Made by a program: the position numbers and the translations under genes. The notes beneath the pieces are model-generated. The model worked only from the letters and a program-made list of their open reading frames with translations, ran no database searches and was not told where the DNA came from. A DNA stretch of 64,000 nucleotides from an uncultured Pseudomonadota bacterium (GTDB lineage: Bacteria; Pseudomonadota; Gammaproteobacteria; Methylococcales; Methylomonadaceae): contig CAIYSZ010000028.1 of assembly GCA_903928965.1 (NCBI GenBank), forward strand, positions 2,837-66,836, given 5' to 3'. The number at the start of each line of letters is the position of its first letter. Within the stretch, counting starts at the first letter, position 1. Shown here in pieces: positions 1-64,000 of the stretch.

Positions 1-417
1 GGCCGCCAAATCCGGGGCGTTGACGGAGACGATGCCTTGGTAGGGCTCGCCTTGCTCAGGTTCTATGGTAATGACCAAGCGTGCGCCGGGGCCTAGCATG
101 TGCGCCAAATGTTCGCCCGCGACTTGCGCTTCGCTGCGCACCAGGCCGCGGATGCGGCGTTGGTGGTCGCATTGCGCGACTAGGGCTTTCAGGTCGCCGC
201 CGCCTTGTATTTGCATGATTAGCGCGCCTTTGAATTTGATGGTGGCGGATAACAGCGCCGAGGCGGCCAGAGCTTCGCCCAGTTGCGCCTCGACGGCGGG
301 GCTCGGGAAATGCTGCCGGCTTTTGGCTTGTTGCAGGCTGTGCGTGAGTTGAACCCATTCGCCGCGCACGCCGCATTTTTCAAATAAAAACCGGCGTAGA
401 CTATCTTGCTCTTGCAT
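1..417 (-). CDS. hslO: Hsp33 family redox-regulated chaperone, N-terminal part (runs off the window start)
   Basis: Manual translation from ATG at 417: MQEQDSLRRFLFEKCGVRGEWVQLTHSLQQAKSRQHFPEPAVEAQLGEALAASALLSATIKFKGALIMQIQGGGDLKAL, matching the Hsp33 N-terminus. Not in the ORF track because the stop lies outside the window. Confidence 0.9.
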   Translation of the reverse strand, partial: MQEQDSLRRFLFEKCGVRGEWVQLTHSLQQAKSRQHFPSPAVEAQLGEALAASALLSATIKFKGALIMQIQGGGDLKALVAQCDHQRRIRGLVRSEAQVAGEHLAHMLGPGARLVITIEPEQGEPYQGIVSVNAPDLAA

Positions 418-518
418 GGATGGCTTGTATTTTAGCTTGGTTTGCAAGCGTCTATTATACGCGAGTTGCGGCGCCTGATTTTCAAAAACCGGCGCCGGGC
501 CGGGAAACATGTAAAGGT

Positions 519-1052
519 TTATTCACGCGACGGTTGCAGGCCGTGCAGGCGTTCCAATTGGCAAATGGCGCGGTTCAACAGGCGGATCTGTTTGTCCTCG
601 ACGAAATGCATGCCCAGTGCGTAAAAAATCGGCATCCAGAACGGATTAATCAGCAGACCGCCGACTAGGCTGTTAAAGGTGCGTTTCAGGTTTAACAGCG
701 GATTCAGACCTTGGGTCAGGGTGTGCTTAGGGTGTTCGGCGAACACATTAGAGAGCGGCAGCAGGCGGTTAGCCTGATGCGGTTGTAGCGCGGCCAAGCT
801 GGTTCGCAGGCGCAGGCCTATGTTTTTAAAGCCGCCGCGGGCGCGGAAGACGGTGATTAAAAAGGCCAAGGCCATCATCGGCAGCAGTATGCGCGGCGGG
901 GCCACGGGCGCGAACATCGGTGCGGCTAGGACGAGCATATAGCCCAGCATGATGGTGTCTTCGCAATGTTCGAGGTCTTGGTCAACGCCGGCGATGATGG
1001 CGATGACCGGGTCCTGATGGAACTGGGCGGGATAGGCTTGAGGATTTTTCAT
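519..1052 (-). CDS. Hypothetical membrane protein
   Basis: 177-aa ORF with two or three hydrophobic segments; no family recognised. Confidence 0.6.
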   Translation of the reverse strand: MKNPQAYPAQFHQDPVIAIIAGVDQDLEHCEDTIMLGYMLVLAAPMFAPVAPPRILLPMMALAFLITVFRARGGFKNIGLRLRTSLAALQPHQANRLLPLSNVFAEHPKHTLTQGLNPLLNLKRTFNSLVGGLLINPFWMPIFYALGMHFVEDKQIRLLNRAICQLERLHGLQPSRE

Positions 1053-1171
1053 GGCGTCACCTGAAGTTAGGAATCTGCCGTTTCAGCATTACCGGGTTTT
1101 TACAATTTGTCAAGCGGATGCGGCGTCTTTTTTCGGCCCGTTTGCTTGCAATGCGCTCTTGCCGGAAGCGC

Positions 1172-1822
1172 TTACCAGAAACGCGCCCGGCCGGAGTCTA
1201 TGTGCACGAAGTCGGAATCGGGGTAATAGCCCACGCCGCCCCGGTTCATGACCAGCGCGGCGTTGCGGATATGCCCGGTGTCGATGCCGGCGATGCGGAT
1301 GTCGATAGCCTTGCCTTCCATGTGTAGGCTGTGGCTGGCGACGCCGCTGCTTTCACTTTGCAGCCAGTTGTTGGTGGCGGGCGAACGGTAGCCGGAGATG
1401 ATGTGAAACGGTTTACCCTCGGTGTTCAGCATGAGTTTTAGATCGTGCAATTGGTCCAATAGGGCCAGGTCGATGGGGTATATGTCGCCGGTGCGGTAAT
1501 CGCGCAATATGTAATTGATTTCATTTAGCGCGGATTTGAGGTAACGGCCGCTTTCAAAATAGGTTAGCTTTAATTTGTCGCCGGTATGGGTGTGTTCAAA
1601 AGCCAGGGTTTTATGGCTTTCGAGATGCGGCTTGTGCGGGTGGCGGTGCGCATCCCGCGCATGGCGCGGGTGAAGAACGTGATGGGCGTGATGCGCATGT
1701 CCCGCCAGCGCCGCCGGAGCGCTTAAAGTGAGTAATGCTCCGCCGGCTTGGCAAAGAAATTTACGGCGTCCGCTAGCAATGTTTTCCTCCGCCTCGCGGA
1801 GGTTGTTTGGATGTTGCAACAT
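1172..1822 (-). CDS. ycbK: YcbK/DUF882 (MepK-like) peptidase M15A, Tat-exported
   Basis: Twin-arginine signal GRRKFL; motifs HTHTGDKL, ISGYRSPATN, SHSLHMEGKAID, GGVGYYP.SDFVHIDSG..RFW. Confidence 0.9.
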   Translation of the reverse strand: MLQHPNNLREAEENIASGRRKFLCQAGGALLTLSAPAALAGHAHHAHHVLHPRHARDAHRHPHKPHLESHKTLAFEHTHTGDKLKLTYFESGRYLKSALNEINYILRDYRTGDIYPIDLALLDQLHDLKLMLNTEGKPFHIISGYRSPATNNWLQSESSGVASHSLHMEGKAIDIRIAGIDTGHIRNAALVMNRGGVGYYPDSDFVHIDSGRARFW

Positions 1823-2037
1823 AGGGGCGTTCCTTAATGGTGATCAATGCTATGGGTTAAACAAAACCTCGTTTGGGGGCCCGGATTTGGCCAAAAAAGC
1901 TTGGTTTCGGCATTGTCATTATCAAGTTTGTCTTTTTGTTGTAGCATGATGCCTATTATAGCAATTCTTGGCCGGTTGTACGATAATTCGGCCGCCGCCG
2001 CGGCGGCTACAAATGGGTTGAATAGGGGGAAGGAATA

Positions 2038-2466
2038 ATGGGGGAAGGATTGATGCGTTTTGCAAGTATTTTTTTGTTGGCGGCCGGTCTAATGGTTAGT
2101 CAGGGGCTTTGGGCGCAGGCCGCGCCGAGCCATTCAGGTCATGGCGGCGGCAGCGGTTCGTCGGAGGATGGCGCTTGCGTCAAGGCCAGGATTAGCCGTT
2201 TCAAGCCGGATCATTTGGAATCGGTTCCGCCGGGGGCGGAATTTCAATTCACGGTTTCCGGCAGTAACGGGCCAGGGCATATTCACGTCACCATTCGCCA
2301 GGAGCCGGTTCCGGTGACCGTGGAGGATAAGGAAACATTTTATGTGGTTAAGGCCAAGTTGCCGCCGGAGATTAAAAATCAGGCGGTGCGGATTTCGATC
2401 AAGGCCAAGGCGAAAAACAGTAAATGCGACGCCGATGCCGGTATTTTGCTAAAAGTGACCGAGTAG
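2038..2466 (+). CDS. Hypothetical secreted protein
   Basis: Signal peptide (FASIFLLAAGLMVSQGLWA), Gly/Ser linker, then a beta-rich domain with two Cys. The start may be 2053. Confidence 0.7.
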   Translation: MGEGLMRFASIFLLAAGLMVSQGLWAQAAPSHSGHGGGSGSSEDGACVKARISRFKPDHLESVPPGAEFQFTVSGSNGPGHIHVTIRQEPVPVTVEDKETFYVVKAKLPPEIKNQAVRISIKAKAKNSKCDADAGILLKVTE

Positions 2467-2500
2467 CCGTGATCCGGATAAGTCCGGCCGGGACGCTCTT

Positions 2501-2860
2501 TTAAACTTCCGGCGCGGCGGGTTGGTCTATAAACACGGCTAGCCAGATTGTGTTTTGCATAGGGTCGGTCCAGTCTACCCGATGCCGGCTATGGGCGGGG
2601 ATAAAAACGTGATCGCCGGGCTGGAGTTCGATATCGGCTTGGCCGGCCACGCTCAACCGAGCTTGGCCTTGCAGCAGCAGCACCCATTCGTGTTGCGGTT
2701 GATCTTGCCAATCATCGCCGGGGTCGGCGTGGCCATGCGAGACGATGCGCTCGATACGTACGCCGGGCTTGGCGCATAGGGTTTCAAACCATTCCGCCGC
2801 CTCTGGCTCCGGTATGTTTTTAAATAACGATAATTTATTCAGGCTTAATGGATTATTCAT
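2501..2860 (-). CDS. Cupin domain protein
   Basis: RIERIVSHGH...WQDQPQHEWVLLLQGQA...LQPGDHVFIPAHSRHRVDWT cupin motifs. Confidence 0.85.
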   Translation of the reverse strand: MNNPLSLNKLSLFKNIPEPEAAEWFETLCAKPGVRIERIVSHGHADPGDDWQDQPQHEWVLLLQGQARLSVAGQADIELQPGDHVFIPAHSRHRVDWTDPMQNTIWLAVFIDQPAAPEV

Positions 2861-2877
2861 GCCGAAAGGGGGGAACG

Positions 2878-3534
2878 ATGGGTAATACTATTTTAGCAAT
2901 TTTAGAACAGGTTTGGCCGCGGCTGAAAGCGGAAGCGCCGGGAGCGGCGGCTTGGACGCGCAAGGCTTGCGCCAGGGCAAGAACGGCCGAGTTCATGGCG
3001 CCGCTATTGCTGCGCTGGTATTTGGCGCCGGTGTTTTGGATGGCCGGCGTGCAAAAATTTAGCCATTTTTCAGAAACCGCGGTTTGGTTTGGCGACGCGG
3101 AGTCGGGATTGGGCCTGCCCGCGCCTTATATCTGGGTGTTTTTAGTGGCTTTGTTCGAGACTTTGGGCGCGGTGTTTTTATTCCTGGGTTTCGCCACCCG
3201 CGTTATCAGTCTGCCGTTGATGGTGATTATGGCGGTGGCCGCGCTAGAGGTGCATTGGCCGAACGGCTGGCTGGCTATTGCCGCCGGTCAGGGTCTGTTC
3301 GCCACCGGCCGCACCATGGCGGCGGTGGAGCGTTTGCAGCAGGCCAAGGAGATTCTGCAATCTCAAACGGATTATAACTGGCTGACTGAGCACGGCAATT
3401 TGGTGATGTTGAATAACGGCGTCGAATTCGCCGTCACTTATTTTGTCATGCTATTGACTTTGTTTTTCATCGGCGGCGGCCGTTATGTCAGCGCGGATTA
3501 TTGGTTGAAGCGGCATTGGCATTGGCAGGATTGA
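2878..3534 (+). CDS. DoxX family membrane protein
   Basis: LLLRWYLAPVFWMAGVQKF, ETLGAVFLFLGFATR, LNNGVEFAVTYFVML..GGGRYVSAD; ATG at 2878 follows a GGGGGA RBS. Confidence 0.85.
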   Translation: MGNTILAILEQVWPRLKAEAPGAAAWTRKACARARTAEFMAPLLLRWYLAPVFWMAGVQKFSHFSETAVWFGDAESGLGLPAPYIWVFLVALFETLGAVFLFLGFATRVISLPLMVIMAVAALEVHWPNGWLAIAAGQGLFATGRTMAAVERLQQAKEILQSQTDYNWLTEHGNLVMLNNGVEFAVTYFVMLLTLFFIGGGRYVSADYWLKRHWHWQD

Positions 3535-3630
3535 AGCCGTATACACGCTATGCATGGTGTCCGGCGTTGGTTTTATTTTCATTTCGTCGTATTATAATTT
3601 ATTGTTTGTGGTTGGGTTGTAGGTGGAATT

Positions 3631-4338
3631 ATGTCTTTGTTGAGTTCTTTGAAAAAACGTTCGGCCTTGGATGCGGCGGTCAAGCTGGTGGCAAAGGCGC
3701 GCAAGAACCAGGGCGAGAATAGCGAGCAACTTTATCGAGAGGCTTATCTGGGTTTCGCTTCGGTGGTGGCGGATAATCTGTTGATTGCCGAAGCCTTGTA
3801 CCATTGGGGCTTCGCCTTATTACACGAAGCCAAGGCTCAGGACCCGGAAACGGCGGCCTCTACCCTGCTGGACGCTATCGACAAGTTTACTTTTTGTTTG
3901 TTGGCCAGACCGGAGTATTTAGGCGCCGCGATCGACGGCGGCGTGGCTTACATGGAGTTGGCGCGCTTGCACCCGGACGCGGATAAGCCGGGTTTATATG
4001 CGGCGGCCCGTGACTTTTTCGAGAAGGCCGGGGCGATTCAAAAAGGCAGCTCCGCGTATAATCTGGCTTGCATTCATGCCTTAAACGGTGACGAGGAGGC
4101 TTGCTTGGCGGCCTTGCGTTTGGCCGGCCAAAGCGGTTGCTTGCCGGACGAATCCATGATTTTGCAGGACGCGGATTTGGCTTCGGTGGTGGATAAGGAT
4201 TGGTTTACCGAGTTTCTGGCCGAAACGCGGGAGAATCTTTTGCAGGCCGCCGCCGAGAAAAAGGCTAAAACCAATGTGGAATATGAGCCTATGGTTAAAT
4301 TGAAAAAAACCGAGGATTTTGATTATTACGCCAAGTGA
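3631..4338 (+). CDS. TPR-repeat protein with C-terminal TPR-end domain
   Basis: Helical repeats ending in AYNLACIHALNGDEEACLAAL..A...DADLASV. Confidence 0.75.
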   Translation: MSLLSSLKKRSALDAAVKLVAKARKNQGENSEQLYREAYLGFASVVADNLLIAEALYHWGFALLHEAKAQDPETAASTLLDAIDKFTFCLLARPEYLGAAIDGGVAYMELARLHPDADKPGLYAAARDFFEKAGAIQKGSSAYNLACIHALNGDEEACLAALRLAGQSGCLPDESMILQDADLASVVDKDWFTEFLAETRENLLQAAAEKKAKTNVEYEPMVKLKKTEDFDYYAK

Positions 4339-4384
4339 TTCTGGTGTATCAGATCGAGCGGCAGGCTGACAAGAGGACGAGGAT

Positions 4385-5470
4385 ATGTATAAGCAGCCAA
4401 AGGCGGTGTCCATCATTCGCATCGAAAACCAGGCCGGTTTGTCGCGTTCGCAAAAGCAGTTTAATACCTTAAACAAGAAAATCGAGCAGGCGAAAAATAC
4501 GCTGTCGGTGTGGCAGAATGCGGTACTGGAGTATAACCATCTGGTGATTACGGAGTATGAGCCGGTAAGGCAACGATACAATGATTCCAGGGTGGAATTG
4601 TTGCAGCTTTTCGACCGGGCTTGGGGGCTTAAATCGCACCCGAAAAACGAAAAAAAAAAATTGAGTCATCTTATTTGCGATTTGGCGTATGAATTGATTG
4701 ATGCGTTTGATCGGGCGGATTTGAAATCCCTGTACGACAAGCACAGTCAGATTTCCTTTGATGAGTTGCGTGAGCGGGAAGATGCGTTGCATCATGAAAT
4801 GATGCGGCGAGTAGGCGAGGATTTATTTGGTCTTGACCCGGCGGAGAATGTGGACTTTTCTTCCCCGGAGGCGGTCGCGGCGGCCATGGAGGACGTATTG
4901 CGCCGGGAAGCCGAGGCGGAACAGCAGCGCCGCGCCAAACGCAAGAAAAGCGCCAAGCAATTGCAGGCCGAGGCGCGCAAGCTGCAAGAGGAGCAGGATA
5001 TCAGTTTGACGATTAGGGAAATCTTCAGAAAATTGACTTCGGCGGTGCATCCGGACCGCGAGCCTGACGAGGATGAGCGGTTGCGGAAAACGGAATTGAT
5101 GCAACGGGTTAACGCGGCTTATCAAAAAAAGGATTTATTGGCTTTGTTGGGTTTGCAGTTGGAGATAGAGCAAATCGACGCTTCGCATATTAATACCATG
5201 GCCGAAGAGAAATTGAAATATGTGAACAAGGTGTTGCGGGAGCAGCTGTCCAGTTTGGAGCAGGAAATCGAGTCGATTACCGAGCCGTTTAGAATCCGTT
5301 TGGGGTGGCCGCATTATGCGGCTTTCAGCCCGGCCAGTTTGTTTGTGCGCTTGCGCGCGGAAATTGGCGAATTGCGCGGCGCGGCGAAGGATATTCAGAG
5401 CAATTTGGATGCGTTCCGGGACGACGGGGTGCTTAGCCTCTGGTTGAAGCACTATAAAATACCCAAATAG
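4385..5470 (+). CDS. Coiled-coil protein with an internal J-domain
   Basis: IREIFRKLTSAVHPDRE...ELMQRVNAAY (HPD motif). Confidence 0.75.
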   Translation: MYKQPKAVSIIRIENQAGLSRSQKQFNTLNKKIEQAKNTLSVWQNAVLEYNHLVITEYEPVRQRYNDSRVELLQLFDRAWGLKSHPKNEKKKLSHLICDLAYELIDAFDRADLKSLYDKHSQISFDELREREDALHHEMMRRVGEDLFGLDPAENVDFSSPEAVAAAMEDVLRREAEAEQQRRAKRKKSAKQLQAEARKLQEEQDISLTIREIFRKLTSAVHPDREPDEDERLRKTELMQRVNAAYQKKDLLALLGLQLEIEQIDASHINTMAEEKLKYVNKVLREQLSSLEQEIESITEPFRIRLGWPHYAAFSPASLFVRLRAEIGELRGAAKDIQSNLDAFRDDGVLSLWLKHYKIPK

Positions 5471-5493
5471 GGGCGGCAAGCGGACGTTTTTAC

Positions 5494-6039
5494 TTATTCC
5501 GCTAGACCGAGGATTCGCCGCAATTTGGCGCTGCCCAGTTCCCGGCACAGGCGGATGTTGCGTTCCGGTATAAGCTCGGGATGCGGATAGTGAGCCAACG
5601 CTTGTTCTAGTCTTTCTTCCCGTAGCAGATGCCACATCGGATAAGGCGAGCGGTTGGTGTAATTGGCCGGATCGTCCGCGTCGCAACCGGCAAAACGGTA
5701 GCCGGGATGGAAATGGGCTAGTTGATAGACGCCCTGATAGCCTTGCTGCGGCATCAATTGTTCCGCCACGGCGGTTAGATCCAAAAAATCGTCGAAGTCA
5801 GCGAGCGCTTGGCTGAATATGAGTAGCGTGGTTTCAATGCTCGGCAGCTGATCGAGAATGCGGCATTCGGCGATCAGCGCCAGCAGGCAAGCTTCCGCGT
5901 CCGCGTCGTCTAGGACGCGGTAGCGGATGCTTTGTTGTTCATGAACGCGTTCCGCGAACGGACATATCCGGTAAGGGATGATAAAGCGGCCGAGCCAGTC
6001 TTTGACGGCCGCCGCCGGCCCCGATTCGGACATGTCCAT
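5494..6039 (-). CDS. DUF1415 family protein
   Basis: ICPFA, ETTLLIF, YQLAHFHPGYRFAG..DDPANYTNRSPYPMWHLLRE. Confidence 0.85.
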   Translation of the reverse strand: MDMSESGPAAAVKDWLGRFIIPYRICPFAERVHEQQSIRYRVLDDADAEACLLALIAECRILDQLPSIETTLLIFSQALADFDDFLDLTAVAEQLMPQQGYQGVYQLAHFHPGYRFAGCDADDPANYTNRSPYPMWHLLREERLEQALAHYPHPELIPERNIRLCRELGSAKLRRILGLAE

Positions 6040-6048
6040 GGGCGGGTT

Positions 6049-6714
6049 TTAGTAGGTGATGACTTCGCTGCCTTTGCCGACCAATACGATATCGGCGCCG
6101 CGCATGGCGAAAAGTCCTACGGTCAAGACGCCGGGAATGTTGTTGATGGTCTGTTCCATGGCAACCGGGTCCAGGATGTTCAGGTTATGCACGTCAAGTA
6201 TTTCGCAGCCGTTGTCGGAGATGAAGTTTTCGCGTAATACCGGTTGGCCGCCCAATTTGACCAGTTCGCGGGCGACGAAGCTGCGCGCCAGAGGCAGCAC
6301 TTCGACCGGTAATGGATATTTACCCAGCACGTCCACGCATTTGCTGGAGTCTACGATGCAGACGAAGGTTTTGCTGGCGCCGCCGATGATTTTTTCCCGC
6401 GTCAGCGCGCCGCCGCCGCCTTTGAGCATTTTTTTATGCGGCGTGACTTCGTCCGCGCCGTCCACGTAAACTTCCAGACTGCCGGTTTGGTTTAGCTCCA
6501 GTACCGGGATGCCGATGCTTTTCAGGTGTTCGGTGGTTTTGATGGAGCTGGAGACCGCGCCTTCGATATCGCGTTTGAAATCGCAGTCCGCCAGTAAATT
6601 AATTAAATGGGTGACGGTGGAGCCGGTGCCCATGCCGATGATAGGCACATTTTTTAAATAGCCGAGCGCGGCTTGGGCGACTTGTTTTTTGAGTTCGTCT
6701 TGTGTCAAGGTCAT
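6049..6714 (-). CDS. rpiA: Ribose-5-phosphate isomerase A
   Basis: [39 protein letters not shown]. Confidence 0.97.
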
Positions 6715-6849
6715 GAGTCTTAAGTCCTGATGATTTTTTTTATGATGAGGCGACGCTATGCGTTTATTTGATAATTATATAGGATTTCGGTCATAAGGCG
6801 CTATGCTAGCGTCAATTCGTAAGCTTGGGCAAGTAGGGGGTGTTTAAAA

Positions 6850-7380
6850 ATGAATGAACTCGCGTCCTTAAATGATGCTACTAGCGCTTCTATCCGCTTT
6901 GTCACCGGCGATTGTTCGCTGGGCTGCGTTTTGTTGGCCATGAGTCCGGTTGGGGCGTGCGCCATTTTACTGGGTGACGAAGCGGAGGTTCTGATTAGCG
7001 ATCTGGGTAGGCGTTTTTCCCAAGAGAAGCGAGAGCTTAGCGAGGATGCGGAGTGCGCCGGCGGGTTGCGGCGGGTGGTGGAGCTTATAGAAGCGCCGGC
7101 CTTGGGTCCGGCGTTGCCGCTGGATATTCGCGGTACGGCGTTTCAATTGCGGGTATGGCGGGTGTTGCGCGAGATTCCGCCGGGCGGCCGAGCGAGTTAT
7201 GCGGAGGTCGCGCGACGCATCGGCGCGCCGAATGCGGCGCGGGCCGTGGCCGGGGCTTGCGCCGCTAATCCGCTGGCGGTGGCGATTCCCTGCCATCGCG
7301 TGGTGCGTTCTGATGGCGCTTTATCCGGCTACCGTTGGGGTATTGCGCGCAAGGCGGAATTGTTGCGCCGGGAAAGCTAG
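6850..7380 (+). CDS. ogt: Methylated-DNA--protein-cysteine methyltransferase (Ogt / Ada C-terminal type)
   Basis: GTAFQLRVW, RAVAGACAANP, active-site PCHRVV. Confidence 0.9.
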   Translation: MNELASLNDATSASIRFVTGDCSLGCVLLAMSPVGACAILLGDEAEVLISDLGRRFSQEKRELSEDAECAGGLRRVVELIEAPALGPALPLDIRGTAFQLRVWRVLREIPPGGRASYAEVARRIGAPNAARAVAGACAANPLAVAIPCHRVVRSDGALSGYRWGIARKAELLRRES

Positions 7381-7387
7381 GCTAGGG

Positions 7388-9463
7388 TTACCGTTTTATT
7401 TTAATGGTGACCGATTTTTCAATTGAGCCGCCGCTGCCCGAGCAAGTCAGGGTAAAGGTTTGCGCGGCTTGCAATGAAGGTATTTGAAAGCTGCCGTTCA
7501 AGGCTTGCGCCCCGCTCCAATCGCCGCTGGCTTGGCAAGCGGCGGTGTGGCTGGATTTCCAATGCAATGCGCTCGCCGCGCCGATTTTTACTGGGTCAGG
7601 CTTGGCGCTCAGGCTTAGCGACGGCGGCGGTGTGAGGTCTATGATCTTAGCGGATGCATGTGAGGAGCCGCCCGGTCCTTGGCAGGTTAGCGTATAGGTT
7701 TCTGTTTTGGTAATCGGACCGACTTGTTGGCTGCCGGAAGATTGTAGGTTTTCGATTTGCGGGCTTATGTCCCAACCGCCGCTCGCGGCGCAGGCGGTGG
7801 CTTCGGTTACTGTCCAGGCGATTTCGGCTTGGCCGCCGTAAGGCGCTTTATCGGGAGTCGCAAGCAGTTTGACGATAGGCCGGATTTTTTTGGGTTGTAG
7901 GGTGATGGTTTTTTCCGAATTGCCGCCGCTCCCGCTGCAAGTCAGGGTAAAGCTTTGTTTGGCCGTTAACTGCGCGGTAAGATAAGAGCCGCTAATGGCC
8001 TGGGTTCCGCTCCAGTTTCCGCCTGCTTGGCAGCTGTCGGCGTTTTTAGCCGACCAGCTTAAGGTGGCGGTTTGGCCGTAGATGACTGTTTTGGGCGAGG
8101 CGGTAAAGGTTATGACTGGCGGAGAGGGGCCCAGCCAGGCTTTTACGTTTGGGTAATAGGCGGCGAAATGCGAATAGACGGCGTTTTGATAGTCGTCGCT
8201 TTCGGTGCCGAACAACGTGCCTTTCCAGTTGGATTGGCCGTTTTCAAATGAGAATAGGCCGGAACCGCTGCTGCCGGGCTCCACGCCGCCTTGATTGAAA
8301 TAGATGTTGTCCAGCAAGTGATTGCCGCCTTGGTCGGCGTCCTGTACGTCAGTTAACAAGATTGCGACTTGACCTAGGCTGGCCATGGTTTGGTCGCCTT
8401 GCGGGTGGTGCACGCCCCAAACCGTGTCGCCGACAGCGATGTTCGTGTTCCAGCCGCTGAAGGTGACTCCGGCGGCGGGCGGGCGGTTGAGTTTTAAAAA
8501 AGCCGGTTCTAAATTAAAATTTGTCCATAGCAAAGTAGCGCCGCCATAGGTTTGCGCGTAACGGGAATCAGTGGCGGAGCCGCCGCAGGTTTGCGCTTGA
8601 TAAAACCATTCAAAGGAAGCGGTATCGGCGACATTTTGCGCGCCCAAACAATGATTGGCGCTCATAAACCAGGGTTTTTGGCTGTTAGAGAGGTCATTTA
8701 ATAGGGTGCCGGTGCAGATATAGGACGCGTCGTCCTTGATAAAATTGATTTTGGCGGTAGCGGCGGCGGCTTGGCTTAGCGCGGGGTAAGCCGGGTTGTT
8801 GCTCCAGCAAGCTACATCGAATTTAGTATGATTGGTTAGACCTAGGCTTTCAGGTTGCGCGGCTAGCGCGGTTTTGGGAGTGTCAACCGCAATCAGGTTC
8901 ACCGCGTCCACGCTGAAATCCAAGCTTTGAATATGGGTGGCCGGGATATAAATTTCCAACAGGGTGTTTTCGCCTTCGGTTACCGGCAGCCACAAGGCTT
9001 GGCCGCGGAGGTCGGTTTCATCCAACGGCCCTATCGGTTTCAAGTTTTTGCCGCCTTGCACCCGGAATTCGATTTTATCGGCTTTGACTACGCTGACATG
9101 CAGGCGCGCGCGCAATGCTCCCGGGATGGTGACGCCAAGGCTGGTCGCAAAACCGCCGCCGGTTGGCCGCCATTGCAGTTGCGAGCTGGAGACCGGGTTG
9201 GGCAGGCGGTAAACGACGCCGCTTTGCGTCGGCCCCCGCGAACTAGGCTTGATTTGCGGATTGAGAACCGGCAAAGTAAGCTGGTAGCTTAATGCGGCTG
9301 AGCTACGAAAGGCATTCGTCAGTTGGCTGGGCGGCCGAGGGATGTAGGCCAAGGATGCGGCTTGTTCGGCGAAACCCGGTAGCGTAAAAGCGAACGCCAA
9401 TAGCAGGCCCGCGGCAAGAGCCAAGCGTTTAGTCAATGCGGGCGCGGGGGAGCGAAAGGGCAT
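7388..9463 (-). CDS. Secreted trypsin-like (lysyl endopeptidase-type) serine protease with C-terminal Ig-like repeats
   Basis: Signal peptide; CTGTLLN, SANHC (His), VHHPQGD, GSSGSGLF (Ser); three C-terminal repeats of type W....C.ASG.WSG...SGS......TFTLTC.G.GGS. Confidence 0.85.
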   Translation of the reverse strand: MPFRSPAPALTKRLALAAGLLLAFAFTLPGFAEQAASLAYIPRPPSQLTNAFRSSAALSYQLTLPVLNPQIKPSSRGPTQSGVVYRLPNPVSSSQLQWRPTGGGFATSLGVTIPGALRARLHVSVVKADKIEFRVQGGKNLKPIGPLDETDLRGQALWLPVTEGENTLLEIYIPATHIQSLDFSVDAVNLIAVDTPKTALAAQPESLGLTNHTKFDVACWSNNPAYPALSQAAAATAKINFIKDDASYICTGTLLNDLSNSQKPWFMSANHCLGAQNVADTASFEWFYQAQTCGGSATDSRYAQTYGGATLLWTNFNLEPAFLKLNRPPAAGVTFSGWNTNIAVGDTVWGVHHPQGDQTMASLGQVAILLTDVQDADQGGNHLLDNIYFNQGGVEPGSSGSGLFSFENGQSNWKGTLFGTESDDYQNAVYSHFAAYYPNVKAWLGPSPPVITFTASPKTVIYGQTATLSWSAKNADSCQAGGNWSGTQAISGSYLTAQLTAKQSFTLTCSGSGGNSEKTITLQPKKIRPIVKLLATPDKAPYGGQAEIAWTVTEATACAASGGWDISPQIENLQSSGSQQVGPITKTETYTLTCQGPGGSSHASAKIIDLTPPPSLSLSAKPDPVKIGAASALHWKSSHTAACQASGDWSGAQALNGSFQIPSLQAAQTFTLTCSGSGGSIEKSVTIKIKR

Positions 9464-9669
9464 GGATGATCGGTATTTAATGGTTATGGGTTTAATTGTA
9501 GATTAACTTGGCTTATGGATTGGATTTTAGACTGTTTTCGGTGTAAAGTTTGGAAAAGGATTCACAATTTTGTTTTTCGTCTCGGCCCGCGCGGGGCGTG
9601 TTTTTTGCGGTTCACTTCCGGGCCGCATGTTATAATTTTGAAATTTGGAGCTGCTGATTGGTTGGCCGT

Positions 9670-11964
9670 GTGAGAAAAAATCCGGTTTTTCAAGTTCTTG
9701 TGCTAGGGACGCTTGCCTCGCGGGCCGCGATGGCCGGCGGGGAATTTATAGTGGACGATATACAGGTCAAAGGCTTGCAACGTATTTCGGCGGGTACGGT
9801 TTACAATTATTTGCCCGTGAATATCGGCGATACTTTTACCGAGGAAAAACAAGGCGCGGCGATCCGGGCGTTGTTCAACACCGGTTTTTTTAAGGACATT
9901 GTGCTGGAGCGCGAGGGCAACACCTTGGTGGTCGAGGTGGTGGAGCGGCCTTCGGTGGCCAAGATTGCCATTGAAGGAAATAAGGATATTAAAAAGGAGG
10001 ATTTGACCGAAGCCTTGAAAAAGATAGGCTTGACGGAAGGTAAAACCTATAACAAGCAAATGCTGGACAAGGTGGAGCAGGAGTTGCGCCGCCAGTATTT
10101 TAGCCACGGCAAATATGGTTTGAAAATTAAAACCGAGGTCACGGAGTTGAGCCGCAACCGGGTGGCGATCAAGATTGAAATCACCGAGGGCAAGGTGGCG
10201 AAAATCAAGCAGATCAATGTGGTAGGCAATCATGCGTTCAGCACCGAAGTCTTGCGCAAGGAATTTGAATTGAGCGCGACTAATTTTTTGTCTTTTTATT
10301 CCAAGGATGATCAATATTCCAAGCAAAAATTGTCCGCCGACTTGGAGAAGTTGCGTTCGTATTATTTAGATCGCGGCTATATCAATTTTTCCATCGAATC
10401 TACTCAGGTCGATATCACCGCCGATAAAAAGGAAATTTATATTACCATTAACGTCAAGGAGGGCGAGGTTTACACCTTGGACAAGGTAAAACTGACTGGC
10501 GAGTTGATCGTGTCGCCGGAGGATTTGCTCAAATTGGTGCGGGTGGGGCCGGGCGAAATTTTTTCCCGTAAAAACGCGACCGAAACCTCCAAGGCCATCT
10601 CCGACCGTTTAGGAAATGACGGTTATATGTTCGCCAACGTGAACATGGTGCCGGAAATTAACGATGCGGCTAAAACCGTGACCATGACCTTTTTCGTGGA
10701 CCCGGGCAAGCGTGTTTACGTGCGCCGGATCAACGTCAAGGGTAACACGAAGACCAGGGACGAGGTGATACGTCGGGAAATGCGGCAAATGGAGTCCAGC
10801 TGGGCTGCAAGCAATAAAATCGAGCGTTCAAAGACCAGGCTGGAACGCTTGGGGTTCTTTGAGGAGGTTGGCGTGGAGACGCCGGCGGTGGTCGGAGCCG
10901 GCGATCAGGTGGACGTCAATTATTCGGTCAAGGAAAAGGCTTCCGGCAATTTGCAGGCTGGCGTCGGCTATTCCCAGGTGCAAGGCATTATTTTCAACGC
11001 GAACATCTCGCAGGACAATATTTTCGGCACCGGCAAGCGGGTGGATCTGGGGTTTAACAATAGTTATATCATGACTCGTTATAATCTCGGCTTTACCGAT
11101 CCTTATTTTACCCTGGACGGGGTGTCGGTAGGCTATAACGTGGGTTATACCACGCGTAACGCTTATGCCGCTAACTTGGCCAGTTATAATACGGCGGTGG
11201 AAAACGGTTCCATGAACTTCGGCATACCGCTGAACGAGTTCAATCGGCTCGGCTTCGATATGGAGGCCAAGCATACCGGTATTTCCACCAACAATTTGTC
11301 GTCGCCGCTGATTGTGGATTATCTTAAACTCAACGGCCACAAATTCACCACTTTTTCGATTTCGGCCGGTTGGACGCACGACACCCTGGATAAGCCTACG
11401 TTCTCCAGCCGCGGCGGTCAACAGCGCATCTCCGGTTTGATCACGGTGCCCGGCAGCGATTTGGACTATTACAAGATTAGTTACAAGCATCAACATTTCT
11501 TCGCTTTGTCGAATGATTTCACGTTTCGCATGCTGGGCGAGGTGTCGCACGGCGACGGTTACGGGCATACCACCGGATTGCCGTTTTTTGAAAATTATTA
11601 CGCGGGCGGTACCGGCGACGTGCGCGGTTTTATGCAAAACACGCTGGGACCGCGCGACGGTTCGGTGTACAATCGACCCTTCGGCGGCTCTACCAAGGCG
11701 GTCGCCAAGCTGGAGATGTTTTTTCCGTTGCCTTTCCTGAGTGAATTAAAATCGGTGCGGGTGGGCGCTTTCATGGACGGCGGCACCTTGGCTAACAGTT
11801 TTAGTCTGCATAGCATGGATCAGTATTTACGTTATTCCGCTGGTTTGTCCGGCGAATGGATGTCGCCGTTTGGCGCGCTGGCGATCAGCATCGCGCATCC
11901 AATGAACGTGCATACCAACGATTACACCCAAGCGTTCCAATTCACTTTCGGTTCCGGATTTTAG
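9670..11964 (+). CDS. bamA: Outer membrane protein assembly factor BamA
   Basis: POTRA repeats (DIQVKGLQRIS), VRGF motif, C-terminal FQFTFGSGF. Confidence 0.97.
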   Translation: MRKNPVFQVLVLGTLASRAAMAGGEFIVDDIQVKGLQRISAGTVYNYLPVNIGDTFTEEKQGAAIRALFNTGFFKDIVLEREGNTLVVEVVERPSVAKIAIEGNKDIKKEDLTEALKKIGLTEGKTYNKQMLDKVEQELRRQYFSHGKYGLKIKTEVTELSRNRVAIKIEITEGKVAKIKQINVVGNHAFSTEVLRKEFELSATNFLSFYSKDDQYSKQKLSADLEKLRSYYLDRGYINFSIESTQVDITADKKEIYITINVKEGEVYTLDKVKLTGELIVSPEDLLKLVRVGPGEIFSRKNATETSKAISDRLGNDGYMFANVNMVPEINDAAKTVTMTFFVDPGKRVYVRRINVKGNTKTRDEVIRREMRQMESSWAASNKIERSKTRLERLGFFEEVGVETPAVVGAGDQVDVNYSVKEKASGNLQAGVGYSQVQGIIFNANISQDNIFGTGKRVDLGFNNSYIMTRYNLGFTDPYFTLDGVSVGYNVGYTTRNAYAANLASYNTAVENGSMNFGIPLNEFNRLGFDMEAKHTGISTNNLSSPLIVDYLKLNGHKFTTFSISAGWTHDTLDKPTFSSRGGQQRISGLITVPGSDLDYYKISYKHQHFFALSNDFTFRMLGEVSHGDGYGHTTGLPFFENYYAGGTGDVRGFMQNTLGPRDGSVYNRPFGGSTKAVAKLEMFFPLPFLSELKSVRVGAFMDGGTLANSFSLHSMDQYLRYSAGLSGEWMSPFGALAISIAHPMNVHTNDYTQAFQFTFGSGF

Positions 11965-12068
11965 TTTGGCTTGGCCGGGTTTAATCTTATAGGCTTTTAT
12001 CTTATAATTATCTAATCCGTTTAATAATTTTATTTTCCTTTTTGAATTTAGTTGGAGATGGTTATTCC

Positions 12069-12581
12069 ATGAAGAAAAAAACAAGCTTGTTATTAATGGC
12101 CGCGAGCGTTCTGTTAATGGCCGCCGGCGTCGCCCAAGCGGAGCTGAAAATAGGTTTTGTCAATGTCGGCAAGGTATTGGAGAAAGCCCCGCAAGCCCAA
12201 AAAGCCAAAACCCGTCTGGAAACCGAATTTTCTCCGCGCGACAAGGCTTTGATGTCGCAACAAAAAGAAATTAAGAACCTGGAAGATAAACTGACCCGCG
12301 ATTCGGCGGTGATGGGCGATGAAGAGCGGCGTAAGCTGGAAAAAGATATCGTGGATAAAAAACGCGATGCCGCCCGCGCGCAGCAGGAGTTTAGCGAGGA
12401 TTTGAATATGCGCCGGAACGAAGAACTGGGCAATTTGCAAAAACGCATAGTCGAAGCGGTTAGGGCCTTGGCCAAGGAAGAGTCTTATGATTTGTTGTTG
12501 ACCGACGGCGTGATTTACGCCAATGATCAAATTGACGTCACCGCCCGCGTGCAGCAAAAACTGGAAACTTTGTCGCAATAA
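12069..12581 (+). CDS. skp: Periplasmic chaperone Skp/OmpH
   Basis: KIGFVNV..VL, coiled-coil tentacles, YDLLL..GVIYA..IDVT; immediately after bamA. Confidence 0.95.
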
Positions 12582-12622
12582 GCTTTTGTTCGCCCTTCCG
12601 TTTCCGAAACTCCATTGATTTT

Positions 12623-13075
12623 ATGAGTATTACGCTGGACACTTTGCAAATCCAAGAATATTTGCCGCATCGGTATCCGTTTTTATTGGTCGACCGGGTG
12701 TTGGCCTGCGAACCGGGCGTCAGTTTGCTGGGTTTGAAAAACGTGAGCTTTAACGAGCCTTTTTTTCAAGGCCATTTTCCGGCGCAACCGGTATTCCCTG
12801 GGGTATTGATCGTGGAGGCCTTGGCGCAAGGCACCGGTTTGCTGGCTTCCTTGAGCGACGCGGCCTTGGGCAAGGGTGTGACCTATTATCTGGCCGCGGT
12901 GGATAATGCACGGTTCAAAAAGCAGGTGACTCCCGGCGACCAGTTGTTGCTGCATATACAGTATATTAAGCATAAGCGCCATATTTGGTCTTTCGATTGC
13001 CGCGCCGAGGTGAACGGGGAATTGGCGGCCAGCGCCGAGATCATGTGCGCGGCGAGCAAGAATGTGACGGTATAG
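12623..13075 (+). CDS. fabZ: 3-hydroxyacyl-ACP dehydratase FabZ
   Basis: [34 protein letters not shown]. Confidence 0.97.
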
Positions 13076-13083
13076 TGACGGAT

Positions 13084-13854
13084 ATGATCGATCCTAGAGC
13101 GGTAGTGCATTTAAACGCGGAATTGGCCGAAAATGTCAAGGTTGGCCCGTTCACTATTATCGGGCCGGACGTGCAAATCGATTCCGGAACCCTGATTGGC
13201 CCGCACGTGGTGATTAAAGGTCCCACTACGATAGGCCGGGACAATGAAATTTATCAATTTACCTCCATCGGCGAGGACCCGCAGGATAAAAAATACGCCG
13301 ACGAGGTGACGCGCTTGCAGATCGGCGACCGTAACGTGATCCGCGAGTTTTGCACCATGCACCGCGGCACGCAACAGGATAAGGGCGTCACCTTGATCGG
13401 CAACGATAATTTGTTCATGGCCTACACGCATGTGGCGCACGATTGTCAGATCGGCAATCATGTCATCATGGCTAACGGCGCTTCCATCGCTGGGCATGTA
13501 CATATTGGCCATCATGCTATCCTGGGCGGCTTTACCCTGGTGCATCAATTTACTCAAATCGGTGAATACAGTTTTTCGGCCATGGGCAGCGCCATTACTC
13601 AGGACGTGCCGCCGTTTGTGATGGTCGGCGGCCGGCCGACGCGCCCGCATGGCATTAATTCCATCGGCATGGAGCGCAACGGTATGCCGCCGGAGGTGAT
13701 CCGGCAAATTCGTAAGGCGTATAAGATTCTGTATAAGAATAATTTACGCTTGGAGGACGCGATTGAGGAAATGGAAGATATGGCCGGTGAAAGCAATGAA
13801 TTGTCGAATATGGTGAGTTTTTTGCGCAACGTCACGCGCGGCATTTTGCGTTAG
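13084..13854 (+). CDS. lpxA: UDP-N-acetylglucosamine acyltransferase LpxA
   Basis: Hexapeptide repeats; [25 protein letters not shown]. Confidence 0.96.
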
Positions 13855-13856
13855 GT

Positions 13857-14417
13857 GTGCGGGGCGTAGCCGGCATAGACGAGGTTGGACGCGGTTGTTT
13901 GGCCGGTCCCGTTATTGCGGCCGCGGTGGTGTTGCCTCCCGGTTTGGCCTTGCCCGGTTTGGCCGATTCCAAGCAATTGAGCGCAAAGCGCCGCGAGGCG
14001 TTGGCCGGGCATATCCGGGCTTCCGCCTTGGCTTGGGCTTTGGGGCGGGCCGAGGCCAGCGAAATCGACCGCATGAATATTCTACAGGCTTCGCTATTGG
14101 CGATGCGGCGGGCCTATGCGCAAATCGCCGCTTGGGCCGATTACGCCAAGGTGGATGGCAATCGCTGGCCGGAACTGCCGTGTCCGGGCGAGGCGATTGT
14201 CGGCGGCGATCAACTGATCGCCGAAATCTCGGCGGCTTCGATTCTAGCCAAGACTGCGCGCGACGCGGAAATGCTGACTCTGGACCTGCTGTATCCCGGC
14301 TATGGCTTCGCCGGGCATAAGGCGTATCCTACCCGCGAGCATGTGGCCCGGCTGCAAGCCTTGGGGCCTAGTCCGCAACATCGACGTTCCTTCGCGCCGG
14401 TAAGGCGTTTTCTTTGA
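13857..14417 (+). CDS. rnhB: Ribonuclease HII
   Basis: [37 protein letters not shown]. Confidence 0.96.
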
Positions 14418-14433
14418 GTCTGTCTCCAAGAGT

Positions 14434-17400
14434 ATGTCGCCCACTTTTGTTCATTTACGCATCCATACCGAATTTTCCTTGATCGACGGCGTCGTGCGGA
14501 TTAAACCGCTGGTGCGTACGTTGGAGAGTCTCGGCATGCCCGCCGCCGCCGTGACAGAACAAGGCAATCTGTTTTCCTTGGTCAAGTTTTATAGGGCGGC
14601 GCAAGCCGCCGGGGTCAAGCCTATCGTGGGCGCGGACGTCTGGGTAGTCAACCCGGAGGACGTCAACGCGCCGCATCGTTTGACTTTGCTGGCCCGCAAC
14701 CGGCAAGGCTATGTCACGCTGACCGAATTGATTTCCCGCGCTTATCAGGAAGGCCAATATTTGGGTACGCCGATGCTGCGCAAGGCTTGGATTGCCGAAA
14801 ATGCCCAAGGCTTGATTGCCTTGTCCGGTGCCATGGACGGCGATATCGGTCAGGCCTTGCTTGCGGACAATCCGGCTCAAGCGCGGGCGTGCGCGGAATT
14901 TTGGCGCGAGGTGTTTCCTGATTGTTTTTATTTGGAAGTGCAGCGCGTCGGCAAGGCCGAGGAAGAGCGTTACTTGCTTTTGGCCGCGGAATTGGGCGCG
15001 GATTTAGATCTGCCGCTGGTGGCGACCAATGATGTGCGTTTTTTGCGGCCCGAGGATTTTGAGGCGCACGAGGTGCGGGTGTGCATTAACCAGGGCCGGG
15101 TATTGGATGATAGCCGGCGGCCGCGCAATTATACCGATCGGCAATATTTGCGCAGCGCGGAGGAAATGGCCGAGTTGTTCGCGGACATTCCGGCGGCCTT
15201 GGTCAATAGCGTGGCGATAGCCATGCGCTGTAATGTGGCCTTAAGTCTGGGCGAGAATTATTTGCCGGATTTTCCGGTTCCTGAAGGTTTGAGCGTGGCC
15301 GACTATTTTCGGCAAACCTCGCGCCAAGGCTTGGAGGAACGCCTGGCCGCCTGGCCGCCGGCCGGCGATGGCGATATCGCCGTCACGCGCCGGATATATG
15401 ATCAGCGTCTGGAAACTGAATTGGATGTGATCATCCAGATGGGTTTTCCGGGTTATTTTTTGATCGTGGCGGATTTTATCCAATGGGCTAAGCAGCATGG
15501 CATTCCGGTCGGGCCGGGCCGGGGCTCCGGGGCCGGCTCCTTGGTGGCTTACGCCTTGAACATTACCGATTTGGACCCGATTGAATTCGATTTGCTGTTT
15601 GAGCGGTTTTTGAATCCGGAGCGGGTGTCGATGCCGGATTTCGATATCGATTTTTGCATGGAGCGGCGGGACGAGGTGATTGACTACGTGGCGCGCCGCT
15701 ATGGCCGGGAGCGGGTGTCGCAAATCATTACTTATGGTTCCATGGCGGCCAAGGCGGTGATTCGCGACGTGGGCCGGGTGATGTCGCTGTCTTATGGTTT
15801 TGTGGATCGCTTGGCTAAATTGATTCCGTTTGAAATCGGCATGACCTTGGACAAGGCCTTGCGCGACAGTCCGGAACTGAAGCAGTTGTACGATGGCGAG
15901 GAAGAGGTCAAGGGCTTGATCGACATGGCGCAAGCCTTGGAAGGCATGGCGCGCAACGCCGGCAAGCACGCCGGCGGGGTGGTGATCGCGCCTAGCAAGC
16001 TGACCGATTTTACGCCTTTGTATTGCGAGGAGGGCGGCGGCAATTTGGTGACGCAGTTCGACAAGGATGACGTGGAGGCCGTGGGTCTGGTCAAGTTCGA
16101 CTTTTTGGGCTTGCGCACGCTGACCATCATCGATTGGGCCTTGCAAACCATTAACGCGCGGCGCGCGGCGCGGGGCGAAGAGCCGATAGATATTGCCCGC
16201 ATTCCGCGCGACGACGCGCCGACTTACGATTGGTTGAAGCAGGCGCGCACCACGGCGGTGTTCCAGTTGGAGTCGCGCGGCATGAAGGAGTTGATCAAGA
16301 AACTGAAGCCGGATTGCTTTGACGATATTATCGCGCTGGTGGCCTTGTTCCGGCCGGGGCCGTTGGAGTCCGGCATGGTGGACGATTATATCAATGTCAA
16401 GCACGGCGCGAAGGCGGAATACGCGCATCCGATTTTGGAGCCGATTCTGAATCCCACCAACGGGGTTATTTTGTATCAGGAGCAGGTGATGCAAATCGCC
16501 CGCGAAATGGCGGGCTATACCCTGGGCGGCGCGGATATGCTGCGGCGGGCGATGGGTAAGAAGAAACCGGAGGAAATGGCCAAGCAGCGGGAAAGCTTTA
16601 CCGCCGGGGCCTTGCAAAACGGTATAGACGTTTCTGTCGCCAGTCATATTTTCGATTTAATGGAAAAGTTCGCCGGCTACGGTTTCAATAAATCGCATTC
16701 GGCGGCCTACGCTTTAGTGGCGTATCAGACCGCTTGGTTGAAGCGGCATCATTCAGCCGCCTTTATGGCGGCGGTGATGTCGTCGGACATGGATAATACC
16801 GACAAAGTGGTGGTGTTGATCGAGGAATGCCGGGCCTTGAAATTGAGCATTCGGCCGCCGGACGTGAATTATTCCGCTTACCGGTTTACCGTGGACGCCG
16901 AGGATAACATTGTTTACGGCTTGGGCGCGATTAAAGGCGTGGGCGAGAATGCGATTCAGGATTTAGTGGCCGCGCGCAATCAGGAAGGACTGTATCAGAA
17001 TTTATACGATTTTTGCCGGCGCGTGGATTTACGCAAGGTAAACCGCCGGGTGTTGGAGGCCTTGATCAAGTCCGGGGCCATGGATAGCCTGCATGCCAAC
17101 CGGGCGGCCCTGCTGGCGGAATTGGACACGGCCTTGAAAACCGCCGAGCAGCGCGGCAAAATGCTGGAAGCGGGACAGCACGATTTATTCGGCCTGGATG
17201 GTTTGCAAGAAACCGCCGCCGCCTCGGGGCAATCCGCGCCGGCCCCGGAATGGCCGGAGCGTGAAAAATTGGAGGCGGAAAAGCAAACCTTGGGTTTTTT
17301 TCTGTCCGGACATCCTATCAGTGAATATTTACCGGAACTGCGGCAGTTCACGCATGCCGCGCTCGGCGATTTGGAGACCGGCGGCGAGCGCGGGCGCGGC

Positions 17401-17919
17401 AAGTTGGAGGGGCGTTTCGCCGGCATGATCGTGGATCTGCGTTTGCGGCAAAGCAAAACCGGCAAGACCATGGCTTTTGCCACCATTGATGACCGTAGCG
17501 GCAAGTTGGAGGTGGCGGTGTATAACGAGGCTTATCAAAAATACCGGGAGTTGCTGGTTAAGGATGCCATTTTAGTGGCGGAGGGCGGTTTGGGCGTGGA
17601 TGAATTCACCAACAGCTGGCGTTTGGCGGCGGATAAATTGTACGGCATTGAGCAAGCGCGGGAAATGTTCGCCCGCGGTTTGCATCTTGTTTGGCGGCGC
17701 GGCGAATGGACGGCGCAGAGGGATTTCTGCGCCGAGTTGGCGGCGGCGCTGTCCCCTTACGCCGGCGGCCGCTGCCCGGTGTTTTTGGAGTTTTTGGGCG
17801 GCGAAGCCAAGGCGGCCTTGCAGTTGGGGGATGCTTGGCGCGTGCGTCCGGCGGACGAGTTGTTCATCGCCTTGCGCCGCTTGCTGGGGCGGGATGGCGT
17901 GCAATTGCGCTATAAGTGA
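14434..17919 (+). CDS. dnaE: DNA polymerase III alpha subunit
   Basis: FVHLRIHTEFSLIDG, GPGRGSGAGS, FERFLNPERVSMPDFDIDF, FNKSHSAAY. Confidence 0.98.
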   Translation: MSPTFVHLRIHTEFSLIDGVVRIKPLVRTLESLGMPAAAVTEQGNLFSLVKFYRAAQAAGVKPIVGADVWVVNPEDVNAPHRLTLLARNRQGYVTLTELISRAYQEGQYLGTPMLRKAWIAENAQGLIALSGAMDGDIGQALLADNPAQARACAEFWREVFPDCFYLEVQRVGKAEEERYLLLAAELGADLDLPLVATNDVRFLRPEDFEAHEVRVCINQGRVLDDSRRPRNYTDRQYLRSAEEMAELFADIPAALVNSVAIAMRCNVALSLGENYLPDFPVPEGLSVADYFRQTSRQGLEERLAAWPPAGDGDIAVTRRIYDQRLETELDVIIQMGFPGYFLIVADFIQWAKQHGIPVGPGRGSGAGSLVAYALNITDLDPIEFDLLFERFLNPERVSMPDFDIDFCMERRDEVIDYVARRYGRERVSQIITYGSMAAKAVIRDVGRVMSLSYGFVDRLAKLIPFEIGMTLDKALRDSPELKQLYDGEEEVKGLIDMAQALEGMARNAGKHAGGVVIAPSKLTDFTPLYCEEGGGNLVTQFDKDDVEAVGLVKFDFLGLRTLTIIDWALQTINARRAARGEEPIDIARIPRDDAPTYDWLKQARTTAVFQLESRGMKELIKKLKPDCFDDIIALVALFRPGPLESGMVDDYINVKHGAKAEYAHPILEPILNPTNGVILYQEQVMQIAREMAGYTLGGADMLRRAMGKKKPEEMAKQRESFTAGALQNGIDVSVASHIFDLMEKFAGYGFNKSHSAAYALVAYQTAWLKRHHSAAFMAAVMSSDMDNTDKVVVLIEECRALKLSIRPPDVNYSAYRFTVDAEDNIVYGLGAIKGVGENAIQDLVAARNQEGLYQNLYDFCRRVDLRKVNRRVLEALIKSGAMDSLHANRAALLAELDTALKTAEQRGKMLEAGQHDLFGLDGLQETAAASGQSAPAPEWPEREKLEAEKQTLGFFLSGHPISEYLPELRQFTHAALGDLETGGERGRGKLEGRFAGMIVDLRLRQSKTGKTMAFATIDDRSGKLEVAVYNEAYQKYRELLVKDAILVAEGGLGVDEFTNSWRLAADKLYGIEQAREMFARGLHLVWRRGEWTAQRDFCAELAAALSPYAGGRCPVFLEFLGGEAKAALQLGDAWRVRPADELFIALRRLLGRDGVQLRYK

Positions 17920-17939
17920 TTTTAAGCGGGCGGCGGGTA

Positions 17940-18140
17940 ATGAGCGGAGTTGATATGGATGAGATGTTGTGCAAGTGCGGCGGCGTGACGCGGGCGCAAG
18001 TGGACTATTGGTTCGGGCAAGGGGTCTGCACGCTGGAGGGCTTGTCGCGCAAGACCGGCGCGGTTTCCGGTTGCGGGGGCTGCGAGCCGGAGCTGTTGGC
18101 GGCGTTAGCTGCGGCGGAGAATAATATGAGTGATGGCTAG
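17940..18140 (+). CDS. BFD-like (2Fe-2S)-binding small protein
   Basis: CKCGGV...TGAVSGCGGC, the BFD CxC...CxxC pattern. Confidence 0.75.
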   Translation: MSGVDMDEMLCKCGGVTRAQVDYWFGQGVCTLEGLSRKTGAVSGCGGCEPELLAALAAAENNMSDG

Positions 18141-18199
18141 CTAGGAAAGCTACAATTTATATTGTATGAACCCATTGATAATGCGCTTGGATAACACAA

Positions 18200-19233
18200 A
18201 TGAAACTTAAGCATATTACTCTACATAATTATCGCGGATTTGATAATGTTACGTTTTATTTTCATCCAGAATCCAATGTCTTAATAGGTGATAACGGTAA
18301 GGGAAAAACTACTGTTCTGGACGCTATTGCCGTCATGCTGGGTTCGTATTTCATAGGTTCGGGTATGGATGTGGGTCAGAAGGGCATTAAAAAAGACGAT
18401 GCTAGAATCAGTTACTATTCCAGAGGCGGGCAATCCTATTGTCAACCGGAAAAAGACGTCTATATTGAAGCCGTGGCGGAATTTGATGGTGGCACTATTG
18501 CCTGGCGTAGGGAGATTGGCGATCGCTGCGGAAAAGCGCAAATGCTCAGAAATTTGGGCGAATTATATCGACATGCCATTATTATGGTTCAGGCCGGTTA
18601 TGGGAAACGAGGAATAAAATTGCGGTGGAAAAGCCTAAGCATCAACTTGACGCATATCGATATTGCCTAGATCCAAGGTCGGATCATAGGGCTTTTGAAG
18701 AATGGTTTAAGCGGCTTTCGTATGCGGAAATTCAGCAAGGGAAACCAAATCCGGCATTGGACACCGTTAGGGAAACCGTTAAAAATTCGATTCCAGATGT
18801 GAAAGGATTTTATCATGATATAGATCAAGATCGCGCCATTGTCTCGTTTGCTAATCATAGTGTCATGCCTTTCAACTACTTGTCTGATGGTTACAGGAAT
18901 ATGGTCGCCATGCTGGCGGATATTTCCTATCGCGCGATACGCTTGAATCCTCACCTCGAACAAGACGCCGCGAAAAAAACCAAGGGCATTGTGTTAATTG
19001 ATGAACTGGATATGCATTTGCATCCTAAATGGCAACGTAGAATAGTTCAGGATTTACAAAATGCGTTTCCTGATATGCAATTTATCGCCACCACCCATTC
19101 GCCTTTTATTTTGCAATCCCTGGAATCAGGCCAAGTAATAGATTTGAACTTGGATCAAGAGGATGAGGAACAGGCGAATACTTATGCGATGCTTGCCGAC
19201 AAAGCTGGGCCGGGACCAGCATACTCTTATTGA
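18200..19233 (+). pseudogene. Frameshifted AAA ATPase of Septu PtuA type
   Basis: Walker A GDNGKGKT is in frame 18200-18670. The conserved continuation YYGSGRLW...YCLDPRSD...LSDGYRN...LIDELDMHLHPKWQ...QFIATTHSP is in another frame from ~18580. AT-rich. Confidence 0.8.
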
Positions 19234-19537
19234 ATTGACTGGTTTAGACAGACAACCCGCTAATGACGTGTCAGCTAAAGATAGGCGCTGGATCAACCGT
19301 AGAGAAACTTGGTATGTAGCGATTGATTCCAAGACCAATCTAGGTTTATGTGATACCGATCAAATGCGGAAGCAAATAGTAAAAACCTGTATTGCGGCCG
19401 GATATTGGAGTGTTTGGATGACCGTTTTTAGGGATGACGCGGATATGTTGAGGCGTTTTATTGATGAATTTACAGGTACTTGTGTCGCCTGTTTTGATGC
19501 GAATAATCAATATCAACCTATTGCTCGTTCCGATTAA
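19229..19537 (+). pseudogene. C-terminal remnant of a PtuB-like HNH partner
   Basis: IELTGLDRQP...DRRWINRRETW...GYWSVWMTVFRDDADMLRRF..F.GT resembles the C-terminus of ATPase-associated HNH proteins; no N-terminal HNH domain or proper start. Confidence 0.6.
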
Positions 19538-19707
19538 GATTAGCCAAAAATAAATATTCAGTGATGTTACTTTTTTCAGGCTTGCAAATTATGCCTGAAC
19601 CAATGTTTTAGCTGGATTGTGTTGTTATTCCGCGCCGGGTTCGTGGTAATATAACCTATCCTTAACACCAAGGCCGCGCCGGAAACGGTAAGAGGCGGCT
19701 GTCGCCA

Positions 19708-21012
19708 GTGGAAATTTGGCTAATCATTGCGCTGATTTGCGTTAACGCTGTTTTCGCTTTGTCGGAAATGGCCGTCGTTTCGTCCTCCAAGGTGCGCTTG
19801 CAGCAGTTGGCGGACGAGAAACGTCCCGGAGCCCGGACGGCTTTGAAATTGCATCAAGAACCTTCCCGGTTTCTGTCCACCGTGCAGGTGGGGATTACCT
19901 TGGTGGCGATTTTGAACGGTTTTTTAGGCGAGGATGCTTTAGTGACGCCGTTGAAACAACAATTTCTGAAAATCCCGTTCCTGGAGCCTTACGCCGAGGC
20001 GGCGGCGCGGGTGGCGACCGTGAGTTTGATTACTTATTTTTCGGTGGTGATCGGCGAATTGGCCCCCAAGCGTCTGGCTTTGTTGCGTCCGGAGCGGGCC
20101 GCGCTAATAGTCGCCCGGCCCATGAATTTTATTGCCGTTTTTTCCAGCCCGTTTGTGTGGTTGTTGTCGGTTTCCAGTAACGGTATTTTGCGCTTGTTGC
20201 GCGCGCACCGCCAGCCGGAGGCCACCGTGACTAACGAGGAAATCAAGTTGTTGATGGAGATCGGCTCCAAGTCCGGCGTGTTTCATGAAAGCGAGGGCGC
20301 TCTGGTCACCAATGTCATGCGTTTGGACGAGCAGCGGGTCGGCGCGATCATGACGCCGCGCAAGGATATTTACTGCATAGATTTGGATGCCGGCGAGGAA
20401 GAGATTCTGGCGCGGGTGGCCGATTGCCCCTATTCGCGGGCGGTGGTGTGCCGTAAAGGTTTGGATAACATCACCGGCGTGTTGCAACGCAGCGATTTGT
20501 TGCAGGCCTTGATGCAGGGCATGAAGCCGGAGATTAGGGCACGGCAACGGCCGGCGGTATATGTGCCGGATAATTTGACCTTGGCGCAGTTATTGAAGTT
20601 TTTTCAGGAGAACCACGCGGACTTCGTGCTGGTGGTGAATGAGTATGGGGAGACCGAGGGTTTGGCGACCTTGAGCGACGTGCTGGGGGCGATAGTCGGC
20701 GAGTTGCCGAGTCAGGAGTCGATGAGCGACCCTGAGGTATTGCCGCGCGCCGAGGGCGGTTGGGTGATTGATGGCGGGGTGTCGATTAAGCGCTTGAAGA
20801 TGGTGATTGGCATGAACGGCTATTTTCCGGGCGAGGCGGACAACGAATACAATACCTTGAGCGGTTTAATTTTGTATCAATTAGAAAAAATCCCGCAAGT
20901 CGGCGATCATTTTGATTATTTAAATTGGTATTTCGAGGTGGCGGAGTTGGACGAGGCGCGAATCAATAAGGTATTGGTGACTTGCCAACTTGCCGAAGCG
21001 GCGCATGCATAA
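19708..21012 (+). CDS. HlyC/CorC (CNNM) family protein with CBS and CorC domains
   Basis: FALSEMAVVSS, STVQVGIT, GELAPKRLAL, CBS pair (IMTPR, VNEYG...GL.TL.D), CorC tail. Confidence 0.9.
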   Translation: MEIWLIIALICVNAVFALSEMAVVSSSKVRLQQLADEKRPGARTALKLHQEPSRFLSTVQVGITLVAILNGFLGEDALVTPLKQQFLKIPFLEPYAEAAARVATVSLITYFSVVIGELAPKRLALLRPERAALIVARPMNFIAVFSSPFVWLLSVSSNGILRLLRAHRQPEATVTNEEIKLLMEIGSKSGVFHESEGALVTNVMRLDEQRVGAIMTPRKDIYCIDLDAGEEEILARVADCPYSRAVVCRKGLDNITGVLQRSDLLQALMQGMKPEIRARQRPAVYVPDNLTLAQLLKFFQENHADFVLVVNEYGETEGLATLSDVLGAIVGELPSQESMSDPEVLPRAEGGWVIDGGVSIKRLKMVIGMNGYFPGEADNEYNTLSGLILYQLEKIPQVGDHFDYLNWYFEVAELDEARINKVLVTCQLAEAAHA

Positions 21013-21042
21013 GCTTTTGGCGGGCGCGGTTGGCGGGAATTT

Positions 21043-22008
21043 ATGATAGTGCAATGCGTGGGGTATCAAAACGGAGTTAGCCTGGGCTCGATTCCGTTGG
21101 ATCAATTGCCGGCGGCGTTGGAACAGCCTGGGGTTTGGGTGTGGTTGGGTTTGTTCGAGCCCGATGCCGCTTTGTTGAAGGATATCAAGCGGATTTTCGA
21201 TTTGCATGAGTTGGCGGTGGAGGATGCGGCTTCCGCGCATCAGCGGCCGAAGATAGAGGAGTACGGCGATTCCTTGTTCCTGGTGTTGCACACCGCCATT
21301 TTGAGCGGCAAGCAGGTCATGTTCGGGGAGACGCATATTTTTTGCGGCCAGCGTTTTATCGTCACGGTGCGGCACGGCGCTTCGCACGGTTTGGGCCGCG
21401 CCCGCGCGCGGTGCGAGGGTATGCCGGCGCAGTTGGCCAAGGGGCCGGGGTTTGCGTTATATTCGATCATGGATTTGATCGTGGATGAGTATATGCCGGT
21501 GTTGGAGGGTTTGCAGCAGCGGTTTGATGTGTTGGAGCTGGCGATTTTTCAGCAGCGTCCGAGCCGGCTGACCTTGGAGGGTTTGTACGAGTTAAAGCGC
21601 GAGTTGTTGCGGCTGCATGCGGCGATTATGCCGCTGGTGGATATTTGCAATGAGTTGATGCGTTTTCATCATGGGTTCATTCATAAAGATGTGCGCGTGT
21701 ATTTCCGCGACATTGCCGATCATATCAAGCGCATTGATCAGGGGATAGATGCCACGCGCGAGATGTTGATCGCGGCGATGCAAGTGCATTTGACGTTTGA
21801 GACGGTCAGGCAGAACGAGGTGGTAAAAGGTTTGGCCGGCTGGGGCGCGATTTTGGCGATTCCGACCATGGTGTTTAGTTGGTATGGCATGAATTTTAAG
21901 GATATGCCGGAGTTGAATTGGCCGTATAGTTATCCTGTGGTGATGGGTTTGGTCATCGTCGGCAGTTTGTTGTTGTATCGGCGCTTGAAGCGGTTGGGGT
22001 GGATTTAG
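21043..22008 (+). CDS. corA: Magnesium/cobalt transporter CorA family
   Basis: LHELAVED, HQRPKIEEY, YGMNF signature, two C-terminal TM helices. Confidence 0.93.
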   Translation: MIVQCVGYQNGVSLGSIPLDQLPAALEQPGVWVWLGLFEPDAALLKDIKRIFDLHELAVEDAASAHQRPKIEEYGDSLFLVLHTAILSGKQVMFGETHIFCGQRFIVTVRHGASHGLGRARARCEGMPAQLAKGPGFALYSIMDLIVDEYMPVLEGLQQRFDVLELAIFQQRPSRLTLEGLYELKRELLRLHAAIMPLVDICNELMRFHHGFIHKDVRVYFRDIADHIKRIDQGIDATREMLIAAMQVHLTFETVRQNEVVKGLAGWGAILAIPTMVFSWYGMNFKDMPELNWPYSYPVVMGLVIVGSLLLYRRLKRLGWI

Positions 22009-22095
22009 TTTGTTGGATAGAGAAGCTTGTCGGATCGCAGTGAACGATTCGGTCGCCGGTTCGCCCGTTCCGGGACGCCGTGAATCCTTCCATAA

Positions 22096-22170
22096 CTAAA
22101 GGTTTGAACTTTTGCTGGCGTATTAAAACATGCGGGCCTAACGGCTGAAGATTTTATAAAAGCGTTGGAT
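22096..22170 (+). pseudogene. HicA toxin C-terminal remnant
   Basis: Manual translation LKV*TFAGVLKHAGLTAEDFIKAL resembles the HicA C-terminus, with an in-frame TGA at a Gly position. Confidence 0.5.
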
Positions 22171-22181
22171 ACAAGAGGGCC

Positions 22182-22212
22182 GTAGGATGTGCCGCACGAA
22201 GTGTGGCGCATC
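22182..22212 (+). repeat. GTAG-type REP element (left copy)
   Basis: GTAGGATGTGCCGCACGAAGTGTGGCGCATC: GTAG foot plus imperfect palindrome; near-identity with the 23393 copy extends over about 60 bp. Confidence 0.85.
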
Positions 22213-22251
22213 GCTCGCGTTATTCTATACGGGGAAGCGGCGGGGTTGGAT

Positions 22252-22563
22252 TTAAATTCCAGTAATCAATAAATCAACAGCCGCCAAAATTTGATCGCGT
22301 AGCGTTTCCAGTTCCGTCACTTTGTCGCCAAGATGATTCGCCGGTATGGCAGCCATTTCCTGAATTTGGAGTATATAGGTCTGTTGCTCCCATTCAAAAA
22401 CCGGGTTTAAATACGTCATCGGTTTTTGATCAACAAGTTTGGTGGCTGGAATGACGAGCCTGGTTTTGAGTGTATCAAGAAAGTTGCTTTGAATGTCTAG
22501 CAAAAATGGATAACGGCCTTGGGTTTCCCGGTTGGTATTGTGGTATAAGTTGAATTGCGTCAT
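22252..22563 (-). CDS. ccdB: CcdB family toxin
   Basis: MTQFNLYHN....YPFLLDIQSNFL..LKTRLVIP...ILAAVDLLITGI; an alternative TTG start lies at 22581. Confidence 0.9.
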   Translation of the reverse strand: MTQFNLYHNTNRETQGRYPFLLDIQSNFLDTLKTRLVIPATKLVDQKPMTYLNPVFEWEQQTYILQIQEMAAIPANHLGDKVTELETLRDQILAAVDLLITGI

Positions 22564-22577
22564 GAAAAGTTTCGCGA

Positions 22578-22823
22578 TCAAAAATTTCGCTGATTATCGC
22601 TAAAACAGCCATCTGCTTCAATGCGCCGATTGTAGTCTGCTATGGATTGCTGATTGTCTTGCAGCCATTGTTGCCGTTGTTTGTCGCGAATGGTTTCTAT
22701 CAAGGCGCGTTCCAGGGTAGCGGATAAATTAATGTTGAGAATTTTGGCTTGATGCAGCAATTCGCTGTTAACACTGAGGTTGGCGGATTTTTTGGGGGCA
22801 TTGGGATGGTAGGCGGTTTGCAT
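22578..22823 (-). CDS. ccdA: CcdA family antitoxin
   Basis: KKSANLSVNSELL..AK.LNINLSATLERAL...WL.DN...I.DYN.RIE..G.FSD. Confidence 0.92.
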   Translation of the reverse strand: MQTAYHPNAPKKSANLSVNSELLHQAKILNINLSATLERALIETIRDKQRQQWLQDNQQSIADYNRRIEADGCFSDNQRNF

Positions 22824-22899
22824 GGTTGGTTCCTGCGTATTGTTTGTGCGCAGTGATTATACGCGTAAGAATGGCATGGCCAAGAAAATTTTTGCTAAC

Positions 22900-23115
22900 G
22901 GCACCAGATGTTGGTTGAGGTTTGAGAACAGGATGTTGCCCATGTTCAAGCCACTACGACATTTTGAGTTCCAATAAACTCTGATTCCAATACGAGTTCT
23001 CCGTCCTCAAGCAACATTGCAACGACTTCTTTCAGATTTATATTCAGTTCATCCAATGATTCGGCTTAGGCTATGCGCGCCAGGAAATCCGGGTATAAAG
23101 CTGACATAAGTACAT
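22900..23115 (-). pseudogene. Decayed hicB plus 5' stub of hicA
   Basis: Two frames join as YVSFIPGFPGAHS / AESLDELNINLKEVVAMLLEDGELVLESEFIGTQNVVVA* (HicB; +1 frameshift, stop at 22946). ATG at 22943 then gives MGNI / VLKPQ (HicA start, frameshifted and truncated). Confidence 0.7.
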
Positions 23116-23392
23116 ATGCATAAATTTTCCGGTATTCGCGCCTATAAAAATAAATGGCTTATGATTCTGTAATGCCTCATTTATTAGGCATAAATACTTA
23201 TATTCCTGTTTCGGGGTATTTTTCAATGATCGCTGTGTACATTTTTTGTTGGTTTGGCCTTTTATGAGAAATTGGTTTTAGGTTTTTTATTTTCAGGCTG
23301 TTTTCAGTGAATAGCAGCATGATGTCGTCCTTAATTTTTGAATGACTGGTTTAATTCTTTGATGAGTTAATCTCGTAGTCTCGGTTAGGGCC

Positions 23393-23423
23393 GTAGGATG
23401 TGCCGCACGAAGTGTGGCGCATC
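23393..23423 (+). repeat. GTAG-type REP element (right copy)
   Basis: Identical 31-bp core to 22182..22212, same orientation. Confidence 0.85.
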
Positions 23424-23613
23424 ATTCGCGTTATTCTATACCGGGAATATCCAAAGGAACTGAAGTCCCCCAATTTTTTGGATAAATACCTCGTTGCACA
23501 TATTATTACTGTACCGCATACACTTCCTATAGGGCTATGGGCGGTATCAGATTTTGCGACGGGATAAGTCGCTGGGTTCAACCGCCGGATGCGGAGAAGC
23601 GTTACAGCCGGGA

Positions 23614-25218
23614 TTAAAAATCGTAGACGACTCTAAAGTCTATACGTTGCTGCCCTGGGGCGACGTTGTATTGGCGTGACATGGGGTAGCTCCAGTCGAA
23701 TTCGCCGAGCAGGTGTTTGAACCATTGGGTGCGGAGGCCGGCTCCGACGCTGGATAGCTGTTGGTTGGGTTGGGTGGGGGCGATGGGGGCCATGGTCCAC
23801 AGGTCGGCCCAGTCGACGAAGGCGATGGCGCGCAGGTTTTGGGTGTAGGCGGCGTCGTCGAACAGCAGTTTCGGGCTATGCAGTTCAAAGGATAAATTAA
23901 TGCCTTGGTCGGCCAATACTTGGGTTTGATGATAGCCGCGCACGCTTAAGGGGCCGCCGGCGGAGTATTGTTCGTTGCTGATGAGCCGGTTCAAGCTGCC
24001 TTGGCCCTGGGCGTGAATTTGGAACCGCATGTCTTCGGGCAGGATTTGCAAGTGCCTGAAGTCGCCGGTGAGGTAGACGAAATCCGGAGTCGCGCCGGTG
24101 CGCTTGTTGTTGAATTGGGTGGCGCTGTCGACCAGTCCGCGGATGGAGAAATTCGCAGCCACGTTGAGGGTAGTTGTTCGTTGCTCGGTGCGTAGCGCCC
24201 AATCGTAACCGGTCACAAATTTAAGGTATTGAATGGCGGTGTGGCCGGTGTCTTGACCCTGTAGTTGGGTGGCTTGGTCGAAGCTTTTGTAGTCGATGCC
24301 GAAAGTCAGATTGTTGAGGCCGTCGTTTACCGTCGGCAACGGTTTGACCAGCCGCAGGCCGAAGATGTCGCCGGTACCGACTACCGAGGCGCCGCCGACG
24401 CTGGCGCCAAGCTGGGTGTTGGAGCTGATGCCTACGCCGTAAAACGCCAAGCGGGTGTCGTGCCAATTAGTCGGCATGACATAGGTGCCGGACCAGACGT
24501 CGACTTGATTGGCGTTTTGCGGCGAGGTTTGAAATTGTAATGAGGCGCTATGGTATTTTTGCCACAGGTTGTCGTAGCGCAAGGAGCCGATCAAGCGGGT
24601 GTAATCGGTGCTGCTGGTATTGCGGGTGTTCATTTCCACGCTGCCGTGCAGCGGCAGATCGTCCTTGACTTTAAGTTCCACTTCCATTTGCCCCGGCGTG
24701 GCCCCGGCGCGGAATACCGGAGTAACGCCGCGGTCGGGCGCTTGTTGCGCCAAGGCGGCCATTTGAGTTTGCACGGTGGGCATGTGCGGGGTTTGACCTT
24801 CCGCTAGGGCCGGCACGGCGGCGCGGATTTTGTCCAGATCATAGTAGCGGGAGCCGGTGATGCGCTGGATGGCGATGCGGCCTTCGGTCACTTCGATGCG
24901 CACTTGGTTTTCGTTGACGTCTTGTTCGGGTATGGCGACGATGACGCTGGGATAGCCTGCTTGACGGTAGGCGGTTTCCAGCGCGGCGCGGGCTTGTTCC
25001 ACGTCGTCCACGGTTTTACCCGGTCCGAGAAACGGATATACCGCGCGTTCCAGGGTTTCGTCGTCCAGCAGGGTATTGCCGTCGATTTGAAAATCATACA
25101 GGTCGAAAGCGGGCTTTTCGCCGGCGGCGGCCGGCGGCGTGGCGTCGGCGGCGCGTGCGGCGGACAGGCCGCGGCATAGGGCTAGGACCAAAATCAGAGT
25201 CAGTTTGGCTGAAGTCAT
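23614..25218 (-). CDS. ShlB/FhaC/HecB family two-partner secretion transporter (TpsB)
   Basis: POTRA (IDGNTLL...AYRQAGYP), SVRGY motif, C-terminal beta-barrel ending in F. Confidence 0.9.
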   Translation of the reverse strand: MTSAKLTLILVLALCRGLSAARAADATPPAAAGEKPAFDLYDFQIDGNTLLDDETLERAVYPFLGPGKTVDDVEQARAALETAYRQAGYPSVIVAIPEQDVNENQVRIEVTEGRIAIQRITGSRYYDLDKIRAAVPALAEGQTPHMPTVQTQMAALAQQAPDRGVTPVFRAGATPGQMEVELKVKDDLPLHGSVEMNTRNTSSTDYTRLIGSLRYDNLWQKYHSASLQFQTSPQNANQVDVWSGTYVMPTNWHDTRLAFYGVGISSNTQLGASVGGASVVGTGDIFGLRLVKPLPTVNDGLNNLTFGIDYKSFDQATQLQGQDTGHTAIQYLKFVTGYDWALRTEQRTTTLNVAANFSIRGLVDSATQFNNKRTGATPDFVYLTGDFRHLQILPEDMRFQIHAQGQGSLNRLISNEQYSAGGPLSVRGYHQTQVLADQGINLSFELHSPKLLFDDAAYTQNLRAIAFVDWADLWTMAPIAPTQPNQQLSSVGAGLRTQWFKHLLGEFDWSYPMSRQYNVAPGQQRIDFRVVYDF

Positions 25219-25928
25219 GGCGCGCCCTCGGCTGGCGCGGGCGGTTCGGCGCTGTCGGCCGGGGCGTTTTCCGCGTCGGTTTTGGCTTCCGGCGTCGCTT
25301 GGCTGGCCTGGAACGGGGTGATTTGCAGTTGGTGCAATTGGTAGCGGTAATTTTCGGCTATATTTTGCGTTTCAACTTTGCCTATGCCGGTGAGCGGCTC
25401 CAATTCCAATGCTTGTTGCAACAGGCTTTTGTCGCGGTATTGCCGCACGATGTCTTGGTTCAGCGAGATCAGGCTGTTATTTTGTTCGCTGCATTGGGTA
25501 ATCCATTGTTCGCGTTCCTTGACCGCGGCGACCAGGAGTTGATTGTCGGCGTAAATGGCGTTGGCCTTGGTTACCGTGTCGTTGTGTTTTTGCAATAGTT
25601 TTTGCCGGTTTTCCCGTTCTTGGCCCAGTTGGCTTTCCAGATTGGTTTTTAGAGTCTCCAGGCCGGTTTTGTAACGTTCTACCTCGGCTTGCAAAGGGGC
25701 CAAGGCTTTGACGGCTTCTTCCAGTTGCTTAACCTTGATCTCCAGTTGCAGTTTGTCGTTGCGCAGGCCGTTTCTTTCCGCTTCCAGCGCGGATTTTTCC
25801 TGGCTGAGCTGGCGCACCAGGCCTTGCGCTTTTTTCATGGCCGCGCCGGCGTCGGGGGCTTTGGCGTCGGAAAAAGCCGCGGGCGAAAAGCCGATCAGGC
25901 AAAGAAGGCAATAAGCTTGGGCGCGCAT
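25215..25928 (-). CDS. Periplasmic coiled-coil hypothetical protein
   Basis: Signal peptide and long heptad region; overlaps tpsB by 4 bp. Confidence 0.8.
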   Translation of the reverse strand: MRAQAYCLLCLIGFSPAAFSDAKAPDAGAAMKKAQGLVRQLSQEKSALEAERNGLRNDKLQLEIKVKQLEEAVKALAPLQAEVERYKTGLETLKTNLESQLGQERENRQKLLQKHNDTVTKANAIYADNQLLVAAVKEREQWITQCSEQNNSLISLNQDIVRQYRDKSLLQQALELEPLTGIGKVETQNIAENYRYQLHQLQITPFQASQATPEAKTDAENAPADSAEPPAPAEGAP

Positions 25929-25938
25929 CGGATTCTCT

Positions 25939-27786
25939 TTAGTAGCGGGTGTTCAAGTCCAGGTTCAGGGTGTCGACGGCGTATTTGGGGCCGTCGATGG
26001 CGTCGGAGCTAAACCAGTTCAGGTTGAGCCAGGTGTTTTTCGCCACGCCGTATTGGCCGCCCAAGACCCAACCTTTGGCGTTGGTGCCGCCCAGATGGAA
26101 GATCGAGTCGGTAAACGCGTCTAGCACCGCGTCGCGCTGTATGTAACGGTAGGCGAAGTTGACGCTCCATTGTCCGGAGCGTTGGATTTGCATGGCGCCG
26201 ATATCGAAGCGCAATTGGTAAGCCATGGTGCGCGGGGTAATGCTTTGGTGAAATTCACTTAGGATTTGTTGTTTGTTAAAGCCTAGGTTTTGCGCGTAAT
26301 CGGCGGTGAACATCACATGCTTGTCGCCGAAGGCGGTCCAGTCGTAGATACCGGTGAAGTTCAATATTTTAAAGCCGGAGGCTAGGCCGAACAAGCAGCC
26401 TTTAGGGTCGGAACAAACTTGGCCGCCGCCGGAGTTGCTGTCGGTAATAGCCACCATGGAGTTGCCGCCTTGCAAGAATTGCGGCGCGGTCCAGTCGTTT
26501 TCGTGGCCGTTGCCGTTGGCGCTATTGTAGCGCGCGCTGATGTTTTGGTATTCATAATAGGAGCCGGCGAAGTTGAGCCGCGAGTTCTCGCCGATCAATA
26601 AGTCGGTGCCCAGCTGGCCGGCGTACAGCCATTTGGATTCGCTGGAAAAGTTGACGTTTTGGATCGGGTAGACGCCCAAGGTCAGGAACACGCTGTCCGG
26701 TGATTGCTGGCCTTGGTTGACGCCGTAGCGCGCGGTGGGCAAGGGCGGGCGGTAGCCGAGGATGCGCGCGTCGTTTTGGTTCATGTGGTAGCGGAAGCTG
26801 GTGGTGACGCCCTCGAAGCTCAAGTCCGGGTCGAATACGACGTCGGAAGAGACGAAGGGGTTGATGGTGCGGCCGCCGTAAAAACTAAACCAGTTGACGT
26901 TGTTGGCGTCGTTGTAATCGTATTGGATGAAGGCGCGGTCGATGGCGAATTGATAGCTTTGGCCGGTATTGCCCAAGGTTTGGTCGTTGGATACCGGGCT
27001 GTAGTTATTGCTGGTGGCCAGCCGCACGCCGGTTTTGATGCTGTCGTTGATTTGGGTTTCAAAGCTGAGGCGGAAGCGTTCCCGCAGCAGCATGCCATTT
27101 TTGGTGTTGTTGATATAGGCGTCGGTCAGGTTGCGCGCCAGGGCGTTCTTAAAACCGCCGTCCTGGTTGATTTGCAAATAGTTGAACGGGCCTATGCTGG
27201 GGCCGGTTTGATTGTCGGGAGCGAAGAAGTTGTTGGAGTAGCGCAAACGCATGTCGAAAGTGGGGTTGATGTCGCGCACCCAGTCCGGTAGCGCGCCGGG
27301 TACGCCCCAGCCCTCGTTCTTGGCGTCCTGCTTGACTTCGCTGACGACCTCGCCTTTGAGTTCCTTGCGCAGTTGTTCGCGGATTTCGTTTTTGACGAAT
27401 TCCGGCACATAGCCTACGTGTTTGCTTTTGCCGGCGGCTTCGGCGGCTGCGGAGGCGGCGGGCTTGCCCGCGCCTGTACTCGCGCCGGAGGCTGGATTCG
27501 GCGCGCTAGCGTTGCTGTCGCCGACGTTGGTCCCGCCCGCGCTGCCCGCGCCGGCCTTGGCGGCTGTTTCGGCTTCGGCTTCCGCCGCTTCTTGCTGCGC
27601 GCCGCTGACTAGGCCTTCGCCTTCTTGTTTATTGATGACGCCGCGTTGCACCAGAAGATCGACCAGATTGACGAAGGTGGATTTTTTCACCTTCAGCATT
27701 TCCTCGGCGTGGGCGGGCAGCGCCGCCAAAATTAGGCCGCCGGTTAGCGACAATAGCGTATGGGTAGCGATTCTTGTCATGGTCAA
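25939..27786 (-). CDS. Putative porin family outer-membrane protein
   Basis: Signal peptide; LVDLLVQRGVI, RERFRLSF, PVSNDQTLG, AIDRAFI, DAVLDAFTDSIFHLGGTNAKGW; ends DLNTRY. Confidence 0.85.
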   Translation of the reverse strand: MTMTRIATHTLLSLTGGLILAALPAHAEEMLKVKKSTFVNLVDLLVQRGVINKQEGEGLVSGAQQEAAEAEAETAAKAGAGSAGGTNVGDSNASAPNPASGASTGAGKPAASAAAEAAGKSKHVGYVPEFVKNEIREQLRKELKGEVVSEVKQDAKNEGWGVPGALPDWVRDINPTFDMRLRYSNNFFAPDNQTGPSIGPFNYLQINQDGGFKNALARNLTDAYINNTKNGMLLRERFRLSFETQINDSIKTGVRLATSNNYSPVSNDQTLGNTGQSYQFAIDRAFIQYDYNDANNVNWFSFYGGRTINPFVSSDVVFDPDLSFEGVTTSFRYHMNQNDARILGYRPPLPTARYGVNQGQQSPDSVFLTLGVYPIQNVNFSSESKWLYAGQLGTDLLIGENSRLNFAGSYYEYQNISARYNSANGNGHENDWTAPQFLQGGNSMVAITDSNSGGGQVCSDPKGCLFGLASGFKILNFTGIYDWTAFGDKHVMFTADYAQNLGFNKQQILSEFHQSITPRTMAYQLRFDIGAMQIQRSGQWSVNFAYRYIQRDAVLDAFTDSIFHLGGTNAKGWVLGGQYGVAKNTWLNLNWFSSDAIDGPKYAVDTLNLDLNTRY

Positions 27787-27823
27787 TAGTTGAGTAAGTT
27801 TAATTCCTTTTCACGCCAAGATG

Positions 27824-28495
27824 CTATATCTTGGCGGTTAGCCGCATGCGTATCGGTTGCGGCAAGTTTTCCGGCGGCGTTTTGTCCGCGGGGATTTTTA
27901 AGCGCGCCAATGCCGAGCGCAGCGCTTGGTCCACTTCCGGCTTGCCGCTGCCGGTAGCCAGTTCGGCGCGGCTGATTTGGCCGTTGGCGTCCATCCAGAC
28001 GTCTATGATGGCGGTATAGCCGAATTTCATGGCCGCCGTGTCCGCCAGTAGCGGTTGGATGGCATCTTCGATTTGGCGCTTGACGTGGCCGCCATACCAG
28101 ATGACGGCGTTGCCGCCGCCGCCGCCCAACAGCGAGTGGCCGCCCTTCCGCGCGGCCAGGCCGAAACTGTCCGAGCCGGCCCCGCCTTCCGCGTCCAGGC
28201 CTAGTTCTTCCGCCGGCGGTTCGTTGCTCTCATCCGGCGTCGGTTCGGGCTCCGGCTCCGGTTCGGGCGTTTGCTCCTCCACTTTTTCCTGTTCCGGCTC
28301 CGGTTCCGGCGGCTTGACCTCGGGCGGCGGAGGCGGCGGCGGTTGCAGCATGGTGATTTGTTGCGCCACTTTCTTGGTTTGCGGCGCTTTTTCACTATGA
28401 CTGATCAAATAGGCCACTACGCCGACGATGATCAGCGTCAAAAAGACTCCAATCAGCGCCGGCAGGCGGCGCAGCCATTTAGTTTTTTGTTCCAT
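27824..28495 (-). CDS. TonB/TolA-like energy transducer (TonB C-terminal domain)
   Basis: Single TM anchor, PPPPPP/EPEPEP linker, GSGKPEVDQALRSAL C-terminal domain. Confidence 0.85.
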   Translation of the reverse strand: MEQKTKWLRRLPALIGVFLTLIIVGVVAYLISHSEKAPQTKKVAQQITMLQPPPPPPPEVKPPEPEPEQEKVEEQTPEPEPEPEPTPDESNEPPAEELGLDAEGGAGSDSFGLAARKGGHSLLGGGGGNAVIWYGGHVKRQIEDAIQPLLADTAAMKFGYTAIIDVWMDANGQISRAELATGSGKPEVDQALRSALARLKIPADKTPPENLPQPIRMRLTAKI

Positions 28496-28507
28496 GGGCT
28501 TGTGCGC

Positions 28508-28912
28508 TTACTTAACCAGTTTTTGCGTTACCAAGCCGAGTTGGGAGATTTGCAAGCGGGTGACGATGTCCAGCACTTCTATGACTTTTTGGTATTGCAC
28601 GCTGGCGTCGGCTTTAACCACCACTGGCAGATCGGGTATCGCGGCTTTGTATTGCGCCAGGCGCGTCTCCAGCTCCGTTAGGGTCACCGGATAAGTGTCC
28701 AGGTATATCGTGCCGTCGGGCGTGATGGAGATGGCCTTGGTTTTCGGTTTGGCCAGCGAAGGAGTGCTGCTGGCCTTGGGCAGATTGACGGTAATGCCTT
28801 GTACGGTGGCGGTGGTCATGATGATGAAGATCAACAGCAACACATAGGCCACGTCCAGCATCGGCGTGATGTTGATATCGTCATAGACTTTCTCTTCGGA
28901 TTCGACTTTCAT
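28508..28912 (-). CDS. exbD: ExbD/TolR family protein
   Basis: INITPMLDVAYVLLLIF, VNLPKA, VKADASVQYQKVIEVLD. Confidence 0.9.
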   Translation of the reverse strand: MKVESEEKVYDDINITPMLDVAYVLLLIFIIMTTATVQGITVNLPKASSTPSLAKPKTKAISITPDGTIYLDTYPVTLTELETRLAQYKAAIPDLPVVVKADASVQYQKVIEVLDIVTRLQISQLGLVTQKLVK

Positions 28913-28918
28913 GTTTGA

Positions 28919-30739
28919 TTAATCTCTTTTGCCATTGCCATTGATATATTTGGCGGCGGTGCGCATGGACAGCAAGGCCAGGAATTCGTCCGAGAACACG
29001 CGCATGCCGGCGGTGATGTCCTTGATTTGCGTCAGCAGGTAGTTGTAGGAGAACAGCGCCGGAATAGCCACCGCTAACCCGGCCACGGTGGCCAGCAAGG
29101 CGGCGGCGATGCCGGGCGCGATGGAGTTGATGTTGACGTCGCCGGTGGCGGCGATGGCGGCGAAAGTGATCATAACTCCGACCACGGTGCCGAGCAGGCC
29201 GAGAAACGGGCCGCCGGCGATGGCGATGGTCAGCAACACCATGTTTTTGTTCAGGCGTTGGCTTTCGAGCACGATTTGCGAGTCCAATTTGACGTGCAGG
29301 TAATTCCACGCCTCGGCGGTGATCGGGCTGTCCACGCCGCCTTGCAGTTGTTTCATTTCGTGTATCGCGGTGTGATATAGGTGGTACAAGGTCGAGCTTT
29401 GGAAGTGATCGTGCCTGCCGACCAGGGCGGTGAGGAACTCGGAATCGGACAGTTCCCGCTCCTCGGCGTCTTCTTCTTGATCCAGATCGCCTAAATGACT
29501 GTGGTCCAGTTCGCGGTAGCGGGCCAGAAATAATTTATTGTCCTTGACGATGCGGTTGATGACGATGGTTTTAGTAACCATGACCAGCACCGCGATCACC
29601 AGCATGATGCCGGTGAGGCCGATGATCACCCAGCCGTCGATGGTGACGTTGTGTACGATGACCATGAAATGGCTGTCGCTGCTGGCATTGGTTTCATCCT
29701 CGCCGAAATTCAATACCGCGAAATCCGGGCTTTGGCTGCGGTAGGCCAGCTTCAGCCAGTCTGGGCCGCGGGCGGCGGAGGCAATTTGCACTTCGTCCAA
29801 AAGTCCGGCGAAGTTGGCTCCGATTTCGATTTTGGGGTTGGCGCTGGTCAAATGGATGGCGGTTTGACCAACCGGCGCGCCGTCGAGATAGAGGGTCAGC
29901 CGGTCGGCGGCGGCGGTTAGTGCAACATGCCGCCAAGCGCCGGGGGTTAGCGCGACAGGCGCGGTCTGCTCTCCGTCCCAGCTTGCTTGCAGATTAAGCC
30001 CTTGCAGGGTCAGCGACAGAGTATGCGCGCCGTCGCCGGCGCGCAAAATTTGCGCGGCGGATTGCGCTTGCTCCACCCGCAACCACGCGCTGAAGGTCCA
30101 GCCTTTGTCTGGGGCTAGCGCCAATTGCGGGGCCGGGTTGACGATCACGCCGGCTCCGTTGTTGAATTGCAGCGCCGCGCCTATCCAGCCGCCGGGCGTG
30201 ACTTGCGCGTCGGAACTCGCGGCGTGACTGGCGTAGGCGGTGGCGTCTTGCGGGACGATTTCTCCGTCCTTAAAGTGGTAAACCAGCCCTTGCGCTACGT
30301 CGTACAGGCTTTTGCCGTCCGAGGCGTCGGCGGCATTGGCGTTGCCGTAATACATCCAGAAGCTGTTGGTGTCCGTACCGCCTTGCACTTGTGTTTGTTT
30401 GACCCATACGAAACCGATTTCGTTAATGGCGTCGATGTGTTCGATTTGAAAGGCCAGCGGCGTTTTGTCGTCCTTGAGAAACCGGATGTCGGCCCCGTTT
30501 TCGGCCAGTTCAGCGAAATAACCGAAATTACCGGCATGCAGGCGGATCAGAAGCGGAAAATCGGCGAGCGAGCCCTGGATGTCCGCGCCGGTGGCCGACG
30601 CATCCAAATTGATTTGCCGGCGCGAGCTCCATTCGCCGTTCCACCATGCTTGGGCGTTTAACGAGGTTAATAGCGCGCACAAGCCTATCAGGGAAACCGC
30701 TAGGCGTTTGCAATGGGTATTAGCGTCGATTATTTTCAC
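28919..30739 (-). CDS. exbB: DUF2341 + LamG + ExbB/MotA proton-channel fusion
   Basis: WWNGEWSSRR, LIRLHAGNF...GADIRF (DUF2341), LamG-like middle region, LTIAIAGGPFLGLLGTVVGVMITF...GIAAALLATVAGLAVAIPA. Confidence 0.9.
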   Translation of the reverse strand: MKIIDANTHCKRLAVSLIGLCALLTSLNAQAWWNGEWSSRRQINLDASATGADIQGSLADFPLLIRLHAGNFGYFAELAENGADIRFLKDDKTPLAFQIEHIDAINEIGFVWVKQTQVQGGTDTNSFWMYYGNANAADASDGKSLYDVAQGLVYHFKDGEIVPQDATAYASHAASSDAQVTPGGWIGAALQFNNGAGVIVNPAPQLALAPDKGWTFSAWLRVEQAQSAAQILRAGDGAHTLSLTLQGLNLQASWDGEQTAPVALTPGAWRHVALTAAADRLTLYLDGAPVGQTAIHLTSANPKIEIGANFAGLLDEVQIASAARGPDWLKLAYRSQSPDFAVLNFGEDETNASSDSHFMVIVHNVTIDGWVIIGLTGIMLVIAVLVMVTKTIVINRIVKDNKLFLARYRELDHSHLGDLDQEEDAEERELSDSEFLTALVGRHDHFQSSTLYHLYHTAIHEMKQLQGGVDSPITAEAWNYLHVKLDSQIVLESQRLNKNMVLLTIAIAGGPFLGLLGTVVGVMITFAAIAATGDVNINSIAPGIAAALLATVAGLAVAIPALFSYNYLLTQIKDITAGMRVFSDEFLALLSMRTAAKYINGNGKRD

Positions 30740-30801
30740 AATATCCTAGTGAGGTTAGGGCAAGGTTCGGAAATAGTTTGAGAGCTTGTTTTAAGTAATA
30801 A

Positions 30802-30817
30802 AGCAATAGTTATGCCA
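30802..30817 (-). promoter_or_regulatory. Sigma-54 -24/-12 promoter for the exbB...tpsB operon
   Basis: Minus strand TGGCATAACTATTGCT. Confidence 0.8.
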
Positions 30818-30856
30818 TATAGGCTGTGTCCATATAACAACAACTTGCATGCAAAT

Positions 30857-30915
30857 TGTTGATTGGATGTTGATATATCAGCATGTTGTGTTGATTAGGT
30901 GTTGATATTTGAGCA
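30857..30915. promoter_or_regulatory. Tandem enhancer (UAS) sites
   Basis: TGTTGATT-GGA-TGTTGATATATCAGCA (30857-30883) and TGTTGATT-AGG-TGTTGATATTTGAGCA (30889-30915). Confidence 0.7.
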
Positions 30916-30952
30916 GATGGTTGCTATATACGCGAAAACATATCGCACTTTC

Positions 30953-33900
30953 CTAACCGCCGCAACCTTTTTTGTTCTCCTTGATGTCGCTGACGCTGCA
31001 ACCGCCGAAGCTCAACAAGTCCATGCTGAGCAGGGTGACGGGGTTTTTGCTTTGCGCGTCGGAGGCGCTATTGCCGGTGTTGTCCGTGCTGCTGGTTTGG
31101 GTTGCGGTTTTCGCGGCGGAGGCGGCGGCGCTATCCGCGCCGCTGACCGTGGGCACGACGACGGCGGCGGGCACGCCGACGGTGGCGCCGCTGGCCGAGA
31201 TGTTGCTGGCCCCGACCACGGCCGTGGCGGCGATGATGATATTGTTGCCGGAGATGCCGGCCTCGCCGGCGTTGACCACGCCCACCGGCGCGGCCAGATA
31301 CACGTTGCCGCCGCCGATGGCTTGAATGCCGCTGCCGGAAATGACCGGCGGATAAGTGATCAGGATTTGGCCGGCGGGGGTGACGCTGGCGACCGGGGCC
31401 GGGGCGGAGACTGCGCTTTTGGCGCCCTTGCCGGCGTCGATGCTGCCCGCGGACGACCAAGCGGTGATGTCGCCGCCGCCCAAAGTGAATACCCTGGATT
31501 GGTTGACGTTAAGATCGTTGTTCGTCAGGACGTTGACGTTGCCGGTGGTTTCAGCCACGATGCCGAGATCGCTGGCGCCTTTGATGACGCCGGCCAAGGC
31601 GCCGGCCAGGCCGACGTTGATGGAGCCGCCGGGAGTGAGTAGATTGATGTCGCCGCCGGATTCGGTTTTGATTTGGCTGAATACCAGGTCTATGTCGCCG
31701 CTGTATTTGGTTTTGGCCGGGAACAGGGCGTGTATGGCCTGGTAGCCGATTTGGTATAGGTCATAGCGTTTGTTTTGCGGCGCGGCGGCGGCGAGGGAGG
31801 CCGAGCGGGAGATTTCCTTGAACAATACTTGCAGGAATTTGTAGATTTGCGCGCGCTGTTGGTCGCTGCTCAAGCCGCTTAGGCCTTGCAGTTCCGGATA
31901 TTGGCTTTGGTATTTAGCGATGAAATTATTGAAATCCAGCGCGCTGCCGGTTCCGCCCGCGCCAGCCAGTACTTGGATGCTGGCCCCGGTTGCGCTCAGC
32001 GCCGGGTTGTTCAGATTGGCCACGGTTTGAATGCCGACGGAGCCGCCCAGGTTGATATTGCCGCCGGCGATGACTTGCAATTGGCCGGGGCCGGCCAGGG
32101 TAATGGCTTCGTTATTTTCTAAAATCACGCCGTTGGCGTTGATGGGCGTGTCGTAGCTGATGGAGCCGCCGGCTTGAATCAAGGTCACGTCGCTGGCGTT
32201 CAGGTTTTGCCCTTGCAGACTGAAATTGGTGATGTTTCCACCGGCGATGACGTCGCCGGCTTCCGGCAGCCACAGGGTGAATTCCGCCGAGGCCGGAAAG
32301 CTCAGATTTCCATGCAAGGCATCAATCAACGGGGTCTGATTTGAGCAGGCTTGAGTTTGTAAGGCGCAGTCATGCACTGGGATGAGGGCGTGCATGGATG
32401 CCTGATTGCCGTTTGAGTTAGGGTCTAGCAGTTCCCTAGTCAAATAGGATTTGGAAGATATGTCTCCGTCCAGGGATGGGGCTGGATCCGCCACGCCGGG
32501 CAGCAGGCTGGGGTCTGCGTCGGACATGGATATGTCGATGGATGAGGTTCCGGCGGCCAAGTTCAAACCAATAGTGTTGTAGGCCAATAATTGTAAATTC
32601 CCTTGCGGGGATGGATACAAAATCATGGACTTGTCAATGCGAATGTCGCCGCTTATGGCGGCGGCGCTGACCGCGCCGGGATAAATGTCGTATTCCACGC
32701 CGGATTCGTTGAGCAGCGGCAGGTTATCCAGGGCGGCAATCGTGGCTCCGTTATTCAGGAATTGCACGTTGCCGGCGGTGGAAAGCAAATTCACCGCGCT
32801 GTTCGCCGTGTAGGTAAAAAAGCGGGCATCATTATTTTTTTGGCCGTAGTCGGGCAAGGTGGCTTGGCTGAATAGCGTGGGGTTCATCACGCTGGACACA
32901 TCGATGTCTTGCCGCGCTTGCAGGTTAAACGTTCCATCGCCCAAATCCAGGGTTACGCCCACGGTTTGGCTGTTTCCGGCAACGGTGGCGCTGTAGCTGT
33001 TGATGGCTTCGCCGGCCTGCAAATCGCCGGTTCCGGCGGCGACGTAAAATTCGCCGCCGGTGATGTTTTGGCCAGCGGTGATATTTAGATTGCCGCCGCC
33101 GTTGACGACAGTGCCGTTACTGCTCCAAGCCGCGTTCGCATTCGCGTTCGCCAGCGCGGTCAATACGCCCATCGGCTTGCCGGTGGCGGGTATCATCACG
33201 CTCAAGGTATTCACGCTGCCGCCGGCTTGGATGCTGACGTTGCCGCCGCCCAAGGCGCCGACGTTTTGGTTGAAGTTGCGATTGTCCTTGCCGAAAACGG
33301 TGTCGCCGTTGGGCAAGGTGTTGTTGCTGGCGCTGTTGAACATATCGCCGCTGATGTTAATGCCCCAGGCGGTGGGTTCCGAATTAGCGCTGTTAGCGGT
33401 TCCGTTGTCCCAGCCGCTGGTGCGCACCAGCCAATCGGTCATCGCTTGGCCGGATTGCACGCCTTGGATATCGCCGCCGGCGGCGAGGGTGATATTCCCG
33501 CCGTTGGTCGGGTATTCGGCATAGAAGAGATTAGTCAAGCCGAACTGGGTGGGATCCAAGAGGCCGTAACGCAGCAATTGGCTGAGTTTAGTTTGATCCA
33601 GGCCGGCGATATAGTCTTGCAGGCTTTGGTTGGCCGGTTGCGGCGGCATGCCGGGCACGTTGCCCGCGATCAGGTCGTTAATAGTGTATTGCGCGGTAGT
33701 CCCCACCGTATAAATGGCGGAGGCGTTATTGGAGGTATCGCTGTTGTTGAGATTTTTATTGAAGACGATGTTATTGCCCGCGTTAACGTCGATAGCGCCG
33801 GTTCCGGTGCGTACCACCACTTGCGCGGTGACGGTTTGGCCGCTGCCCAATGGGTCTAGGGTTTGGTAGTCGGCGGCTAGGTTGACGTTGCCGCCAGCGT

Positions 33901-36900
33901 TCAAATTGTAGTTCCATGAAAAGCCGGCTTGGATCACGTCCTGAAAGAGGCTGGTTTGATCCAGGGTCAGAGTATTGCCGTCGGTCGAGGCGGGGAGGAT
34001 GTCGTCGGTTGGAATTGGAGTGGTGGCGAGGGCGTCGCTGATGCTGGCGTTGATGTTAAGGTCGCCGGCGGCGCTGAGCGTCAAAAAGCCGGCCACGTCG
34101 CCGTCGCCGTCGCCGTAGCGCCAGCCGGAATTCCAGCTAAAGGTGTTGCTGTTCCAGCCGCTGCCGCCGGATTCAAAATCCCAGGCGTCCTTAAGCGTCA
34201 AATCGCCGTCGCTGCGGACTTCCACGCCCGGACTCAAGATCAAGCCGGCGGGCAGGGTCAGCGCCGCGCCATTGGCGTCAATATAGCCGGCGGCGTTCAT
34301 GAAGTTGGCGGTATCGGTTTGCCATTGCGTGATGTTGGCGGCGGTGATGATGTTGGCGTTAACCGTATTGGCGTTGATGTCGTTATAGATGCGCGTCGCC
34401 TCCAGGGCGTCGCCGCCGGCGCGCGCGCCTATGATTTGCGTGTTGAAACCTACGGCGTTGATTTGGTCGTTGGCGTCCTTGCGGCCGGTGCGCAGATGCG
34501 CCAGGCCGCCCTCGCCGGTTCCTGAAGCGGAGACGTTGATGGTCCCGCCGGCCAGATTCAGCACCCCGCTGCCGCTGCTGTTTTTATATACGGTGTCCAA
34601 GGTGACCGAGCCGCCATTATTATTACCGGATAGCGCGTTGGCCAAAATGCTGGAGCCGGCGGCTAGGGTGATGCCGGTTTCGCCGTCCAGCGTGACGCTG
34701 CCGGCACTAGCGCCGCCGGCGTTGATTTCACCGGCCAGGATCACCGCGCCTTGGTCGGCGGCGATTTGCACTTGCTGGGCGGTAAGCGTGGTTCCGGTAT
34801 TGATTTGCACGTCGCCGGCGGTTTGCTCCAGGCTGATTTGTCGGGTAAAGCCGGCGGCGGCGATTTTTTGGTCCAAGGCCGCGACATCACCCAGATTGGC
34901 GGCGGTCAGTTGCAGCGCGCCGCCGGTGACGCCGGAGGCCAGGCTAGTGGAGCCGCCGCTCGCGTTTATACTGCCGTCCCACACGAATTGGCCGGCCGGC
35001 GCTTGCACGCTCAGAGTGCCGGCATTGCTGACTTCTTGCTTGTTCAGCACCGCGCCGTTTAATTCGACGTTGACGCCGCCGGCCAGGGTGACGTCGCCTT
35101 GGGCGGCGGAGAGGCTGAGTTTGCCGGCCGGGGCGGCTTTATACGTCGTACTGGTGTAGTTAACGATGCGGCCGGACAAATCCACGCCGCCGCCTTGTAA
35201 ATTGATGGGGCCGTTGCCGGTGGCCAGGCTTAGATTGCCGGCCGGCAGATTGAATTGCGCGGTTCCGCTGATACTGCCGCCGCTGATGCTCCAACTAGCC
35301 CCAATGCCGGGGGTGGCGGCCGCGGTTGCGCCGCTGGCGGCCAGCGTCACGTCGTAGTTTCCGGCGTTGATGCTGGTGGTCGCGCCGGCCCCGCCGATCA
35401 GTTGCGCGGCGGTCAGGGTTAGATTGCCGGCGACGCTCAGCGCGCCGGGGCTGGCGGTGACGGTGTCGCCGGAGGCGTTCTGACTGGAGCCTTGGCCGCC
35501 GATGGCGTCCTTGGCTTCTAAGTTGACTTGGCTAAAACCGGTGATGGCGTATTGTCCCGCGCCCAGGGTGATGTCGTTGGCGTTTAAGTTCAGAGAACCG
35601 CCGCCGGTTCCGGCGTGGGCGGAAACCGCGCCGCCGCTATTGCTCAAGGTAATGCCGGTGGTGGTTCCGCTGACGCCCAGGCTGACGTTGAGTCCGGCGT
35701 TGGCGAAACCGTTGATGGCGGCGGCGGAGATTTCGATGGTTTTGCTGTTGACGGAGGCCGCGCCGTAAAGGTCTAAATCGCCGCGGCTGTTAAGCGAGAT
35801 GTCGGACAGTTTTTCCGGCAGCGCGGACAATACCAGGCCCGGCGTGCCAGCCGGCGCGTCGCCGAGGCTGATGCGGTTGGCGGTCAGCGCCAAGGAACCG
35901 CCATCCATTTGAATGGAGCCGTCGAACACGGTGTTCAGACTGGAATCCAGCAGCATTGATTGGCTGGCGTTCAGCGCCGCGCCGGCCGCGACGTTCAGCG
36001 TTCCTTCCGCGCCGGCGATGGCCGCGCCGCGAACGATAGTGTCCTGGCCGCCGTTGGACAGGCGCAGGATGGCGCCGTCGCCGTTGCCGAGATTATTGCT
36101 CAAGGTCAAGGTTTCGCCGGCTACTTTGTTGGCGCTATGGGTGTCGATTTCGGCGTTGGCGGCTATATTGACTTGGTTGACGGCGGTGAACAAAATTTCA
36201 TTGCCGGTCAAGGCTTGCGCGCCGTTGACGTCGCTAGCCACCGTGACCGTATTGGCGGTAATGGTGATGGCGTTGCCGTTGCGCTTGCCGCCCAATAACA
36301 GGCTGGGGGCGTTTAATTTAGTTAATTGTCCGGCCACCAGGCCGACCACGCCGGAGCCGAGAGCGCTTAAGTCGCTATTTGAACCCACCACGGTCAGATT
36401 ATTGCCGCTGATGTTGACTTGGCCGCCTAGGCCCACCAGGCCGCCGAAACTGGCCGGATTCGCCAGCAGCGCGGCGTTCAAGTTGAGGCCGGCGGCGGCG
36501 GCGAGTGTCAAGCCGCCGGCGTCCCGCGGCAGTTGCGCGCCGGATTGGCTAAAGAATTGATCGGCCAGATAAGCGGTGAATTGCGATGGGCTGGCGCTGT
36601 TGGTATTGCTGGTGATGACGCCGGCGGCGGATTCCGAGAGGGAGCCGGTGAACAAAGAGCCGGGCTGTACTTCAAAACCTTGGGTTAGGGAATTGGCGGC
36701 GGCGGTTCCGGCGACGCCGTAGCGGCCGGCTTCTATGGTATAGCCGGACGCGGTTTCGGTATTTTGCAGCAGGCCGCTGGTTCCGGCGACCGGGGTGACT
36801 AGAAACGCGCCGGGCAATAGCGCGTAATGCGCCGGCAACAGTGTATACCAACCGGCGGCCAGTCCCGCGCCGCCGTCCAGGTAGACGCTTTCGCCCATGC

Positions 36901-39900
36901 CGAGGCTGTTTAGGCCCGAATTGGCGTATTGCGTGGGATCGTAAGGGGTTAAAATATTGTCCACGCCGGGAAGTATGGCGTAGGAAGTGGCGCTGTTCAA
37001 CGCGTCGCTACTGCCGCCGTTGCCGGGTATGAATTCATAGGCGTACAATTCGCCGCCGCCGTTTAGATCAATGGTGGCGTTGGTTTGCAAGTCTATGCCT
37101 TGCCCGCTGAGCGAAAGACTTTTCTGCGGCAAGTTGGCGGCGGTAATGACGATATTGTTGCTGCCCGATAAAGGATATAGCCATTGGCTGCCGCCTTCGC
37201 CGACGCCGAACGGGACCACCGCGCCCAGGCCGGAAACCGAGGTAACGCTACCGGCGGTCAATTGCAAGTTTTGCGCGGCGTTCAAGTTAAGAGAGCCGAA
37301 CGGGGCGTCGAGCACGCCGCCCTGAATAATGTTCCTGGCGTTAATCGTAACGCCCCCCCCGGCCGACAACGGGGTTTGCGTATTGTCCTGGCCCGTGGTT
37401 TGCAGGGTCACGGAACCGGAGACGTTGAAGGTGTAATTGGTCAGGGTGGCGGGATAGATGCGTTCTGCGCCAATGACCAAATCGCCGGCTAGATTCAGTT
37501 CGCCGAGGAAATTTTTATTGCTGGTGTTGGAATCACCTAGCATGCGTACATCGCCCCGGCTTTGCAGATCGACCTGATCGAAACCGTTGAAAGCGACGCC
37601 GCCCAATAAATCCACGCCTTGGGCCGCTACCGTGAATTGAGCGTTTCCGGCGACGGCTTTGTTGGCTAGTAAGTAGTTGTTGGCGGCGATATTGACTTTA
37701 CTGGAGCCGAGTTCGACATAGGCCGCGGTAAGCGTTACCGAGGCGGCGGCGGACCCGGCCTCAATGCTCGGGCTGTCGAGGATGATTTGGCGTTCCGCGG
37801 CGAGCGAGACGTCGCCATTGAATTGAACGGCGCCGGTCAGAGCGCCATTATAGGCTTGCGCATCTGTTTTCAGGCTGATGGAGCCGAAGCCGGCGGCGTT
37901 GATGGCGTCGGCGCCGAGAAAACCTTTGTCGGCGTCGGCCACTGGCGCGTTGGCGCCTTCGACCAGTTGCACGGCGGGCGCGCCAGCGCTAATTTCCAAA
38001 AGGCTGAAGAGTTGCGGATTCAGTTGATCAGGAAATACTCCGCCTGCAATCTGGGGCGATGGTTCATTTAGCAGGGAGCGATCCAAGATTACCGACAAGG
38101 TTCCGCCCAAGGTATTGGGGCTACTGGCGGCGGCTTTGAATGCACCGCCGGCGATGATGCCCTGGCCGGATGCTAGATTGATAGAGCCGCCGTTGCCGGC
38201 GACCAGGGTGGAGGTATAGCCAACATTGCCATTGGCCCCGGTTTGTAATTGATCCAGATTGGCTGAGCGGGCGGAGACGTCGATCAGCGAGCCGGATTCG
38301 GCGACAATGTAACCGCGGTTGGCGGTCAGATTGACTGTGCCGCCATCCTTGACCACGCCGCTGGTCAAGCCGTTGATTTTGGGTTGGTCAATGACCGCGC
38401 CCGGCGCGAGAAGTTGGCTTGCGCCGCCGAGCCAGATGCCTTGATTGGCGAAATAGCCTAAATCGTTATTCGCCACATTGATAGTCAGCGAGATGTTTCC
38501 GGCCGGGGCGCTGATGACGCCGTCCGCGTAAATTGAGGTGTCGGAGCTCAGGCTGACCTTGCCGCCGGGTTCGACGCCGATGAAACTGCCGGCGCCCAAG
38601 ATTAGGGATTGCGCGCGGTTTTGGGTTTGGGTTTCGGCGAAGCCAAGGCTAAGATTGACCGGATTGCGCGTGTCGGCTGTTAAGAGCACGGGTTGGCTAA
38701 TGGCGCGCAAGTTGGCGCCGCTGGCTGTCTGTTGCGAATCCGCGTTCAGTTGTAAATTCTGTTGCAGCAGATTGAATTGGGCGTTTTTCTCAACCGTTAA
38801 ACCGTAGTTATTGGAGGTCAAGCTATAACTGGCAAACCCGCTTTGTTGAAAAAACGCGTCGGTGAATATCAAAGGCGCGGCTGATTGGGCGTTATTGACT
38901 TGGGCCAGATTGTCGGCGAGGATGATTTCGGCGGAGTTAACACTGAGTGAGCCGTCTTGTTGCAGGCCCCAGGCGCTGAGAGAGCCGTTTAATATAACGT
39001 TGGCATAAGCGGCGGTTAGGCTGATGGCGCCAGCGGAGCCGTCGCTTATCGCGCCGCTGGCTTGCAGCCAGGCCCCTGCGTCGGCGCTGATGCGGCTGCC
39101 CGGGGCCAAGGTCAAGTTTCCTTGTTCCGTCTTCAGTGTGACCTTGCCGCCGTTGATATTGATAAGGCCCGGAGTTTGGTTGTTTTGCAGCGCCAGCCAA
39201 TCATTGACCCAGTGTCCGCTGACGCTAATCAGCGCGGTTTTGCCCAGTGTGGTGGCGTCGTTGTTGAGTTCGACCGTGCCGGAGGGATTGATGATTTGAC
39301 CATTGATGTCGGTATTGCTCGCGTTGATTTGCAAGTCACCCGCTCCCGGCAGCCGCAATACGCTGTTCTGAGTTTGGGTGAAGGGGGCGTTATTAGTACT
39401 GATGATGATGTTTTGCAAGCCGGAGTTACTGAGCATGGCGCTGTTCAAATTCAACGCCACCGGTTGGCCGGCTGTGCCGGCGGCGGGGAATGCCTGATTT
39501 TCGGCAATTGACAAGCCGCTATTGCCGTTGCCGAGCACCACGGCTTGATCGCTGGATAGGTTGCCATAGTCCAATTTGATGGTCAGCTCGCCGCCGGCGG
39601 CGCGGTCAGAGGCGGTGCGTTGGTAAGCGCCGTTTTCTGCTTGGCCGTGGATGCTTGCGTCCAGCAGCGCGTTGTAACTCGAAATACTGACCGCGCCGGC
39701 GGCAAAGCCCTGGATGTAGCTTGGGCTGAAACTGGTTTGATTGACCAGCGCGGTATAAACCAAATTGGGGCTGGCCGTGCCTAGGTTATACAGTTGGCCG
39801 TTGGATTGCAAATAGGTGGTGGAGATATCCGCGCCTTGGTAGGCGATGGAGCCGCCGGAAACGTCCAGAATCGAGCCGGCGGCGGCGATGACGTCGCCGG

Positions 39901-41551
39901 TGGAAGTCAGATTAATGTTGCCGCCGGCGGTGCTGCGCGCCTCGACATCGTTTTTCAGCGCTTGCACCGGATAGCTAATGTCGGCGATGGGTACGCTAGC
40001 GATTAAGTCGCCGGAGGAATCCGTGGTGATGGTGGCGTCGCGGATGTCCACGCTGACGGTTTTGCCGTACAGCACGCCGGTGCGTTGGGTGGGCGAGTCG
40101 CGCAATTCGTTGGATTGCAATTTGACCTGTACTATGTTGTTCCGCACCGATGCAATCACGTTTTTGACGCCGGATACGTCGATTTTGGCGCCGTTCGCTA
40201 GGTAGACGCGGGCGTCGCCTCTTTGCGTGGGTGAAGCCGGGTTGTCTTGAGCGTTGACGTTGACGATGCCGGAGTGGGCTTGCACGAGGGCGCCGCTTTC
40301 GATGTTAATCTGATGGCCGTCCAGCTCAATGTCGGATTTCGGTTGGCTTTGCACGGCCAAGGCTAGACCGGAGGAGTTGTCCAGAGTGACTCCAGTAAAA
40401 CTGCCGGAGCGCAAATTTAGGGTGGCGCTTTGTCCTAGGGTGTCGCCGTAATCCGTGCTTCGCGTGGTGGCGGCTCCTTCCAGCAGGCCGTTGGTATTGG
40501 TAGGATTTTGCAGGCCTTCTTGTGCTTGCAACCTTACCTGACCGGCCAATTGGGTGGAGGTGCTGGCGGAAACGATGCCGTCTTGATTAACGGCGAAGCC
40601 TATCATGCTGATGTTGCCGCTTTTGGCGTAAACGGCGCCGGAATTATTGATTTGACCGCCGACGCCGACTTCAACCAGCAAGCCGCGCACCGAGGAGTCG
40701 GTGCTGTCTTGCAAATACACTTTGTCCTTGGCCGCCGCCAGAATCACTTGGCCGGCATTGGCGGTAATGGCGCCTTGATTATTGATGCTGGAGGCGGCGA
40801 GCAAAATGATGCCGCCGTTGGCGTTGGTTTGTATATTGGCGTCCTTTGCCACGCTAATGGGCGCAAGGCTGATCTCAATTTTATGGCCGCTGGCATCTAG
40901 AATATAATTGCCGTCTTTGTCTTGCAGGTATTGGCCCGATGCGCTGACCAAGGCCGCACCTTGGCTAATGACGGTTCCAGGGCTGGCTTGATAGGCGGCG
41001 TTAAATACGTTGCCGATGCCGGTTTGCAATGCACTTTGGCTGATGCCAAGGGTGGTGGCCACCAAGGTGTTGACGTTGACGCTGGAGCCGGGTTCAAAGA
41101 TAAAGCCGTCTTGGTTGACTAGATACACCTGGCCGTTGGCGTGTAAGGTTCCGAAAATCGTGCTGGCGTTGGCGTCGCCGATATCGTTGAGTACGATGGA
41201 GGCAGTGGAGGTTTGGTGGAAATCGACAGTATAGCCCTTGCCGATGTCGAAACTGTGCCAATTAATGATGGCGTTGTTGCCAGGGTCGATGTTGAGGGTA
41301 TGACCGTTTAAAATTTCGCTGGCGGAGCCGGATAGAGTAGGCAGGGTAAGGGTTTGGCCGGGAGACAGGGTAGGGTCCAGCAGTTGGTGGGTGGTGGGGT
41401 TTTCACCTATGGGCAGCGCCGGGTTCGCGGCGGCGGGACTAAGACCAAAGCCGAAAGCCATGCTGCCGGCGATAATGCCGCGAATGGCGCGGGTTAACGG
41501 TTTTGGATGCGGGTTGAATGGCGCGCGGGGGGATGATGCGGACGTGGTCAT
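30953..41551 (-). CDS. Filamentous haemagglutinin family exoprotein (TpsA), 3532 aa, with C-terminal DUF3739-type domain
   Basis: Signal peptide; TPS domain (IINWHSFDIG...IFGTLHANGQVYLVNQDG); G/A/S/N-rich beta-helix repeats; C-terminal NQSRVFTLGGGDITAWSSAGSIDAGKGAKS. Confidence 0.92.
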   Translation of the reverse strand: MTTSASSPRAPFNPHPKPLTRAIRGIIAGSMAFGFGLSPAAANPALPIGENPTTHQLLDPTLSPGQTLTLPTLSGSASEILNGHTLNIDPGNNAIINWHSFDIGKGYTVDFHQTSTASIVLNDIGDANASTIFGTLHANGQVYLVNQDGFIFEPGSSVNVNTLVATTLGISQSALQTGIGNVFNAAYQASPGTVISQGAALVSASGQYLQDKDGNYILDASGHKIEISLAPISVAKDANIQTNANGGIILLAASSINNQGAITANAGQVILAAAKDKVYLQDSTDSSVRGLLVEVGVGGQINNSGAVYAKSGNISMIGFAVNQDGIVSASTSTQLAGQVRLQAQEGLQNPTNTNGLLEGAATTRSTDYGDTLGQSATLNLRSGSFTGVTLDNSSGLALAVQSQPKSDIELDGHQINIESGALVQAHSGIVNVNAQDNPASPTQRGDARVYLANGAKIDVSGVKNVIASVRNNIVQVKLQSNELRDSPTQRTGVLYGKTVSVDIRDATITTDSSGDLIASVPIADISYPVQALKNDVEARSTAGGNINLTSTGDVIAAAGSILDVSGGSIAYQGADISTTYLQSNGQLYNLGTASPNLVYTALVNQTSFSPSYIQGFAAGAVSISSYNALLDASIHGQAENGAYQRTASDRAAGGELTIKLDYGNLSSDQAVVLGNGNSGLSIAENQAFPAAGTAGQPVALNLNSAMLSNSGLQNIIISTNNAPFTQTQNSVLRLPGAGDLQINASNTDINGQIINPSGTVELNNDATTLGKTALISVSGHWVNDWLALQNNQTPGLININGGKVTLKTEQGNLTLAPGSRISADAGAWLQASGAISDGSAGAISLTAAYANVILNGSLSAWGLQQDGSLSVNSAEIILADNLAQVNNAQSAAPLIFTDAFFQQSGFASYSLTSNNYGLTVEKNAQFNLLQQNLQLNADSQQTASGANLRAISQPVLLTADTRNPVNLSLGFAETQTQNRAQSLILGAGSFIGVEPGGKVSLSSDTSIYADGVISAPAGNISLTINVANNDLGYFANQGIWLGGASQLLAPGAVIDQPKINGLTSGVVKDGGTVNLTANRGYIVAESGSLIDVSARSANLDQLQTGANGNVGYTSTLVAGNGGSINLASGQGIIAGGAFKAAASSPNTLGGTLSVILDRSLLNEPSPQIAGGVFPDQLNPQLFSLLEISAGAPAVQLVEGANAPVADADKGFLGADAINAAGFGSISLKTDAQAYNGALTGAVQFNGDVSLAAERQIILDSPSIEAGSAAASVTLTAAYVELGSSKVNIAANNYLLANKAVAGNAQFTVAAQGVDLLGGVAFNGFDQVDLQSRGDVRMLGDSNTSNKNFLGELNLAGDLVIGAERIYPATLTNYTFNVSGSVTLQTTGQDNTQTPLSAGGGVTINARNIIQGGVLDAPFGSLNLNAAQNLQLTAGSVTSVSGLGAVVPFGVGEGGSQWLYPLSGSNNIVITAANLPQKSLSLSGQGIDLQTNATIDLNGGGELYAYEFIPGNGGSSDALNSATSYAILPGVDNILTPYDPTQYANSGLNSLGMGESVYLDGGAGLAAGWYTLLPAHYALLPGAFLVTPVAGTSGLLQNTETASGYTIEAGRYGVAGTAAANSLTQGFEVQPGSLFTGSLSESAAGVITSNTNSASPSQFTAYLADQFFSQSGAQLPRDAGGLTLAAAAGLNLNAALLANPASFGGLVGLGGQVNISGNNLTVVGSNSDLSALGSGVVGLVAGQLTKLNAPSLLLGGKRNGNAITITANTVTVASDVNGAQALTGNEILFTAVNQVNIAANAEIDTHSANKVAGETLTLSNNLGNGDGAILRLSNGGQDTIVRGAAIAGAEGTLNVAAGAALNASQSMLLDSSLNTVFDGSIQMDGGSLALTANRISLGDAPAGTPGLVLSALPEKLSDISLNSRGDLDLYGAASVNSKTIEISAAAINGFANAGLNVSLGVSGTTTGITLSNSGGAVSAHAGTGGGSLNLNANDITLGAGQYAITGFSQVNLEAKDAIGGQGSSQNASGDTVTASPGALSVAGNLTLTAAQLIGGAGATTSINAGNYDVTLAASGATAAATPGIGASWSISGGSISGTAQFNLPAGNLSLATGNGPINLQGGGVDLSGRIVNYTSTTYKAAPAGKLSLSAAQGDVTLAGGVNVELNGAVLNKQEVSNAGTLSVQAPAGQFVWDGSINASGGSTSLASGVTGGALQLTAANLGDVAALDQKIAAAGFTRQISLEQTAGDVQINTGTTLTAQQVQIAADQGAVILAGEINAGGASAGSVTLDGETGITLAAGSSILANALSGNNNGGSVTLDTVYKNSSGSGVLNLAGGTINVSASGTGEGGLAHLRTGRKDANDQINAVGFNTQIIGARAGGDALEATRIYNDINANTVNANIITAANITQWQTDTANFMNAAGYIDANGAALTLPAGLILSPGVEVRSDGDLTLKDAWDFESGGSGWNSNTFSWNSGWRYGDGDGDVAGFLTLSAAGDLNINASISDALATTPIPTDDILPASTDGNTLTLDQTSLFQDVIQAGFSWNYNLNAGGNVNLAADYQTLDPLGSGQTVTAQVVVRTGTGAIDVNAGNNIVFNKNLNNSDTSNNASAIYTVGTTAQYTINDLIAGNVPGMPPQPANQSLQDYIAGLDQTKLSQLLRYGLLDPTQFGLTNLFYAEYPTNGGNITLAAGGDIQGVQSGQAMTDWLVRTSGWDNGTANSANSEPTAWGINISGDMFNSASNNTLPNGDTVFGKDNRNFNQNVGALGGGNVSIQAGGSVNTLSVMIPATGKPMGVLTALANANANAAWSSNGTVVNGGGNLNITAGQNITGGEFYVAAGTGDLQAGEAINSYSATVAGNSQTVGVTLDLGDGTFNLQARQDIDVSSVMNPTLFSQATLPDYGQKNNDARFFTYTANSAVNLLSTAGNVQFLNNGATIAALDNLPLLNESGVEYDIYPGAVSAAAISGDIRIDKSMILYPSPQGNLQLLAYNTIGLNLAAGTSSIDISMSDADPSLLPGVADPAPSLDGDISSKSYLTRELLDPNSNGNQASMHALIPVHDCALQTQACSNQTPLIDALHGNLSFPASAEFTLWLPEAGDVIAGGNITNFSLQGQNLNASDVTLIQAGGSISYDTPINANGVILENNEAITLAGPGQLQVIAGGNINLGGSVGIQTVANLNNPALSATGASIQVLAGAGGTGSALDFNNFIAKYQSQYPELQGLSGLSSDQQRAQIYKFLQVLFKEISRSASLAAAAPQNKRYDLYQIGYQAIHALFPAKTKYSGDIDLVFSQIKTESGGDINLLTPGGSINVGLAGALAGVIKGASDLGIVAETTGNVNVLTNNDLNVNQSRVFTLGGGDITAWSSAGSIDAGKGAKSAVSAPAPVASVTPAGQILITYPPVISGSGIQAIGGGNVYLAAPVGVVNAGEAGISGNNIIIAATAVVGASNISASGATVGVPAAVVVPTVSGADSAAASAAKTATQTSSTDNTGNSASDAQSKNPVTLLSMDLLSFGGCSVSDIKENKKGCGG

Positions 41552-41721
41552 GGCAGAAAGTGCGTGTTGGTTTCAGGATTAAATTCAATAGGTAAAGTCA
41601 TTTAAACGCTATAGCCGTTTTAATAGTCGCATAAGCGCAATAAGTATCCGGGTGCGCATGGGTAGTGGTTGGCCAAAGGCCTTTTATGTCTCATGAACTT
41701 AAGTCATTTTGCTAAGTACTC

Positions 41722-41767
41722 AAAATAAAAAAGCGTCGGCATACCCTAGGCAGGGTAATGTCGACGC
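41722..41767 (-). terminator. Intrinsic terminator
   Basis: Minus strand GCGTCG-ACAT-TACCCT-GCCT-AGGGTA-TGC-CGACGC followed by TTTTTTATTTT. Confidence 0.8.
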
Positions 41768-41888
41768 ATTTTGTCTTTCCATTTGTCTTTCCATGTTCCT
41801 GTGCGGCCACTCCTTTGAGGTTTCCCTTTGGCCTGTTCCTGCAACATCCCTGTTTTAAGTCGTCCGTTACTTGATTTTGTCCAATGTT

Positions 41889-42092
41889 TGCGCCGTTCCG
41901 TTAAAACTCCGTTTCTGGCGTATCCTGCCACCTCCGTTGTAGGGGCCAGTCACTTGACCCTGCCGCTTACCCTGCGTGTGCGCCGTTCCGTTGAAAGTCC
42001 GTTTCTGGCGATTCCAGCCACTTCCGTTGTGGGGGCCAGTCACTTGACCCTGCCGCTTACCCTGCGTGTGCGCCGTTCCGTTGAATATCCGT
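41889..42092. repeat. 90-bp tandem repeat, about 2.3 copies
   Basis: Unit begins TGCGCCGTTCCGTT at 41889, 41979 and 42069. Confidence 0.95.
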
Positions 42093-42226
42093 ATTCGGCA
42101 ATTCCCGTCACATCCCTGATGGAGCCTGTCCTAGACTCGGTTGCTTCCTGCTTACGCCTAATGGTTTATCCTTGGCAAAGCACATCCTTGTGCGGTAATC
42201 CTTTAGTTAAACCGATTCAAACGAGA

Positions 42227-43960
42227 TTATTTCAGCTCGATGATGTCGGTTTTCACGGTTGCAACCGGTCTTACACCCAAGTGGGTGTAACCGTCCGAAC
42301 CAACATGGCTAAGTGGAACCAAGGGGTTGCTGATTTGGAATGGAATGTCCAAAGCCACGCTGCCGCCCACCGGATGCGAAGCGGTAGTGGCGAAAATGCC
42401 TGGATTGCCCCAAGGTTGCGCTACTTGTGGGTTCACGGAAGCACCTACGCGGATGCTGCCCAAGTCATTGGCAAATGTAGTCAGGAAACCTTGGATATCG
42501 CTAGACAGCGGAATGGTAGGGATGCTGCCGGTTGCACCGGTGTAACCCGCGGCGGATTGAAACACCACCTCGCCTTCGGCCCAGAATGGGTAGCTGCCGG
42601 AGGAAACGTTTTCCACGGTTGGCGCGTAGCCGTCGATTTTTACGAAACGCCAGTTAGCGCCAATAGTAGTGTTGGTGCTGGAAAGGTCGTTGGCGGTGGC
42701 GGCGTCTATGGCGATACCCCAGTATTTGGCGCTGTTTGGATTCAGCTTGCTGGTGTTGGCGCCGGTTTGCCAGTCGAACAGCAATGCGCCGGTGTTGTTA
42801 ACGCCGGTGGCGGCGACCACGGCCGGATGCTGAGTGGCGAAAACGGCTTTGGTTTGAGAAGAAGCGGCGGCCGGCGCGGTTGAGTTTTCCGCGTACGGAT
42901 AGTTCAAGAAGGTGGCGTAGGCAGCCGCGCCAACCGCGGCGCCGTTGTTACGGATACCAACCCCGATTGGCGTCAAACCACCGGTAACGGTAGGCGCGGT
43001 AACGCCAGCGGTGGAGGCGAAGGACACCAAGGTTGCGGAAGTGCCATTGCCTAGGTTGACTTCAACGTTGTTCCAGTCGCTGATTTTGCCGGCCAGGACG
43101 GAGGCGACAAAGTCACGGCTTAAGCTAGGCAGGCTGGCGGCGTTGCTGTAATCGCCGATGGTGGTGGTGGCGGGCAATTTACCGTTGGCGATTTGCGCGG
43201 CTTGCAATACTTTATACAAGTCGGTGGTTACGGCGATGCCATAGGTCAAGCCGCCGGTTGGAATGCGTGACAGCGCGGACAAATCGCTAGGCGCCGCGCT
43301 GGTGTTCCAAGGCGAGGTGTTCGCGTTGGTGCTATATTCGGTGGTTTGAGCAGGGTAGTTTCTGGATTGAGAGTTCAATACCAGGGATTCGGAGTCCACG
43401 CCCGTGAAACCGCCGTGTGAAAAATGTTGCACGATGGAAGCCAAACCGCTGGTGGTGGTGTCAATGACTTGACCCCAGGAGCCGTCGATGGTGTTTTGAG
43501 TCCAGTTGCCGTAGCTGGCGGTGTTGCCTTGGGAGGCGTTAGCGGTTGGAGTATTGAAAATATACAGTTGGTCGATGGCGGTGCCGGCCAGGACTGGAAT
43601 CACGCCATAGCCCGCGGCGCCGCGCGAACGTTTGCCAAAATAGATTTTTTTGCCTTGCAGGTTGGCCGGCAGGTTGCTGCTACCGATGAAGTAATAACCT
43701 GTGAAGTTGGAGCCCCAGCTGCCAGAGGCTTGGCTGGTGGTGGTGGCGTCGCGGAACACATCCAAAGTGCCGGTTGCCGCCAAGGTGTTTTTCACTACGT
43801 CGTCAATGGCTGAGTCTTGCGCCGCGCCGCCGGAGGCGAAAATCACGTAATCCGGGGTGGCGTAGCCGGAGGTCCAAGGGGTAATGGCGGAAGCTGAGTT
43901 AGCGCCGGCCAATAAGGCCACGGCGATACCTAGTTTATTTAAAGTGTGTGTGTGTTTCAT
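42227..43960 (-). CDS. Secreted 577-aa protein with PstS/PBP-like motifs; no Cys and no internal Met
   Basis: Signal peptide ending ASA; LSRDFVASVLAGKISDW and KIDGYAPTVENVSSGSYPFW resemble periplasmic-binding-protein motifs. Confidence 0.85.
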   Translation of the reverse strand: MKHTHTLNKLGIAVALLAGANSASAITPWTSGYATPDYVIFASGGAAQDSAIDDVVKNTLAATGTLDVFRDATTTSQASGSWGSNFTGYYFIGSSNLPANLQGKKIYFGKRSRGAAGYGVIPVLAGTAIDQLYIFNTPTANASQGNTASYGNWTQNTIDGSWGQVIDTTTSGLASIVQHFSHGGFTGVDSESLVLNSQSRNYPAQTTEYSTNANTSPWNTSAAPSDLSALSRIPTGGLTYGIAVTTDLYKVLQAAQIANGKLPATTTIGDYSNAASLPSLSRDFVASVLAGKISDWNNVEVNLGNGTSATLVSFASTAGVTAPTVTGGLTPIGVGIRNNGAAVGAAAYATFLNYPYAENSTAPAAASSQTKAVFATQHPAVVAATGVNNTGALLFDWQTGANTSKLNPNSAKYWGIAIDAATANDLSSTNTTIGANWRFVKIDGYAPTVENVSSGSYPFWAEGEVVFQSAAGYTGATGSIPTIPLSSDIQGFLTTFANDLGSIRVGASVNPQVAQPWGNPGIFATTASHPVGGSVALDIPFQISNPLVPLSHVGSDGYTHLGVRPVATVKTDIIELK

Positions 43961-44022
43961 GTTTTAAACTCCAAAATTGAATGACGGCGATTCCTTGGAA
44001 TCCTTGGAATCGCCTGGTTTTA

Positions 44023-44922
44023 TTAGGCTTTAGTGCGTGAAGATTTGCGGCTCAAGCCCAGAGCGCCGCACAAACCGGACAAGAACAACCAAACGCCGGC
44101 GGGAACCGGAACCGAGCTTGCGCCAACCGGGTTATAGGTCAAAACGTCATTAGCGTTTAGGCTGAAGGTGCCCAATTTGCTAACAATGTTGGTGTCCGCG
44201 CCGTCGCCCAGCAGACCGTTTTGGTTGGTGACGAAGTAGAACGGAACCGAGTTAGCGCCGATGGTGCCTTCATAGGGAAACAAGGCAGAGTAAGCGAACG
44301 CGCCAGTGCCAGCCGCCGGAGCCAATACTTCGTTGCTGACGGCGTTCAACTTGGTCAAGCTGACGTTGGTCGCCGAAATGGCGCCGCCCACGGAGTCGGT
44401 GTTGACCGAAGCTTGTTCGTTTAAGCCGGCCCAACCGGCTAAGTTACCAGACCAAACGGCGGTGCTTTGCTCGGTGGCAACCACGCCCCAAGGCGCTACC
44501 GCGGTTAAAGGATAGCCGCCGGCGACATCATTCAGGTTGGTCAAAGTGTTTTGATCCAATACTGAAGCGCCGACCACGGACCAACTCAAGTGCGCGAGGT
44601 CGCCAGCAATGCTGTTGAAGTCAGCATAGTTGCTCAAGTTCCAGCTCAAGGTGGAGCTTGTGCCTTGGGTGCCGTTGACGAAGCTGGAGTAAGTCAAGCC
44701 GCTGTGGTCCAGGGACAAATCCAACAGAAAGGTTTTACCAAAGTTGGCGGAACCATTTAACTGGTCGTTAACCGCCAACAAGATGGAAGAACCCGCGCCA
44801 TTGTTGATTGGGGTTTGTTGCGACGAATCCGATGGATCGTAAGTCAGGGTTAACGCCGCGTTGGCGCTGCCCGCGACTAACGCCAGCGCAATCGCCGCGG
44901 ATAGCTTGTGAATATTTTTCAT
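44023..44922 (-). CDS. Secreted protein with VPxPA/PEP-CTERM-like C-terminal sorting signal
   Basis: Signal peptide ending ANA; C-terminus VPVPAGVWLFLSGLCGALGLSRKSSRTKA. Confidence 0.88.
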   Translation of the reverse strand: MKNIHKLSAAIALALVAGSANAALTLTYDPSDSSQQTPINNGAGSSILLAVNDQLNGSANFGKTFLLDLSLDHSGLTYSSFVNGTQGTSSTLSWNLSNYADFNSIAGDLAHLSWSVVGASVLDQNTLTNLNDVAGGYPLTAVAPWGVVATEQSTAVWSGNLAGWAGLNEQASVNTDSVGGAISATNVSLTKLNAVSNEVLAPAAGTGAFAYSALFPYEGTIGANSVPFYFVTNQNGLLGDGADTNIVSKLGTFSLNANDVLTYNPVGASSVPVPAGVWLFLSGLCGALGLSRKSSRTKA

Positions 44923-44994
44923 AATTTAAACTCTCTTTTTAAAAGTTAGTTAATAATTTTGCAGCAACAATTTCTGTTGTTGCGAAACCAGTAA

Positions 44995-45010
44995 GGCAAT
45001 AAATGTGCCA
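44995..45010 (-). promoter_or_regulatory. Sigma-54 promoter for the two surface-protein genes, with adjacent IHF-like site
   Basis: Minus strand TGGCACATTTATTGCC; AATCAATAATTTA (IHF consensus WATCAAN4TTR) at 45016-45028. Confidence 0.85.
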
Positions 45011-45082
45011 TGTTTTAAATTATTGATTTATAATTTAAATATCTTGTCCTGAAATAGAATGTGTTTTTTGGGAAACAGTTTA

Positions 45083-45109
45083 TGTTGATTTGCTGTTGAT
45101 ATTTCAGCA
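45083..45109. promoter_or_regulatory. Enhancer (UAS) site
   Basis: TGTTGATT-TGC-TGTTGATATTTCAGCA. Confidence 0.7.
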
Positions 45110-45253
45110 GCTTGCGGTATTCGATTCAGTATTATTCAGGAAAAACAAAATCTTATTAAAGTCGGTTGTCTGGTTTTATTGAAAAATTGTTTATTCAAAA
45201 AATATATTCTGTTTTAGCGTATTTTTTCAAAATTAATTTTCGCAATATATGTA

Positions 45254-45469
45254 TCAAAGGATATATTGGTCTTGCTGCGATTTTTCTTGATTTGATTCGT
45301 TAGGTTTTTTGCCTTGGTTAAATCGAAAGCGTTCCCGTTTATCTATTTGTACGATGCGGCCTTCATGCACCACAATTTCCAACGAACCGAAACGGATGTT
45401 TTTTAAAAAACCAATAATTTGAGTTATGGTCTCTTGGTATTCATCGCCATTGGGTAGATTTTGTTCCAT
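45254..45469 (-). CDS. YezD/DUF2292 (OscA-like) small protein
   Basis: FGSLEIVVHEGRIVQIDKRERFRF; this family is typically linked to sulfur-starvation loci. Confidence 0.85.
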   Translation of the reverse strand: MEQNLPNGDEYQETITQIIGFLKNIRFGSLEIVVHEGRIVQIDKRERFRFNQGKKPNESNQEKSQQDQYIL

Positions 45470-45562
45470 ACTGCGCCTATGTTTGCGGCAGTTAGCCGCT
45501 TTTGGTTTTCATTGGATAAAGGAGGGGCGTCCTAAGTTACGATCGTTTCTTTTCTTTAGTAA

Positions 45563-45578
45563 AGCAGTCTTTGTGCCA
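45563..45578 (-). promoter_or_regulatory. Sigma-54 promoter for the oscA-like gene
   Basis: Minus strand TGGCACAAAGACTGCT; degenerate UAS TGCTGATT-AGG-TGTTGAATTTTGGTCA at 45650-45676. Confidence 0.8.
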
Positions 45579-45776
45579 TTTTTATTTATTTGAAATATAA
45601 GGTAAATTTTTCGCATTTACCCTTGCGGTGCTGGGCTTTAAGCAGTTTCTGCTGATTAGGTGTTGAATTTTGGTCAGCGGGCTGTAGAGAAGTTAGCGTT
45701 TAATTTTGATGCCTAAACGTAAAAAAAATCCGGCTTGCGCCGGATGCCCGAAGCGGGAAGGAGACAACACAAAAAA

Positions 45777-46712
45777 TTAGTGTTTGGCCGTGACGCCGCC
45801 GGCATGCGCCGGGTAAACGGCCGAGTTTATTTGCCGGGTCGGGCTAGGATTTTTTTTTACCGGCTCGGATTGCGAATCATGGTGTTGTTGGCCGTCATGT
45901 TTAGGTTCATCGTATTGCACGAATTGGAAACCGTGGCGGCGCGCCAATTCAATGTGTCTTGTCGGGTTGGCGTTGAATAATACGCCTTGACCGCCTAGGG
46001 CGAGCCCGAAGCGGGCGAATTCTTGCGCCTGCTCCTCGAATTCATCGCCTCGTTGTTCATGGTCCGGGGCTTGCAGGCCGATGAAATCGGCGGCGGCGCG
46101 GTTGATGAAGGTTTGCGAGGTTTTGTCCAGGCTGCCCGCCGTGAACTTTAGCGCCAGGCGGTAGCCGCGGCGTTGGTAGTTTTCCAAGCCTTTCAGCAGA
46201 ATGGGGTAAAGCCGTAAATAGTCTTGGTCCACCGTGAGTACGATGACGATATTGCCGGTGTGCAGGCCGCATTTGTGGATGATTTCTTCAAAGTACGCGC
46301 CGTGATCGGATTTTACGCCGAGTATGTGCCGGGGGTCGACATCCAGAAACAGTAATTCCTCTAGGTGGGCTTGCGGCAGAAAATTCAGCATGTGTACGGT
46401 GCGGGCCAACCGGTCAAAGTCTATGACTGATTGGTATGGCGGATTGCCGCCGATATCGCCGGCCAAAGGCGAGTTTTCGGCCAATAGCGGCGGAAGTTGT
46501 TCCTCGCTGACATTCACGGTTAGTTGGGCGTAGCTGCCGACAGTTATTTCTAGCGCGTCGACGCAGCGGACCGGTTTCAGGCGGCTGCCGATGCGTAGCG
46601 GCCCGAATAGCGCTTGCGCCGCGCCGTCTTGCAGAGTAAAGGCGCGCGAGGTGTTTTTATGTTCTTGTTCCAAACGGTCGTTGAAATATTCGACCAGTTG
46701 TTGTAATGGCAT
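45777..46712 (-). CDS. Degenerate EAL-domain-like protein
   Basis: FDRLARTVHMLNF, LFLDVDPRH, YQRRGYRLAL.F: EAL-fold features without the EAL motif. Confidence 0.65.
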   Translation of the reverse strand: MPLQQLVEYFNDRLEQEHKNTSRAFTLQDGAAQALFGPLRIGSRLKPVRCVDALEITVGSYAQLTVNVSEEQLPPLLAENSPLAGDIGGNPPYQSVIDFDRLARTVHMLNFLPQAHLEELLFLDVDPRHILGVKSDHGAYFEEIIHKCGLHTGNIVIVLTVDQDYLRLYPILLKGLENYQRRGYRLALKFTAGSLDKTSQTFINRAAADFIGLQAPDHEQRGDEFEEQAQEFARFGLALGGQGVLFNANPTRHIELARRHGFQFVQYDEPKHDGQQHHDSQSEPVKKNPSPTRQINSAVYPAHAGGVTAKH

Positions 46713-47262
46713 TCATGGCTCCGGAATGGCTCGAATGTTGGATAAAAAAAGTCGGCGGGAGCGAGTTCCCGCCGAACAACGTCCCTGTTTAACAGCCATA
46801 AGTTGCAAGCTTTAAGGTCAGACTAAGACAGCTAATTAAGCCGCGGGTATAGAGTAAGCGTTTATTAATATTTTTAAAAACGATATAAATAGATTTATAT
46901 ATCTCTTTTTTGAAAAATCCTTAAATTTCAAATACTCGGCATGGATTGGGCCATAGGCTTTTGATTGTGTATATCAAAAAATGTGATATATTTATCTAAT
47001 TTTATAATAAATAATGTTTTTAATGACTTAGGTGATATTTTTGCTTGACATGGATTGAGCTAAACTGTTACTGTAATAAAAAAACAAGCTGACCGGACTT
47101 CCGGAAGCCGTGCCTTTTGGCAAAGCGGAATTCTGAAATCATGTGTGGATAATCTATAAGGAAACAGATTATGAAGCTTGAATTAAAACTTGTAGTTTTT
47201 ATTTATTTTGTCGAAGTTTATTTTTCAATGGTTGCGAGCGGCCGCGCCGCCGAGGCGGCGCA

Positions 47263-48162
47263 ATGACGACGCAAAACCAGGAACCTTGGCGTATCGATTT
47301 TTTGGTCAGTGAATTGCGCCGCTTGCGCTTGACCTCCCTGGAAGCTCGGCAACGCCGCGACCATCCGCCGAAATTGCCCTCGCGTAAGGCATTGACGCAA
47401 ATTGTAGACGATTTGGCGGCGGCTTTGTTTCCCAATCGCTTGGGTCAGCCGGATATCAGCCCGGAAGAGGTGGATTATTTTGTCGGCAATACCTTGGCCT
47501 CGGTGTTAAGACGCTTGAGCCGGCAAATCGCCTTGGAGTTGCAATTTAATGCCGAGCAAAACCAGCAGGTTTTGGACGCGCATGTGGAGGCGTTGGCGCT
47601 GACGCAGCAATTCGCCGCCGGTTTGCCGGATATCCGCGCCTTAATCGATACCGACATCAAAGCCGCGTTTGAGGGCGATCCGGCGGCGCGCAGCATTGAC
47701 GAGGTACTGGTTTGCTATCCCGGCGTCAACGCTATGATGCATCAACGCATCGCGCATCGTTTGTACCGCTTTGGCGCGCATTTGTCCGCGCGCATGATCG
47801 CCGAGATTGCGCATTCAGCCACTGGTATTGACATTCATCCCGGCGCTGAAATCGGCGAGAGTTTTTTTATTGATCACGGCACCGGCGTGGTGATTGGGGA
47901 AACCGCGGTCATTGGGCGGCGGGTGCGTATCTACCAAGCGGTGACTCTGGGCGCCAAACGTTTCGATAAGGACGAGCAGGGGATTCTAGTGAAGGGTAAC
48001 GCCCGGCATCCGATAGTCGAGGACGACGTGGTGATTTATGCCGGCGCAACTATTTTAGGCCGCATCGTGATCGGCCAGGGTTCGGTTATAGGCGGTAACG
48101 TCTGGTTGACGCATAGCGTGCCGCCGGGCAGTCAAGTCACGCAAGCGCATGTGCGCAGCTAG
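47263..48162 (+). CDS. cysE: Serine O-acetyltransferase (CysE/EpsC type)
   Basis: GDPAARS..EVLVCYPG, TGIDIHPGA.IG..FFIDHGTGVVIGET, IYQAVTLGA, RHPIVED. Confidence 0.93.
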   Translation: MTTQNQEPWRIDFLVSELRRLRLTSLEARQRRDHPPKLPSRKALTQIVDDLAAALFPNRLGQPDISPEEVDYFVGNTLASVLRRLSRQIALELQFNAEQNQQVLDAHVEALALTQQFAAGLPDIRALIDTDIKAAFEGDPAARSIDEVLVCYPGVNAMMHQRIAHRLYRFGAHLSARMIAEIAHSATGIDIHPGAEIGESFFIDHGTGVVIGETAVIGRRVRIYQAVTLGAKRFDKDEQGILVKGNARHPIVEDDVVIYAGATILGRIVIGQGSVIGGNVWLTHSVPPGSQVTQAHVRS

Positions 48163-48276
48163 TGTTGCAGGAGGGGTGAAATCTTAGCATTTCGCGTTTG
48201 AACGGCCGGCCGCGGCGTTTTCCTTTCCGCATCCGGTTTTTACATTATCTTTTATTCATAATTATAGGTAACCAAA

Positions 48277-49194
48277 ATGTCAGACATACATCAAGCTCAT
48301 ACCGCGTTAGGCGACGTCGCGGCGCGTACATTATCCAACGCTACTAAAACCGTGCCTATGATGGGGGCCATCACCCCGCGTTGGTTGGTGCATTTGTTGC
48401 AATGGGTGCCGGTTGAAGCCGGTATTTACCGGGTGAACAAAGTCAAAAGCGAAACCAGCATCGCGGTTGATTGTTCCAGTCTGGACGAGAAAGTGCTGCC
48501 GCAAACTTATGTGGATTACGAGGAATGGGGCCGCGAGTACCGCTTGAACGCGGTGAACACGGTGTTGGACGTGCATACTCGGGTAGCGGATTTGTACAGC
48601 AGCCCGCATAACCAAATTCACGAACAATTGCGCTTGACCATCGAAACCGTGAAAGAGCGTCAAGAAAGCGAGTTGATTAATAATGCCGAATACGGTTTGT
48701 TGAACAATGTTTCGCAAAGCCAAAAAGTGTCCACTCGCTCCGGCGCGCCGACTCCGGATGATTTGGACGAGTTGATTTCATTGGTGTGGAAAGAACCGGG
48801 TTTTTTCTTGGCGCATCCTAAAGCCATCGCCGCTTTCGGCCGCGAGGCCACTTGGCGCGGCACCCCGCCTCCGACTGTTAGCTTGTTCGGTTCGCAATTT
48901 TTGACCTGGCGCGGTTTGCCGTTGATTCCGACCGACAAATTGAAAATCGAAAACGGCAAGACCAATATCATTTTGCTGCGCACCGGCGAAAGTCGGCAAG
49001 GGGTGGTCGGTCTGTATCAACCGAATTTGACCGATGAGGTGCACATGGGCTTGTCGGTGCGGTTTATGGGCATTAACCATAAGGCCATCGCTTCTTATTT
49101 GGTGTCTTTGTACTGTTCCTTGGCGGTGTTGACCGAGGATGCCCTGGGCGTACTCGAAAATGTTGATGTAGGCCAATACCATGAGTATAAATAA
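48277..49194 (+). CDS. Family 2A encapsulin shell protein (SrpI-like)
   Basis: TALGDVAARTLSNATKTVPMMGAITPRWLVHLLQWVPVEAGIYRVN, PTPDDLDEL, GLSVRFMGI, ASYLVSLYCSLAVL; 305 aa, between cysE and a desulfurase. Confidence 0.92.
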   Translation: MSDIHQAHTALGDVAARTLSNATKTVPMMGAITPRWLVHLLQWVPVEAGIYRVNKVKSETSIAVDCSSLDEKVLPQTYVDYEEWGREYRLNAVNTVLDVHTRVADLYSSPHNQIHEQLRLTIETVKERQESELINNAEYGLLNNVSQSQKVSTRSGAPTPDDLDELISLVWKEPGFFLAHPKAIAAFGREATWRGTPPPTVSLFGSQFLTWRGLPLIPTDKLKIENGKTNIILLRTGESRQGVVGLYQPNLTDEVHMGLSVRFMGINHKAIASYLVSLYCSLAVLTEDALGVLENVDVGQYHEYK

Positions 49195-50785
49195 TCAAAC
49201 CTTGGAAAAATTGGCCGGTTTGGCCATGAGCGGAAGTTCGCCTTCCGCCGGCTTGCCGGACGCCGGTTTGCTGCGGCAATGGGCTAGCCAGTTGTTCGCG
49301 GCGATGCCGAACCAGTCGGCTTCGCTGGAGCCGGTGCAATACGCTCCGCAATTGAGCGGGGCAGGATTGCCTGCCTTGCCTGGCGTGGATTCCGGAGCGT
49401 TGTCTGCGTTGGCGCGGCGTTCGTTCACTAACCCGAACGACATTGGTTTGGCCCCGTGGCCGGTTCCGAGCGCCGGGTCCGGGGAGAGCGCCGCGCCGGT
49501 TAATTATTATTTCGTTAGCGAGTTGGCCAAGCATGCCGCGGACCCTTCATTGGCTCCGGCGGAGTTTGACGTGCAACGGGTGCGCCGCGATTTTCCGATC
49601 TTGCAGGAACGGGTGAACGGTTATCCGTTGGCTTGGCTGGATAATGCGGCCACCACGCAGAAACCGCTGGCGGTGATAGACCGGATCTCGGAGTTTTATA
49701 AACACGAGAATTCAAATATTCACCGCGCGGCGCATGAGTTGGCGGCTCGCGCTACTGATGCCTATGAACACGCGCGGGATGTGGTGGCGCGGTTTTTGAA
49801 CGCGTCGTCCAGCAACGAAATTATTTTCGTGCGCGGTTCGACCGAAGGCATCAATCTGGTCGCGAAGAGTTGGGGCAAGCAAAATATCGGCGCCGGCGAC
49901 GAGATCGTGATCAGTTGGCTGGAGCATCATGCCAATATCGTGCCTTGGCAGCAGTTAGCCGCCGAAACCGGCGCGGTGTTGCGAGTGATCCCGGTGGACG
50001 ATCACGGTCAGGTTATTCTGGCTGAGTTTCAAAAACTGTTGAATCCGCGTACCAAGCTGGTGTCGTTCACGCATGTTTCAAATGCCCTGGGCACCATTAC
50101 TCCGGCGCATGAGATGATTGAGATGGCGCACCGCGCCGGGGCCAGGGTATTGCTGGACGCTGCGCAATCAGTGTCGCATATCCGGGTGGACGTGCAAAGC
50201 TTGAATCCCGATTGGCTGGTGTTTTCCGGGCATAAAATCTTCGGTCCCACCGGTATTGGCGTGGTTTACGGTAAATTCGACTTGTTGGAGGAGACTCAAC
50301 CCTGGCAAGGCGGCGGCAATATGATAGAGGACGTGACTTTCGAGCATACCCGTTATCAACCGGCGCCGGCTAAATTTGAGGCGGGCACCGGCAATATCGC
50401 CGACGCGGTGGGACTGGGCGCGGCTCTGGAGTATTTGAGCGGTTTAGGCATCGAGCGGGTGGCGTATTACGAGCATGAGTTGCTGCACTATGGCACGCAC
50501 GTGCTGCAAGGCATTCCCGGCGTGCGCTTGATCGGCACCGCGCCGGATAAAACCAGCGTGCTGTCGTTCGTGTTGGCGGGTTATAGTCCGTTGGAGGTCG
50601 GTACGGCGTTGAATGAGGCAGGCATAGCGGTGCGCGCCGGTCATCATTGCGCGCAACCGATTCTGCGCCGCTTTGGGTTGGAGAGCACGGTGCGTCCGTC
50701 GCTGGCTTTCTATAACACCTACGAGGAAATCGACCGTTTGGGCGGCGTGATTAAACGCTTGCAGTGCCAAAAACGGTATTTTTAG
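49181..50785 (+). CDS. Encapsulin cargo cysteine desulfurase (SufS type) with N-terminal extension
   Basis: About 125-aa Pro/Ala/Ser-rich N-terminus, then FDVQRVRRDFPIL, WLDNAATTQKP, FSGHK (PLP Lys), RAGHHCAQP. Confidence 0.93.
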   Translation: MSINNQTLEKLAGLAMSGSSPSAGLPDAGLLRQWASQLFAAMPNQSASLEPVQYAPQLSGAGLPALPGVDSGALSALARRSFTNPNDIGLAPWPVPSAGSGESAAPVNYYFVSELAKHAADPSLAPAEFDVQRVRRDFPILQERVNGYPLAWLDNAATTQKPLAVIDRISEFYKHENSNIHRAAHELAARATDAYEHARDVVARFLNASSSNEIIFVRGSTEGINLVAKSWGKQNIGAGDEIVISWLEHHANIVPWQQLAAETGAVLRVIPVDDHGQVILAEFQKLLNPRTKLVSFTHVSNALGTITPAHEMIEMAHRAGARVLLDAAQSVSHIRVDVQSLNPDWLVFSGHKIFGPTGIGVVYGKFDLLEETQPWQGGGNMIEDVTFEHTRYQPAPAKFEAGTGNIADAVGLGAALEYLSGLGIERVAYYEHELLHYGTHVLQGIPGVRLIGTAPDKTSVLSFVLAGYSPLEVGTALNEAGIAVRAGHHCAQPILRRFGLESTVRPSLAFYNTYEEIDRLGGVIKRLQCQKRYF

Positions 50786-50795
50786 TAGTGTTGGC

Positions 50796-51848
50796 CTAGC
50801 CGGCTTTTTGTCCGCTCGGCAGCATGCCGTAACGTGCGAGTTTATGTCTCAGCACGTTACGGCTGATGTCGAGCAGGCGCGCGGTGTGCACCTGGTTTTC
50901 CTCGCAGAATTCGTAGGCGGTGCGGATGACGGTTTCTTCTATGATTTCGTAAAGTTTGGGCGGCCCTTGTTCGCACAGGCGTTGCAAGGCGCTTTCCAAT
51001 GAGGTGGTGGATACCATGGGCGCGCTGCTGCCATGGATTCTGACCCCGGACAGTTTGAAATCTTCAGGCCGTAGCCGGTTGCCCGGGCAGACCAGCAAGG
51101 CCCTATGCACGGCGTTTTCCAATTCGCGGATGTTGCCGGGCCAGTCGTAATTCAATAATACCAGTTCGGTGGCGGGGGAGAGTTTGATGTCGTTATATCC
51201 TAGCCGGTCGCCGTAGATTTTCAAAAAATGTTGCGTCAGGGGCAGGATGTCGCCGGGTCGGTCGCGTAGCGGCGACAGCTGCAGGGCGGCGACGTTGAAG
51301 CGGTAATACAAGTCGGCGCGAAAATGCGAGGCGGCCACCGCTTCTTCCAGGTTGACGTTGGTGGCGGCGATGATGCGCACGTCCACCGGCACCGGGGTGC
51401 GGGAGCCGACCTTGACCACTTCACGTTCTTGCAGCACTCTGAGCAGCTTGACTTGCAAGCCCAGCGGCAGGTCGCCGACTTCGTCTAGAAACAGGCTGCC
51501 TTTGTTGGCGTTTTCAAACCAGCCGATCTTGGTGGCCAGCGCGCCGGTGAAAGCGCCTTTTTCGTGGCCGAACAGTTCGCTTTCTATCAGGTTTTCGCTC
51601 AAGGCGGCGCAGTTGAGCGCGCCGAAAGTGTTGTTGTTGCGCTTGCTCAAGGCGTGAATGTGCCGGGCTACCAGTTCCTTGCCGGTGCCGGTTTCACCGA
51701 TGATTAACACGGTGGCGTCGCTGGGGGCGATGCGCTCAATTTGCTCCAGCAAGCGGCGGGAGACGGGATCTTCAAATACCAGAGCCGAGGCGCGCACGGA
51801 GAGTGAGAGCGACCGCGATTCCAGTTCGTCGAATGTCAGTAAGGTCAT
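50796..51848 (-). CDS. Sigma-54-dependent Fis-family activator lacking an N-terminal sensor (SfnR-like)
   Basis: [38 protein letters not shown]-terminal HTH; only about 20 aa precede the AAA domain. Confidence 0.92.
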
Positions 51849-51936
51849 GGCTTAGCTCGGCTGTTAGGTTTTGGCGCCTTAGTCATCTGGATGTCCGGCG
51901 GGCTAATAATCGTGTTTTAGTTTGCATTATTTTGCA

Positions 51937-51952
51937 TGCATTATTTGCGCCA
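51937..51952 (-). promoter_or_regulatory. Sigma-54 promoter of the activator gene
   Basis: Minus strand TGGCGCAAATAATGCA. Confidence 0.75.
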
Positions 51953-52003
51953 TGTTGGCAAGGTGTTAATATTAAAACATTTATTGTTTGTAAGTCAAAT
52001 AAA

Positions 52004-52052
52004 TGTTGATATATCAACAGCAATTTGCTGATTGTGTGTTTATATATCAGCA
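52004..52052. promoter_or_regulatory. Tandem enhancer (UAS) sites
   Basis: Perfect palindrome TGTTGATATATCAACA (52004-52019) and TGCTGATT-GTG-TGTTTATATATCAGCA (52026-52052). Confidence 0.75.
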
Positions 52053-52077
52053 GTCAAAGGGGCGCGCCGGGCAGCGG

Positions 52078-53241
52078 CTAGAAATATTGCAGCAGCCGCC
52101 AATTGGGTTTGCGGTTTTTCAGGTTTTCAAATCCGCGGCACAGCGGGTATAGCGCCAGCAACACCAGTAGGGTTATGGCGTACACAATGGGCAGGGAATA
52201 GCCGTAATCGGAAGGCAGAGCTTTGTTCCAGATGCCGCCGGCGGCTATTTCGCGCGCCGGTCCGCCGGTCAGGGCGGCGAGTAGCAGCGCCGAGCCGTGT
52301 ATGAGGTACAGGTGAAGTAAATAGAAAACTAGCGGCGCGCGGCCAAATTGCCGCAGGAGGCCTAGGTTCAAACCCGGCCAGCGTTCGCAGGCGGCCAGGA
52401 ATAGTAGCGCCGGCCCTAGGGTCATCAATAAATACTGCAAGGACGGCGGATATTTGTGGCAGTTTAGAAATGACAGTATGCTAAATGCCGGGTCGGGTTG
52501 AACTTGCCATGGGTCCGGGTCGCCATAGAGGTTGGTTAGGCGTAGCGCGATGAAGGCGGTTAGGCATAATCCGCCAAGCAGCGACAGGTTTCCCGGCGCG
52601 CGCCAAGTTTCGGAGCTTAGCATGCGGCCGAAGGCATGACCAAGCGCCATGACGCCTATCCATGGGATTAAGGGGTAATAGGGGTTTAGCGTCCAGCCTT
52701 GGCCTAGTTCTATTTTGCCGCCGGCGTGCAAAATCTTCCACCAGGGTTCAAACCATCCCAGCGCGGCGGCGTTTAGCCCATCAAAGGCATTATGCGCGGT
52801 TATCATGCCGACGGCAAACAGCAGGATCAGGTTGTCGGGTAATTGAACCAACGCCGCCATGGCTAGCATGGACCAGGCGATGGCCCATAGCACGCCGCCG
52901 TCGATATGCCGAAAGTCGTTGAGAAAATTCCAGGACCAAGCTTCCACCGTCACGGTTAAGATAAGCAACACTAGGCCGCGCCGAATTAAAAAACCGCTGG
53001 CCGAGGCGCGGGCGCCATGCCGTGAGCGCCATAAATAAATGCTGGTTCCGGCCAGGAACACAAATACCGGGGCGCAATAATGCGTGATCCAGCGCGTTAG
53101 AAATAGGCTGACGGTAGTTTGCGTGAGATCGGTGGGCGGGAAGTGGGCCGCGCTAAAGAAATCACGGGTGTGGTCTAGGGTCATGAGCGCCATGACCAGG
53201 CCGCGCAGGGTGTCGATGGAATTTAGGCGGGGGTTGGGCAT
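52078..53241 (-). CDS. DUF1624 / heparan-alpha-glucosaminide N-acetyltransferase-like membrane protein
   Basis: RLNSIDTLRGLVMALMTLDH, TRWITHYCAPVFVFLAG, KYPPSLQYLLMTLG. Confidence 0.85.
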   Translation of the reverse strand: MPNPRLNSIDTLRGLVMALMTLDHTRDFFSAAHFPPTDLTQTTVSLFLTRWITHYCAPVFVFLAGTSIYLWRSRHGARASASGFLIRRGLVLLILTVTVEAWSWNFLNDFRHIDGGVLWAIAWSMLAMAALVQLPDNLILLFAVGMITAHNAFDGLNAAALGWFEPWWKILHAGGKIELGQGWTLNPYYPLIPWIGVMALGHAFGRMLSSETWRAPGNLSLLGGLCLTAFIALRLTNLYGDPDPWQVQPDPAFSILSFLNCHKYPPSLQYLLMTLGPALLFLAACERWPGLNLGLLRQFGRAPLVFYLLHLYLIHGSALLLAALTGGPAREIAAGGIWNKALPSDYGYSLPIVYAITLLVLLALYPLCRGFENLKNRKPNWRLLQYF

Positions 53242-53264
53242 GAGGGCTGGGTGCGGCGTTGTGT

Positions 53265-53648
53265 TTACTCTACTTTGATAACGATATTTCGTGGCCATGG
53301 CTCAAGATGAGCTAGATCGAATGAGCCGGTTTCAAGTAATTTGATCATGTCGGCATGAATTTGCATAGGCTCAGCTTTAATTCGATGACCGTTTATGCGA
53401 AGAAATACATCCGTAACCGCAAAGGCGATACGCTTGTTACCGTCAATAAATGGATGGTTGATAGCTAGACTCTCCATCAGTGCTGCTGCTTCAGCAACAA
53501 TATCATCATAGTAACCGGACTGAGGTCGGTGCAATGCGGCTTCAAGCGCGCCCTGGTCGCGGATGCCGATTGCGCCGCCGTACTTGTTTATCAAAATTGG
53601 GTGCAGTTCCAAAACCTCGGCAACTGTTAGGTAATTTCTGGGCGTCAC
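53265..53648 (-). CDS. Fic/Doc (death-on-curing) family toxin
   Basis: GIRDQGALEAAL.RP, Fic motif HPFIDGNKR. Confidence 0.9.
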   Translation of the reverse strand: MTPRNYLTVAEVLELHPILINKYGGAIGIRDQGALEAALHRPQSGYYDDIVAEAAALMESLAINHPFIDGNKRIAFAVTDVFLRINGHRIKAEPMQIHADMIKLLETGSFDLAHLEPWPRNIVIKVE

Positions 53649-53872
53649 TTAGCAAGTTCGCGGTAAAGGCTATCAAATTCAGTTAGGCTTTCGGAAAATG
53701 CGTCCATGACATGGCGACGGGGTAGTGGTTTTGTTTTGCGTTCAATGTATTCACGCAGAGCTTCATCAATAACAATTTTTAATTGTCGTCCTTCGGATTC
53801 GGCAATGTGTTGTAGAGCTTCAACCATTTCCGGCGAGGCTTGGGATGTGATTTTTTCGATGGATGTTGGCAT
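53645..53872 (-). CDS. Ribbon-helix-helix-type antitoxin
   Basis: 75 aa, overlaps the doc gene by 4 bp; ALQHIAESEGRQL..VIDEALREYIE...FDSLYRELAK. Confidence 0.75.
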   Translation of the reverse strand: MPTSIEKITSQASPEMVEALQHIAESEGRQLKIVIDEALREYIERKTKPLPRRHVMDAFSESLTEFDSLYRELAK

Positions 53873-54002
53873 GGCGGTTGAGTGTTGGCGTATTTGACGC
53901 CAATATATTACTCTTAACCGGCATTAATTTACATGTTTTTGCAAATTCCGGTTATTGGCGGCGTTTCGCAAGGACTTTAGGTCGCGACTCGTATGTATGA
54001 AC

Positions 54003-54358
54003 TTATACCTCTGTTTCACCCATTTCAAGCAAACCGTCAGCCGATTGAATCACGACATAATTCGCGAAAATTTCAGCATGAAACGCGGCGGGGATATCCG
54101 CCCAGTCCACTAGTTGCACCATAATGGGGATGTTGCTTTCGGAAAACGCTTCAACGGCAGTGACAGATTAGGTTGACTGCATGCTAAATCACCCGGTTGA
54201 CGCGCCACCAGATCAAGATCACTCGCTTCATAATAATCGCCATTCACCCGGCTGCCATAGGCCCACACTTCGGCCTGGGGTAAATGGGCGTGCAAGATAT
54301 CTTGTACCTTGTGCAGATAAGAATCGGGCAGATGCAGGCGAGGCTTTGTTGGCGTCAT
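54003..54358 (-). pseudogene. Frameshifted minimal nucleotidyltransferase (MNT)
   Basis: VWAYGSRVNG...SDLDLV in one frame; EAFSESNIPIMVQLVDWADIP..FHAEI in another after ~54160. Confidence 0.75.
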
Positions 54359-54430
54359 GTTTCGCTCCCTTGCCAAGTTTTTGTTCCAATAAATACAATA
54401 TGTTTGGTTTCTCCGAGAGGGTATAAGTTG

Positions 54431-54631
54431 TTAGCAATTAGTCTCTATGCGTATAATGGTTGTTTGACCTGTCAAGGCTACATAGGTTTGCGCAATATTT
54501 GCCTGTTGAAATTCCTTGGCTTGTTTTTGTAAAAAGGTTTTAAGCGGTAAAAAGGCTGAATGGCCGCTTTTGAAGTCTTTTACTGGGTCTGAATCTTCGA
54601 GCTTACGAATGTAAAAATCTGCATCAGGCAT
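54431..54631 (-). pseudogene. Truncated GNAT toxin (AtaT/TacT-like N-terminus)
   Basis: MPDADFYIRKLEDSDPVKDFKSG...LKTFLQKQA..FQQANIAQTYVAL, then homology is lost; no acetyl-CoA-binding region. Confidence 0.6.
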
Positions 54632-54806
54632 GGCGGTTGAGTTTGAACGCCTCGCCTTTTTTGATTTTTTCGCAGATTTCTCGACCACGAGCAAGCGCGG
54701 CCATAGCCAAAGGATTGGCTTTATCGCTGTTCATGTGTTGAATAAATCGTTCAGCTTCCTTACCGCTCAATTCAACACTGCCAAAAGCGCTTGTTTTAAT
54801 CGCCAT
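54624..54806 (-). CDS. Putative antitoxin of the GNAT TA pair
   Basis: 60 aa overlapping the toxin start; VELSGKEAERFI..M...ANP.A..AL.R resembles the DUF1778 C-terminus. Confidence 0.55.
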   Translation of the reverse strand: MAIKTSAFGSVELSGKEAERFIQHMNSDKANPLAMAALARGREICEKIKKGEAFKLNRHA

Positions 54807-54952
54807 AATAAATACCTCTACCTATATGCGCTGAACATTTTTTGGGGGAAATTGTATTGGAATCATGCCCAAATGTCCATAATTCTTCATAAAATTGCAT
54901 GCAGTTGACGCACTTTTAAACAAGAACGACTAATTAGCCGTCTCACGGGCAT

Positions 54953-54992
54953 AAAAAAAGCGCTATGCATAGAATGCAAGCGCTTGATTTTT
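54953..54992 (-). terminator. Terminator downstream of tRNA-Met
   Basis: AGCGCT-ATGCAT-AGA-ATGCA-AGCGCT hairpin flanked by A/T tracts. Confidence 0.6.
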
Positions 54993-55069
54993 TGGTGGCG
55001 ATACCGGGGATCGAACCTGGAACCTCGGGGTTATGAATCCCGCGCTCTAACCGGTTGAGCTATATCGCC
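54993..55069 (-). tRNA. tRNA-Met (CAT), elongator type
   Basis: GGCGATATAGCTCAACCGGTTAGAGCGCGGGATTCATAACCCCGAGGTTCCAGGTTCGATCCCCGGTATCGCCACCA: G1-C72 pair, CAT anticodon, encoded CCA. Ile2 identity is not formally excluded. Confidence 0.93.
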
Positions 55070-55126
55070 ATATTTGTTAGGTTAAGCGAGCATTTTAACA
55101 CTTATTTAACGCTTGTCAAACATACG

Positions 55127-56218
55127 TTAAACATTAAATCGGAAGTGCATGACGTCGCCGTCTTGCACTTTGTAGTCCTTGCCTTCCAAACGCCATTTGC
55201 CGGCGTCCTTGGCGCCTTGTTCGCCTTTATAGGCTACGAAGTCGGCGTAGGCTATGACTTCGGCACGGATGAAGCCTTTTTCAAAGTCGGTATGAATGAC
55301 GCCGGCGGCTTGCGGCGCCGTGGCTAGACGGGGGATGGTCCAGGCGCGCACTTCTTTTACGCCGGCGGTGAAATAGGTGGATAGGTTCAGCAATTCGTAG
55401 CCTGCGCGCACGACTCGGTTCAAGCCCGGTTCGCTCAGGCCTAGTTCGGCCAGGAATTCCTGTTTTTCGTCGTCTTCCAGTTGCACGATTTCCGCCTCGA
55501 TGGCGGCGCAGATGGTGACGACTTGCGAGCCTTCGGCGGCGGCGAAAGCGATTACTTTTTCCACCAAAGGGTTGTTTTCCATGCCGTCGTCTTGCACGTT
55601 GGCAATGTACAAAGTCGGTTTTACCGTGATTAGGCAAAGGTCTTTAATGGATTTGAGTTCTTCCTCGTCTAAACCCAAAGTACGCACCGGCAGGCCTTGG
55701 TTCAAGTGCTCCAAGGCGCGTTCCAGCACTTGCTTGCGCGCCACTTCGTCCTTGACGCCGGATTTTGCGGCCTTGCCGGTCTTGAGCAGGGCTTTTTCCA
55801 CCGACGCCATGTCGGCTAGGGCGAGTTCGGTGTTGATGACTTCAATATCGTTGATCGGGTTGACTTGACCAGCGACGTGTATGACGTTGTCGTCTTCAAA
55901 GCAGCGAACTACATGCACGATGGCGTCGGTTTCACGGATGTTGCCTAGAAACTGGTTGCCCAGGCCTTCGCCCTTGGACGCGCCGGCGACCAGGCCGGCG
56001 ATGTCCACGAATTCTATGGTGGTCGGCAGCACGCGTTCGGGTTTGACGATTTCGGCCAGTTTGTCCAGGCGCGGGTCCGGCACCGGCACCACCCCGACAT
56101 TGGGGTCTATGGTGCAGAACGGGTAGTTCTCCGCGGCGATGGCCGCTTTGGTTAGCGCGTTAAAGAGTGTGGATTTGCCGACGTTGGGCAAGCCCACGAT
56201 ACCGCAATGAAGAGCCAT
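55127..56218 (-). CDS. ychF: Redox-regulated ATPase YchF
   Basis: [59 protein letters not shown]. Confidence 0.97.
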
Positions 56219-56359
56219 AATGTTAGGTTGTTTGAGTCTAGGGAGCCAGGGCCTTGGCGTGTATCGCGCAGGCAACTGCTAATTATATCAAACGACCTTG
56301 ATAGTTCAAGTTTGACCGGTGTTGCAAAATTGACCATTAGTCCAGTTTGCGGGCGGGCT

Positions 56360-57514
56360 TTATTTTTGACTGCTCAAGTCCTCGGCCAAAAGAGGAAACA
56401 ATATTACGGATAACATACCGGCGGAAATCAGCACCGCCCCCTGGTCCGGCGTCATGATGCCCAGGACGTTTCCCAGCTCGGTGATGATGACGATGAGCGG
56501 CAAACCGGTGGCGGAATAGAGCGCGAAAGACCATTTGCTGCGCGGCGGCAGAATTTTGGAATACAAAAACAGCGGCATGCCGCGCGCGAGGAGCATGAGG
56601 CCCAGCACGGCCGCGACTTGCAACACCACCAGCGGCGACGAGCCTAGGTAGTTGAGATGAAATTTCATGCCGGCGGAGATGAAAAAGAACGGAATCAGAA
56701 AACCGTAGCCGATGGCGTCCAGTTTTTGCTTTAACAGGTCTCCGGCTTCGCCTTTGCAGCCCAAATTGACCACTAGGCCGGCGGCGAACGCCCCTAGCAC
56801 TACGTTAAAGCCGAATTGCGCCGCCAGCCAAATCAGTAGGGCTTGTAAAGCCAGGCATAATCTGACCGGTAATTGGCCGCTGGTTTGCATGCTTTCGGTT
56901 AGGATTGTCATCCATTTGGGAGAGCGGACGTGCATGGCGGCATAGGCGGCGAGTAAAATGACGCCGGCGAAAAACAGCATGAACGTCATGTTTAATAAGG
57001 GCGTTTGGGTTGGAATAAAAGCCAACGCCAGCAACGGGCCGATTTCGCCCATGGCCGCCGCCGCGATCAGCCAGTGGCCGAACGGGGTTTCCAGTTGGCC
57101 GTTATCGCGCAAAATGGGCGCCAGAATGCCAAGCGCGGTGGTGGACAGGGCTATGGCGGTCAGCAAGGGGGCGCTGGTCAACCCCAGGGCCCTTGCGGCG
57201 CTGACGCAGGCCAGGGCCGTAAGCAGGGAGATAATCCAGCCGGCGCCGGCCAGGGCCAGCGGTTTGCCGCGAATCCGGTTGAAATTGATTTCCAGTCCGA
57301 CCATGAAGAGTAAAAAGGTTAAACCGAGTTCGCCCATGACGCCCAGCAGTCCGTCGGCGTTGACCAGATTCAGCGCGTGCGGGCCAATGCAAATGCCCAA
57401 TAGCAGTTCCGCCACCACCACCGGCAAGCGCGGGTGACGGAAGGCTTTTACCAGCAGCGGGGACAGGGCCGCCATCAGGGCGATGATTAATAGCTCCAGT
57501 CGATAGGTTTCCAT
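56360..57514 (-). CDS. Cation:proton antiporter (CPA2)
   Basis: About 12 TM helices; LFMVGLEI, LSTTALGI, LGAFAAG, FFISAGM. Confidence 0.88.
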   Translation of the reverse strand: METYRLELLIIALMAALSPLLVKAFRHPRLPVVVAELLLGICIGPHALNLVNADGLLGVMGELGLTFLLFMVGLEINFNRIRGKPLALAGAGWIISLLTALACVSAARALGLTSAPLLTAIALSTTALGILAPILRDNGQLETPFGHWLIAAAAMGEIGPLLALAFIPTQTPLLNMTFMLFFAGVILLAAYAAMHVRSPKWMTILTESMQTSGQLPVRLCLALQALLIWLAAQFGFNVVLGAFAAGLVVNLGCKGEAGDLLKQKLDAIGYGFLIPFFFISAGMKFHLNYLGSSPLVVLQVAAVLGLMLLARGMPLFLYSKILPPRSKWSFALYSATGLPLIVIITELGNVLGIMTPDQGAVLISAGMLSVILFPLLAEDLSSQK

Positions 57515-58148
57515 GCGGGCCTCCAGGCTTGGTTCAGGTTAACCGGATTCGGTTTGGGTAGAGTTTGCAGGTTTAGATGCGGCAAGGCGACGCCGCCGGT
57601 GACGATTCTCGGCGGCATGGCTTGAGGATTGATGCGCCGCTGGCCGGCGCTGTCGCTGCCGTTCATGCTAAATCCTGGGATGAGTTATGTTTGCCTAAAA
57701 ATAATACCTCATTTGCCGGTTTTTTGTTGGCGCTTCGGCTGCCGTTATGCATGACGGTTGAGAACGGGCGGGCAGCCTGGACCTTCTGGCCTGGTTTGAA
57801 AGTGTTGCGAGTAAATACATTAAGTAGGAGTGCGCAACCATTTTTAAATTTGCCTTATGCGAAGCGCACCGTCAACCAAAATCTCAATGCACTGTTGATG
57901 TGGCGCTATTTAAAAAACGGTTACACGTTTTTACTTAAGATGATTAGTTTTTATGTTGCAACAGATAACAATGTTAGTTACATTCGGCATTATGTTAGCG
58001 TTTGTGGTAATCGTCTTTGTCTGTCATGACTTGATTTTTACGTGATATATTATTGCAATTTATTGAAATGATTAATTTTTTATATGTGCAAGGCGCTTGC
58101 CGTCGCGGGGTGGCTGTTTTTGAATAGGCCTCTTGGAACAGTATCCTT

Positions 58149-58184
58149 TATTTAGTTGACAAACTAAATAAACAGTGATAGGAT
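58149..58184 (+). promoter_or_regulatory. Sigma-70 promoter overlapped by a palindromic operator
   Basis: TTGACA (58156)-17 bp-TAGGAT (58179) with extended TG; inverted repeat TATTTAGTT-GACA-AACTAAATA covers the -35 box. Confidence 0.7.
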
Positions 58185-58336
58185 TTTTTATTAAGGGTTG
58201 TTAACATATGTGAACGCGAAATGACAAGGCCATTTCGCCTAGTGTGCAGCAGTCGCAATCGTACCTGGATTTGGGATGAAAAATCCGTGGCTTGCGCCTT
58301 GAAATCCTGCTTTCCATTAATATAAGGTAATCTGAT

Positions 58337-58609
58337 ATGTCATGTTCCAGTACAAAGCAAGCAGCTAAACCCTTGGACACGCAGCGCAAGCAGCTTGATG
58401 TGATCGCCATGGTGCGCAATGAAGTAAAAACTGAGTTGTCCACTTCCGGCGTTTTGCAAGATCAGGCCCTTTATGCGAAAAAAAGAGGCGAAGACAACAA
58501 CTTCCAGCGTAACCGCTCCCTAGATGTCATCGCCATGGTGCGCAGACAGGTGGAAAAGGATTTGTCCGAGGTATTTCCATCCAGCGCTGCCGGGCGCTTG
58601 CATAAATAA
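58337..58609 (+). CDS. Small protein with a duplicated LDVIAMVR..V...LS motif
   Basis: 90 aa; the DNA repeat at 58397 and 58523 is offset by 126 bp (in frame) with a synonymous difference (GTG/GTC). Confidence 0.65.
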   Translation: MSCSSTKQAAKPLDTQRKQLDVIAMVRNEVKTELSTSGVLQDQALYAKKRGEDNNFQRNRSLDVIAMVRRQVEKDLSEVFPSSAAGRLHK

Positions 58610-58667
58610 GGGTTGATTCCCGAATATTCATTACGTTCTGTTTGTTTTTTAATGGGATGCTAATTTC

Positions 58668-64000: not shown

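Follow-up and report, generated by a model that had tools for sequence, protein, structure and literature searches.

Loss of methionine and cysteine from a family of exported proteins with a predicted PstS-like fold, and its possible link to sulfur sparing

The 64,000-nt window (the whole stretch of DNA analysed here, from a methane oxidiser) encodes an exported protein, p577, whose lack of methionine and cysteine is, on comparison with its homologues, an evolved trait kept by selection. We consider sulfur sparing to be the best reading of p577, its neighbour p299 and the system attached to them, at a probability of about 0.5. Under this account, sulfur built into exported proteins would be lost to the cell because such proteins cannot be recycled, and the system would probably be deployed when sulfur is scarce or highly demanded, as suggested by its repeated adjacency to a sulfur-starvation operon encoding CysK, serine O-acetyltransferase (SAT), encapsulin and cysteine desulfurase. 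p577 (42227..43960, minus strand; 577 aa) carries, as read from its sequence, a Sec signal peptide with cleavage between ASA and I, while p299 (44023..44922, minus strand; 299 aa) combines a signal peptide with a VPLPA/PEP-CTERM-type sorting tail. A recount on the translated open reading frames agrees with an earlier note on this DNA that p577 has zero cysteines and a single methionine at position 1; its mature chain thus holds 0 sulfur residues in 553. In p299, methionine is likewise confined to position 1 and the sole cysteine is residue 285 within the C-terminal tail (VPVPAGVWLFLSGLCGALGLSRKSSRTKA), in the sorting helix where it had been placed before, and the mature core contains neither residue.

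Considering the genome mean of 2.87% Met + Cys, the probability of finding no sulfur residue in the 553 residues of mature p577 is ~1e-7, and the 1.5% assumed in the earlier note still gives 2e-4. The exclusion of chance in that argument stands, but its background model was too generous, as the genome holds a whole class of exported proteins that are free or nearly free of sulfur. Ten proteins of at least 200 aa contain no sulfur residue, the sulfur-free run of p577 ranks 12th-longest in the genome, and one protein of 3875 aa has just one. Sulfur residues are also few in the sulfur-scavenging proteins that the genome encodes: an SBP_bac_11 binding protein adjoining cysTWA-like genes has 2 among its 345 residues, and a sulfatase of 827 residues likewise has 2, of which the cysteine in the SLCSPTR motif is, as we read it, the catalytic one. 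The machinery proteins neighbouring p577 do retain Met and Cys, as had been claimed (Porin_5 11/614, TpsB 8/515, ExbB-like protein 11/605). Within this genome p577 stands out, given how much sulfur its relatives contain, and p299 does not. Since the PEP-CTERM-like proteins of the genome (n=32) are already sulfur-poor, with 0.64% Met + Cys in their cores and no sulfur residue in 14 of the 32, the sulfur-free composition of p299 is ordinary for its class (P ~0.2).

Sequence inspection of p299 identified an N-terminal signal peptide, a VPxPA motif, a hydrophobic helix and a basic cluster, which suggest that it is exported and sorted to the surface via a VPLPA/PEP-CTERM signal. In these features it resembles PEP-CTERM/VPLPA-CTERM exosortase substrates, and NCBI annotates homologues, among them P0110, as VPLPA-CTERM proteins; unlike such substrates, it scores 18.5 bits with the VPLPA-CTERM model TIGR03370, below the cut-off of 25.35. 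The tail is present in 11 of the 12 p299 orthologue ORF calls listed, the exception being a 528-aa match at locus L049, and the core is sulfur-free in 10 of the 11 tail-bearing calls; the remaining one, also from L049, starts upstream and was counted with 3 Met and 1 Cys. The AlphaFold2 (AF2) model of p299 is poor (pLDDT 55).

In 106 orthologues of p577, sulfur residues make up 41 of 56,184 positions (0.073%), and the depletion holds in some 100 of them at 33-57% identity, whereas 104 relatives from the wider family average 1.30% Met and 1.99% Cys (3.29% in total), which amounts to a 45-fold drop with a bimodal distribution. The wider family has 8-12 conserved cysteines; 8-9 of these columns are kept in 92-97% of the sulfur-rich relatives, and they are occupied in p577 by A61, F91, T139, V165, G335, Y356, L393 and G562. 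On the family tree the sulfur-free state has at least three origins, with 5 changes against 25.9 in shuffles: the clade of the window lost its sulfur, and the same happened separately in two or more further lineages. Such independent lineages are represented by P0132, P0141, P0180 and P0205, all on short contigs, and P0141 has a 284-aa gene, TpsB and TpsA as its neighbours there. The 0.073% in orthologues against 3.29% in relatives, together with the repeated origins, bears out the earlier proposal that depletion was selected. That proposal was to fall if all homologues were equally sulfur-free whatever their gene context; this is what we see inside the sulfur-free clade, but distant homologues are clearly sulfur-rich. 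Chance or plain compositional bias, without selection on sulfur, might be invoked for a protein whose high content of Ala, Gly, Ser, Thr and Asn is shared by many exported proteins, but it is contradicted by the low probability at genome frequency, by conservation in ~100 orthologues down to 33% identity, by the convergent origins and by the bimodal separation from relatives. We rejected it and give it practically no weight.

The same genome also encodes two sulfur-rich paralogues of p577, with 8 Cys + 1 Met and 10 Cys + 1 Met in their mature chains (9/545 and 11/518 sulfur residues versus 0/553 in p577), and both sit in TpsA loci equivalent to that of p577. This fits the earlier guess that the sulfur-free proteins are paralogues of a standard protein. 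It also bears on whether the clade switched to an export route that needs an unfolded, disulfide-free chain, in which case cysteine would have been purged and the loss of methionine would be a by-product of a low-Met composition. Proteins that leave the cell by two-partner or type 1 secretion generally have few cysteines, and the TpsA proteins found here have 1-4 Cys in ~3500 aa. However, because Cys-rich paralogues occupy equivalent loci in the same genome, the secretion route appears to tolerate disulfides; moreover, the export signal of p577 is of the ordinary Sec type, its predicted fold is compact, and Met in its clade has fallen from 1.30% to 0.04% (25/56,184), far beyond drift. We therefore regard a secretion constraint as highly improbable. 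Trp and Tyr are higher in the p577 clade than in its sulfur-rich relatives and His is not depleted. Since Trp and Tyr are not reduced, the trait reflects neither general cost-cutting nor a general avoidance of oxidisable residues, and general amino-acid cost minimisation was rejected.

The AF2 model of p577 (pLDDT 86, pTM 0.88) and Foldseek searches predict a compact, two-lobed alpha/beta structure of the PstS-like type II solute-binding kind with large insertions. All of the top 42 Foldseek matches in the PDB are phosphate-binding proteins of the PstS/PhoX/DING type, with a best E of 3e-8 and a probability of 1.0 for many, at target TM values of 0.45-0.56 (best match ~0.54). p577 returned zero Pfam or NCBIfam matches, and a profile search of PDB sequences with its family was also empty; a weak precomputed match to PBP_like_2 was found solely on the distant relative P0180. 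We conclude that p577 is exported via Sec and, from the model, that it probably belongs to an unnamed family whose fold is PstS-like. The earlier description of both proteins as surface proteins is upheld for p299 by its sorting signal, but not for p577, which is better described as a Sec-exported, PstS-like binding protein. S-layer proteins contain few or no sulfur amino acids, and an S-layer role had come to mind from composition; it was set aside because p577 is predicted to fold like a binding protein and its codon usage is average. Like secreted phosphate-binding PstS/DING proteins, p577 has a two-lobed type II fold and is exported by a signal peptide; it differs from them in lacking sequence-level similarity, in its large insertions and apparently in its putative ligand site. 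In a hand alignment of the motifs, the Arg and Asp residues of the phosphate site are kept (R111, R337, D189), whereas the hydroxyl donors (Ser/Thr) at phosphate-contacting positions are replaced by Ala in the motifs SGGAAQD, RGAAGYG and RNNGAA, all three invariant throughout the sulfur-free clade. Also unlike in PstS/DING proteins, pst genes are not nearby: they are absent from all 65 loci inspected, some of which contain modABC. PstS/DING genes in Pseudomonas presumably also share a genomic neighbourhood with a TpsA. The PstS-like fold combined with mod-operon and cys-operon neighbours points, more tentatively, to a tetrahedral group-VI oxyanion as the ligand, either sulfate/thiosulfate or molybdate.

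On the far side of p299 lie an OscA-like DUF2292 gene (45254..45469, minus strand; PF10055, E 1.3e-15), which matches the OscA model NF033785 with E 3.3e-11 but at 43 bits against a cut-off of 85, a sigma-54-like box (TGGCACaaagaCTGC; 45563-45578, minus strand) and p311 (45777..46712, minus strand), for which there was no Pfam or NCBIfam match. They are followed by an operon for a serine O-acetyltransferase, a family 2A encapsulin shell and a cysteine desulfurase cargo (SAT-Enc-CyD; 47263..50785, plus strand; NF041162, 523.7 bits; NF041166, 854 bits). In related genomes p311 accompanies the encapsulin operon, as in G071, G065 and G077, where it adjoins SAT-Enc-CyD. Operons of this type are induced by sulfur limitation in other bacteria (PMC10836720, PMC8049743), with ~10-fold induction (PMC10836720). 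The juxtaposition of the sulfur-free locus with this operon and the OscA-like gene, a link to sulfur that the earlier note had not drawn on, recurs across several genera. Adjacency to SAT-Enc-CyD, often with CysK, was found in the window and in G020/L065, G072/L083, G029, G065, L049, L070, L071 and L106, in at least four arrangements, and CysK alone adjoins p577 in L059 and L061. The unit lies beside CysK-SAT-encapsulin-desulfurase genes in 11 genomes. Within the bacterial family, encapsulin occurs in 11 of 12 genomes with the sulfur-free gene and in 30 of the 69 that lack this gene (Fisher p=0.003). The adjacency could partly be synteny inherited within this one family. The sulfur-sparing reading also has to accommodate that most related loci have zero sulfur genes within 10 kb, and that the trait is the same in all contexts of the clade, be they sulfur genes, molybdate genes or neither.

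In 11 other loci the unit lies beside or inside molybdate uptake genes (ModE, Mop, ModABC) instead, and in L090 and L091 p577 is embedded in mop-p577-modABC, beside a nif cluster and next to nifS-cysE. These loci, the predicted oxyanion-binding fold and the invariant putative motifs, which suggest one ligand class, would fit an explanation from ligand chemistry: p577 would handle a ligand that is thiophilic or reacts with thiols, for example molybdate, tungstate or a similar metal oxyanion, the removal of thiols and thioethers would avoid side reactions, and the neighbouring sulfur genes would supply sulfur for cofactors (Moco, FeMo-co, Fe-S) rather than respond to starvation. We think this rather improbable. 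It leaves unexplained both the loss of buried and distant Met and Cys residues and the low sulfur content of TpsA, p299 and the activator described below, and the molybdate context is limited to a derived subclade, whereas the p299-linked subgroup to which the window belongs has sulfur contexts only.

Scanning of the intergenic DNA suggests that p299 and p577 form one sigma-54-dependent unit, consisting of palindrome, -24/-12 promoter, p299, p577, a GGA-rich 3' region and a terminator. The -24/-12 promoter (TGGCACatttaTTGC; 44995..45010, minus strand) precedes the start codon of p299 by 72 nt, and 27 of 52 related loci have a similar box 63-115 nt ahead of the gene that opens the p299/p577 unit. 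About 95 bp further upstream is an enhancer-like palindrome (CTGTTGATATTTCAGCAG; 45093..45110, unstranded), which has 6 matches in the window versus 0.12 expected, 5 of them upstream of sigma-54 promoter-like sites, and which is conserved in 19 of the 52 loci, often paired 32 bp apart. The long GGA-rich 3' region of p577 (41727..42226, minus strand) contains a tandem repeat (41889-42105, minus strand; period 90 bp, 2.4 copies) and ends in an intrinsic terminator hairpin with a U-run (~41727-41767, minus strand; -20.7 kcal/mol, z -5.1), which would make p299-p577 a transcription unit separate from TpsA; an Rfam search of this region and the intergenic regions gave zero matches.

Beyond the encapsulin operon we found a gene for a sigma-54 activator (50796..52053 including its upstream sites, minus strand) whose AAA+ domain begins at residue 24 and which has no sensory domain; no NCBIfam model names it. 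The p299-p577 unit shares its promoter type and upstream sites with the activator's own gene, which has a -24/-12 box (51937-51952, by sequence scan) and two palindromes (52003-52020 and 52036-52053), and 12 related loci have an orthologue of the activator adjoining p577 in divergent orientation. In Pseudomonas, sigma-54 activators of the SfnR type, likewise sensor-less, act in the response to sulfate starvation, and the activator of the window resembles them in lacking a sensory domain and in having putative targets with -24/-12 promoters and upstream palindromes. Against the sulfur-sparing reading, no copy of the enhancer palindrome and no good sigma-54 box precede the SAT-encapsulin operon, and codon adaptation of p577 and p299 lies at the 45th-50th percentile compared with the 85th-91st for the encapsulin genes, on an index that is weakly discriminating here (reference: rpoB, rpoC, fusA and a 145-aa rpoC-fusA gene, probably rpsL). 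Codon usage thus lends no support to the great abundance that the earlier note had proposed for both proteins.

The p299-p577 unit appears to head a TpsA/TpsB + ExbB-ExbD-TonB + Porin_5 system, the rest of which (23614..41551, minus strand) comprises TpsA (30953-41551), ExbB-DUF2341-LamG (28919-30739), ExbD, a TonB-like protein, Porin_5, a coiled-coil protein and TpsB (23614-25218). This machinery operon has a sigma-54 box of its own (30802-30817) and palindromes at 30867-30884 and 30899-30916, so that one palindrome is common to the p299-p577 unit, the machinery and the sensor-less activator. As a whole, the system contains 0.95% Met + Cys versus 1.56% in the paralogous C36 system (p=0.002), and this lowering is concentrated in the exported bulk proteins: TpsA averages 0.63% in sulfur-free systems (0.62% in the window) versus 1.09% in Cys-type systems, and the ExbB-like protein 1.82% versus 2.93%, while porin, TonB and ExbD are unchanged. 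The activator has 1.7% (0.8-2.5% in orthologues) versus 4.4% in its closest paralogue. An alternative is that Met and Cys, as the most easily oxidised residues, were lost from exterior proteins that are beyond repair, whatever the sulfur supply. This would agree with the many sulfur-free exported proteins of the genome, with the independence of the trait from sulfur or molybdenum context and with the redox-stress role also mentioned in the encapsulin literature. Yet Trp, Tyr and His, as described above, were spared, low sulfur extends to the activator in the cytoplasm and to the ExbB-like protein in the inner membrane, and equivalent systems of this cell use paralogues that carry signal peptides and are sulfur-rich; we hold oxidation-proofing to be unlikely.

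Taking sulfur sparing as the preferred reading, with the reservation that the composition of p299 is not distinctive, we speculate further that p577, its PEP-CTERM partner and the TpsA/TpsB-ExbBD-TonB-Porin_5 machinery might constitute a so far undescribed system that scavenges group-VI oxyanions at the cell envelope, namely sulfate/thiosulfate in the subgroup of the window and molybdate in the derived subgroup. The sensor-less sigma-54 activator would switch it on at sulfur shortage, together with the sulfur-storing encapsulin, and zero sulfur would be the evolutionary signature of this deployment; we regard this extended model as unlikely. Elemental sparing is already known as a kind, and here an interesting system is attached to it. 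If sulfur sparing is true, p577 would be among the clearest examples in bacteria of a complete removal of Met and Cys, spanning ~100 orthologues, the replacement of four to five conserved disulfides and at least three independent origins. It would provide a handle on an unnamed family of exported PstS-like proteins, on an uncharacterised TpsA system coupled to ExbB-ExbD-TonB and a porin, and on the additional genes accompanying family 2A sulfur-storage encapsulins in methanotrophs and ammonia oxidisers. Carriers are available in culture, namely Methylovulum miyakonense HT12, Methylomicrobium album BG8, M. lacus, Methylomonas aurea and Nitrosomonas oligotropha Nm45, and in these the hypothesis is open to direct testing.

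Two known phenomena provide the closest comparisons. Extracellular proteins, which are not recycled, carry ~46% less sulfur (Smith & Chapman 2010, PMC2932507), and p577, like the whole exoprotein class of this genome, matches them in being exported, non-recyclable and much poorer in sulfur; unlike their mild economy, that of the p577 clade is sulfur-specific and absolute, and expensive aromatic residues are not lowered. The second comparison is with sulfur-depleted isoforms. Cyanobacteria reportedly produce such isoforms of phycocyanin under sulfur limitation, yeast is said to spare sulfur in a similar manner, and sulfate-starvation-induced binding proteins and sulfatases belong to the same group. 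In p577, as in these cases, Met and Cys are (nearly) all removed while sulfur-rich paralogues persist, the gene adjoins sulfur-assimilation genes, and the genome's sulfate-type binding protein and sulfatases are sulfur-poor. It differs from them in that p577 is exported rather than cytoplasmic, in that the trait is also kept at molybdate-uptake loci, and in that induction by sulfur limitation and high abundance would be predictions for p577.

The 577-aa exported protein p577 (42227-43960, minus strand) contains no Cys and its sole Met is at position 1, and its 299-aa exported neighbour p299 (44023-44922, minus strand) has its sole Met at position 1 and its sole Cys at position 285, within the C-terminal tail VPVPAGVWLFLSGLCGALGLSRKSSRTKA. 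Sulfur residues are retained in the neighbouring machinery proteins, and the counts given in the earlier note were exact throughout. As background we used the whole genome (3.25 Mb, 54% GC, 116 contigs), in which a codon model called 2525 genes with a mean Met+Cys content of 2.87%, compared with 2.24% in a crude signal-peptide set. The probability of zero Met/Cys across the 553 mature residues of p577 is about 1e-7 to 4e-6, and chance is excluded as the cause of its depletion. Sulfur-free exported proteins nonetheless form an entire class here: sulfur residues are wholly absent from ten proteins of 200 aa or more in the genome, the sulfur-free run of p577 ranks only 12th-longest, and the cores of 32 PEP-CTERM-like proteins average 0.64% Met+Cys, with none at all in 14. 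The sulfur-free composition of p299 is thus ordinary for its class, and p577 must be judged against its relatives.

Several other loci illustrate this class. Its extreme is a 3875-aa repeat protein (C62:5702-17329) with one Met/Cys after the initiator and 3324 consecutive residues free of sulfur. Two paralogous sulfatases, assigned by a PF00884 match (C113:19315-22566) and by sequence similarity only (C9:15530-18724), contain 2-3 sulfur residues per about 830 aa, counting the Cys of the SLCSPTR motif; a PEP-CTERM protein follows each of them. At C61:7147-12671, a second CysK-SAT (serine O-acetyltransferase) pair adjoins the genes for two secreted paralogues (629 aa with 1 sulfur residue, 532 aa with 4); here too, a pair of exoproteins low in sulfur neighbours genes of cysteine synthesis.

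A word-indexed search with p577 returned 106 homologues (identity 33-57%) from Methylovulum, Methylobacter, Methylomicrobium, Methylomonas and Nitrosomonas, which past residue 30 contain 25 Met and 16 Cys per 56,184 residues (0.073%); 79 of them have none. An exhaustive phmmer search over 1.8 billion representatives yielded 313 relatives. The distant members form a second, clearly separate mode, each having 8-12 Cys and 3-14 Met (overall Met 1.30%, Cys 1.99%). Within the close clade the trait persists in every gene context, an outcome near to the refuting condition of the earlier note, although the distant relatives plainly do contain sulfur. In a phylogeny built from 137 representatives, at least 5 changes are required to explain the sulfur-free state, compared with 25.9 in shuffles. 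It arose separately at least three times, in the window's clade (support 100), in the P0132/P0141/P0205 group and in P0180, and each of these is nested among sulfur-rich sequences. Among the sulfur-rich relatives, eight to nine alignment columns hold Cys in 92-97% of sequences, and at these p577 carries A61, F91, T139, V165, G335, Y356, L393 and G562. Trp and Tyr are not reduced in the sulfur-free clade, so the loss is specific to sulfur; this observation speaks against the rival explanation of oxidation-proofing. In the betaproteobacterial ammonia oxidiser Nitrosomonas (L082, L084, L086, L093 and L098) a sulfur-free p577-TpsB-TpsA unit occurs, and the nesting of these copies inside the methanotroph (Methylococcales) clade suggests horizontal transfer.

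No match to p577 was found in Pfam, NCBIfam or PDB sequences. Its AF2 model is confident (pLDDT 86, pTM 0.88), and the 42 best structural hits are all PstS/DING-type proteins that bind phosphate (best E 3e-8, probability 1.0, target TM about 0.5); p577 is accordingly modelled as a solute-binding fold of type II that carries large insertions. In a hand alignment its putative anion site would retain Arg and Asp, with the hydroxyl donors replaced by Ala. p299 combines a signal peptide with a sorting tail of the VPLPA/PEP-CTERM kind, and its predicted structure was too poor for use; 10 of 11 CTERM-bearing orthologue calls have a sulfur-free core, the exception (L049) being an ORF called from a start further upstream.

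The guess that p577 has standard paralogues was correct: two paralogous TpsA systems of the same genome (C36:8352-30482 and C114:59498-72496) share the window's build, in which a giant TpsA accompanies a p577-like protein and a small PEP-CTERM protein, and both p577-like proteins are Cys-rich and PstS-like. C36 additionally carries TpsB, ExbB-LamG, ExbD, TonB, Porin_5 and a coiled-coil gene. This unusual combination of TpsA/TpsB, PEP-CTERM protein and binding protein thus exists in three copies in this genome, accompanied by ExbB-ExbD-TonB-Porin_5 in C36 and the window's own contig. A disulfide-free export step could also account for Cys loss, but the paralogues have signal peptides and mature chains with 8 Cys and 1 Met, and 10 Cys and 1 Met, and therefore the export route tolerates disulfides. 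Component by component, Met+Cys is 0.95% in the window system versus 1.56% in C36 (p=0.002). Between 10 sulfur-free and 5 Cys-type systems of related genomes, it is 0.63% versus 1.09% for TpsA and 1.82% versus 2.93% for the ExbB-like protein, with no difference for porin, TonB and ExbD.

On the divergent side of p299-p577 lie a DUF2292 gene, a 311-aa gene without known function and the SAT-Enc-CyD operon (serine O-acetyltransferase, family 2A encapsulin, cysteine desulfurase), which is induced about 10-fold in Acinetobacter and Synechococcus when sulfur is limiting (PMC10836720, PMC8049743). The DUF2292 ORF (45254-45469, minus strand) encodes 71 aa, below the length limit of the default ORF list, and is a relative of OscA, a protein of sulfur starvation. 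A separate sigma-54-like box precedes it at 45563-45578, and in G016, G032 and G077 its homologues are found close to the encapsulin operon. A short ORF, MKLELKLVVFIYFVEVYFSMVASGRAAEAAQ (47171-47266, plus strand), whose end overlaps the SAT start codon, may be a leader peptide of that operon. Among 81 genomes of the family, 12 carry the sulfur-free p577-type gene, and encapsulin is present in 11 of these versus 30 of the 69 others (p=0.003). The p577 locus adjoins SAT-Enc-CyD in the window, G020, G072, G029, G065, L049, L070, L071 and L106, with four or more different arrangements. Among them are a co-directional SAT-Enc-CyD-p299-p577-TpsA order, which in L049 and L106 follows CysK, and a stand-alone p577 abutting the operon; in L059 and L061 p577 is flanked by CysK alone.

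When flanking genes of 65 named loci were clustered, the commonest unexpected neighbours were ModE, Mop, ModA, ModB and ModC, in 11 loci. In two uncultured Methylococcales MAGs (L090, 8617-14279, and L091) a molybdate uptake operon, modE | mop-p577-modA-modB-modC, has a sulfur-free p577 homologue within it, with a nifS-cysE cluster adjacent. This context complicates the sulfur story, and ligand chemistry linked to molybdate is a rival explanation; when the sulfur-free clade is laid out as a tree, molybdate contexts occur solely in one derived subclade and the window's p299-linked subgroup has sulfur contexts only, and the sulfur-free state and putative binding motifs are identical across all contexts.

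A textbook sigma-54 type -24/-12 box, TGGCACatttaTTGC (44995-45010), lies 72 nt before p299, with the 18-bp palindrome CTGTTGATATTTCAGCAG about 95 bp further upstream, an arrangement that recurs across many related species. In the window there are six copies of this palindrome versus 0.12 expected. Five of them lie upstream of a sigma-54 box, in front of p299, of the ExbB-like operon and, twice, of the gene (50796-51848) for a sigma-54 activator without any sensory domain. Together with a strong terminator after p577, these elements mark p299-p577 as a separate, activator-dependent transcription unit. The terminator ends a GGA-rich 3' region (41727-42226) that contains 2.4 copies of a 90-bp tandem repeat (41889-42105), gave no Rfam match and could be a regulatory RNA or protein-sponge element. 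The activator contains 1.7% Met+Cys, its orthologues 0.8-2.5% and its closest paralogue (55% identity) 4.4%; the latter shares its contig (C66:35-8210) with three proteins low in sulfur, and this may represent another such regulon.

Collectively, the depletion in p577 is genuine, the result of selection and sulfur-specific. Composition, evolution and neighbourhood favour sulfur sparing in exported, non-recoverable proteins, probably sharpened by use of the system under sulfur shortage, a reading to which we give about an even chance. Codon usage of p577 and p299 gave no sign of high expression. Sulfur sparing is a known principle, reportedly exemplified by cyanobacterial phycocyanin (Mazel and Marliere, 1989). 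Sulfur economy in exported, non-recoverable proteins is likewise a known principle (PMC2932507). Sulfur sparing and sulfur-poor exoproteins are thus already known; the present case is unusually complete and convergent, and is attached to an uncharacterised envelope system and the encapsulin sulfur operon.
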